DNA of 60,225 nucleotides, counting the filler, from Gonapodya sp. JEL0774 (Eukaryota): the NCBI GenBank assembly GCA_027604505.1. It is 6 parts of 6 records of this genome, joined end to end, with 100 filler letters (N's around TTAATTAATTAA, not from the genome) between each part and the next. Parts side by side here need not be neighbours in the genome. Positions count along the whole stretch, not along the records: positions 20,185 to 30,143 come from JADIIX010000400.1; 5 more parts are not named here. One strand, given 5' to 3'. Numbering within the stretch: position 1 is the stretch's first letter; each line of letters opens with the position of its first letter. The position numbers were made by a program, and so were the translations under genes. Shown here one piece after another: positions 1 to 60,225 of the stretch. The notes beneath the pieces were generated by a model. That model was not told the DNA's origin. It saw nothing but the letters and a program-made list of their open reading frames with translations, and ran no database searches.

Positions 1-983
1 ATCGAAAGAATAGTGAAAGTACGCTGCGCGCTCACCCGCGAAGTCTGCCATGAGGTTAATGGGAGCAGCCGGAGGGCCACTCGGGTGGCCCAGAGCAGAA
101 AGAAGCCCCGATGTGGCCACGTAGTTGGCATCGTGGCCAGCCATGTTGGCATACTTCCCTGATGAGATTGAGAGGCGGTGAGAATGAACAATTGACTCAA
201 AGACGACAAAACATCTAACCTTCCTGACCGAATCCGGTCTTTAAACAAGACACTCGTTCAAATTTCAACATTCACTGACTTATTGTGATGTTGAGCACTC
301 ACCATCCGGCCTGGAGAGGTAAACACCGTCCAATCGTGAGCTACTCGTTAACGATTCGAAAACACCCTATCACAATGCTTACCGTAGATGATTCTGGGAT
401 TCCTTTTCATTACCACATCCGGCCCGAGTCCCAATCGTTCCTGCACAAGAGTTTACTTTCGACTCATCAGGGAACGTCTTACGACCTTACGAACCATGAC
501 TCCCGGCCTGTAAGGCTCCATGATGACATCAGCCTTCTCGCAAAGTTTGAGTACAAGCTCAATTCCTTCGGGCTTCTTCAGGTCAACCTCGATGGACTTC
601 TTGCCTCTGCACGGTATCGGAAAGGAGAGTCGAAAGGCACCGTTAAATTGCGAATGCGATGATAAAAAGACCGCAGAGTATGCTCGATACCTTTGCAGAG
701 TGGGTCCCGGCTTATTCCCAACACGCTCAACACGAATGACTTCTGCGCCGACTGCCGATCAACCAAGCGAAACCAGTTGAAAACACGTGAATGGGACGGA
801 TTGCAAAGGCAAGCACGCACAATCGGCAAGAACCATTCCACAAAAGGGGCCCGGCTAGAGAAAGAACGAGCCATTTTGTGTCAGCATTGCATCCGACGAC
901 GGGTGTGGTCGGAACGTTCGGGCCGGTCTCACCCCAATACCGGCGACCTCAATGACCCTGATTCCTTCAAGTGGGGCGGGCAT
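1..983 (-). CDS. CoA-transferase family III / alpha-methylacyl-CoA racemase-like, multi-exon, 3' end runs off the contig
   Basis: ATG at 983 gives MPAPLEGIRVIEVAGIG, then after a GT-AG intron GPFCGMVLAD, the typical CaiB/BaiF-AMACR N-terminus; further exons continue to position 1. Confidence 0.8.
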
Positions 984-1164
984 GATTGCGTTTTTGCTGT
1001 GCTGGAGGGTTCGAATATGGTTCGAGGAAAGATGTGAGGGGTTTCCCACTGAATACAGATATTGCGGGGAGGAGACTGCGGTCACCACTCCACCAGGATG
1101 ATGGGTCTGTGCAAGTACGCCATAGCCTGCAATGACAGTCACCTAAAAGGCACTTTTATGTTGC

Positions 1165-3587
1165 ATGAAATCCACCCATGAAAAATCTAATCGACCGCGC
1201 ATAGACGGGTCGCTTTATGCTGCAAGGCGCGGCCGGTTCGAGCGGGAACCGTCTGCGCGGGCGTGTCTTCGCTCGTGGATCCCACGAAGGGGAATCCTTT
1301 CAAAACTTGCACTAATACCGTTTGCGGTGACATTGATTGCGGTGATATCTCTTAGTCGCGTACAAAATGGAGTGAAACACGCACTGGATGGAAGTCATGA
1401 TGCGGAATGGAAGGAGGATCGCTCGAGCATCTCACTCTCTCCCCTCCTTGGAGCAAAAACAGAGCCTTTGTCACCACACGAAGACAGACTCTCTCTAGCC
1501 AAGAGCGTGGTCCCTGCGGAAATCGGATGTCCCCACCCCTTGCCGCCATACCTCACGTTGACTGATTATATTCTCACGCCCAAAGAGAGGGCACTTCTTG
1601 AGCCCCATGATAGCTGGGATTTTGTAGCGTTGGGTGCACGCATTCGTGCGTTCTTTCGACTTCATTCGCGATTGCGAACTTTGCAGGCACAACCAGCAGG
1701 ACTGCGAGCTGATTCAGTGTCACAAGTGGCAGAAGAATTTCGGAGATTCATGTATCAGTTTGAGCGACAACTATTTCCCTGGCTCGGAAAGGGATTTCCT
1801 TCCATCTCATCGCTTTTCTCTCAGTTTGCCCGGGAACCAAAGTCTCGTGGAATCGTAATTACAGTTGGAAACCGTCAAGTACCAATAGCGATGGTGAACA
1901 TAAGGTCCATCCGAGCATCTGGTTGCTCTCTTCCCATAGAAATTGCTTATGCGGGATCTATTGACATCACACCGTCCTTTCATGCAGTTCTTCAAGCTTT
2001 TGGAGTCGAGTACGACGTGACATTGCGAGATCTCTCGCAAAGCATGGACATCGTGAGCGAATTTTCAAACGGGGCAGCCCATCTTCCCGTGGGTGCGTCC
2101 TGGGCAATGAAACCCTTCGCGGCCCTGCTGTCGGGCTTCACCGAAGTCATGGTTCAGGACTCAGACCTGGTTTGGTTCGGAAACCCAGATGACGTGTTTC
2201 GAGAGCCGACGTATGAGAAGAGTGGAACAGTTTTCTATTATGATCGAGTACGTGATTTTCGTGCTCGTTGTCTTCTGAGTGTACACATCTTGACAATGAG
2301 GCATCACAGCGGACAGTCACGATCCCATCTAACGAGACTGTCATGTTTGCAAGATCTGTACTCCCCAGTGATTTTCGTAGGCAACTTCCGGCACATCTGC
2401 TCACAAACCAAGTCCTTACGGGACTCTCGGCACACTACCAAGAGTCTGGTGTCGTCGTTATCGACAAATCGCGACCCCACAACCTCGCGGGACTCATAGC
2501 AACATGCAAGCTGAACAGTAAAGTGGAAAGATTCGTCGTTTATGAAAGAGTATACGGAGACAAAGAGACCTTTTGGATGGTGCGTTTTTCGCCGCCGAAA
2601 AGACGTTACAATGATCGACTGTTTTCCATTAATATTCCAGGGCTGGGAAATGGCTGGTAGTAGCGGCATGTATGGATTTTCTCGCTGGCCTGCTGCCCAC
2701 ATCGGTATCCTTGTCCGCGGTGACCAAGATTCATCGAAAGCGATCGCCGAGTGAGTCCAAGCTGCACGATGTCTCACTTTCGTGAGACCAGCTGATGATT
2801 GCTATACCTCAAACGTGCTCTGGAAACCAAAAGAGGGCTCTTTGTGACGGACCCAAACCGCGCCGACCACCATCCCCACCTTCGGATCTGCTCGGCACAA
2901 CTTGCTCACCTTGACCCATCCGGAAAACGTCTTTTATGGCTTAATGGAGGACCTCTTCGTAGCAAAAGGGGCTCAGGAATCCCGCGACTCTTTGAACCCA
3001 CGCATTGGGGCATGGAGAGGTACTCAAAATGGGACCTGGGTGGGGACAATCAGGCGTGCCTATGGCTCAAAAGGGGCACAAGTATGACAGTAGATGATGA
3101 TGGGAAATGGTGGATGGGGACAGTGAACACAACAAGTGCTCAGCGCGGATCCTTGGGTGCGACTGATCTATTTGACACGTCCGGTGATCCGAGCAAACCA
3201 CACCACGGGCGAATTATCGAATATGCACACAAAAGGACACAACTTCCTCCTTATTTCTCCGGCGACTTTGGGTATGCCGTCCCACGGGTTCTCAACAAAT
3301 TGGAGCGACAGACGATGCGAATGATGACAGAGTGGTGGGCCGACGCGAGAGAACGGACCAAGGATGTTGACCCAGTCCGGGAATTCCTCAACTCAATCAA
3401 CACTGACAGTGCCGGTGTGCCGGAGAACCCTCAGATCGATTTGCAAATCCAACCGGATCCCATCAAGGCCAGAGCAGAGGCTGAGGCTGCCGCCTACAGG
3501 AAAATGGAGGCTGCGAGAGCCGTGAAAGCTGCGTTGGGTGGATTGCTAGCTGTCGACCGAACTGGAATCGAAAGGGTCCCTCTCTGA
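1165..3587 (+). CDS. Type II membrane alpha-1,3-mannosyltransferase-like (GT71, MNN1/MNT family), multi-exon
   Basis: N-terminal TM segment (LALIPFAVTLIAVISL); RGIVITVG, LPIEIAYAG, WAMKPFAALLSGFTEVMVQDSD (DxD), TVFYYDR, QESGVVVIDK, YGDKETFW across ORFs 1165-2499, 2268-2660, 2799-3587. Confidence 0.85.
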
Positions 3588-3739
3588 CACCAGACAGTAT
3601 CATCAGTTGTGGACGTTCCCAACCAAGCACGAGACTTGCGGAAAAGGAAAACGGTAATTGTATTATGACTATGTATACAGCAGCAAAAAATTATGTGACA
3701 TGGTATGCAAGCAAAACGGAAACTTCCACCAACAAACTC

Positions 3740-6083
3740 TCATCCGCTCCAACCTCCCCTCAACCCCGTCCACCGCCACCCTTCATGACTTTCCCCTTCC
3801 ACCATCACATTCTCTTCCCGGACGTTTGAATTGCTCGTTACTAATTTCGCCACGGATGCCCAGAACTCGATCCTATCTCGCTCAGTTGGGCCAGCATACA
3901 CCTGCCCAGATCTCAGTCCGAGCGGAAAGGCTCGCATCGACCTCGATCCATTCGGGCCGACCTCAACAAGCTCGTCCGGGTCCACATGCACAGCCACGAC
4001 CTCGTCCCTCAACTGATCCCGGCTGACTGCCTCGCCGGCTCTCCTCAGAAAAGCGAGCACTCTCTGTGCTGTATCTCCAGCTACTCTTGCGAAACGCGCT
4101 CGCCGAGCGCGCTCACGGAAAGCATATGTTCCCCCAGCTATGACGGAAGTAACGAGCAGGAACGCTGGAGCGAGATACAGCCCGACAGCCCGACGGATAG
4201 TGCAGGTCCACGAGCGAATAGGAGGTAGGTCAGTTGTGAAAAAGTGATCGGAGTGGCTGGTGTGGAGTGTAATGTTTGCGAATGGGTTCGCCTCAAGTCC
4301 CGAAGTGCTTTTTTCCTTGTTCCCAGTTCCAAGGCCCAAACCGTCATCCGAGTGTTCCCGCTCCCCCGACACAACTCGATCAACAACTTGATTCCACAAA
4401 TCATTGAACTCGGGGTCTTTGGGTGCCCTTCTTCCCCCCGTAACCACCCTTTCCCTCAGCTCTGTCCTCGCGGCCCTCAAAGATACACCTTTGCTCTTTT
4501 CCTTGCGCACGGATATTTTTCTTCCTACAGAATCCCATCGATCCACCTCCACCTCCACAACGGCGTCAACAGGGATCTCCCCGCACTCCCAACGACCAAC
4601 TGTCTCCCGCACGACTTCGATCAGCTTCCTGGCCATCCCGCGAACTGCGACTTCCCGCTCAGCAGCCTCGAGTTGCGCACGAATGTCAAACACGCAACTG
4701 GGCTGGTTAAGGGGGAACGGTAAGTACTTTGCGATTGGCCCGGGAATCAGGGACCATGCCGTGTGGTAGCCCTTGTCGCATCCAACGATCTTTCCTCCGG
4801 CGCACAGAGCATGGTCCGGGCACTTGAGCTGCCACGGCAGTACGTGAGATAAAGGGTTCCATCCAGCTGATTGCCAAAAACTACCGGGCACTTCTACTGG
4901 TGCAGGTGAAAGAGGGAGGTTGGGTTGGGTCGAAGCATATCCTCGCAAAATGACGATGGAGTAATGAGGGATGAAGGCTATGGCCGCAGACACAAGGAAG
5001 AAACCAATCGTAAAGTAAAGAATGTCGTTTAGAGGGAAAGGGGTGTTTTGGATGGAGGATGTAGCGGGCACACGATTGACCTCTAGAGGTTCCGATACTT
5101 TGGAAGGCGGAATCGCTTGAGCCCTAGAAGCTGGTTGAGTCACAGCTGCCACTGTTTTGGTTTTGCGAGTCCATGGCAAAGGTCCTCCCACTGGTACCAC
5201 GACGGGGACAACAGGAATCGTGGACTGGAGCGGCACAGCGAGTGGTTCGTCATAATTGGCAAGGGTGGGTGCACCTCCTGAGATAGCACCACCGGTAGTC
5301 TCACGACGCTTGACCGATTTAGAGCGAGCGCGAGCGGGGGTGCGTGGTCTGGGCTGGCGGGGAGGCGCGATGGGCACACTGGGATCTTGTTCGACAGGAG
5401 GGGCGGGAACAGCGGACCGGTTGTTTCGTCTGCCACGCTCGGGAGACTTTTCAGGGGCGGATGATGTAGGAACGGCAGATGAGGTTGCGATTGTCCGGCG
5501 GCGATGGATTCCAGATGACGAATTGTCATCTGTAGGGCGTTCGGGAGATTGGAATGGGTTTTCGGAGCTACAGGTAGGGCCAAAAGAGAAATTTATTAGT
5601 AGCGTAGAAATAGAATAGATGATAGAAGTCAGGAATCGCCGCAAGCTGTCATTGATTCTCTCTCACTGAAGCGACCGGCACTCACCTAAAATTACTCGTC
5701 TCCCTCCGCCTGACCTGTGCCCTTTGTCCACCATCAGCACTGCCCTCCTGCAATGCTGTGCCGCGCACGACAGGTTTTTCTTGGGCGGGCCTGGATGCGT
5801 CTGTGAAGTTCGGCGGCATAACCTTTGCGACAGGCGTCACCGCCGCCCTCCGGAGTTGAGTCCTCTTTGGCGTGATATGCTCATTGAATAGCTGCACATA
5901 TACATCTTTTTTCTGCGCTGTTGATGGTATCGTAACTTGGTTCTTCGTCAGTATGGATTTCAGGGATTGAACGGTTGCTGTAGATGGGTCGAAATCATCC
6001 GCGAGATACGCTTCCAGATCGTCTGTGTCAACCGAGACTGATTTCGGTCTCGACATTGATCGTCGGTCGCGTTTGGATGCCAT
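3740..6083 (-). CDS. Inner nuclear membrane LEM/HeH-MSC protein (Src1/Heh1/Man1-like)
   Basis: N-terminal HeH-like helices (YLADDFDPSTATVQSLKSILTKNQVTIPSTAQKKDVYVQLFNEHI), TM segment, luminal CPDHALC..CDKGY, second TM, C-terminal FWASVAKLVTSNSNVRE..WRW; intron near 5640-5690. Confidence 0.85.
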
Positions 6084-6249
6084 CGCTCAAGGAGTGAAAC
6101 GAATATCGCGATAGACGGGGAAGTTATGCTTTGACATTTTCGATATGCACAATCTAGTGCCAAGGGTCTTGTGTGCACAGGTCTTCTTTCAGCACATCAG
6201 CGCCCATCTTGCATACAAATATCATAAAGCTCCAAATGTACATGATGAT

Positions 6250-7565
6250 TCAAAATTTTGACGTGGGAAGCGGTGCTAGTGGATGCCAGTCGGGTTTCCT
6301 GAAAGAGTCAGTGGCGTCCATATATTAACATTCCGGAACACTTCGAGGTCCACTCGAAATGCGCATCTTACCTCTTTTGCGCAAACGCTTTTGGTCCTTC
6401 TTTAGCGTTCTCACCTCTCATCATGGCGATGGACTGTTCCGCAAGATAAGGAATCATTGGAATGTGTCTCCCAGAACTTCGACGCAAGACCAACCTCAGG
6501 AAGTTTCTCGGCCTCGATGTTCGCCCTCACCCATCCGACTTCTCGGCCATTCCGTGCCTGCGCCTTGGACGCTCGAACGCCGTCAGGTGAATTGCCCACA
6601 ATAGTCTCAGCGAAGCTTATCGCTGACGAGAGCAGTTTCTGTTGAAGAATTCGCACAATAAGTTGACAGAAAAGTCGGGCGCGGTGAATATGCGCAGTCA
6701 CCACTCACATCATGGGGCACCACCTCCTGCACTAGCCCGTACCATTTCGCCTCTTGTGCACTGATATGTTTCGCCGTCATAATCAGATACATCGCGTTGT
6801 GGTACCCAATCAGACGGTGGAGGTTGGCAGCGCCGCCTTTCAAGTTGAATGTGATATGACTGAAATGCTAAAACGAGTGTACACCTGACTTGGGAAACCT
6901 ACCAGCACCAGGGCTCAGCCCCACCCTCGTTTCCGGAAGAGCAAACTTTGCGTTTTCGGATGCTATTATCACATCGCAGGCAATTGCAAGTTCCATTCTT
7001 CCCGACAAACTGCGTTGAGCTCATTGCCACAAAAGCATGACTCCCCAACTATCCTCACTCACCCGCCCCCCATTGCCACCCCATTCACGGCAGCAATAAT
7101 GGGCTTGTTTAAACCTCTCCTATTCGCCAGCCCTCCGAACCCCACCTCGACCAATCCCTTCTTCCTTCGCTGCTGCTCGTCCCTGCCAATCTTGGACAAC
7201 TCCACGAGATCATTCCCGGCAGAAAAAGCGCGTCCAGTTCCAGTGAGAACGCAGCACCAGCTTGTCGCGGAAAGTGATTGAATGAACGGTTGGATGGGCA
7301 GCGGCCACGATTCGGATTATCGGAACAACATTAGCCGATCGGTGAGAGAAGCATCGATCAGAGACCATGTCCGTACAAAACTCTCACTTACATGCACTCA
7401 CATGTCGTTTTCCCGCTCGTACCATGCCATCGCCTCCACCATGTCGTTATGAAGGCCGGAATCAAATGCATTAAGTGCGGAGGGGCGATTCATTGTGACG
7501 AGGAGGATGTGCGGTGACGGAATGGTAAGAATGAGATTCGAGAGATTGGGAAGCTGGGAGGGCAT
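6250..7565 (-). CDS. Enoyl-CoA hydratase/isomerase (crotonase family), multi-exon, predicted C-terminal SKF
   Basis: LLVTMNRPSALNAFD, LTGTGRAFSAGNDL, KPIIAAVNGVAMGGG, AKFALPETRVGL, HISAQEAKWYGLVQEVVP, NAKEGPKAFAQK; last exon reads ...LPTSKF-stop at 6250-6252. Confidence 0.85.
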
Positions 7566-7788
7566 GGTGGAGGCGCGTTTGTTGGAATGATAAAAGTTAT
7601 GTTGGGTTGAATTGTCACAGAGGCTTTGTACTGGTCCACAGTTTGAGCAGCCTGCCCTGCAAATCTCGCGTGGTCAAACAGTTAGATGTATGAAGCACAA
7701 GTAAGTTGAATTGGGGATAAGGCTATCGTCTGATTGCTCCGGACTCTTTCTGCGAGTGCATTCATAACGAAACAAATCAAGACACAAA

Positions 7789-9053
7789 CTACGCTGCTTT
7801 AGGCTGTCCCTCCTTCTTCTCCTCTGCAGGTTTCGGCGGTTCAGGGGCAGCTTCAATCTGAGAATAGAAGACGTGACAGATGGTCCCAGTAAAGTCAACA
7901 CAAGCTCATACCTCCGAGATAATCTTCTTTTGAGGCACACCCGGTCCCACCATCTCCCACGCAGAGCTGTAATCAAAGTTTCTAAACTGTTGGCTTAACT
8001 CCAATGGCTCTGCGACCACCCTCTTCTTCTCCTCGTCGTATCGGACCTCCACGTAACCGGTGAGCGGGAAATCTTTGCGCAAGGGGTGTCCCTCGAATCC
8101 GTAGTCAGTCAAGATACGTCGCAAGTCCGGGTGACCGGAAAAGAAGATGCCGTACATATCGTAGGCTTCTCGTTCATACCAGTTTGCACCAACCCAGATG
8201 GGAGTGACGGAAGGAACCGCGCTCACTTCGTCGGCGTAAGTTTTCACTCGGATACGAGAGTTATATCGAATGGATTGGAGGTGATCTGGAGAAGCAGAAT
8301 AGTGGGTCATACCCTCCCAATTCACTCCAACTTGTCGCTGAGTACTCACATACGACCTCGAATCGGTTAGGGCGGGTAGGAAAATCGACGCCACATACGT
8401 CCATGCATTGTTTGTATTGCGATTGGGTGTGGTCTCGGAGGAAGGTCATCACGGGTACGACCGCGGAGGGGGCGATGTAGAGTGTCAACTCATCCTTGAC
8501 TGTGACGGCGAGTTCATGGCACGAACAAAAGTGGTGATAATAGAGGGCACAACGACAATACGCATTTGAGAGTTTTGCTTAGAGTTGTCCAAGTACCCCA
8601 AGATACTGAACCCACAGACAGTTACCCGCTGGATGTACTTGGGAAGGACTCCCAGGAGGTACTTGGAAAACTCATGGAGCTGAGTTGACTTCGCGGCATC
8701 CAGAGCTTAGCAGAGAAGAATTTTCACAGTGATAGGTCCAGATTAAGGCAAGGGAATCCCCATATTCCGTGCGGTGATTGGCACGTTTCGGGTACCGTCA
8801 ACAACGCGCATGGCATCAAGAGGCTTCCAAGAAACTGCAATCGCAACAAGATATCGGAGACCTACCACGCGTAGCCGGTGAGGTGTGAAACTGCCGCCGG
8901 AAACCAGCTTGAACGACCGGGTTCGCAACTGACGGGGATGATGGGGTGAACACGCAATGCTCGAGTGAGTAAACGAGGTTCTTCGGCACGATTTCCATGG
9001 AGGGCGAAGAGATGCTTACGTCGCGACGCAGCGAGGAATCCGGAAAAGCTCAT
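7789..9053 (-). CDS. NDUFS3: NADH:ubiquinone oxidoreductase 30 kDa subunit (complex I, NuoC/Nad9 homologue), nuclear-encoded, multi-exon
   Basis: [94 protein letters not shown]; basic, Ser/Arg-rich presequence-like N-terminus; probable last exon ending TAG at 7789-7791. Confidence 0.93.
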
Positions 9054-9172
9054 AACGAGGAGGACGATTCCTTCCCGTAGGCCAAGTCAAGTGCGACTGT
9101 GGTGGTGTGCTCTTTTCACTGCAGGTTCACTGGAGAATTGGAGTTTTATGAGGAAGGACATTTGGTTACAAA

Positions 9173-10005
9173 TCATCTGACACTACTCTGCTTCACAGTT
9201 ATCTCAAATATCTTTGGCCCCACTTCCTTCACGCAAAACTTCCCAGATCGCTCCGCCAGTGCAAAGAAATTGTCTCCGTCGTCTGAGAGTATTCTCCGCT
9301 TCCATGACATCAATAGCACGGACGGTCGCTCAACTGGTGGTTTGGAGATTTTGATAGCCGTTGGTGAAGAATCTGTTGATGTTTCAGTAGGAGTGGGTAG
9401 TGGATTGGTTGGGCACATCATACGCTCCAGTGTTACAAGGAGAGCAGGATAATGCTTCGTGTAAAGAAGGATATCGGAGGCAATTATTGCTTGGAATGGA
9501 CCTGACAACATCATTCGTATTTCGATACGGCCATAAGTACTACATAGTTGGTGGACAGCACCAATTTTTGAGCTCACCGTTTTCGTTCAGAAATGCATCC
9601 ACATTGGCAAGATCTTCACCCCAAGTATGCTGATAAATTGTTTGGTCAATGAACTGATTGCATGCTAGAATCAAGTAGCACATACCTGTAAATGCTTGGG
9701 TCGAGGAGTGTCATTGAGTTTGAAGTTGGTGGCAATATTCTCTTCAACTTCCACGTCATTATAATCTGACGTGAAGATGTCGTATCCTATAAACGGCGAG
9801 AAAGTGTTTACATCGCATCAGTGCTGACGGACTTGTAAGACACAAACCTTGGGCTCGAAGATATATAGCCAAAGCACCCGTTGCACTCCCCAACTCTAGA
9901 ATGCGTTTGCTTTTCAGCTCATACTTTCCACTTTGTGAATCGTCTCGAATCCTATTGATCAATAGGCCGTGACACTGAGGCTTTCAACAGACTAGAGGGC
10001 CCGCT
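9173..10005 (-). CDS. SAM-dependent protein methyltransferase, Methyltransf_16/METTL21-like family, 5' partial
   Basis: Motif I RILELGSATGALAIYL, TSDY post-I, HTWG, IIASDILLY motif; several GT-AG introns. Confidence 0.8.
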
Positions 10006-10105
10006 NNNNNNNNNNNNNNNNNNNNNNNNNNNNNNNNNNNNNNNNNNNNTTAATTAATTAANNNNNNNNNNNNNNNNNNNNNNNNNNNNNNNNNNNNNNN
10101 NNNNN
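10006..10105. other. Artificial contig spacer (N44-TTAATTAATTAA-N44)
   Basis: Identical 100-bp linker with all-frame stops; recurs five times. Confidence 0.98.
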
Positions 10106-10694
10106 GCAGGGGGAAATCATGCCCATATCCTGTTGTCCGGGGACTGTGGCGGGGTGTTGTCATTGCACAAATCTGTCAATAAGCTGGGTCTGAACGTCTG
10201 GACGTTTCATGCCACCATTCTTTCTGTTACAGTGCTCTCACAACTAACTTCTATCGTGGTACGCAATGAAGGTTTCACCTCCATTTCAATATGTACTTGA
10301 GAATCTCGTGTCTGTGCGAAGGCAAACCGATGGACGGCTCACAAAGCATATCAAGCGCATTATTGAGCTAAACTTCATGGAAAAAGTACCATGATCTTTT
10401 CGTTGATTGGTCGAAATAACGCTGCAACCTCTTCAATGCAAAGAGCAACAAAGCAAAATATATTTAATTTCTATTGTTTGCCGTGAGAATGAGCGATTCT
10501 TGTTTGTATCTTCCAATCGCATCCAAGGATCAATTAACGGTGAAAGTTCTCGTACTTCGTGGCTTTCAAATGTACACTTTTAATTTGTTCGAAGCGAAAA
10601 CTCTCCATAGCAAACACTCTCTTTTCAAATTGGCCTTCAAATCCGTCACCAAAATCAAAGGACTGTTGATCAATCAACCGCCTGACACATTACT

Positions 10695-11910
10695 TTACAA
10701 AACCGGAGTGAAGTGCCTGATCTGGTTATCGACAGCCATTTCAGCAAAGTGCGTTCTCGCCCAACTACCAGGCATACCGTCAAATGTGACGCTGGACGCT
10801 TTGCGGGGTATGTCGAGCCTGGGTGGCGGATGGGCCAGACGGTAAGGACGGTTGGAGACGTAGCAAGAGTGCGAGTGATGGGGGTTGCGCGGTCGATTCG
10901 GCGAAAGGAGGGTTCGAGGGGGGCCGTCTGGGGTAAACGACGGATGAACTGGCTGGGGTCGATGCGGTGGTGGAGAAGAGACTTGATGGTGATCTGGAGG
11001 CAAGTCCGAGTTTTGCGCGCAGTGGTGGTCCAATGACCGGGGTTCTACGGATTTTGTCTGAGTGGTCACACATTGAGCAGTATAAGAATTGTGTTTCGCT
11101 TGCTGATTGAACAAGTTGATCGGACAGATTCCACGTACCGGATGAGCAAAAGCGTTTCCATCATCTCTCTGTACAGGGACTGGCGTATCCAGATCAGGTA
11201 CCGGGGAAGCGCAAAGCCGACTGCTCAAAGATTGATTGTTGTGGCTATGAAAGGTTGGTTAAGCAACAATGATTGCGTGAGAATGACTGTCAGATCAAAA
11301 CATAGGGTCCAGGACGCTCACCTTGCCTCCACTTCCTCCTTCATCTTGAGCATTTCTACAACGTCATCGACAGTCAATTGATCGGTTTTGATGGGTGTCC
11401 GGTCGTAATCCTTTGAGCTGTGTCGAGTTGCATGACGTGGGTAGCACAGCCATTGGAGCACACTCCACCTCGCTCTCCCATTCCTAAAACTCACCCATAG
11501 GTGGCCACAACGAGCACATGCTCATGAAAATGCACACTGCTGCTTCTTTTGGACCTTTTGCCACGGATCTGAGCAACATGAGGCGGGGAGAGAGACCGAG
11601 ACACTCGCGGGCGCAGAGCCGGCCTCAATGCTCGGCTTGCGACAGTCGAGGCACAAGGAGGCGTCAGAGGTGAGTCCGAGGACGGTACTTGCTTGAGAGC
11701 TGACGATGGCGAGCTCTCGCCACGGAAATTCTGCTGAGTCGTCTCCGGATAAGTCATGAAGGCTCGCGCTTGGGGGGATCCAAGCCGCATCATGGTCGTA
11801 CTAAATTCTTCTCGGTCGTGCGAGGAAGATTGATGAAGAGGTGTCTCTGGGCCCATATTCGAGAGGAAAGTGGGACGTCGTTCGGGGGAGGGATCCCAGT
11901 AGGGATCCAA
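10695..11910 (-). CDS. Disordered protein with a Bni4/neurabin-like PP1-docking motif; boundaries approximate
   Basis: Spliced reading RSSSVHFHEHVLVVATY-G-SKDYDRTPIK..LTVDDVVEMLKMKEEV across a phase-2 GTGAGT..CACAG intron near 11418-11494. Confidence 0.55.
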
Positions 11911-13218
11911 ATTGTGAGCTCAACAACACGTCAGCGTTCGGCGTAGGCGGACTAAAGTGAACGCCATGAAGCCACGCATTTACAAGTTTTTTGCTCGCAA
12001 TTTTTGATCAAGAGTCTCGAAATAATAGCAGGGGTAAAACTATTACCCAACGGTTCAAATCTGGGGGCTGAAAGCGGGTTCCTCTTCGGATACGCAAGCC
12101 AAACGTCGGATACCTACCGCATGCGAATTCCCCCATGGCTCTGGTATGTCTCAGTGAAATCAGCATATCCAGCTGCCGACAGCTGTTGTGGACATGAATA
12201 CGGCTGAGAGTCCATTTCGTCATGGGTTCTTGCCATTGGCGGATGGTACCAAGTACATACCGAATTGCACTACAATTTTACTATTCATGATCAACGGTGG
12301 CAGCCGCATTTATGTGAGTCGCTGGTTCGGAAGTTTGGAGTACTGACTCGTCGTTCATCCGCTCACAGCTGGCACCTTACATTGGCCGAATTACGAGATC
12401 ATCTTTCTCGCGCTTTCCTCACCAAAGCTATTTCAAGGAAGATTATCATCTCAAAGTTACATAATGCTGTATTTATGCAGGAGAAAGGCTGTTTGATGGT
12501 GTCGGATACGACGAATATCGTGACATATGTCCTGTGCACCGCCTTCGCTACCTTCATCTCGTGGTTCCCGTGGTGCGGCTATCCAGGGCGATATTAAATG
12601 CGTAACTCGAGCGTTGGGAATGCGATGGAAGGAGGCGCAACTCTCCACCTGAGACACATGGACGGACGGAGGCAAGCTATAAATCGGTTCGTGAGTTCGT
12701 GTCAGCAATAGTGGAATGAGGGGAGATGAAGAAAGACGAAGAGGACGTGCTTCGCATTCCGCCTCGTCGAATCTATCTCGTTTTGTCCTCTGGTTCAACC
12801 GTTCGTTAGTCTGGCGTCACGCTCGGTGGAGTTAGGCTGGTGTTCGAAACTCCGATAATTCAGCGCCTAATTTTGGAAAGTAGCTTGTACCATGCACAAA
12901 TCAAAGTTCTCTTCCTATTCTTACGGCTCAAATCAAGTGCATAGCCCTGGTCTGCTCGTTCTTTTGTCGAGCACAACCCTAACTGCTGCCCTCCTTCCCT
13001 TGGTACATCTCTGCTCAAGGTGAGACTCTGGCAGCTGGACGATCGAGTTCCTGTGGGAGTGGGTGCAGCTAAGAAGTGTCTGGTTTACATACTCGCCATC
13101 ATGGGGTGCTATGATGCAGGCCGGAGGCCACATGTTAAAATTCATTTCTCACCCCCACAACACAAATCGCCAAACCCTTGTGGGAGAAGAGAGCGGCGCA
13201 AAAGCCCTTCACAGATTG

Positions 13219-16116
13219 ATGTATGCGTCGAATGGCACCTTTGATTCGCCCCGCCGGCAAGGGTTCCAGTTGCATCGGCAGAGTGGCCGGCGGTTAGTCC
13301 GACCACCGGTGCCCTTGATTGCTGTCCTCCTGCTGTCGGTGATGCTTGCCGGGGTGCAGGGCCAGTCGCAGCAAGAGGATTGCGAAGTCGTCGAGAAGTT
13401 GTTTTTGTTCAAAGAGACGCTCATTCCTTGGCGAGTCGGGCAATGTTGGTGAGGTTTCGGTTCTGTACCTTATTTCGTCCCTGACCCCTTGCTGACCCGC
13501 AAACGAACAATGCCATGATCGATTCCGCGCGAATATATTATAATAAGCGGATCTACGTTTCCTCAAGGCAATATCTCTTGCACCCAGGCTGGCCGCGTGT
13601 CGCAAGTGTACTTGCCCAACATGGGGTTGGATTGGACCATTCCAGACCTCGTCACTGTCTCGCAACTCGAAGTCTTTTGGATGCCCAACAACTCGGTGGG
13701 TTTTTTTTTGAAAGAGTGCTGTATGTGACGCATACAGTCTGCGAAGCTCTTTGAACGTCGCTCATGACACCTTCCACATGCAAAAACAGATGTTCGGCAT
13801 CTTCCCTAACCTCACCGGACTCTCCAACCTGCGCATCTTCAACATCGCCTCAAACAAACTGGCAGATACTCTACCCAACATAACATACCTCCAATCGCTC
13901 ACCTACCTCAACCTCAGCAACAGCGGTGTGTTCGGGATCGTCGACACCCGTCTCCCCGCGTCACTCACCACCTGCAGTCTGCAAGGCTCTCGTGCGAGCG
14001 ATTTCGAAACGTGCTACTTTCTGTTTCCCCCGGCGTGCTCTGCGAACAACCAAACGTTTTACCAGTGGAAGAGCAGTTGCCCCGATAGCGACATTCCGGT
14101 ACCGGCACAGATCGCCGGTGCCTCCTCCTCGTCTGCTCTCCAAGCTCGAACCAGTGCGGGCTGTAAGTGTGGTTGAGCACACGGTAGTGCACTGAAATGT
14201 TTGAGCAGTTGTTGTTTTGGTGGTCACAAATCGTCATTGTCATCGTGTTCTGATTGGTATCGGTCCGCCTCTCACCTACCAGCTGGTTCCCCCGACACTT
14301 CACCTTCCCAAGCCATCTCGGCCCCGCCCCCCGCAGCCACAGCAACAGCAACCCAACCCATCGGTACCACCTCCTCTCCTTCCACATCACCAGCTTCCTC
14401 CGCACTCAACGTCCCGCTCATCGCAGGTATCGCCGGCGGGACCGTCGCGGTGCTGAGCGTCGTGGCAGGATTGGTCCTACCCAGAATCAGGAGGAGGAAC
14501 ATGGAGGCGAAATGGAAGCATATGGAGAGTACCAAAATGGACAACTTGGGAGGACCCAAGGGCGGTGACGACGGTACCGGTGGCAATGGGACGTTTACGT
14601 TTGGTAATTGTCAAGTGTTGGTGCCTCGCACCACGTCACCAGGGATTGCCCATGCACCTGTCATTGAACTTTTCTTTCTCACCTCACCCACGCTCGAACA
14701 GATTTCGCCGCAGGGAAGTTCGTCCCCTCCGCACCGGCGTCCGTTAGCGACGGCTCGAGCACCCTCAATAACTCGAGGACCGTCACCAATAGCAGCTCAA
14801 AGGCGTCTACAGTGGGGCGGACAATGAGCGGGACATTAACAGAGGTAGGAGGGCACTTGGTTTGTTGTCGGCAGAAATGGTGGGAAACTCATGCCTGTGG
14901 ACCACACCGCTCATCAACAACACTTGCCTTCCAATTTCCGTGCGCGCCGTAATTCGGGTCACATCTATCGCGCATGTGACATTTCTGTTCCCACCCATCT
15001 TGCATATCACACTTTCAGCCGCACTGTGAGTTTTGTATAGAATCTTCTCGCACACAGTTTTCTCAGTTCCAGAAATCCGACACAATGTCTGTTGAAATGC
15101 ATGCAGGGTTCTTCTTCCGCTGCGCCGCACCGCGGGATCTCGAGGATGAAGCCTTTGTCACCTACGAAGGGGAGGAGACGTTCCTTGTGTCACATAATGT
15201 GAGTTTTACTTATGTCTCACAATATTCATGTCTGATCCTGAACATACCGTAACTGGAACCGAACCTGTTTGGTGGCTCTTCTGCCGATCACACCAACGAC
15301 CCAGTTCGACCCATCCTCTGACGACGAAATCGCCCTCCACAAGGGCGACATCGTCCGCCCCAAAGTTGTCTTTCGAGACGGCTGGCTCGCCGTGGAAAAC
15401 GTGGACACGGGCGAATACGGCATGGTACCAACCGATTGCGTTAGGTTGGGTACCACCGTGCCCAGCGTTCCGCTCAACTTCGCCTCCAGGATAGAGTCCC
15501 AGGCACCGAGGTACACGGGCGTTATTGCTTCCAGAGGATACCACCTGGCAGGGATGGAGTCCTCGGCGGTGAGCCAGAGTGGGCATGCGGGGTACAGCAA
15601 AGAGTGGCTTCGAGTAGCGGGATCCAATTCGATGTCTGGGGATCTCGTGGGGCGCTATGCTATGCCGCAGAACGAGCCCGCCGGGTTGATGGATGGGAGT
15701 CGAGCGTACGGGAACGTGCCTTCGAGTTTCACTGTCATGGGGGCATCTCAGCGCTACAATGAGGGACTTATTGCTGAACGGCCGTGGCAGGGGCACCAAG
15801 GACGTTCTGTTGCGGTAAGTAGTGACTGGAAATTTCAACTGAGACAAGAGCTCCTTTCAAAATGGTGGCTCTGATTCGTTTGTGAATGTTACAGTCACTC
15901 CAAAGCGCATATGTTGATGTGCGTGGTGCGGTTGCGAGGTCGGGTCGACTTGGGCCGGATCCAAGAGTAACCGGACTGAGTAGCAAGGTAGAAACCGTTC
16001 GTGTGAGTATGGCAACCCACGCCGTAGCTTTTGCGGAATGCCAAGCTTGGACACAGGATGGTCAATCACGTGCAATGAGCTGCTTTGCTTTTTCTTTCCT
16101 CTTCCCCTTTCATTAG
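13219..16116 (+). CDS. LRR - Ser/Thr stalk - transmembrane - SH3 receptor-like protein, multi-exon; end approximate
   Basis: Signal-peptide-like LIAVLLLSVMLAGVQG, Cys cap DCEVV..PW..C, LRRs (LTGLSNLRIFNIASNKLADTLPNITYLQSLTYLNLSNS), S/T/P stalk, TM VPLIAGIAGGTVAVLSVVAGLVL followed by RIRRR, SH3 FDPSSDDEIALHKGD..DGW..GMVPTDCV. Confidence 0.75.
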
Positions 16117-18471
16117 TTGCAAAGTGCCCGCGTCGATGTTCGAGGACCTGCCACACAAGGCCTGTAGCGAAGGTCTGCTGGTGGTTTTGAAATGGAAATC
16201 CAACGTTTTGACTGGAACTGAGCACACCCTTATTGTAACGATTGTAATAACATGGTCTCCTATTTATTCGCTTGTGTGACACCGTCTTTTAGATATCACA
16301 TCTTTACCGTGTCCAGTAATAATGAACCGGGAGTTCCTTTGTTTTGTGTAGGAAAGCGCCTTGAAAGGGCATCATGATGATCGCCATATATTAGTGTGGG
16401 AGAATGGGCACAATCGGGTGGCCCATCCTTCTTGAATTACAGTAAGGACACTCGATACTCTGAGCTTTGTGGTCGCGTCCCCAAAAGGTACTCAGCAGGA
16501 GATCATGGTCGGTAACGACTGAAAAGGGCGTCTGCCACTGTTATGTAGCTGTCCTGGAATTGGGGAACCTTAGCCATACCTGTTTAATGAAATACTTACA
16601 CTACATAACTTATTGATGGCGTTTTCGAGGTGAAAGGTGATCAATACCTTTCCATGAGGCAACAACATTCTCACCTTGGTGTATGTAGTATTGGAAGTGC
16701 AGGCGGAGAGACCACAATGCCTCCGCCAGGAGTTGGCGATTCAGGATGGCCGGCCACAGATTAAAGAAATTAGAAGTTCCGAACATCCTCCAATCGATCT
16801 ATCACTGATGAGTTCGGTTGCGAAGAGTATGGAAAGGAGGCCAGCAGTGATCTGGGGTGGGAGAGGCACCCAGAAACCACGTCGAACTTGTATTTTCTGT
16901 CGTCAGTCTTTATGCACTCACGAGAGGTGATGTGTGGCCATCACACTTCAACGTTTTTCCCCTTCACGTAGCGGGGGTCAGCAGGAGAGTGGTCCGCGGG
17001 AGGCAAGGACGGCGCTGAGAGCGAATGTGGTGTACGAAGACAGGTGCAGTATTTTTTCGCATTCATGTTAATCTACTCAAAGAGCATAATCAGGTGACCA
17101 TCTGAAACAGGGTTATGGCGCGTGGAACTCACTTGTAAATTTATTTTTGTCTCCTGTCCGCATTTCCATTCACCCATACACCCTCATGCCAGCTTGTTCG
17201 TTCATTCCACAAGCTCGTTTGTTACACTTCCTTTGTCTCGCACTTCTCCCACCACGACTGGCCTTGGTCCTTCCCAGCCTCACCCATTTGTGAGACCACA
17301 ATTCAAGTCCTCGCACAGGTTTCATCTCGTGGAAGTGGCCCTCTGCTCCAGAAGAGACTCAACAAACACTGGAACGGTGGTCACTCCTTTCACGGGGGAT
17401 CCACCCCTCGAATACGACCTCGAGGCGTCTGACATCTCGCCCCCGAGTGCCCCGCGCCACGGAGGGCGACTCCGATACTTCAGCGTGGAGTGTACCAGAC
17501 CGCCGTCCACCTGTTTGGTGATGATCAGTCGAGCAGTAGAGGGATCTGGGGCCCGAGGGGTTACAACAGACGTGAGCCCGTGCCACGGACAAAATATGCC
17601 GATAACGTAAGATTTCAAGATAGAATTGAGTTCAATGCGGGGATAAAGAACCTCAGAGAGAGCTCGTAGCTTCCGGTAGTGCACGGGTGGGGGATTTGTG
17701 AGTTGAACTATCGCAGCCCGTCGAGGTCATCAAGGACTGGTAACGAGTTGGTTGGAGTGAGGAACTTGGGAGCAGCAAATCATGGAGACTGGGTGTGGTA
17801 TAAGAAGATTCAGGATGCAGTAAATCGACATGAATTTCGTCCGAACATGGCTGACAAAATTTGCAGCACCAGGCTTCAATGAACTTAGCCTCTATGAGGA
17901 CGAGGCTCCCCTTGTGTAGACCAGAGATTTCCAGAAGCGTAGACTGGGGCCTGCCCTGCGATCGTTTGTTCGGGAAAAGAGTGAGAACGTGGATTTTCTG
18001 GATTCGGAAGATGCATTTCGACATGATCTACAATGGTGTGGGACGTACGAGAGTGAGAACGGAATATGGTGGTATCTGCTCGTGGAAGCGTTCAGAAATT
18101 TGACCACATCAGTACACATACCCACTCGGAGAAACGGTCACGCACACCAACAGATTTCATTCACGTACGTTGTATTTGCATAGGGATACAATACCCACCA
18201 GCTTCGTACAGTAGTGAGTTGACGATGCTGGGTTCAATCCACGATGGGTATCAGAGGTGAAGCTCGTTCGAGAGGGGGACCAAGGAAGCAAGGGAAAAGT
18301 TACAAGAGCGCGGAGAAGAAAAAAATTTAACAATTTCTATTTGGAAGTTGCAAAGACTCGCTAATAATTAGTGTGTAAATTCAGAGTTCCGTTGGTTCAT
18401 GGTGCTGAGAAACAGATCATTAAAAATCATACAACCTAGTCACCACATTCGGGTCACATTTGTCATTCAAA

Positions 18472-19523
18472 ATGGCACCAAAGCGCAAAAATTCGTCTAG
18501 CAAAAGGTCCTCCAAGTCTCACAACAAGGAGCGATCGGCGGAAGAAACAGCAGAAGGGACAGGGAGCGATGTGGAAATGGTCGAGGCATCCACAGCCGAG
18601 AACACCGGAGAGACGATAGAATCAGCATCATCGGTGAAGGGAACGGAAAATTCAAATCTGGAGGGTGAAGTTGTGGAAATCTCTGACGGGACGGCTGATG
18701 GTAGAGGTGGGTTATTGATGGTTGTAAATGACCACATATCTTGGACCTTGTTACTTTGAAAACCCGCCAGATGGTCGGTCTCGGTCAGCCAAGCGACCTC
18801 GACGTGGTGCTGGAACAAAAGTGACCGTGACTGCAAGCGATGCAGTTATCGCAGCAGATATCCCCCCTGAAACTGAAACGAGACGATCCGCTCGCTCGAT
18901 GTCGGCTACCACTGCTGCAGCCGTGAAGAAGGCTGTGGAAATGGATGAAGCCAATGAAGTGAGCGATGATATGGAAGAAGTGGAAGTTTGGAGTCGAGGG
19001 AAACGTTGGGATGGGACCCCGAAGTCAGGGGGAAAGCAGGCAGGTCAGTCAGGGAAGGGGAAGAAAGCAAAAACTTGGGACTGGTCTTTGGAAGGCGCCA
19101 TGACGAAGATGGATGGGGGACTCGCGAAGGCTGTGAGCTCTCCGGCTGATATGTCAGACCAAATCAATGCTATTGGACGCGTGAGTCAAAACAGTGTCAT
19201 TCGACAAGCGACCTCTTGCCTCTTAACGTACTGTCCATACTATCCAGAAACTGCTCCATATCAATACTTTCAATATGCTCCCCGAATCCGACAGAAAAGA
19301 ACTCTCCGATCTCCTACTCGACCTTGAATCCCCGCTTTCCAACCCCAAACCTGCCGACCAAGTGTCACAAGTCGAAGCATTGCCGCAGGTGGACGTTACG
19401 GTGGTCGGGCAAGCGGGTTCGTCGGATGTGAGAGAACAGACCTCGGGCAGTGCAAGTGGACATGCGGTAGATGAGAAAGATGAGCACATTGAGACCTCTC
19501 TGGACGCGATAATGGCTGGGTAA
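18472..19523 (+). CDS. Hypothetical low-complexity, probably nuclear protein (spliced)
   Basis: MAPKRKNSSSKRSSK (NLS-like) followed by acidic/basic low-complexity ORFs 18460-18759, 18728-19327, 19275-19523 separated by GT..AG intervals; no family recognised. Confidence 0.4.
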
Positions 19524-20084
19524 TTTTAATCATGCTTTGGGTTTGTATTTGCTTTGATTTTACAATGATTGCGTAAATACATTTCGTTTGAGAACCTCCC
19601 TCTATTGAATCTGAGACATTGGCCGCCTTTGTCCGTGAGCGAGGGCGCCACTAGAGTGTATCACGGATAGATGGGCGGTTAGCGCGCTCAACGTGGCGGG
19701 TATCCCCCATCTCAAGCGGGCTTCCGGGGTGGGAGGTGCGGGCAGGCATTGTATAGTTTGGAATTGCGGAACTCAAGCCTTTCCGAATACCGCACTGGAT
19801 CTTGTGGAATCTGCGGCTCACCAGAGGGCCGCGCGAGTAGAACCCTGTGTTGTTTGCGAGAGAGAAATGATGCGCAGAAGACTTCCTTTGGGATGGTGTC
19901 CATCAAAACAGGTGACTTTACAATCACTTCAATAACAAATCAATTCAAAAGGCGATTGATCCGCGACATCACTACGATCAATGAGTTTGTTTGTTTTATT
20001 GAAAGACGCAAATTTGTGCATTAACATGGTTGGAGAAAAATCTGATGAAGCAAACGGAAAATTGGACACTTCACGCCTTCGATT

Positions 20085-20184
20085 NNNNNNNNNNNNNNNN
20101 NNNNNNNNNNNNNNNNNNNNNNNNNNNNTTAATTAATTAANNNNNNNNNNNNNNNNNNNNNNNNNNNNNNNNNNNNNNNNNNNN
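20085..20184. other. Artificial contig spacer
   Basis: N44-TTAATTAATTAA-N44. Confidence 0.98.
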
Positions 20185-20198
20185 TAAAGGCTCGCTTT

Positions 20199-21831
20199 AT
20201 GGACTTCGCTTACGAGGAAACTCTCTACGAGGATCACTATTTCATTTGTGTGCTTGTGCACATCTCAATCCCCGCCGCTGTCACTGCAACCAACACCCAA
20301 CCCGAAATCTACTACCCAAAGTGGGCGGCTTGCAAATGTAACAACGAGCAGGCGTTATCCATCTCTACCGATTTTCACCGAAGCCTTCAAGCAGCCGGTC
20401 TTCCGCGAAACTCACGGAATCTTCGCATTGGCTTCGTGTCGGCACACCAGCCCATTATTTACCCCTCGACAATTCCGAACACCCTCCGCGGATTAACAAC
20501 CAACGTCGCACTCGCGGGACCCAACAGCAACCTCGATTTAATTACTCCTGTATCGGCAGCGCTTATACCATTTATTGTCGACGACCAAGGCATCTTCCCA
20601 AACCTTGTTGACATTATCCTTCCAGCAAACCGATTTCCATCTTTACGAAATCTTAAGCCGTTTACTGACCCCTCACACGTGGGCGGAAATTCTCGCCCAA
20701 ACCTTCCGTGCTGGTAATGAGGAGCCTCTCAAGTTTGCGGCGAGGGCATCTATCAAGTTGATCAACGGTGGGCCAAGGGCAAAACGTGCTATTGACAAGC
20801 TGCAGGCGGATGTTTGATACCCGGTGATTGCATCTTTGGAAGATTTTTTGTATCTTTTCGTCGAAGCGGCAAGCGAGCGAACGGACGAATACGTCGCAAA
20901 ATTGAGCATGGACACGTACAGACCAGATCACTTGGCGTCGGTGGAATCACAAATTGGGGAGACAATGGATCGGATTCAAAATTGGAGAAACTGCAAACCC
21001 GAAGTGGTGAACGCCATTGCGAATCGAGAAGGAACAGCATACGACCAAATCAAGTCGGCAGTCTCGAAAGCATGGCCGTCTTCGCCCAACGCCAATATGG
21101 CCATACAAAAGCATCAATCTATTGAGGATATGTTCCAAGTCATTCGGGATCAACAGATTGCGGATCTCAATGCAAACAAAGTTACAATCGCTGATAGTGT
21201 CATCGGACTCAACGTGGTCAAGGCACCAAGTTTCCTCGCACCGGCCACACGCCCCGCCACCCCAACACCTCTTCCTTCTTTGGGTCGCACTTTTGCTCCG
21301 CCTTTCAATGATTCTTACAGTAGTCGCAACCGCAGTATGCTGGCCTTACTCGCGGATCCCCCACAGGGTCAAGCGATACCTTCCCCACCGCAGCCTCAAC
21401 CCTCAACACCCTGTTGGAACTGTGGACTTGAGGATGGGCATTGGGCAAATGATTGTAAATCAACAGTGGACATTGGCGATGCAAAGGATTTCATGCGGGT
21501 GTTTAAGTTTGCGCCTCCAAAGTGGACACCCGGCACCCCCTACCAGGCTCCCTACCATATCCGCCGCATGATTGATTGAGAATTGGCAAGGATTGCAAAT
21601 TGAGCGCAATTGTACAACAACACTCAGATGAACAGAAGGGGTCGGGGAGCACCGGCAAATAATGGAAGAAACACGGATGCGAACAGGGCAAAAGTGAGGT
21701 TCCAGAAGGATTTGTTAACGATTTATGCGGATCAGTCCAACACGGAGGGCGTGAACAATCTGACAGAGGAACAAATGGAGGATTTCATGCAGTTGGACGA
21801 TGATGACGATGAATTCAATTCTCGTGAGTAG
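20199..21831 (+). pseudogene. gag: gag of gypsy family A
   Basis: ORFs 20575-20817, 20824-21579 and 21610-21831 share one frame broken only by TGA codons; zinc knuckle CWNCGLEDGHWANDC; frameshift near 20650. Confidence 0.8.
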
Positions 21832-22341
21832 TTAATGATCAGATGTAATCCTTTTTAATCGGTGAATGCATTAAAGAAGTCGAAGTACACACACGGAAGA
21901 CCGCATGAGGTTGACGTAGTACGGTGATGCATGAGGGAAGACCCGGAATTAGCAAGTGGGCAGAGGGGCCCATGAGTGGGAGAGCCCACGAGCCAGGGGA
22001 TGGCGAACCTCACTGCCGGACCCTCATGCATGCATTGGTACGTGACCGCCTCACGGCAGATGTGAAGCGTGGGAATCTAACAATCGGAGCAAGGGATCGC
22101 TGAGGAAGCATACCCTTGGGCGCAGCGGCAGATGTGTACGGGCATGCCTGTAGCCGGACAAGTCAGGGGATGCCTGGTCTCCATCTTATTGTTATGGGAA
22201 CTACTCGGAGTGTGCTTTCTAGAAGTTATACAGGGGCTGGCCACCCTTGCATCTAGAGCACCTGCGTTGTGTACTCAAAGAGTTGCAAAGATGCGTCAAC
22301 ACATTTTGAACATTTTACTGGCCGATTTCTTTTATCGACAG
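21824..22341 (+). other. Predicted 518-nt gag-pol intron with structured RNA
   Basis: GTGAGT donor inside CGT GAG TAG; TTTCTTTTATCGACAG acceptor; both phase 1, giving an in-frame gag-pol join. Confidence 0.65.
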
Positions 22342-25300
22342 GTATTAAACGACAACGCCGCACTCAAGAAATCTGGAATTTGGCTCTCCCAGAAAAATCA
22401 CACGACGAAATTCAGGATCCCATGGATCTCTCGGTAAACAATACCACACAAAGCACCGACAGGAAAGATCAAACGGACCTATCTGAAAATAACCCCAATA
22501 ATTCAAACGATATTCATACTGATGTTTTGATCTTAGGAACGTCAAACGAATCGACTAATTCGCCGTCACATAAAGTTCTGGCATCTATGGGTCCTCGCCC
22601 TCCCCGTGAGGCCTTCCCACGTCCACCGCGATCACGCCGAATCGATTTCTTGCAATCACATGCAAATATCCAACACGAATTGGACGACATTCACTCGCTA
22701 GATGAATACACGGATATGTCTGGCTACTGGTGTGCGGCAGAAATACAGGGCAGCGTCGCAGATCTGCCACAGCAACCGATTATACAAGACTCCGGAGCAG
22801 CTCTCTCAGCAATGAGTGAACAATATTTCCGTCGCCATTTTAAGGATCGAAATCTTGAGGCTTGGGGCAATGCTGCAATCACTGTGGGCAATGGCCAGGC
22901 CACAATACCTCGCGGTCGCCTCCGCCTCAAACTAAATGTCAGCGGAAAGGAGGGTTTTCTCAGCTTCGCAGTTATCTCGGGGCTACCACATGATCTTATA
23001 GCTGGCGTTGATTTCTTACGAGTCTTCAGAGCTGTAGTGGACTATGACAAAGGTTGGATCGCGTTCCGGAATCCAGAAACTAAGGAACTCGAACGTAAAA
23101 CTAGAGTTCGAATTACAAATGGAACTAAACTTTTGCGCACCAGACAACTCGTGCTCTCAGAGAACATTCACCTCAAGGATGGTGACGGTGCTGTGGCCCA
23201 CGTACAGGACGCACTCCTCTCAACACGACGATGGGTCGGAAAAATGTGGATAACTAGGCATCGTACTTCAGCAGTGAAACATGGTATCTATGCAGCCAAC
23301 CTCGTGTATCCTATGGCACAAGGAAAAGCCAAAGCGTTCTTACAGAACTTCTCGGGCAACGACATCACTCTTAAAGCAGGTACTCCAGTAGCAGAATTTG
23401 AGCCTCATCACAGCTCGGAAGTTATCGCGCTAAAATGCGATCCGTTGGACGACTTGGACAATATCGTTAAGGAGGTTGCAAAAACTGTTGGTGCACCAAA
23501 CGCCGACAGTCCCCTTGCCCAAACACCCCTTCCAACTCGCGAACAAATTAAGGAACTCCTTGAAAAGGAAAGCGCAACTGAGATTTATTTACCAGAAAAC
23601 CCGATCGAAAATCTGGACTTCGCAAAAGCCAACGGCATCACAATGCAACAATGCAATTTCTTAACGCGATTCATGCACGACCGATACCGCGATGTGTTCT
23701 CTCAAGGATCGATTCCGGGAACAATCAAAGGGGTGACACACAAAATTGACACTGGCACGCACCCACCAATCGCAATACCGCCCCGCCGCACCGCACATAA
23801 AGAGATTGGAATAATCTGCGAACATGTCAAAACAATGCTAGCTGATCATATAATACAACCGTCCTCTCCCCCTTGGGCAGCTCCGGTTGTACTAGCACCT
23901 AAGAAGGACTGGAAGATACGATTCTGTGTGGATTACCGCAGATTAAATGCGATAACCGTGAAAGATAGATATCCCCTACCTCAAATCGACACCGCCCTTG
24001 ATTCTCTACAGGGAGCGAGATTTGTGTCGACTCTTGATGTAACGTGGAGTTACTGGAACGTCCCAATCGATCCTGCCGACGTACCCAAAACGGCGTTGCT
24101 GACGCCTGACGGACTGTTGGAATTCATACGAATACCATTCGGATTGACAAACGCCCTGGCAGCATGACAACGATTAATGGATGCAATTCTGGCTGGCGTT
24201 AAGTGGATAAGTTGTCTTGTTTACATGGATGACATCATAGTATTTTCTCCAACATTCGAGCAACACGTGCTGGATATCGCAGCAGTTTTCAATCGTGTTC
24301 GAGACGCTGGATTAAAACTCCGTGCTGCAAAATGCACTTTCTGTCAAGTGGAAACTGAGTACTTGGGGCACTTGGTCACCAACGATGGACAGATTAAGAT
24401 GGACCCCAAGAAAGTCGAAGCTATTAGGCGCTACCTGATCCCAAAGAACGTCAACGAGCTCTATTCATTCTTGGGACACGCTGGATATTATCGGCATTTC
24501 ATCGAGAAATTCGCTGACATATCATGGTTACTTTGGCAACAAACACGCAAAACCGCCACATGGCAATGGGATAAGTCCCACAACGATGCATTCAACAAAC
24601 TCAAAGACGCTCTAACTTCAAACCCTGTCTTGAGAAGGGCCGACTTCAATGGAAAATTTATCGTTCAAACTGATGCATCTGGTGCCGCCATCTCTGGCGT
24701 TCTAACTCAAAAGAACGACAACGGCAAGGAATACGTGGTCGCGTACACCAGCAGCAGTCTCACTGATTCTGAACAGAAGTGGGACGTAAGGGAACGTGAA
24801 GCATTGGCAATAATTTGGGCTTGCGAATCATTCAGGGCGTATGTTTACAGCGTACCATTCGAGGTCCAACCAGACCACAAATCACTGGAATGGCTCAAAA
24901 ATACAACAAGCTATGGACGATTAGGAAGATGGGTCTTACGATTGGCAGAATTCAACTTCGAGCTTAAATACCGACCCCGACATCTCAACCAAAACACGGA
25001 CGCTTTCACCCACGTCCCTCAACCTGTACCCGCGACCGAAGCCGATCTCGACCCTCACCCTATCTATCTTATCCAGAATTTCCCATCGAATTTGTTATTC
25101 TTATCGCCAACTCAATTGCCGGAGCAAACATTCCAACAGTTATCGCCGTTACTCACCGCTCTCAACATCGCCCCTCTTTCGTATGAAAGAGATCTCGCAG
25201 ATCCCACTTACACCGAAGCCTTTGCACAAGCACAACGCTCAGATCCATTTTACGGTCCGATTTACAAATATCTCGCTACAACACCACCTCCAGCTAATAC

Positions 25301-25772
25301 ACCGACACGTATTGTTAAATTGGCCAAACACCACGAGCTCATGCAACCTCAAGGCCTACTCATACATAAATCTTCTATCGCAATCAACAAAGTTTTCCAC
25401 GATGTCAAACAACTTTGCGTTCCGAGGACAAGGGTCGAAGATGTTCTTTGCATGAGTCACAAAGACCTGACAGCAGGACACGTCGGAATGAACAGGATGT
25501 GGAATCTTTTACGACAGCGATTTTATTGGAAGAAAATGTCACGCGATTGCAGACGATGGGTCAATGGATGTCTTACGTGTCAAAGCAGAAAACTGCCGAA
25601 ACCAACAAACCCAGTGCACCTACACGCACACAACATGGACGACTACCAACCCTTTGATCACATCGCAATGGATATAATCGGGCGATTCCCAACAATGGGA
25701 AGGGGAAATGTATATCTACTAATTCTCGTATGCATCTTCACACAATGGGCTGAGGCCATCCCTATCCCTGAC
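22342..25772 (+). pseudogene. pol: pol of gypsy family A (protease, dUTPase-like linker, RT, RNase H, partial integrase)
   Basis: IIQDSGAALSAMSE (PR), RFCVDYRRLN, YMDDIIVFS (RT), TDASGAAISGVL (RH), H..GHVG..CLTCQ (IN Zn finger), IAMDIIG. Confidence 0.93.
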
Positions 25773-28700
25773 TTTATCAGTATGTTTATTAACGTGGTGA
25801 ACTCCACAGCAAAGTTGTGCGGCCATTACAGGGTTGTTAGATGAGTCCCTTGCGTGCTACGGCCTGTTGTGCAGGCGCTAATTCTAGGTAGGGGCCCCCC
25901 TGCCCAATAATTCACCGAAACTCCGAAAACCGCCAAGAAAGTTCCCCCACACTCCCACGAATTCCCGCTGTGCCCCCGGGCTCCTTCACCTCCAGAAGCC
26001 TGTCTCCGTCCGCGTCTGCCTTCGACACCACGTCTCGATGCGGTCGATCCATTCCACCACCTCATCCACCGCCGCCAGGTCCAAGATATCCCTACTGGTG
26101 ATCCAGTTGATCACCACATCCAGCCGTGTGACTCCAAAACGATCCGCCGGGGGGATGGATGCGACGAAAGGTAGGAGCTCTGTGTTGACTCCGGTGCACT
26201 TGAGGGCGTGCACTCTGCCGAGGTCTGCCCCGCACACCTTGCATGGGTGAGGGTGGTTGGCGGTTGTCCCGAGTTGCCAGCGAGTGAGGGAGACGCGCTG
26301 GGGGCGAGTGATTGGGGATGCCGAAGTGAGGTAGGCGCGGGGGCAAAGATCCGGAGCGAGCGGGATAGAGGCCTCGACAGCCCCCTCAACAACCGCACAG
26401 TTCAGGTGATTGTAGTGGTGCCTTTGGCGTTGAGCTTTGGGTAGCGGGGGTGGTGCTACGGAGGGGTTTACGCGGGTGAGTGGGGTGGTCGCATGATCCA
26501 TTAGACTCGCCCGATTTGCAGTCGTCCATGGGTTCCCGTTGACTTTGAACCTCAGCAGTAATACTGGGACGGGGGTTCCAGTCCATTGGATGGGCTTGCG
26601 CGGGATGTTGGAGTTGAGCGCATTCCTGTACACGCGAATTCCGATGACATCGGCGTGGGTGCTGTTGTGGAAACGACAAGTTCCCAGGAAGTCAATCTCG
26701 CGGTACCAGGACTCCACAAGGGGAATACCTGTGATGCGGTGGAGGGCTACGATTGAAGTATTGGGGGGGGCGGAGCAGATTAGTCGCAGGGCGACGTTCT
26801 GCGCCTTCTGGTACTTCGCCATCGAATCCCGACTCGGCAACTTCAAGTCCAATCCATATTCCCACACAGGCCGCACAAAGGCCTTGTAGATACGCGCTGC
26901 TGCGGCTGGAACCCAGCCCGTGACGTTCATTCCGCGTGCCTGAAGAGAGTGTGCGGTGTTGATTGCCCTCTTGCACTGCTTCACGCACATGCCTGCCCAG
27001 TCAATTCCCCGCACCGTGAACGGGTACCCCAAGCACGTAAAACCGTCCACAGACTCCAGATCAATGTCGTAGAGTGTGAGACGCGCCTGCCGCCAGTGTT
27101 TGGGAGGTGCGAAGAGTTCGCACTTGGTGGGCGAGAAGCGCATCCCCGCCGTCTGTGACCACTCTTCCGCGACCCCCAATTGCCTCGCCAACACCTCGTC
27201 CGACCTTGCCACAAGTGCCCCGTTGTCCACGAAGAAGAGTGCAACGATTCGCACACAGTGCACGGTAAGTCCCGTCCCGTCCAATTCCAACAGCAGGCTG
27301 ATGAGCTCGTCGATGAAAAAGTTGAACACGACGGGGGAAAGCGATGAACCCTGCATCAGACCACGAAGGTTGTTGAGGGGGTTGCTGCGGGATCCATTCA
27401 CGACGAGCTGGGAAATGCATGAGTCGAACAAATCGCGAAGGCGCGCAATGGTACGTGCCGGCATACGAAACCTCTCCCGGAGGATCCCCCATAGTCTCCG
27501 CCTGTCCACCAGATTGTATGCTGCTTGGAGATTGAGGAAAGCGACCCGGGCGGTGGTGTTTGCGATGAGGGTCTCGTGGAGTGCGAGCGCCTGGTGTGCA
27601 GTCCCCCGCTCGGGTCGAAATCCCCCCTGTGCATCCGAGAGGTGGGAGGTGAATCTGTTAACGTCCGCCAGGAGTAGGCGCTCGTAGAGACGCCGCCCGG
27701 TGCACGTGAGCGAGATTGGGCGGTAGGTGGAGATGTCCCGTACGTCCCCCTTCTTCTTCCATATCGGCACCACCAAGGCCGTCCTCCATTCGGTTGGTAT
27801 GCACTCCACCGCCGCCACCATCCTCAGAAAAGGTACGAGAGCGTTTATGAGTGGTTCCCCGCCGTGTTTGAGGAACTCGGCGGGGACGACGTCCGTCCCC
27901 CACGCCTTCCCCGCTGGCAATTCCCGCAACTTCTCGGTCACCGTGTCCAGCGTGATGAGCGTGTCCACCGCGATCTCCGGGCTGAGCTGATCCTCCTCAA
28001 GAGTGGGGGGGATGAGTTCCCCCGTAGGTGTCCCGCCAAACGTCGTCCGAAAGTGCTGGACGTGATCATTGATGCGCTTGGGGTCAAGTCCACATCCCCC
28101 GCCTGACTCCCGCTTCCGCGCCCCCTTCACCATCCGCATGAATGCCCCGGAGTTTTGAGGCAGTCCCAGGTCGTCCACGGCCTTGTGGAACATGGTCGAT
28201 TTCCGCTCCGCAAGGTGAGTGCGGTACACCTTGTACCGACCGGTCAAAGTCCTCCCCTCGATCCGTGCCTGCAAACTACCTCCACGCCCACGATCTATGG
28301 TGTCTTGGTGTTGTTCCGTGGCCAATATAAGGGCCTCGCGCTCACTTTCCAGCTCCTCAGTCCAGAAGTCTCGAGGTGGGTCCGCGCCCACCTGTAACCA
28401 CCCAACGGACTCGCCAGCCGCCCGAAAAAGAACCCCCTTCAGCTCTCCCCAAACCACGTCCACCTCCTCTTGGAGCTGGACGTGCCCAAGAGGAGTCACC
28501 GCATGTCGTGCCCGTGTCTCCACCGACCTCGCCGCTACTGTGCGTAAACCATCATCCCCCGCGACCAACTCCCCGTATCTCACCGCGACCTTTGGTTTCG
28601 CCAGCCTCCGCACGTTCCACCTGTCGAAGGCTCTCTCTGGCTTGTCGTCCCGCACCGAGAAAACGAGTGGTCGATGAGTTGACCCCCCGAGCGAGTTGTT

Positions 28701-29937
28701 TTCGAGAACCTTGTAGTCGTAGACTGCTCGGTTGGAAAAGACATGGTCAACCACCGAGCGACCTTCCCGCATGTACGAAGTCCATGTCCCCTGCTCTGGG
28801 ACCTGTCGCACCCACTCCGTGTCCTCCACTCGGGACTCGAGCACCCTCCCTCGCCCATTCCCCGTATGGTCACCCTCCCCCCCTCCCCAACCCACTACCC
28901 TGGCGTTGAAGTCACCCACCACATACACAGGCTTCCTCCCTTCGTCCGTGTACTTGTCTGCCATGTCCATCAGTGCTCCCACTGTATGGTCGTGTGCTGG
29001 TCCCGGTGGTAGGTACGCACTCACAAACACCACCCCATTCACCTCCACCACCACCGCCGACTTATCCGCCGCCGTCTCCAGAACCTGTCCCTTATTGTGG
29101 TACTCTGGTGTGATGGGCGCCACCAGAATACCTCCAATTGCTCGCCGTCCCCCCCGTATCGCTCCGTCATTGGGTATGATTACGTTGGTATAATGCCGTC
29201 TCAGTGGAACCGTGCTCGACGTCCCCAGCCACGTTTCCACCAGTATCACAATGTCCACTCCCTCCTCCTGCGCCGTTTTTGTCACCTCATTGACCTTCCC
29301 CGTAAGGCCGGTGACATTCGCGTATAAGACCCTCATACTGCCGCAACCGGCCCCGCGGTGGCTGCAGCATCATCTCCTGTACTCACAGTACCACTGTGGT
29401 GGTCCCTCCTGCCCTCACCTGCTGTAGGTAGATGTGGGGCGGCAATTCCGCTCCTCGCCCCGTCCCCCCCACCGTGTTCTGTCCATTATGACGTCTCCAT
29501 CACGCGAGTCCCGTTCACTTGGTACTGGGGACTGATTTCCCGAGTGACGCGTGGCTGTTGCTGGATCGATTTCCATTTCGACCCATGCATGCATGTATGG
29601 TGCGGTGATCACCCCCTTGTGAATCCGCTGCTGGCGCCGCGTACCACCTTCCCACATGTCCCAGCTGTGCTGTGGGCTCCTTCAACGCCTGCTGGTATGC
29701 CTCCAATGTGGCCCTCTGTAACTCATCTGGTGCGCCGGCAAGCACCTCCTCATGCAAGTTCTGCGACGCATTCGACCTGCAAATTCCCGCAAGACGAACT
29801 TGGTCCACCTCGTTGGTTGTCGTTGTTGCTATTCGCGCGTTCCTTACCTTTACTCATATCGAGCAGTGATTTTAAATTTGCCAGTCGTTTCCTCTTTCCC
29901 GTCAGTTGTTTCTTGTGGGTCAGCATGGTCGTGCAGC
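25773..29937 (-). mobile_element. Non-LTR retrotransposon (LINE, APE-RT type) with decayed, 5'-truncated ORF1 and 3' UTR
   Basis: ORF2 with APE and RT; AATAAA near 25785-25790 on the minus strand just before the junction with the gypsy integrase. Confidence 0.9.
25986..29336 (-). CDS. LINE ORF2: AP endonuclease + reverse transcriptase + C-terminal Cys/His motif; open but catalytically mutated
   Basis: 1116 aa: ANVTGL, LVETW, VVGDFNAR, VVDHVF; YRPISL, QGGFRP, GLMQGSSLSPVVFNFFID, FFVDN at the YADD position; CKVC..HALKC. Confidence 0.92.
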   Translation of the reverse strand: MRVLYANVTGLTGKVNEVTKTAQEEGVDIVILVETWLGTSSTVPLRRHYTNVIIPNDGAIRGGRRAIGGILVAPITPEYHNKGQVLETAADKSAVVVEVNGVVFVSAYLPPGPAHDHTVGALMDMADKYTDEGRKPVYVVGDFNARVVGWGGGEGDHTGNGRGRVLESRVEDTEWVRQVPEQGTWTSYMREGRSVVDHVFSNRAVYDYKVLENNSLGGSTHRPLVFSVRDDKPERAFDRWNVRRLAKPKVAVRYGELVAGDDGLRTVAARSVETRARHAVTPLGHVQLQEEVDVVWGELKGVLFRAAGESVGWLQVGADPPRDFWTEELESEREALILATEQHQDTIDRGRGGSLQARIEGRTLTGRYKVYRTHLAERKSTMFHKAVDDLGLPQNSGAFMRMVKGARKRESGGGCGLDPKRINDHVQHFRTTFGGTPTGELIPPTLEEDQLSPEIAVDTLITLDTVTEKLRELPAGKAWGTDVVPAEFLKHGGEPLINALVPFLRMVAAVECIPTEWRTALVVPIWKKKGDVRDISTYRPISLTCTGRRLYERLLLADVNRFTSHLSDAQGGFRPERGTAHQALALHETLIANTTARVAFLNLQAAYNLVDRRRLWGILRERFRMPARTIARLRDLFDSCISQLVVNGSRSNPLNNLRGLMQGSSLSPVVFNFFIDELISLLLELDGTGLTVHCVRIVALFFVDNGALVARSDEVLARQLGVAEEWSQTAGMRFSPTKCELFAPPKHWRQARLTLYDIDLESVDGFTCLGYPFTVRGIDWAGMCVKQCKRAINTAHSLQARGMNVTGWVPAAAARIYKAFVRPVWEYGLDLKLPSRDSMAKYQKAQNVALRLICSAPPNTSIVALHRITGIPLVESWYREIDFLGTCRFHNSTHADVIGIRVYRNALNSNIPRKPIQWTGTPVPVLLLRFKVNGNPWTTANRASLMDHATTPLTRVNPSVAPPPLPKAQRQRHHYNHLNCAVVEGAVEASIPLAPDLCPRAYLTSASPITRPQRVSLTRWQLGTTANHPHPCKVCGADLGRVHALKCTGVNTELLPFVASIPPADRFGVTRLDVVINWITSRDILDLAAVDEVVEWIDRIETWCRRQTRTETGFWR

Positions 29938-30143
29938 TGTTCACTCATTGCTGAAAGAGCTGCTCCGGAGTCTTGTATAATCAGTTGCTGTGGCAGATCT
30001 GCGACGCTGCCTTGTACTTCTGCCGCACACCAGTAGCCAGACATATCCGTGTATTCATCGAGCGAGTGAATGTCGTCCAATCCGTGTTGAGTATTTGCAT
30101 GTAATTCCAGGAAATCGACTCGGCATGATCGCGGTGGACGTGG
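29938..30143 (-). mobile_element. Second, oppositely oriented copy of gypsy family A (206-bp protease-start fragment)
   Basis: Near-identical reverse complement of 22617-22822 (DDIHSLDEYTDMSGYWCAAE..IIQDSGAALSAMSEQ). Confidence 0.93.
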
Positions 30144-30243
30144 NNNNNNNNNNNNNNNNNNNNNNNNNNNNNNNNNNNNNNNNNNNNTTAATTAATTAAN
30201 NNNNNNNNNNNNNNNNNNNNNNNNNNNNNNNNNNNNNNNNNNN
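30144..30243. other. Artificial contig spacer
   Basis: N44-TTAATTAATTAA-N44. Confidence 0.98.
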
Positions 30244-30318
30244 TTATTATGTGGTGCTAGTTGTGCCTTATATACATGTGTAGGCTGTGGTCATGTGCGA
30301 GGTGTCAATACCACAACA
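30244..30318 (-). repeat. Partial LTR of gypsy family B (third copy, cut by contig edge)
   Basis: Matches the distal ~75 bp of the LTRs at 31608-31779 and 39148-39317, ending in ...ACAACA. Confidence 0.92.
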
Positions 30319-31607
30319 CCATGGACTTATCCTCTAGTGTGGCACGTTGAATACCTGTAATGATGTCAGTCAGAAGCCATGCATAGGAACCATTAGCATC
30401 AAACATCGGTGAAAATCCAGTGGTTGAGTGCAACCACACATTGTATGTGAATTGGATTGGATGGAGATGTTTATCCCAGTCTGTCTGGCTTTGTGTGGAT
30501 ACTTGTGCATACAAAGCGTCAACCATTGGTTTCATAAAACACTCGGCATAAGGATTACCCACAGTGTGACCTGGTGTTGTGAAGATATGGCAGAATCACA
30601 CTTCTTTTGCTAGTAGTTCCATCACAGCATTGGCAAATGCCAATCCATTATCAGAATGGATTCAAATGGGGATTCCCCAGCAGTAGATCCAGTTGTTGAG
30701 CATCCCAAATGCTGTTGCAGCAGCTGATGTGTTGGGAACTGAAATAAGTTCTGCAACACAATAAAACTTATCCATAATAACTAAGATATGTATATTGCCA
30801 TCAACAGTTTTGGGGAAAGGCTCGGAGTGGTTGAGACATACGTTGTCCCATGGCTAAGCAGAGCTGAAGTCAAAAGGCTCCATTTTGCCGCGATGTGCAG
30901 GACAATTGGGCTTATGGCTTTGGCACGTTGGGCATTTGTTATGAGTGTAATCACATACATCACAAGCCATGTGGTACCAATAGAAGTTTCCCACCATGTG
31001 TTTCAATATGATGGTGGAACCAACATGACCAGCAACGGGATTGTTGTGGAAAATGGGGAGTACTTTTCTTTGTCTTGCAAATGGTACAACAATCTGGGTT
31101 GGGCCATCAGTCACTTTTAAAACTATTCAGTGGTGGTTCTCAGTGTTTGTTTTTGGCTCCCATGTGTGGATATAATTGCGCACAAGCAATCCTTGCTCTA
31201 TAGCCATACTTTTAGCTTGCTATGCAGCTTCCTTAAATACCTTTGTAATTAGCTCAGCAGTTGTTGCTGTTAGTTCTATTACAGTGAGGATGTGAGCAAG
31301 CTCAGGGTCACTTTGTTTGTCTGCAGCCCACTGTTGGCAGTATGCCTGAGGGGACCAGGAAGAGGAAGTGAAAGCTTCAGAGGCTTTATTACAAAGAGAG
31401 CTGACTACATGGATGACAATAAGCACCAGTGGAGTGGGTACTGTCATGTATTTTTGTGTATAACTCTCGTGGCAAATCCTTATATCGTGGATCACTACTG
31501 TCATGCTGATCCTCATATGCAGGGATACTAGCGTCTACCATAAATGCCTCTTCTGGTGCATTGTTGATGCACAACAGGGTGTCAACATTAACTTGAGTTG
31601 AACCCAG
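30319..31607 (-). mobile_element. Older related gypsy element, integrase half (host of nested insertions)
   Basis: FHNNPVAGHVG..FYWYHMACDV..CPTCQ, IHSDNG, MVDALYAQVSTQSQTDW; colinear with but diverged from 31913-33540; many stops. Confidence 0.85.
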
Positions 31608-31779
31608 TGTAGTGGGGCTGTCACTACGTATTGGTCTCAGCCCTCTATGATGGGATGGTGGCCTAGTGATAGGCCTGGAGTGTGAGGTGATGTGAAGTGT
31701 GATCTTATTTTGTGGTGCTAGTTGTGCCTTATATACATGTGTAGGCTGTGGTCATGTGCAAGGTGTCAATACCGCAACA
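31608..31779 (-). repeat. 3' LTR of family B element
   Basis: TGTAGTGGGG...CCGCAACA on +; about 10 differences from the 5' LTR by eye. Confidence 0.95.
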
Positions 31780-31794
31780 CCCCCTGCTCTTCTT
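31780..31794 (-). promoter_or_regulatory. Polypurine tract
   Basis: AAGAAGAGCAGGGGG on minus strand directly abutting the 3' LTR. Confidence 0.85.
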
Positions 31795-31912
31795 AAGCAG
31801 ACAACCTCAGATGCAAAATTGCGATAGCAGAGGGAAAAAATGAAAAAATCTCTGGCGTACATTGTGTACATCGAACTCTTATGTAGAACAAATAAACTCC
31901 AGAGAAATTACT

Positions 31913-34900
31913 TCAGAGACTGTGTGTAATGAGATTGCCTCGCCATGCATCGTTTTTTTTTTTTCGTAGCCCTTTTATGTGTGCACGTATTACATTTCCA
32001 GTGCGGAAGTGCTCGAGTTTGTATGTGACCTCAGTCAATTTTCCAATGACTCTATATGGGCCACTCCATCGGGAAAAAAACTTTGTACTTTCACCTTTGC
32101 GATGGGCTTCCTCATTGTAAACCATAACAGTTGAATTGATATCAAATGTTAAGTTGATGTGTGTTTTGTTGAATTTCAGCTTTCGAACTTGAGCGGACTT
32201 TTGGAATCGATCACGGGGTTCTTCATAGATATGCGCCATATATTCGGACATGGGCATGTTTTCATCACTTGGATCATTTGGATCATTTGGATCGACAGCT
32301 ACTCCTGTGATGATGTCTGTTGGTATACGTGGTTTGTGCCCTGTTGCAGTAAACATTGGTGCAAACCCAGTTGTTGAGTGCACACGGATGTTATACGCAC
32401 ATTGAATAGGTGGTAAATAACTTATCCAATTGTTTTGAGATTTGGTTGAAATTTGCGCGTATAACGCGTCAACCATTGGTCACGTGAAACGTTCGGCGTA
32501 AGGGATTCCTTGTGGATGACCTGGTGACGTGAATGTATGTCGGAAACGCAGCATTGCGGCTAGTTCCTTCATTACATCATTCGCAAATGCTGTTCCATTA
32601 TCGGAATGGATGCGAATGAGAATTCCCCAACGGTAAATCCAGTTGTTCAGCAATGCATGTGCCATTTCCAGTGCCGATGTGTATTTTACTGGTACAAGTT
32701 GAACAATTCCAGTGAACATGTCTATGATGACCAGAATATGCGTGAAACCTTCCGCTGTTGTGGAAAAGGTCCAGCGTGGTCAAGACATAAATCGTCCCAG
32801 GGTTGTGCAGCACTGAAGTCGAATGGCCTCAGGAGCCCCTGTCGATTTGTCTTTGTTGGGTTTTGACTTTGGCATGTTAAACATTTATTGTGTACATATG
32901 ATCGTACATCATGTGCCATGCAGTACCAATAGAATTTTCCTGCCATTGCTTTAAGCATGGCAGTGGATCCGGCATGTGATCCGGTAGGGTCATTATGATG
33001 CATACACAGAATCTCTTCTCTTCAAGCAGCTGGAACCACTTTTTGAGTTGGTCCATTTACCGCTTTTGAGATTATAGTGCATCGCTGACTGTTTGCGGTG
33101 GTTGTCCATGAACGAATTATGGTTCAAACAAGGAGACCATTTTCAATTGCCATTACAGAAGCGTGTCAAGGAGCTTCTTTGTAAGCAGCCATAATTAATT
33201 CCGCAGGTGTTGCAGTTTTTTCTATGACTGCAAAACTCTGGCAAGATCGGGGTCAGATCTTTGGTCTGCTGCCCACTGTTCGCGATAAACTTGTGCTGAC
33301 CACGAAACCGTGGCAAAAGCATTGGATGCTTCATTTGTAAGCGCATTAACAACATCAATGACATTGATGGTCGTGACTGTCATGTATGAACAAGAATCAC
33401 ACTCTGTCATTTCTGCGTCTTGTGCGACATTCTCATTGAAACATTGATCACCATATGTCGGAACTTCAGGGTCAATTTGGCCCATTGTTTTACTGCTATT
33501 TTCCATTCTGAATAATGCATTGACATTTAATTGTGTTGAGCTGGGTCAGTAACGCGGAGTGTGATCAAATTTGGCTAAACGAATTGCCCACCGAGCGATT
33601 TTACCTTTACTCGCTGGATTGTTTAAGAATTTCAGTGACTCATGGTCTGACTGTAATTCAAATGTAGCGCCAAGAATGTGGTGTTGGAAGAACTCACATC
33701 CCCAGATGGCGGCGTAGGCCTCGCGTTCGGAAGTATCCCACTTTTGTTCAGCCGCTGTAAACTTTTTACTGCCGTATCCCACTACACAAGGTTGCCTGTT
33801 TTCATCGAGTTGTTTGAGAACTGCGCCTAGAGCAATGCCTAAAGCGTCAGGTGTGACAATGAACGGCTTGCTATAGTTGGGTCCACGTAGTACACCACCA
33901 GATAGCATGCATGCTTTGAGTTTCTCAAATGATTCGATAGCTTCTGGGCCAAACACAGGCTTTAGCTGTGACAACAGATTCGTCAAAGGTGCCGCAGTTT
34001 GTGCGTACCCTTCAATGAAATGCCGATAATGACTGGTAAGCCCCAAGAACCGTTGTAGTTCCTTGAGTGTCTTTGGCATTACAGAAGTACTAATGGCCTC
34101 CAACTTTTTGGGGTCCATTTTGATGAGTCCACTGGCCGTAATTATGTGACCAAGGTAAGGAGTCTCATCTCAATAGAAGTTGCATTTTGGAGCACATAGC
34201 TTTAGATTTGCACTTCGGAGTCTAGAGAATAGTAAATTTAAATGCTTTAAATGGTTTTTAAATGTATTGGAGTAGACAAGTATGTCGTCCATAGAAACCA
34301 ATAAACATTCCCAATTTAGACCGCGCAGCACGTCGTCCATAAGACGTTGAAACGTGGCGGGAGCATTTGTGAGACCAAACGGCATCCTTACAAAATGGTA
34401 AAGGCCTGTATGTGTTCGGAATGCGGTCTTTTCACGATCGCTGGGTTTTATTGGTATGTTCCAATATCGCCAAGTGATATCGAGAGCCGAATAGTATTTA
34501 GCGTGCTCTGTAGCGGCTAGTAAATCATCTATTCTCAGCAAAGGATACTTGTCCTTCTTTGTTGCCGCATTGAGTTTTCGATAGTTGACGCAAATGCGGA
34601 GTTTACTTTCCTTGTTCGGCACCGTGACTACTGGAAACGCCCAAGCACTCATTGAGGGCTCGATAATACTATCACGTAACATTTTCTGTTCATGTTCGGC
34701 AATTGCGTTTCTGTCTTGTGGACTGCCATGGTAACGTGGTACCACGATTGGTTTCAAGTTGCCTATGATTCTAAGCATGGAAGCATTACAGCTATTATGA
34801 ACCAGTGTTGACATTTTGTCACTTCCAGGTTGCATGGTAAGTATTTTGTAATCCTGGCGGATTATAGGTTCAAAGTATGCAACTCGAGTTCCTTTAGGGA

Positions 34901-35978
34901 CCGAGGCTGGTGCACCGGAGTAATTCTCCAATATGAATTCGGTGGTACCGTTTTTCATATCGCACAATGAGTTTGGTACGACAAGTTTGTGTCGTTCACT
35001 TGTGATTGGATGATACTTGGCAATGCCAGACACATTGGCAAGTTCGGTGCGCTGGTCTGTTCGAATCGGCATAGCACGAACAATTTTCCGTTCGCCCTTC
35101 TCGAGTTCGTAAGACTCAGCTGTAACCATTACAACAATGTTTGTTGGATGAGTTACAGTAGACATTTCTTTCTTGAAATGTATTGGTGGTGAATAGTGTT
35201 TAAGGTGAACCGTTGCACCATTCATGGGGAATGGAAGCGAATTTTCGGCCCAGTTTGATGGAGATACCCTGTTCCCAAAACCATATTGTAGGGGAGTCTG
35301 TCCAATATATGGAACACATGATGGACCTTCCTGTGACCGTGTATGCTAATTGGTAGTTGTATCCGATCGTGTGGTTTGACCATGCGACTGTCTCCAATTC
35401 ATATATGGAATCAGGATGACTGGCTGGTCGTTTGTATCTTTCTTCTTTATGAAAGTACTTAGAGTATGCGTCGTTACTTATCGCCGAGATCGATGCGCCT
35501 GTATCTGGTAATGCGTCGAGTATGATTCCGTGCAAATTGTATGCAAGGATCAATTTGTACTTCAACTAGGCCTATTTGGGCCTCTGACTTGATGTCAGGG
35601 TGCTCCTTGCCACTCAATTTGAAGTTTTGACAGGTGTTCTTAATGTTGATGAGATTTGCACCAGTTGCAGCAAGCATTCGCCTTTTTGGCAGGGGTTGTG
35701 TATCTCTTGTTGCTTGCTCATCCACAATTTGCCTGCTTGAGGGCGACACAATTGGTGTCAGTGGCTGACTTTGAGCAGCTGTGTCACATACTGCAGTATG
35801 TAATGGTGTAGGTATTGGCGTGGGCGCTGCCACAGTCAACTTTCGAGTGTGCCGTCCACAAACGGTTGATGAATACCAGGGTAAATAACCCCCCAACCTC
35901 GAACCTGTGCTACGCACCTGAGGAGGGCTCTGTCCTTGCTCAGTTGGGCTCGTCGAATTGGTTGAACTTTGATGTGTA
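31913..35978 (-). pseudogene. pol: pol of family B (PR, dUTPase-like linker, RT, RH, IN), multiple stops and frameshifts
   Basis: ALPDTGASISAIS, LRICVNYRKLN, MPFGLTNAPATFQRLMD, SMDD in place of YMDD, TPDALGIALGAVL, H..SH..CLTCQ, IHSDNGTAF, RWSGPYRV. Confidence 0.92.
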
Positions 35979-37142
35979 CTAGTGCATTCAAAATGTAAAA
36001 CGACATAGTATTAGCTCTATGAATCCTGTTGAAAAAATTCGCAATCATGGGAACACGTTCACGGGTCCGTCCGCCAGGCACTGCATAGGACAACCATCTG
36101 CGTGGCAAGTGAGTCTACTACGGCTCTGCTTGTTGTTCCACCATTAGCCGCCTGCTATGCGTGACATCTGGAGCTTCCCAAAACCACAATAACGTATTAT
36201 TGTCATCACCTGCCAGCTGGTCTTGCCTAGCTGTTGCCATGCCCTTAGCCGCACCGTTCAATGCGTGGTGCCCGGGGGCAATCTGCAGGAAATGTATGTT
36301 ATGCATTTCAAGCTTAATACCCTTGGAGCGTGTCTGCAGGTTAAGTGCATTCCTGCATTGTGACACTTAGTATTGTCTGCGAGCCCACCTTTGTGGCACT
36401 GGCTCCTCTTATGGATATGAGCAAATACAATGCTTGAGCATTGAAGAATATATAAAATATGATTTGGGTATGTAAGTTGTCAGTGAGTTTTGCGAACGTT
36501 TTGGGTGGAGACTGCGGTGTGGCACAGATGTTGGTGCACACCCTCCACCAACGGTCCAATTTGCAGACTCCCCTGGAGCCCAGACTGTGGGGGATTTTCA
36601 GGAAACGTTCGAGACATTGGGAAGATGTCATGTTTAAATTTTGGAGGTGTTAGGACACCTTTCTGGATTTTAGTGAATTATTCTTCTGTTCAGCACACAG
36701 GCTGAGACACACTTCACCCCCACATGACTTATTAGTAGTTTGAACAGTGGATGACAACTTTTTTGTCGAATTGTGATTTATCAACTCATTGGGCCGGGCA
36801 TGATCAGATGAGCGTTGCGTGAATTGGCACCCAACTTTTTGAATACGGCAGTAGCATGTCGTGCACAATTTTTTTTGCGAAATGTATAAATTGCACGTTA
36901 CTGGTTTCACCGTTAAGAAATGAGTTGATGCAAGTCAAAGCCGGGTCGCAATGTGTGATTTGATCTGATCCTGTGGACCAGGATTTGTGAATACTCCGAC
37001 CAGCTTTTCGCTGACTCTCATACGGGTTGTGCTTCCCACATTATACCGATTATAGTTGATAAAGTATTGTGTAGTATTATAGCATCTGCGCTATTACAGG
37101 TTTTTGGTAGACATACTCCATTTCGTAATACCATCTACTTAC
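35979..37142 (-). other. Predicted 1164-nt gag-pol intron of family B
   Basis: GTAAGT donor overlapping AAG TAA; GCTAAT branch-like motif then TTTTACATTTTGAATGCACTAG acceptor; phase 2 at both ends. Confidence 0.55.
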
Positions 37143-38602
37143 TTCGAACCAGACTCTTTAGATCGTTTGAAATTTTTCCAGCTAGTCCGGCATTTTGCCG
37201 CGCTGTGTCCACCCTTGCCGCATCGCTCGCAAGTTTCGGTGGCGCGTGTCTCCCTATCACGCGGTTGAGCCCGGTTGGTGGAGCTTGACCGGCCATTTGA
37301 TTTGTTGGCGCGCCAAGTCCCTTGACCATTACGACTGTTGTATGGTGTGAAGCGTTTCGCAGAGCCGCTGTCACTGTCTTGTGACGAGTCGGAGCGTTGG
37401 CGCTTGTTGCCATTGCCATTGGTCGTATTGTCCGCCCCTTTCGACCTAGCGTTATGCATCGGTGTATCAGGTTTAGGCGCAAGTGTTCGGGCGAAGACTC
37501 TCCAGTCTTCGAGTGTTTCGAGTCGCCTACTGTTAAGCTCAGCGATACGATAACATTCGGCACTGTTAGTAGGACCGATGATATGCAAGAATGCCGATAC
37601 TACCGCGTGTGTTAGTACTTCACGGCTTGGTTCAGCTCGGTTGTACTGGGGAGTCCAGTACCGTAGCTTGACGCCGTGCCAGTGTTCAAGCTGGCTGAGT
37701 ACGTCTGCGGCGGCCATTGGTTGACCTTCGGCGTCGACTGGCCAGTTGCCGCGCACCATGGCGTTCTCGAAGTAACGCATGAGTGCCGGAGTTGCGCAAT
37801 GTGCCATGACCCAATGGAGCATATCGTCCAATGTAACGGGTCTTGATGGGCGGTCGACATAGTGTTGCGGCGGTGGGATGTTCTTGTTGAACTTGCCCCT
37901 TAGTGCCGTCGGTAGACATTCGATGATGACTGATACGATGTCAGTATCCTGGATGTCGGGCTTGAGTCTTCGAATTGTATCGATGATCTCATTGAGCGAT
38001 TCCATAGAGTCGGTCATGCTAATGACATGCTGCTTCGGATCGAACTTGTTCTTCAAGATGTTTCCGAGCGGCATTAAAGACCCCGCCGAGTTTGATTGCA
38101 GGTTCTGGACCTGATCCGGCGTATTAGAATGACTTAAAGTGTTTTCAGTCGACAGTGACCTAACCTGCTCGATGTACACATTGAGTGTAGTTGGAGATTT
38201 GTTCTTCGCGAGCGCCTTCGCCAACTCCCGTTTAGCTTTGGCCATCGGCGTTTCAGCCGTAGACTTCTGAGCCGTGTTGACTTGCAACGTTGGGGGAGGT
38301 TGTTTGCGAATTTTCGGTAGTGCACTGGTGCCACTTGTGGCGGCACTGGTAGATGCGACTTGCGATGCGGCTGTTTGAGCCGTCTTAGGGTCCCCGACGA
38401 TTTCGTTGGAATCGACGTTTGTGGGATCTACGGTGTCGTTTGACAGCGTTGGTTGTGGTCGCTTCCGGCGCACTGCCTGTGTAACTGTGCGGCGGTCAAC
38501 TTTGACTGATGGCGTACCTTCGGGTTGCTTATCCGACATTTCGACAGTGATTTGTTTCGATATGATTTTGTGAATTGATTGCAGTGTTTGACTGTCTAAC
38601 AA
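37139..38602 (-). CDS. gag: Gag of family B, uninterrupted ORF
   Basis: 487-aa ORF downstream of 5' LTR/PBS with C-terminal zinc knuckle CERCGKGGHSAAKC; first ATG gives MSDKQPEG. Confidence 0.88.
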   Translation of the reverse strand: MLDSQTLQSIHKIISKQITVEMSDKQPEGTPSVKVDRRTVTQAVRRKRPQPTLSNDTVDPTNVDSNEIVGDPKTAQTAASQVASTSAATSGTSALPKIRKQPPPTLQVNTAQKSTAETPMAKAKRELAKALAKNKSPTTLNVYIEQVRSLSTENTLSHSNTPDQVQNLQSNSAGSLMPLGNILKNKFDPKQHVISMTDSMESLNEIIDTIRRLKPDIQDTDIVSVIIECLPTALRGKFNKNIPPPQHYVDRPSRPVTLDDMLHWVMAHCATPALMRYFENAMVRGNWPVDAEGQPMAAADVLSQLEHWHGVKLRYWTPQYNRAEPSREVLTHAVVSAFLHIIGPTNSAECYRIAELNSRRLETLEDWRVFARTLAPKPDTPMHNARSKGADNTTNGNGNKRQRSDSSQDSDSGSAKRFTPYNSRNGQGTWRANKSNGRSSSTNRAQPRDRETRATETCERCGKGGHSAAKCRTSWKNFKRSKESGSK

Positions 38603-39130
38603 TCAAATTGTGAAATGAAGATTTGTTTGTGAAGGTGTTCTGTTATGATGATCACAGGGGCGAAGAGTTTCTTCCCCTCTCTGCCTGTGAATAACAAGAA
38701 CAACACCTTATGCAATTCACAATTCGATTTCAAATTTGTACAGCTCTTTTGAACTTTTGTTCAGCGTTTTTGAGTCTGTTTTTGTGACGGAGTCGTGGTA
38801 CATCACTCGGTGATTAAACGATTTTACGAGTTCAAGCGACTCGATCACTTGGATATGGCTTTAAAACTATTACATATAACAACAATGGCTGTTTGCAGTC
38901 GTTTTTTTCGATGGAAAGGCAGTACGTTGCTGACTTCTGTCTTTTTGACGTTTTTGGTAACTTGAGTGATTGCAACATCTTCTGAGAGTCTATGATCCTC
39001 AATGGGGGTTTATTTTGACAGGAAAACGTCTTGTGACGTTGTGCTTTGCTTTACACTATAGTGTATGAGTCTTTGACAGCTTTTTGCTGCTTTTTGTGAC
39101 TCTTTTTGGTTTGTCTCTGGACCAAGAACA

Positions 39131-39144
39131 CGGTTGTCCCCCCA
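39131..39144 (-). promoter_or_regulatory. Primer binding site, probably tRNA-Pro
   Basis: TGGGGGGACAACCG 3 nt downstream of the 5' LTR; a TGGGGG start resembles known tRNA-Pro PBSs; tRNA identity not verifiable here. Confidence 0.65.
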
Positions 39145-39147
39145 AAC

Positions 39148-39317
39148 TGTAGTGGGGCTGTCAATACGTATCAGTCTCAGCTCTCTATGACGGGATGGTG
39201 GCCTAGTGATAGGCCTGGAGTGTGAGATGATGTGAAGTGTGATCTTATTATGTGGTGCTAGTTGTGCCTTATATACATGTGTAGGCTGTGGTCATGCATG
39301 GTGTCCATACCACAACA
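39148..39317 (-). repeat. 5' LTR of family B element
   Basis: TGTAGTGGGG...CCACAACA on +; direct repeat of 31608-31779. Confidence 0.95.
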
Positions 39318-39780
39318 CCGGTTGGTAGCAGACAGTTAGCTGTTTTCAGACAACTTAATGATCCATCTGGCTAATTTACTGGCGCTAGTATGGTTTGATA
39401 AAATTGTAATGACTTGTGATCAGTTTTGGAGTTCAAACTTGATGCGAGCAGTGTGGTGGCAGAAGAATTCACAACCCAGATCGCTGCATACGCCTCTCTT
39501 TTAGAAGTGTCCCACTTCTGTTCAGGTTTTGTAAACTTTTTACTGTCGTATTCAAGAACATACCGTCTGCCTTAATCATCAAGTCGCTTGAGGATGACGC
39601 CAAGGGTAACTCCAGTATCGCGTTTTTTTACACCCCCCATGCAACTGACTACCCCCACCCTGTGAAAAGGTACCCCCATCATCAAATCTAGAGCAGAGTT
39701 AATGTATTTTATGATGACAACTATAATAAATCTGTAAAACTGCTATGGCTAAATCCTACCCTGTCATATGACAAGTTGAG
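39318..39780 (-). mobile_element. Older related gypsy element, RNase H half (continues at 31607); distal boundary approximate
   Basis: Minus-strand DTGVTLGVILKRLDD, EQKWDTSKREAYAAIWVV, ARWIIKLSE, reading on across the insertion into YQPGSTQVNVDTL. Confidence 0.8.
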
Positions 39781-40199
39781 AGATTCTACTCAAGATGAAT
39801 TATTCAAACACAAGGTTTATACAAATGAAGCATAGGCTATCTTCCACCTCTACATGTCACACGTGTGGGGCTGGGTTCTGGGGACACTTAGGGCGTGTAC
39901 GGCACCTGTAATTTTAAAAAGTAGTTATTTGTGAAGTATTCGTTATTGGGGGTGTGTGTATGAGTTCCTCGTAAATTACTAGTTTTTGGTCAAGCAAGTG
40001 CCAAACACGCCGCCCATAATCCCTCAAGAAACCCCGCATCTCCCACATCGCAGATTGGCATCATCGCGGAAAATATGGATGTGGAATCAAACGATCAGGT
40101 GGAAAGCAGGACTTGGATGGTTGCAGCAACTGGTGCGGCCTTTGTCATGGTCGTCGCCGCTCCTGCCTCTTTTTTGATTACCCATCCTCGCCGATTCCC

Positions 40200-40299
40200 N
40201 NNNNNNNNNNNNNNNNNNNNNNNNNNNNNNNNNNNNNNNNNNNTTAATTAATTAANNNNNNNNNNNNNNNNNNNNNNNNNNNNNNNNNNNNNNNNNNNN
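40200..40299. other. Artificial contig spacer
   Basis: N44-TTAATTAATTAA-N44. Confidence 0.98.
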
Positions 40300-41450
40300 G
40301 GGGGCATGTACGCCCACGTCCCTGGTCTGTCGCCTTCTGTTGTTTCAAAGTTTCCAACTTTAGCAGACCCGAAGTCGGCAAGTCGAGGTGTCATTGCCTG
40401 GTCCATTAGCACATTCAACGGTTTTAGATCAGCGTGAACCACCTCATTTCTGTGGAGATGCTGCATTCCTCGAGCAATCCCTAACAACTGCACATAACAC
40501 GGTTAGCAATTGACACTACAAATCATAGAAGGTGTTCAAGGCTTACCAGTCGAATCTTGTCAACGTTCGGCGATGTCCGGATGTACCGGGAGCAATCTCC
40601 ATTGCGTAAGAAGGGTGAAGCAGTGAAGAAACAAACACGCTCCATGCCATCCCAGGACCACGTTGTGACTCCAGCGCCGAACAATGGACAAACGTTCCGG
40701 TGGTCCTTGAGTTTCCACCAAGTGTCCACTTCATGAACGAACGCTTTACGATGCTCCTCAATACTGGGATTCAATACTTGGGGCTTAAAAATCTTGATAG
40801 CAACTCGCGGAATGCCCCTGAGCTCGCCCTGAAAGACATGGCTACTGTATCCATCCCCGACAAAGTTCTTGGGAAGTTTGATTGAAGTGTGACTTGTCCA
40901 CCACGGGTAATCACGGAACAGATCCTCGAAGACATCGATTCGCTCCCCCGTCATGTTCTCTCTTCTCGATTGCTCGACAGTCGGGATCGGAGTGACGACT
41001 TAGTCCATTATGTGAGCCAGCCTCAGGCCAACACTCGCCGCCAAAATGTGAGTTCACGAACGTCTAAATATATTGCCATTAATATGTCACAACTGTGAAA
41101 TAAGACTTGAAATTGAAGTGGTTAGTGGTCACGAAAGGGAAATGTCAATAATCAGTCGGTCGGAGACCACATTGAGGTTACGTTTTGGTTGTCACACCAG
41201 ATAATGTGATTGTCTTGAATATCAATGACTTGATATGAAAGTGTACGCGCAATGATTCATGATATATAAAAAGTGTTCGGAGCTATTGACAACAAGGGAC
41301 AGAATTGCTGACCGTTCTGCCTTGCCAATGTGTATGATCCGATACGTCTCCAAACCCTCAAGGTCCGAAGCTCTTCAAGCAAGTCATCCAGTTCATCGCC
41401 TTGGCTGACTAGTGTTTTCGCAACCGTCGCTGCTTGACTTTGCAGGTGGT
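40300..41450 (-). CDS. Protein kinase, TKL-like, multi-exon, 3' partial; start uncertain
   Basis: [63 protein letters not shown]; intron near 40490-40545. Confidence 0.88.
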
Positions 41451-41553
41451 TGCACCCCGAGTCGGTGTGATAACCGGTAACGTTCAATGGATCGCCCACA
41501 CGGACAACAACTCTTCAACAAAGAACGCACCTCGAATTTTGCTCTCGTGCAGC

Positions 41554-44500
41554 TTACTTGATCTCATCCGTGACACTCAATCCAGAAAGGTCGAAACTAA
41601 TGACATTTTCCTCCACAACTTTACCAGTCCCCAACGCCGCAGGAGCAAACCCAGGTTGCTTCCTGTAGTTTGTTTGCTGCAAAGATGGTGGCTTTTGGTG
41701 CACCAACAGTCCACCACAGTCGCCGTAGGCACTTGTTTGGTCTGTGGATCGGAACGTCGAACAATAGGTGGGTACTGCGGTGATTGGTTCCGTATCATCA
41801 ATGTCCACATCCGAGGAGCACATACTACTAATGTCGCTCCTTTCATTCAAGCTTCTTTATGTGTGTTTTGTGTTGGCAGTCGATTTGAGGATGCGTTGCG
41901 GTGCTGGCTTTGGAGGACATGCAGTGTTGGTGCTGGATCCTGACGGTGGTTTAGGCAGAGCTGCTGCCACAGCAACTGTAGCTGCAGCTTCTGCTCCTGC
42001 TCTCAATGTCCCTGTCCAATTCCTGGATCCTGTGAGTGTTGTAGCTTCTGCTCCAGGTGCTTTCATAATCCCATCAATCGACAACCGCAAACTTGTCGCA
42101 GGTGATTTTGGAGGCGACGACCTCGAAGTCACAGTGAGCGCCGGTGAAGTGATCCTTGCGAAGATAGGTGCCGGCTCATCCTCCGATTCGCCGTCTTCGT
42201 TGCCCTCGTCCTCCTAATCGTCGGTTACTTTGCCTCTACTTCCTTCACTCTGTTCGTTGGTTTCACCGTCCTCTTCATCTCCCTCAACTCCCTCCTCCGA
42301 CGCCTCCAATGTCGACAGCTTCTTTCCAGCGGTGCTTGCTGCCGGCGGTCCACATTTCACAAGAGTCGCCTTTGCTCCCGCAGACATGGTCGCATGTTTC
42401 TGCACTCCTTGGCAGCCGGTCCATTCACCGCGGTCAGCGATCCTTCTCTTTCTTGCTTCTCTCCCGTCCCACCACCGCCGATAAGCCTCTTCAGCACCGG
42501 GAACTTGGACTGCAGCGTCCTGGTAGGAGATGCGAGGGATTTTGCGGGAGAGCTTGGTGCTGTGGACCTCGCTGGCCAGCTCGGCGCGGTAGCGGTGGAG
42601 ATAGGGGTTGGAGGACTGGCGGGGCGGGGAGGCATACAAGTGGCGTGAATATCGTTCGACGATCCAGTTAAGAATCTCACCTCGCCACCAGATTTTATCA
42701 GAGCACGTCACATATACCACTCACCTGTCTCCCCAGCCAACAGAGTCCTCCTCTCCCTCTCCACCCGTTCTCACTGTCCTGTCTCCCCACCACCAGCCCA
42801 GCGATCCGGCTCGACGACCCCGCCTCAGCCCACGTCACGTTCCCCCTCCCCAGGTCTCCCACTATTCCGGGCTGGATCACCTGGTGCACCGGCAGGCACA
42901 TCCGCCTGGCCACAGTCGCCGACCCAGGTGGGCTGGCACCTGGGGTGAGTACTTTGAGCCCCTGGGGGCGTTTGCGGGACGTGGTGCAGGAGATGCGGTC
43001 AGGGAAGTGCCTGAGGATGCCGTCGGGGTAGTAGCCTGGGGTGGTCGGGGTGGTTGGCACAGTGGTGGTTGGTGTCGCGCGTGGGAGATGGAAGCTGGTT
43101 GTGGCTCGAACGACGAGAAAGTGAGTGCTCGAGCGAACCAAACCCCCTATCTGCACACATCGTAATCAAAACTCACCACGACTGGCTCTCGGCAATGGTG
43201 GCATTAATCCGTTCCCTCCCACAACCTCTCCCACTCCACTCCCCCCGCCTCCCCCTCTACAGCCTCCTCCTCCCACTTTCTCACCACCACTCACATTTCT
43301 CCTTTCTATCCCCCTTTTCCAGTCACGTCTCCACCCCCTCCACACACCCCTCTACCACACCGTTCCTCCCCCACTTTGCGTTCACCCGGTCCACTGTGAC
43401 GCCCATCTCTGCCAACGAAGCTTCCAGATGGGACTCATAAGACGCACGAATCGTGGCGAGGGTGGCGGGCGTACCTGGGGGGAGTGAGTTTGCTGGGGCC
43501 GGTAGAGGAAACGGGAAGCGGGAACAGATGGGCGGCTCGGCTTCTGACCAGAGAGATTCCATAACACAGCATGAAACTCACCGGCATGTCGCGCCACCAA
43601 TCGTCTCACTGTCTCCCCCGTCATCATATCCCTTTTTTGCCTCCTCCCTTCCCTCCTCCCGCTCTCCTCCACCTCCACCTCCCTCTCCTCCACCCCCCCT
43701 CCTGGCCACCTGCACCACCTCCACCTCTACCGCGTCTGCGCCCTCTCGCTCTCCACGCTCTCGACGACTACCCTACGCACCCCGTCCACCCCACCTCTCT
43801 CCGGTTCCCCTCCAGAAAAAAGTCGATCTGCGAGACGGTGACGGGGGGTTTGACTGGTGCCGGTGCCGGTGTGGGCGTGGGCGTGGGACGCGGATGCGGT
43901 GGGGGGGACGAATGCGGCAGCTGTGTGAGCAGAGGGTGGTCAGCGTCGGCGTCGTCGAGGTCCAAATTTTCCTCCTCCAATGGACCCAGGTTCGATCTCG
44001 GTGGTGCACAAGGCACGGCAGGTGCGACGTGGGCCATGCCTAGCTGATGCGCGGATGGGGCGTTCCGTTCATCCGATTCCCGTCCAACACCCCAATCGGC
44101 GCCCCCAAACTACTCACCACCACCACCACCTCTCCTCTTCCATGGCGGCCCGTTCTCGGTCCATCTGGGCCTGAATCTTGGTGGGCGGTCTAGTGGGCCG
44201 GGGGTAGGGGGTGGGAGGAGGTACGGGGGGGGAGTAGGGGGGGAGCGTGGGAGGTTAAACCGGGGTTGACAGAACAGAAAACGCGGATGAGCGGAAGCCA
44301 CTGGTATCCTTCCCCCCCCACCCCCCCCGACTTACGCTCATCCCCTCCACCTCGCCCACCTCCCTCTTCCTCTCCCACAGGGCCGCTACGAGGGTTTCCA
44401 TTTTTGGACCTGGAACAGTGGCGGGTCTCGTGGCGGTTCCGGCGCCTGCGGTGAAGGAACGGCATGTGCAGGCGGTACAGGTGTGCCCCCTTCGCCCGCC

Positions 44501-45631
44501 ATGGCGTCCAGCTTACCCGCCATCGCGACGACCATGTCCAGCCTCGTGTCGGGCCGCTGTTGTCGGTGCTGCCGGTGCTCTGGGTGCTGGTGATGTTGCT
44601 GCGATGGTGGTGCACAGTGGATGTTGAGGTGGTAGAAGAGGGGGTGATGCGCCTTCGTGCCGGCGGTCCACGTGTGAGGCGAGGAAGGCGTGGGCGGGAA
44701 AGGCTTTGGCGCAGTGGGGGCAGCGCTGGCGGGGGTGGGGGCGCGCCCGGCCGCCCCCCCCCGGGGGGGGGGGGGGGGGGTGGTGGGACCGATAACCCCC
44801 CCGGGGCACGACGCGAACTGCTGCACACCGTGGACCCACCAAACCAACTAGCCACCATTGCCACCCCTGCCCCCCACCACTCCCTCCCAAATCTACCCCA
44901 CCCCCAACATCCCCCAACTCCCCGGCCCCACCGACCAGCAAACCCCCCAATACCCTGCTGACACGCCCGCGCCACCGCCCAGCGCGCCCACGCCACCCCC
45001 GCAGCCCACCACACCAGGCACTTTTGTGAAGATGGACTTCTTGGAGCGACTTGGATTCGGCTCGGAGGGTGGTGAGGTGGTTTGTCTGAGTTCGTTTTTG
45101 GAGTCTGGAAGGGGTGGGGGTGGGGGTGGGAGAAGGATGGGTGAGACGTGAAGAAAAAGGACGGACGGCAGGGCAGCAGAGGAGCGGGGAGGCGGCAAGG
45201 GGGGTTTGAAAGAGGTGCTCTGGGGAGGACGAGTCGCACTGGTCGGATTCCCAGTACCCACACACGCCCCGTTCCGATATCCCGATCCCGGAGAACGAGG
45301 GTAGGGTGATGAGAGGGAGACAAGACATGGTGGCAGGGGCCAGTGATGGTGGAGATACGAGGCGGATGGCACAAGCAGGTGCGACCGGGCCCACATGCTC
45401 CCATCATCCGTCCACGTCACGCTTCCTCCACCCACAGCTACTCTTACCACCGCCAATCCCATCGACAACCCTCCCATTACCTTTCCCGAGGTCTGGTCTG
45501 AGACGTGCATTCTCGTTGGTCACACCGGTCCCAACCGTCAAAAGAAGGTCGTCTTGCATGTTTTCGAGCATGTCCTCGGGACCCACGTTGTGCGCTGCCC
45601 TATGCAGCCCCGCTGCTCTCGTCGAGGTCAC
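41554..45631 (-). CDS. Long multi-exon low-complexity gene or pseudogene with C2H2 zinc finger, DZIP1/Iguana-like (tentative)
   Basis: Coiled-coil-like TLRAESKSL/KKSIFT followed by RCPHCAKAFPAHAFLASHVDRRH, resembling the DZIP1 finger; frameshifts in G/C homopolymer tracts; grouping of downstream exons is uncertain. Confidence 0.45.
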
Positions 45632-46732
45632 GTCCTCCTCAACCTCACCCCCTCACCGCCAACTAGACTACAAAGAATGGAATAAATTTAGACCCTGTTG
45701 CAAGCACTCCGAATTGATTTGTGGCATTGTAACCCACAGTCTTTGACAGAAGAGGCAATGCCCACTCCCTTGCAAATCTAGCAGGATCATGGAGGGTCAA
45801 TAGATCCAGACAGGTGACCATCTTGAGCCAATGGGCAACTCATGCCCCACCTATGTAATGCCAGCACCAAGAGTTTGCTTTCAAAAGAACCTGAGCAAAC
45901 ATACATACAGTTGAATGAAGAGACCCTTGATTGAGCAGGATACCACCAAAAGATTCTTGGATGAAATCTCAGCTCACAATTTGATGATGCTCTTGAATAT
46001 TGCACCCACGGCGTCTAGTTGTCAGCGAGAAAGAGGAGTCAATTTTGGGCAATCAACGGAATTCTCCATAAAATATCAGCTGTATCCATTGATCAAGCAA
46101 GTGGAGGGAATATGTCCAGTTTGAGGATGGAAAGACACCAGAGGTGATGTTGTTTGGCGCTGTGGGATGTGAACTGTGAAGTGCAAGTGGACTTTAGTGT
46201 GTTAGCCATCTGACTGGAAAATGTAGAACAGACTCCAAGCTGCCAACCTCTCTAAACAGTACCCCACCAGTGCACAGTTGCTTTTATTTGAGCGCTCATC
46301 TGACGTCTGTGGGGCTTTCCAAATTTTTACATCATGCAACATGTTGGAACTATAGAGGAGGCTTTTGTGCAGATTTCTTTGCAGTTGCGTATTGGTGACC
46401 TGGAGGCTGGACATAACAGCAATACCTGTATCATTACTGTGCATTTTGTATTTCTATTGGGACATACATGTATGACTTCCTGTCATTTGGCATTGCGGAT
46501 CTTCTGCAGGCAAATCAATGACTTGCAGCATGCTAGGATTGTGTCCTCCAAACTGAGAGCTTGTGAGTATTGCTCAAGTGGAAGGGAGATTTGTTGTTTC
46601 AAAGCAGCCGTATTGACTGGAGTATCAAATGCTAAATACATCATGTACTGCCGACGGACGGAGCATACGATCTTCTCCGACAAATGCACAGCGGACAAAG
46701 ACCAACGTTACAAGCGCTCCGGCCTGTCGTCC

Positions 46733-49314
46733 TCACCACCCCTTACTCCACATTTTGCCCCCCGCCTCCATGAACCCGCTCGCGTCCACACATTTCACTT
46801 CGCCGTCCACCAAGAGCTCCGAGAGGACTTTCCCCGTTGCCGGGGCATTGAGAATACCCCACACCTATTTTGACAAAGTTGCGTACAGCGCGATGATCGT
46901 GGGCGGCAGGGGTTCGTGGTGTTTGCACAGGCAGATTTTTTGGAAGGAGAGTTGAGGAACAGATCATAACCGTCAGTACAATTTCTCCCGTCATTCGCAC
47001 GCACCCGAAAACAAACGCACCGTATGCCCACAGCCCACCGCAAGCCCCTGCACCCCGCCCGCCCACCCCACCAACGGCCTATCCCCAACCTGTGGAAGCC
47101 AACAGCACTGCCTCTTGTGCTCCACTGCGTCCTTGAGGACGGAACTGACCGTGGCCCCGACGTCCCTCAACGTGTCGCAGGACTCGGGTACGGGTACGAA
47201 GAGCGAGGCTGAGCGGGGGAGCGGGGTGAGGTCGGACGCGCCGCAGATGTAGACGTTGCCGTCGGGCCGAGGATACACTTCGGGGTACGTGGTGGGGAGC
47301 GACGGGTTTTGGGGTCTGTAAGTTAAAAAGACTGGTGCAGGGAGTTCGAAAGGGGGACAAATTCGGTGCAGCCTGTGACTCCTCACGGCTTGAAAAAGAA
47401 CAGATCAACACTCACGTGCCGTGGCCGTCACTGGGTCCTTGGGTCTCAGCACGATAGAATGCGCACGGTGTCTGTGGCGAGCGATGAGCAGCGTTCGCAG
47501 TCGAAAGAGCATGAAAAGTAACGGCAAAAAGCCACACGGAGACGGGTTTTAAGCGGAGAAAGAATAACAGATGCAGAGAAAGATGAGAGTGTCGGAGAGA
47601 CAGTTACCCAGACAAAAAAGAAAAGGACCTTGCAGCCACGCACACCGGCCATTTCTACCCCCACAGTGCTGCACCGACACACGTCATCGAATGGTCCTCA
47701 GCGCCGAGCCTTAACACTCACCCATATCCGACCTTGGGCCACTTGACTCCCTCCCTCACCCACTCCTTCGCCTCCGCGACCCATGGACCCGTCGCCACCA
47801 CCACCACGTCCGCGTCCACGATCCTCGCCTGACCTGACGGCACCTTGTCGGGGTGAGTCGACGAGGCTGGAAGATGGTAGGTCGGCGTGGGGATGCGGAC
47901 GTGGGGGTGGGCGTGTGCTTGTGCAGAGGGGTGCAGGGTGTGTGGGCACGTGGTGGATTCGACGCCGTCCCCGTCCGACGGCTCGGTGAGCGTCTCTGCA
48001 GACGACGTGGTGGCGGGAACGTCCCCCGACGCGGAGACAAGCACTCCCGTCACGCGAGGTGGAGGTTTGGACGCTGTGTGGATGCGTGTGGTCCGGGGAG
48101 TACTCCCTGCAGTCGGCGATGTCGAGGGATCTTCGCTGTCCTCCTTCACACTGCTCGCCGTCCCGTTTCCAGTCAGCCATCCCAACCACCCTGCTCCACT
48201 ATTCTGCTGCTTGTCACCGTTGTCTCCAAGTTCAGGTGTCCCCGCGATCACCTCGCCTCCGGCGTACCGTAACCCGTCGGCCTTGTATCCCATCATCACC
48301 GTGACACGGCCCGTGGCCACGGCGGCGTCGAGGAGGGTGTGAGTGAAGCAAAAAGGGTGGACTTGGGCGCAATTATCCGGTGTGCCTGGAAAGGAGCACA
48401 GGATATGCAACGAGCGATGAGTTGTGTAGAGTTAGGAATTCCGAGTCAACACTTGGTCCCATACAATCCACCCGAGCATCAAGGTCCGATGGATTTCCGT
48501 GACGCATAGCGCTTCCTTCCGCGCCAGTCAAATCGGCCACTCAAATCCTCACAGTCACGCCCGCCAAAATCTCCTCACCAATTCAACGCCCCCTTCATGC
48601 AGCAACTCACCAATCTCCTCCCACCTCCCTACTTCTTCTCCATCGACCCACTCCTCGACCCTTTCCCCGCCCGCCTTGGCGCCCCTTCCGGCCTGTACGG
48701 ATGCCACTCGGACAGGTCTGTACCCGTATCGGGTTTCTCCCTGCAGGGTGCGTGCGAGGTCGGCGTGGAGGGAGAAGGAGAGGCGGGTGAGCTGGGAGTA
48801 AGGGGTGTGGTCAGTCCAGGAGGAGGCGAGGAATCCACCGGCTGTGGACAAGGGGGAGTTTTCGTATTAGTGGATTTAACGTAGTTGTTGCAGTGGTAGC
48901 TGATTGTCACGATTCACAGGAGCACCACCGATCCGGGCAGGCAGGAGGTGACCTGACATGCGCACGGAATATTGAGCGCACCCTGAACGACATATCGACA
49001 AAGCCTCCCCACCAACCAAGCTCCAGCTGCCCAGTCCCCCAGTTAGTGGCTTCCAACTGCATACGCACCTTTTCCCGACGCCGCAGCCGCGATGCCCGTT
49101 CTCTCGACGACGGTGACGTGGATGTTCTTCTCGGCTGCGCGCGGATGTGTGGCGAGGTAATAGGCTGTGGAGACTCCGACAACGCCTGTGCAAGAGAAGA
49201 AACGGTGGTGCGTGCGCGTATGAGCCAATTGTCTGGTGGGCTCGCAGGTTCACATAGAAATCCCGTGTGGCTCATGTCCGGTTGCTGTGCCGGGCAACGC
49301 GTCTCACTTGTCAT
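46733..49314 (-). CDS. FAD-dependent oxidoreductase, DAO family, TDA3-like, multi-exon; start approximate
   Basis: GVVGVSTAYYL..VTVVERTGIAAAASGK/AGGFLA, LSFSLHADLA..YGYR, AQVHP, PEVYPRPDGNVYICG, GCGHT/VWGILNAPATGKVLSELLVDG. Confidence 0.88.
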
Positions 49315-50222
49315 CCTGTCACTATCTCAGCATCGAACACACATACATCATATGTCTGTGTGTGATCGCGTTCGTCCGGGTTCGTCGTTCACTCCTCACT
49401 GCGTTCACTCCTCCTGTTCACTGCTTCCCTGCTTGATGTTACACCAGTGTTTCATTGTTCGAACTCGTGCACTCATTTTCGTCCCCTTTCAAGCTCATTA
49501 CACACTGCGTCTTCACTTCTTTTCTCTCTTTTGTTTCCCGCTCTGATACACCAACTCACCGCCTCCGATGACGACCACGTTGAACGATTTGCGAGTGTCC
49601 GTGTCCATTTTAGGTCCCCCGCTGGTAGGGAGAATAAACTATGCTATGTTTCCGTGCAATGAATGAATGAACGAATGAAGCTGAGATTCGAATGTAATGG
49701 TGGCCGGAGGGAAGGGGGCATGACTCACCTGCTCTTTCTCCGGGACTGTGCACTCCGCATAAATTATTATCGCTTTGGCAAGGTGAATTTACAGACCCGC
49801 AGAAGTCCGGAACAGCTTCTCGTATGGGGATGTTTACTATTTATTTTTATCTTCGAGAGTTTAGAAAGCGCAAATTCATCGTGTTTATTCACTTGTTCAT
49901 GCAGTCGCACCTCGCATCCAAGAATAATCGTCCAGCTGCAAGCCACATTCGACCAGGAACATCCCAAGTCCCTTCCTCAAGGGGTCAAACATGCGCGCTG
50001 CGCCCAGCCCAATCTCGATCTTCCACCGTTGGATTCTATACTCGAGCTCCAGTGCCAAACCGATATCGTACTGCAACATTGGTGTGGAAGTGATACGTCT
50101 GTAAAGATTCGCACGACGAGGGAGGATAGCGTGACTGCAAATTAAGAAATTGGATTTGAGAAACTCTGGCACATCTTTTAGCATAGAAGGACCCAATAGC
50201 TGGAATTGAACCTGATGTCAAG

Positions 50223-50322
50223 NNNNNNNNNNNNNNNNNNNNNNNNNNNNNNNNNNNNNNNNNNNNTTAATTAATTAANNNNNNNNNNNNNNNNNNNNNN
50301 NNNNNNNNNNNNNNNNNNNNNN
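50223..50322. other. Artificial contig spacer
   Basis: N44-TTAATTAATTAA-N44. Confidence 0.98.
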
Positions 50323-53300
50323 AAACGAAAAACTGGGAACCGCCTCGGATACTTCACTTCTCCCTTGTCGCCCTCCGACAACTCCATTCCGACACACGTG
50401 TCTTCGCATCTCCCCAATTGTCCTCACTCGCTTTGCCATGTCATGCGAGTGTTCACATGTCCTCCTCGGACCCCTCTCCCTCCTCGGCGAACTCATACGC
50501 TGCGTCATCGTATTGTCCCCAATCATCTTCGTCAGAACCCGACTCGACATTGTCCTCAGCATATCAAACTGGCGCTCGAGAACGAAGACCAGATCTCCAA
50601 CTTTGATCAGCGGCTGGTTGAGACGAAGATTCTAAAGGAAGTGAAATGCCGGTCTTCGGTTGAAGATCAACACGAAGTGGCTCGAAGAGGGAGAGATCGT
50701 CCAGCGGACGATTGTTGTTATCGTTGAGCCCAAGATCAGGGCTACTGTCTTCGTCAATCACGGTGTCCCTTTCAGTGAGGGAATACTCAGCGCCTACAGG
50801 CCAGAATAACTTCAATTGATCAGGTGGGAAAGTCCCACGTAGATCCGTACCGTCGACTTCGGTTAATCTCATCAACCCGTTACGCATGATTTCCTTCACG
50901 CAAAACGGACCACGCCATCGCATCTCAAGCTTACCAACAAACGATTTATCCGCTCGCATGTTATACCTTAAGACCAGATCGCCTTCGCGAATTCGAAGAG
51001 ACTCTGGCCGCAGATTTCGATGTTTGGCAGATGCCCACTCGATTCTCCTACGACGTAGTTCTTGCGCAGCTTGCCATTCGGTTTGCTCACGTAAACGAAG
51101 TTGCTCAAATCGAGTGGCTAAAAGATCTTCGTGTGACTTCACGCGCATCCAATCGATACCAATGAACGTCTCCCATTGAAGATCGTAAGGAAGAACACAT
51201 TCCGTTCCAAACATTAACTCATATGGCGTCACGCCCGTAAGGCCCTTGTTTGACTGTGATCCGGTCCGCCCACAATGCAGTTGCGAAATGCTTCGGCCAA
51301 TTGTACGGCTCACCAGCACATAATCTTCCCAAGAAATTCACGATGATCCCATTTGGTCGCTCAATTGGAGCGTTACTTTCAGAATGATAGGCCGAGATTG
51401 TGAAGTGATGAAATCCGAATTGAGTTGCAAGACGCGATTTCACTCCCTTCAGCTGGTTTCCGGCGTTGTCTGTGACAATACCTCCGATCACACCAAAACG
51501 ACAAATGATTTCTTCGTAAAGAAACCGTTCAATTTGCCTGCCATTCGGGTCACCCCGGAACATTCGGCCTTCCAACCATGCGCTCAGTCCTTCTCGTAAC
51601 ATCAGCGCGCAGGTGTATCCGCCGTATCCGGCCCCGAAAGTAACAACATCCACGTACACTTTCTGCCATAGAGCTGGAATCCATGTCGCTCTTAACGGTT
51701 CCTGATACCGTTTCAGATCCCATTTCTGGCAAACTTCGCACTCACGTACAATCTTTCGAATGACTCTTTCAATTCCACCTCGAAACCAGAATCTCGCTGA
51801 GAAAGTACTCAGCGTCGCTTTCCAATTGCAGTGTCCAAATTCTTGATGCATAGACAGAAGTATCTCAAAGACTTGTTGTTCATCCTTTAAGACTAATCGA
51901 GGTGCGCGTGTTGCATCTTTCGGTGGCGTAAACAACTTCCCATCACGTAGATAAAACTTTCGTGCATCAACACGAAAACGAAATCGTTGTTTCGCATTCA
52001 AATTCTCCGGTAATTTCAAAGTCGAAAGGAAAAGTCCGATATCTCGATCGTATCCCTCCACAGAATTCTCATCAAACGGGATCGCAACTTCCGCGATCAT
52101 TTCCGGCAACTCGCTCTTGTCAGCGGTGCCCACACTCTTAAACAAACATTGGTCCATCCAAATATCATCTGGGTCACTTACTTCACTGTTCGACTCACTG
52201 TCCACGTTCTGCTCGAGACGAGATAAGCCGTCAGCGACGGTGTTCTTCTTGCCCTCAACGTGTCGAGCTTCAAAGTTGAAAAGAAGAATATAGGCAACAG
52301 CTTGTGTGAGCTGTGCCGACGGTAGATCTGACGGACCCTTGTTGATGATCTGAATAAGACTCCGCGAATCGCTAAAAAGAATGAACTGTTTCGCGTAGAG
52401 ATATCCTGCGAGCTTCTTGAAAGAATGCAATGTAGCTAAAGTCTCGAGTAAAATGGTCGAGTATTTTACTTCCGCTCCCTTCCAGAGTCTGGAGAGGAAG
52501 TGACAAGGCCGAAGTCTCGACTGCTCATCTTCCTGACCCAACCACAATCCCCACCCCCGGTTGGACGCATCAGTCCAAACCTGGAGTGGTGGTGCTTCAT
52601 CATTGCACTCTGGTGCCTTCAAAACAGGTGCATGCGTAATTGCATGTTTCAATTCATCAACTGCCATTTCCATCCAAAAGCGATCCATGATCGCATTCTT
52701 ACGCAATCCCTCATAAAGCGCTTCTGCCTTCAACAAAAAATGCGGAATCATCATCCAGTAAAAGATGACAACTCCCAAGAACATCCGGATCTCTGTTGGT
52801 GTCCGCGGGTACGCAAGCTTCATGATTGTGTCCACCTTCTTCCCTTCGATCCGTCGACCTTCAGAATCACAGACATATCCGGTGATCTTTACTCCACGAC
52901 GCGCGACTTGCAACTTATGCGCAGACACCGTAAGGCCAGATTCCACCAACGCTTCAAGCTATTCTCTTAAGTCCTCCGCATGCTCAAAAACAAACAGATG
53001 GACCCCCGGTATGTGACTCAATGCGCCACTATACCTTGACTTGGGGCCTGCCAACGGTAGATCGTCAATGAACGGGGTACATGTGTCGAATCTTGCGCAT
53101 GACCGCTGACATCCTGGTTTGAAATTCCGCCACTGAATTCACCATACCTTGCACGAGTCGCGCCCACCTTATCCGACCGATCACGGTCTGAATTGCAGTC
53201 TGATTCCTCATTCTCGGATCCACAAGCATCTCATCGTAGCCAAAAATAGATCAAGAATCGAGACAATGGCAGAGCCAGCAAAATATTCCGAGTGTAGATC

Positions 53301-56300
53301 TGCTGATGGTGGTCGACCCGAGTTCTTGTATTGATAAGAGTTTAATTTCTGGAGGTCGATAATGAACCTCCATTGATTGTCAATCGGTTTCGATGCGTCA
53401 ACGTTCTTCTTCTGTATAAAGAAATACGGGTTGTTGTATGGTGATGCGGCATATTCCGCCACATGTGCGTCTATCTTGTGGTTAAAGAGAACAGTTTGCA
53501 CCTCTGCAAGTGTGCAGTTAGGTTGTCGGAACCCTACATCCCACGGCTCGTGAGGCGCCATTTCCCACGTTACTGGTTTATACCAGTCTGAACGTAGACA
53601 ACCCATTTCGCTGATGTCAAACGCAATCGCTTTTCGATTCTCAAAGAAAACTTCCATGAAGAGTTCTATCTCTTCAGACGACAAATCCATTCCTACTCCG
53701 ATTGAACTTCGAAGAACAACTTCTCTTTCAGGTGTCCATTCACGACACCCACAATTTTCCCACCCTGGTGGCATCGCCACTTCGGGCATCTCCTCTGTTG
53801 GTTCTCTCGTAATTCGATTAATGGGATCACTCACGTCTTTATTCACCGCACGAACCTTTTGATCTTTGCGTTTATAAGCTGTTCCAATATTGAAGATCTT
53901 TCCACGCTCCGCTAACTCTTTGATCCGATTCATTTCTTCAAAAGTAAGACCTATCAACGGTCCATAGAACGATTGTCGCCCTTTGGACATTCGAATATTG
54001 AAGGGAGTCGTTTTGCGTGGTAGACTTCACATTGAATACGTTCATCTTTGTTGGGTGGTTTCTTCTGACGAGTTGCAACCTTGTCCGCCATATCTGCTAA
54101 GAGATGTGAAATAACAGTAACCTCGGGAAATTCCTTTCGGAATTTCCTCTTCTTAACGCCGTGACCTCTGATCACCCTCTCCAAAGGAGAGTGATTGCAT
54201 TCATCATACGAAACACGAGAGCTCCCAGCCGCAGTCTGAACCGGGGAATCTTTCACCCCCTGAGGCCTCGGATGGGCCGCCTCCTCATCATCTTCCGTTG
54301 CCGGCGTCTCTTCAGTGATTACAGTCAACATATGCACAGGAGACTCAACAACCACCTCAGTCTGCATCCTCGGAGGTGTCAAGTTCCCTTGTTGATCTGT
54401 CCGCTCTCCAACATTCACTCCTTTTGCTTTCTTCCCTTTGGGACCCCAATCTGTCCAGCTCTCAACCCGTGATCTATTTGTCACAGGTCTCCCGCCCCTG
54501 CCCAACTGAAAATCCTGCGTCGGGGAATAGTCGTTCCCTTCATTCGCAAGTTCCGATGGGTAAAGATTTATCTCCATCTGAAACGCCGCCGACTTGCGCT
54601 GATCACGCTCACAACCCATCTTCTCAATCACGATACCTTTACAACGCTCCGACAAGACGCTTCCATGGAGATCTTCGAGGAACCCCGATGGGCCCTTTTT
54701 GGTGTACGACGCCCAGATGTCAGGACAAATTTCTGCAACAGGGATAGACGCTTCGTAGACCTCATAGGTGTTGCACGTCTTGACTCGAGATGAAGATGTA
54801 ACAGTTTTGGAAGAAAACAATTGCGGTCCCTCATGTGAACTCGGGATTGCTCCCTCCTCGATCTTCTCAATCTCGGCAATAAGCACCGTTGGGTCTCCTC
54901 CCCGCCTCTCTTTCTCCTTCATTGATTCATTCTTCAGTTTCACTGATTCCGAGCATGGGTGAAACTTGGACACGTCTCTCTCTGCTTCATCATCCTAAAC
55001 CACGACGTCCATGCCTTCACCATCCTCTGTCACTCGCATGTACATCCGGAATTGTATTATGTTCGGTTGCCCGAACACAATAAACGTGCGATCTTCATCG
55101 ACAACAGAAAATGTGCATTAACGTGCAGTTCCATTGATGACGACATTCACATTCGAGGCCATCCCCAAAATACGAATTCGTCCTGCGCCGAACCCCACGA
55201 TATGCTCGCTTTCCACTTGTGAAACTTCCAAGCTTAACAGTCTTATGTGGTTTCGTCCCACAATTCCGACTGTCGCTCCCGGGTCAAGCATTGCAGTGAC
55301 ATCGACATCATTCAAACGGACCTTAATGAAGGTCTTAATCGCCGCATCAATGGGCCTTGCAAAGGCCTCACTTAATTCATACGCCTCGGCATTGCCTGCT
55401 ATCACCTCTTCATGTGTCTCTTTCGACTCACCAATACCGCGAACAGCTTTTACGATCGAGTCCTTGAACTTTGGTACCGAACATACCATCTCTTCGAAAG
55501 AAAAAACTAGTTTGGTGTCCCGCAGAATGGACTTGGCCTTCTCGTCAAAGAATTGTTCTTGACGTTTAATGGTTTCACTGCGCTTGTTAGGCACACTCTG
55601 TGATCCATCACGGCGATCAACTTTTGGACCAATTCCAATGAAAGACTTTTCAGACAGTGGTTCAGGGCGCTCCTTCATTACCACGTCTTCTTGTTCCTTC
55701 CCCTTTTCATCGCGTGATTGTTCTTTCTCGTCAGTCTTTGCTTTGGTCTCCTGTTTGTCCCTTGTTAAGGGGCTCCGCCAGTTCTCCCCTTTAAACTGCA
55801 CCCTCCGCTCAGCAGGGTATGCTGCCGAAACTTCATCTCCGCCAACTCAAACGGCATAATCATCATCTTCTTCACCGTAAATGAAATCTCGCCCATACAT
55901 AGGCTGATTTGGCGAATTGAAATAATTGTACGACTCACGAGTATTTTCTGTAACGAACCTCGATCCAAGACCAGCCCATGCTGGACGTTCCCTCTCGGTA
56001 ATCCAACGCTCGTTTCGTGGCTCTGAAACAGGGATCTTGACAAACGAGGTGCGAACCTCAGCATACCCAACGTCGAGACACGCTCAAACTCCACCCTATC
56101 ACGGTTAGCCATGAACGTTTGGAAACGTTGTTCCCTCGGCTTCTTCTTGTACTCTTCTTCAATAAATTCGATCATCGACTTTCCAGTATCCTGAATTTCA
56201 CGCGAGTAGTAAATTCGAGATCCATCTGCAAAGACATAGTACGTCTTGCCATTCTTCCCGACTTCCTCCTTAATGATCCCTCGATCAAGCAAATCTCTTC

Positions 56301-57555
56301 CCGCCGGACATTGAGACTGGAAGTGACCAGTCTTACCGCACATGTAACACTTACGAACTTCACCCGGCGTCGTCGATCTAGGACGCTCAGGCTCTGATCG
56401 TGCTTGATTGGCATTTACTGTGTTATTGTTTGAGCGAACATTCATGTTCGGTGCTGTTTGACTTTGAGTAGGCCTAGCTGTTGCCTGTTTGTTGTTGTTG
56501 ACATCAGACACGAACATGACTTGTCCTCCTTCGACAATCTTGACTTTAGAAGAATAGTTTGCGACTAATGCCAACTTGATCAGGTTAATAGATCGAAGAT
56601 CCGCCTCGGGATCAACAGACACAAGTGCAGCGTTGACAAGGTCCAGATAACAACCCTTCATCTCTTCGAACGACGGCATCTTCTTCTCCGGGACTTTCTT
56701 CTCAGAAGCGCTAGGCTTCAAAACCGCTGCGACTCTCGGGTTAATCTCCTTGAGATCTCCACATGCCTCACGTATAACCCCAAAGAAATCGACAAGAGGC
56801 AATTTCTCGATCGACATTCCAAATGTCTTTGCCCTCATCATTGCCCTTAATTGTTCCTCGCGATCAAGGGCTCCGAGGATCTGCAACTTCACGCTTAATC
56901 TTGTCATCACCTCGTCCGTGATCAACTTGTGTGCTTTACGACCGACTTCATCAAACCATTCCTTCAACGAAGCTGCTCGATCCCTCCTTTTTAGCAGTTC
57001 ATTCCACTCATTCATCAGCTCTTCCGGAGTCTTCTCCTTCCTTATGAACATGTTCCGGAGGTCATATTTCAGACTGCTCCAATCACACTCCTTATACGAC
57101 TCCTTCAACAAGATCTTCGGTAACAACACAGCCTGATCTCTTGGATCAATACTCTGGATCAGCATTGACACTTTGAATCCATCCGGGTACCCCTTCTACC
57201 ACTTCTCATATGCATCGACCCAAGCGTCAAAGTGCACCATTTCCTTGGTCAATTTCCAGCCAAAAGCTTGCAACATCACATGCGTGTAGTCCATCTCTTT
57301 CTCCGCTCTTAACGGTGCACCTGCGTGCGTGGACGATCTCTCTTGATCAAATCATCTTCCTTGTACGAACCCTCTTCAAGACTTCTCAGCGACTTAAACA
57401 ACTCATCTTGTTCCGTTTGTGCCTCGACTCTTGCTTTCATGTTTTGATCCATTGGTTCAGAGTTTGTTTTTGAAAGGTGACTTTATAGCGAGTTTGGAGA
57501 CGAGAAAAGACCAGAGAAGCAAAGAGAATCGTTGGTGTGGATGTTCTCCTGCGCT

Positions 57556-57573
57556 CCCTGTAGCGCTCGCCAA
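57556..57573 (-). promoter_or_regulatory. Putative primer binding site of family C
   Basis: TGGCGAGCGCTACAGGG on minus strand, ~120 nt upstream of gag and just downstream of a candidate LTR end. Confidence 0.45.
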
Positions 57574-57580
57574 TTAAGGG

Positions 57581-57954
57581 TGTCGGGGGTAGAAGAAGAA
57601 TTTCTCGAGGTGGGTGATGATGTGTGACACGACACCCAGGGTGTTGGAGCAGGCCAGAAGAACCTAGAACTACGTATGAGGACGTAGAACTAGTACTGCA
57701 ACGACGAATACACTTGTTTGCCCTTCGGGGCGTTCGATTTGTAGGCGCAAAAGAAGTTTAGACAAAGAACACGTAATCACTTTCAACAAGCACGCGTAGC
57801 TCATGGCGACTCCCTCAGGACGTTTCCCAAGTGAAAGAGATATGGTGTAGATGTTTATACTTCTATCCTTTGTCCTTTTTGTCACGTTTTTCTTCACTTT
57901 CTTCGTATGGTATTCGATGTTCCCCCAGTACAAAGCCTAGTCATTTATATGACA
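57581..57954 (-). repeat. Candidate 5' LTR of family C
   Basis: TGTC...GACA termini next to the PBS candidate; no second copy in the window to confirm. Confidence 0.35.
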
Positions 57955-58269
57955 TCACTGTTCCCCAGTGTCCTAAGACCACATGACTCTTCGCGTCTGC
58001 AACTAAATTGTTGCGCTCTCACTACTCCGATTTGAATGCGGAGCTAAATGTAAACTCAGATATGAAAATGAAAATTTTCGGGATGTCAAAACTTCTGGTC
58101 CCACGTGACCAGGACCTCGCACTGTTCAGTCTGGGTTCCAATCCACGAACCTCCAACTCCGACCGATTCCATTTTTACCCACGACAGGTGGTTTTTTCGT
58201 TCTCTCCTCTGGTTTCATCTGTGGCAAGACATGTTCTCCATATGTATATATGTATCGAACGGGCAGAAC

Positions 58270-59963
58270 ATCACCGTGATCACTGGTACGTGGTACGTGT
58301 GCACTTCCCTTCGTTGTACCCCTGTTGACCCATTGGACTTTTCACGGACTGTCGGTAAACCACCCCATGGCCCCGCAACCACCCCACAGACCAACCACCT
58401 CGACCTTCCCTCTGGTGTGCACCACCACGGCATGTTCTTCAACCGCACCCACACCACGCTCATGCCCCGCGCTTACCCCGCCCCCTTTCCCCATTCCCCA
58501 GCGGCATCCCCACCAACGCTACCTACACCTACCTCGTCGGCCCCTCCACATCCGGCCAAACGGGCACCTTCTGGTACCGCAGGCACACGCGCGGGGAGTA
58601 CGTGGACGGGTTTTCGCGCCGCGCTCGTCATCCACCAGAGCGGAGAAAAGGCAAGGAAAGGGGCAGAGTACGACGACGAGTACGTGGTGGGGTGTTCGAC
58701 TGGTACCACGAGGAGCCTAGGGTGTTGCTCGGGCAGTTCTTGAGCGAGGCGAATCCATGTGGGGGGGGGGGGGGGGGGTGTGGTTTGAGGGGGGCACGGT
58801 GAAGAGAGGGGCGCGGGTTGAAGAGTAGGGGTGTAAAAACGCCAGAGGGGGGCGGGGANNNNNNNNNNTATCGTTCTTTTTGTTTTTTTTAGTTTTTTTT
58901 GGGGGGTGTGTTTGGTTCTGTGAGCCCTGTGGTGGTTGGGTGTTGTTGGGGTGTTGTTGGTGGCGGGGTTCTTGGTGGGGGGGGGGGGGGGGGGGGGGTT
59001 GGTGTGGCAGGGGGCAAGGTAGCGCAGGGGCTGGCGCATTCAGTACTCGAGAGTCACACAGCACGTCTTCATCCGGTACCCGAGAGAGACACGTCACCTC
59101 CTCGTGGGACGGAGAGCCTCGTGAGGCATCCGGTGCGACCCGAGTGATACACAGCACGTCGTCATCCGTTACCTGAGCGAGACACAGCACATCCTCATCC
59201 GGTACCCGAGCGAGACACAGCACGTCCTCGTCTCCCGGTCACCATCATAACTGACTTCACCTCACCTCTTGCCCCACACTGGCTCCCCCCCCCCCCCCGC
59301 CCCCACCCGCCCGCCCCCCCCCCCCCCCCCCCCCCACCCCCACCACCAACACCACACCACCCAAGCGCCCCAAACCCGGCGACGCACCCCCNNNNNNNNN
59401 NNNNNNNNACCAAAAATCCCCCCCCCCGCCCCGTCAAAACACTCACAAATCCCCAACCCGCAAGCGGCGCTGAACCCGTCCCTAAATCCGCCGTGCCCCA
59501 CGTCGCGTACAACAGGGCCGACCTCCCGGGTTTCTCGGAAAACACCACGATCCCGTTCGTGACGGGAAATACGTGCAGTTTGAGTACCATCAATATGTCG
59601 GACTTAACGCCATGTGGGGGGGGGGGTAGGGGGGGCCCCAGGACAATTAGGTTTAGGGCGGATAATCCGGGGGTGTGGTTGTGGCTTTTTATGTGTGAAC
59701 TGAGGGAGGACGTGTGTCGACGTGGCTCACCGATCCAACTCCCCCTCCTGTCCCACCTTCACCCCGCCCAGGTTCCACTGCCACATCGGATGGCACCCCG
59801 AGTCCTGGCCGCCCACTTCATCGAATCGCCCTCGCCAATCCAGGCGCTGGCCGCCTCCGCGCCGCCGCAACTGGCTCAGCACTACCAGGCACTCGGCGTG
59901 TCGGTCGCGGGGAATGCGGGAGAAGATGTCGGTGACGGTGGGTTTTGGGGAGAGTGTGGTTGA
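58270..59963 (+). pseudogene. Fet3-like multicopper oxidase, fragmentary (pseudogene or low-quality consensus)
   Basis: GVHHHGMFFN, GTFWYRRHTRGEYVDGFRA, YDDEYVV..FDWYHEE..FLSEANP, IRFRADNPGVW, FHCHIGWH, FIESP; many frameshifts, internal Ns and poly-G/C runs. Confidence 0.75.
59046..59237 (-). repeat. 33-bp tandem repeat, about five copies in two blocks
   Basis: Unit close to CCGAGCGAGACACAGCACGTCCTCATCCGGTAC; minus-strand translation DEDVLCLARVP. Confidence 0.85.
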
Positions 59964-60225
59964 GGGCCAAGGAACTGGAAGTGGCCACGGCCCTGGCCAT
60001 CCAGGCCAAGAAGGGGTCCAAGTGGCAGAGGGCGAAGAACATGTTCAGTAAAGGGCCCGAGCAGGAGAAGAAGTAGAGCAGTGGGATGGGGAGGGGTGGG
60101 TGGTTGGAGTGGGATGTGGGATCTTGGCACGGACGGGTGCGAATGTTCTGATTCAGAGATATATGTAATGGAGATATCACGTGATCTGTAGCACCGACCA
60201 CTCTAATTCTATTGTTCATTATTGA

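Follow-up and report, generated by a model that had tools for sequence, protein, structure and literature searches.

LTR retrotransposons make more Gag than Pol by several routes, which include frameshifting, readthrough, a spliced RNA that encodes Gag only, degradation of Pol, and the intron of the Ogre elements. Ogre elements are plant Ty3/gypsy retrotransposons of the Tat lineage, present in pea and Medicago, in which two polyprotein ORFs are parted by a non-coding intron, whose removal from some transcripts gives the whole polyprotein (PMC6317226). In Arabidopsis Gypsy elements, no conserved splicing was seen according to the accessible text of PMC5580714. Among fungal Ty3/gypsy elements, Tyl3 of Yarrowia lipolytica has a gag-pol spacer of 324 bp that contains stops, and the accessible portion of PMC5014426 reports that neither an intron nor an IRES was found in it; Tca2 has a single stop (PMC7175516 and PMC3441728, each in its accessible portion). 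Two surveys of fungal LTR elements show no comparable case when searched by term: PMC3248453 mentions neither 'intron' nor 'splic', and PMC2864245 uses 'intron' for organelle introns only, although its supplements list element structures that may be relevant. The passages covered of PMC6875170, PMC6431247 and bioRxiv 2022.06.16.496473 describe no such element. A fungal Gypsy element with a gag-pol intron was not found in the literature searched, a scope that excluded most subscription papers, Repbase, GyDB and supplements, and that covered its sources in part.

The stretch of DNA analysed here (the window, 60,225 nucleotides) is made of six assembly pieces of ~10 kb each with N-linkers between them, and the element of main interest, element A, lies in the piece at 20185-30143. 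Feature coordinates are collected in Table 1. Element A has the domain order gag-PR-RT-RH-IN, which is the Ty3/Gypsy order, as judged from Pfam and from alignment A1; its pol matches RVT_1, RT_RNaseH, Integrase_H2C2 and, weakly, gag-asp_proteas, and the same alignment backs the assignment. The gag zinc knuckle at ~21409-21462 matches zf-CCHC with E=0.0026, which is under the curated Pfam cut-off, and the probable 5′ part of gag (20187-20717) gave no Pfam match. LTRs are not visible, as the 5′-end is an assembly break and the 3′-end is cut by a LINE. The copy is dead, with three stops in gag, a stop at 24165 in pol, and an integrase truncated by that LINE. The LINE, which is probably young, is flanked by truncated element A on one side and by an inverted piece of a second family-A copy on the other.

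Table 1. Positions of elements A and B and of the neighbouring LINE, counted along the window
Feature	Position	Strand	Details
Probable 5′ part of gag A	20187-20717	+	176 open codons from the assembly-piece edge; frame differs from the remaining gag; putatively gag
gag A, decayed	20680-21831	+	Stops at 20815, 21577 and 21601; acidic tail; own stop TAG 21829-21831
Predicted 5′ splice site A	21824-21829	+	GTGAGT; phase 1; overlaps gag stop
Predicted intron A	21824-22341	+	518 nt; stops in every frame; 16 ATGs
Predicted 3′ splice site A	22326-22341	+	Pyrimidine tract and CAG; next base G; phase 1
Linker A	22342-22778	+	Open, in pol frame ahead of protease; frame opens at 22257; first in-frame ATG 22422
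pol A	22779-25770	+	Protease IIQDSG at 22779; RT signature DVTWSYWN; stop 24165; RNase H; integrase zinc domain; cut near 25770
LINE ORF	25986-29369	-	Endonuclease and RT; unbroken, 1127 codons; after the cut end of element A
Second family-A copy, fragment	29938-30143	-	Protease region; 206 nt, 93.7%; junction outside the fragment; family A is otherwise limited to element A in the window
Family B Gypsy, full-length	31608-39319	-	Same clade as A; LTRs 39148-39319 and 31608-31781, 93.1% alike
gag B	37139-38539	-	466 aa, unbroken; stop TAA 37141-37139
Predicted 5′ splice site B	37137-37142	-	GTAAGT; phase 2; gag stop at positions +2 to +4
Predicted intron B	35979-37142	-	1164 nt; branch-like GCTAAT 36015-36010; pyrimidine stretch; CTAG ending at 35979, phase 2 into linker frame
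Linker of pol B	35511-35978	-	Open from acceptor to protease region; first in-frame ATG 101 codons past acceptor

The initial annotation of this DNA placed a consensus donor, GTGAGT, inside the last codons of gag in element A, and it is indeed there, with its GT at 21824 in the context CTC/GTGAGTAG (the slash marks the predicted splice point) and the gag stop TAG at 21829-21831. The proposed non-coding spacer of about 500 nt with a terminal pyrimidine tract and CAG also holds: TTTCTTTTATCGACAG ends at 22341, which gives a length of 518 nt. Donor and acceptor are both phase 1, in agreement with the original claim, and the join enters the pol frame, where no stop interrupts the 146 codons up to and through the protease motif. 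The accompanying statement that the pol frame has no ATG until well inside was too strong. An ATG at 22422, in the context CCC ATG G, lies upstream of protease, 27 codons past the acceptor and ~119 codons ahead of the protease motif. Of the 23 YAG sites between the donor and protease, the acceptor at 22341 is the most pyrimidine-rich and the only one that scores at least 0.65; no canonical CTRAY branch point was found within 42 nt of it. Stops in the spacer number 11, 6 and 6 per 172 codons in the three frames, whereas the same copy has a single stop in the 1139 codons of pol and three in the 383 of gag. With a density so far above that of the element's own ORFs, the spacer is non-coding rather than decayed coding sequence. 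No notable repeat or fold was detected in it (fold z = -0.98). On these grounds a structured spacer was rejected; frameshifting or readthrough across the spacer was rejected on the stops in all three frames, and an inserted repeat on the absence from the window of terminal repeats or a second copy of the spacers.

A second element of the same clade, family B, is full-length and flanked by LTRs of ~170 nt of the TG...CA type. Its gag is Gag-like by Atlas features (the look-alikes carry zf-CCHC, Retrotrans_gag or PNMA), with no match in a Pfam search, and ends AA/G TAA GT. The pol frame opens 10 codons before the acceptor at 35979. Three YAG sites tie at 0.65 in this element, of which 35979 and 35733 are in phase, the latter further down, and 36026 is out of phase. 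One frameshift parts the linker from protease in the decayed copy, and the phase match in B assumes that the linker frame is the true frame across it; the likeness of the linker end to L007 just ahead of protease supports this. Other features of B include the stretch TGGGGGGACAACCG, two bases past the 5′ LTR (39147-39132, minus strand), which resembles a primer site, perhaps one for tRNA-Pro, and a purine tract that precedes the 3′ LTR (31781-31806, minus strand). The flanks CCGG and CTGG could be a 4-nt target duplication with one change. Further decayed B-like pieces lie on the same strand as nested insertions: part of an LTR with integrase remains at 30244-31600 and, next to the 5′ LTR of B, a fragment of RNase H at 39320-39600.

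The third element, L007, is on a metagenome contig that spans gag (with a CCHC motif), spacer and pol. Its gag ends AC/G TGA GT, which places the predicted donor in phase 2, and the predicted spacer is 829 nt long. None of the other YAG sites, 48 in all, is as rich in pyrimidines as the acceptor at 2070, which enters the pol ORF in phase 2; this ORF opens 11 codons before the acceptor, has an in-frame ATG 21 codons past it, and reaches protease after 184 codons. A canonical CTRAY branch point was not found in L007, and is present in only one of the three elements, namely B. Over positions 1-2500 of L007 the observed/expected ratio of CpG is 0.26 in pol, a strong depletion, and 1.21 in gag, a contrast that suggests methylation-driven decay of part of the element only.

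The layout and its phase match are observed in three elements of one RT clade. The initial annotation had asked whether GT, AG and phase are conserved in relatives while the spacer drifts, and this is the case in both of the other junction-spanning elements, where spacer lengths differ; the three spacers have stops in every frame and no similarity to one another. A GTRAGT motif overlaps the gag stop in all three, beginning at -5, -1 and -1 relative to the stop in A, B and L007, respectively. The motif occurs once in A (5616-nt sense strand), once in L007 (4059 nt) and twice in B (7712 nt), so that the copy at the gag stop is 1 of 1, 1 of 1 and 1 of 2. In the background, GTRAGT starts 5 nt or less before a stop triplet in 6 of 556 cases in the elements (the real cases included) and in 83 of 3933 in the window, or 1-2%. 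For B and L007, which were not used to form the idea, the probability of a donor on the stop by chance is about 1e-4 to 4e-4, a figure to be read with n = 3 and with the nearer kinship of these two elements (60% RT identity), which makes the tests not fully independent. The YAG site with the top pyrimidine tract (of 23 in A, 44 in B, where it is tied, and 48 in L007) is in phase in each case, 28, 10 and 11 codons past the opening of the pol frame, and in each element just one in-phase YAG falls no more than 30 codons from that opening. The acceptors of B and L007 were first chosen by eye and the pyrimidine score was fixed afterwards, so the acceptor ranking counts for less. Phase is 1 in A and 2 in B and L007, with donor and acceptor in agreement every time. 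In family C, L005 and L008, which do not belong to the clade, gag ends without a GTRAGT donor. Family C, a third Gypsy family in the window (50567-57195, minus strand) that served as a control, has a layout of the frameshift type, with gag overlapping pol in another frame, and has a long insert between protease and RT.

Elements A, B and L007 group with L016, P0001 and P0005 in one clade (FastTree 0.999 over 127 rows; SH-aLRT 100 over 37 rows, midpoint root), in trees that took in neither a copia outgroup, an Ogre reference nor named reference elements; L004 and L005 fall outside it. An unusual RT motif, D[VI]TW[GSR]YWN, is common to A, B, P0001/P0121 and P0005/P0125. P0001/P0121 is 66% identical to A, RT-RH identity between A and B is 46%, and RT identity among A, B and L007 is 46-60%. 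The best 120 relatives listed all have RT-RH of the Ty3/Gypsy kind, most followed by integrase domains. The best RT relatives are metagenome proteins, and the only named relative in the clade is P0160, a protease of Gonapodya sp. JEL0774, which is 39% identical over the protease-linker region and is one of 150 matches listed, found through its A-type protease; the other listed matches are mostly generic RT. Four proteins of the clade extend back past the beginning of protease (P0001, P0121, P0125 and P0160); they start 37-77 residues before it with no Gag or CCHC upstream, but these Gag-less starts are weak evidence because gene callers choose starts. P0121 and P0125 end in a segment that was judged chromodomain-like by eye, and also carry a long insert between protease and RT; element A is truncated ahead of the corresponding region.

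A motif scan of metagenome contigs returned 10 loci, of which two are clade members (L007, with the junction, and L009, a short RT fragment), three are other Gypsy elements (L008, L013 and L014), and five are unrelated. The same scan gave three loci in viral contigs, none of them a retroelement by tblastn, and a single locus in genome contigs, L016, a clade member with RT-RH only. L016 (1-1667) comes from a short contig that was binned with a bacterial genome, Candidatus Kerfeldbacteria, and is probably eukaryotic contamination. Scans for close relatives in metagenome and viral contigs, and a protease-linker query against longer proteins, had no match, and an exact look-up of seven element proteins found none in the protein collection. 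Counts over the junction refer to A, B and L007; L009, L016 and the protein-only relatives do not span it and were left out. The host genes in the window (Mannosyl_trans3, MSC domain) look fungal, a search for homologues of host genes gave no match, and P0160 makes a Monoblepharidomycete host likely. A heuristic scan of the window for host introns gave six candidates, and with just one of them beyond doubt a splice model of the host could not be built. This intron, in a kinase-like gene, is 59 nt long (40488-40546, minus strand) and reads GTAAGC ... GCTAAC ... CAG; the predicted introns of the elements are 9-20 times longer.

We conclude that this Ty3/Gypsy lineage probably has a regulated intron as its gag-pol spacer, with unspliced RNA serving for Gag and as genome and spliced RNA for Gag-Pol. 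The initial annotation drew the same picture from element A, and comparison with B and L007 supports it at the level of sequence. Full-length RNA would retain the intron, terminate translation at the gag stop, yield Gag and serve as the genome, and a minority of transcripts would be spliced, lose the stop and encode Gag-linker-PR-RT-RH-IN. The role that frameshifting or readthrough has elsewhere, that of fixing the Gag:Gag-Pol ratio, would fall to splicing efficiency, which may be kept low by the length of the introns (518-1164 nt) and by weak branch points. All three copies are decayed, and we infer the state of an active copy from them. None of the three junction-spanning copies is without the spacer, so spliced RNA may be poorly copied and would then be disfavoured as template; alternatively, selection may remove intronless copies, whose sole product would be Gag-Pol. 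A broader version of the proposal is more tentative, and we regard it as possible but somewhat doubtful. It would hold that an undescribed Monoblepharidomycete Ty3/Gypsy clade (RT D[VI]TWGYWN, in trees without named reference elements) has a clade-wide fourth control of Gag:Pol in which the gag stop is written into the 5′ splice site and the spliceosome alone decides, that intron phase has changed yet the intron has stayed functional, and that the intron is kept since spliced RNA is excluded from particles, as would happen if the intron carried a packaging signal.

The strongest rival is that Pol is made separately from Gag, through an internal promoter, an IRES or re-initiation in the spacer, with translation beginning at the earliest ATG of the pol frame, which in A is 22422. 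This ATG has a good context and lies upstream of protease, no out-of-frame ATG stands between the acceptor and the first in-frame ATG in A or L007, and a start 27 (A) or 21 (L007) codons past the acceptor could give the whole of Pol without Gag. There is also precedent, as an internal start was proposed for Tca2 and left open for Tyl3, where no intron was found in the 324-bp spacer (PMC5014426, available portion). Nevertheless, an internal start does not account for the consensus donor that overlaps the gag stop in three of three elements, and the position of the first ATG varies. The first ATG of the pol frame is preceded by 55 (A), 111 (B) and 32 (L007) open codons, which exceeds what an internal start predicts (combined p 2e-4, a value due mainly to B), and two out-of-frame ATGs lie ahead of the first in-frame one in B. 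The spacer of A, with 16 ATGs and an ordinary fold, also speaks against it, and we consider an internal start improbable.

Still less probable is a foamy-like arrangement, with a genuine acceptor that is spliced to a 5′ leader donor to give a Pol-only mRNA. Foamy viruses make Pol by such splicing (PMC7828637, in the part available), element A has a usable ATG past the acceptor, and the leaders of A and L007 are missing from the sequence and could harbour the donor. In B, however, which has a complete LTR and leader, none of the donor-like hexamers tested for occurs ahead of the gag-stop donor, and the match in phase between acceptor and gag-stop donor in three of three elements would be left without an explanation; we judge this route very unlikely. 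Slightly below it we place a copia-like use of the gag-stop donor with a far downstream acceptor, giving a short Gag-only RNA, with pol expressed by some other route. Splicing close to the end of gag does produce a Gag-only RNA in Copia, EVADE and BARE (PMC5580714 and PMC12786077, in their accessible text), but gag here has its own stop, the nearest strong acceptor is in phase and at the head of pol in three of three elements, and such splicing gives pol no route. Least likely of all are chance motifs in dead copies, the spacer being inserted DNA or the remains of a coding sequence: GT and AG occur often, the copies are decayed, the sample is small and the acceptor score was set post hoc, but the chance odds of the donor in the two test elements are those given above, stop density in the spacer of A is at the level of non-coding DNA and far over that of the same copy's ORFs, and neither terminal repeats nor second spacer copies occur in the window.

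With regard to known systems, the initial annotation cited foamy viruses as a parallel, and this did not survive: in foamy viruses splicing is needed for pol, and Pol comes from a subgenomic RNA without Gag (PMC7828637, accessible part), whereas here a Gag-Pol fusion is predicted, so that Ogre is the true parallel. Splicing near the end of gag sets Gag:Pol in the Ty1/copia elements copia, EVADE and BARE1 (PMC5580714 and PMC12786077, as far as their text was available), and this is shared; their logic is reversed, with spliced RNA encoding Gag only and unspliced RNA Gag-Pol. Tyl3, as described in the available text, shares a stop-containing gag-pol spacer but differs in that splice signals recur here in three elements. 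The plant Ty1/copia element Bianca, with two ORFs ~172 bp apart (PMC6317226, in the part accessible), shares the layout and belongs to another superfamily. The arrangement is one to look for in other unexplained gag-pol spacers, such as those of Tyl3 and Bianca. If true, it would be the exact splicing equivalent of retroviral readthrough, and would raise the puzzle of an element copied from RNA that keeps an intron which must sometimes be removed.

The likeness to the Ogre mechanism lies in a spacer with stops that is bounded by a consensus donor and an acceptor of the same phase, in three of three elements. The Ogre intron is between GAG-PROT and RT, with a mean of 274 bp, and unspliced RNA gives Gag-protease (PMC6317226, available portion), whereas the predicted introns here are between Gag and protease and are 518-1164 nt long. 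Protease and RT of element A are in one frame and the spacer precedes protease, so the position of the Ogre intron is not matched, and the donor that overlaps the gag stop is a feature of the present elements, unlike Ogre. Ogre elements have a plant Tat-lineage RT, an extra ORF and very long LTRs; here the LTRs of B are ~170 nt, and the relatives are metagenome proteins and a Gonapodya protease. The hosts of Ogre are plants; the host here is probably a fungus, and the relatives P0121 and P0125 have, by eye, chromodomain-like ends. Splicing is shown for Ogre and predicted here. An intron between Gag and protease, its donor fused to the gag stop, would if confirmed mean that the Ogre logic arose a second time, independently, outside the plant kingdom. 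From its sequence, the lineage of A, B and L007 appears to work like Ogre, and is not an Ogre.
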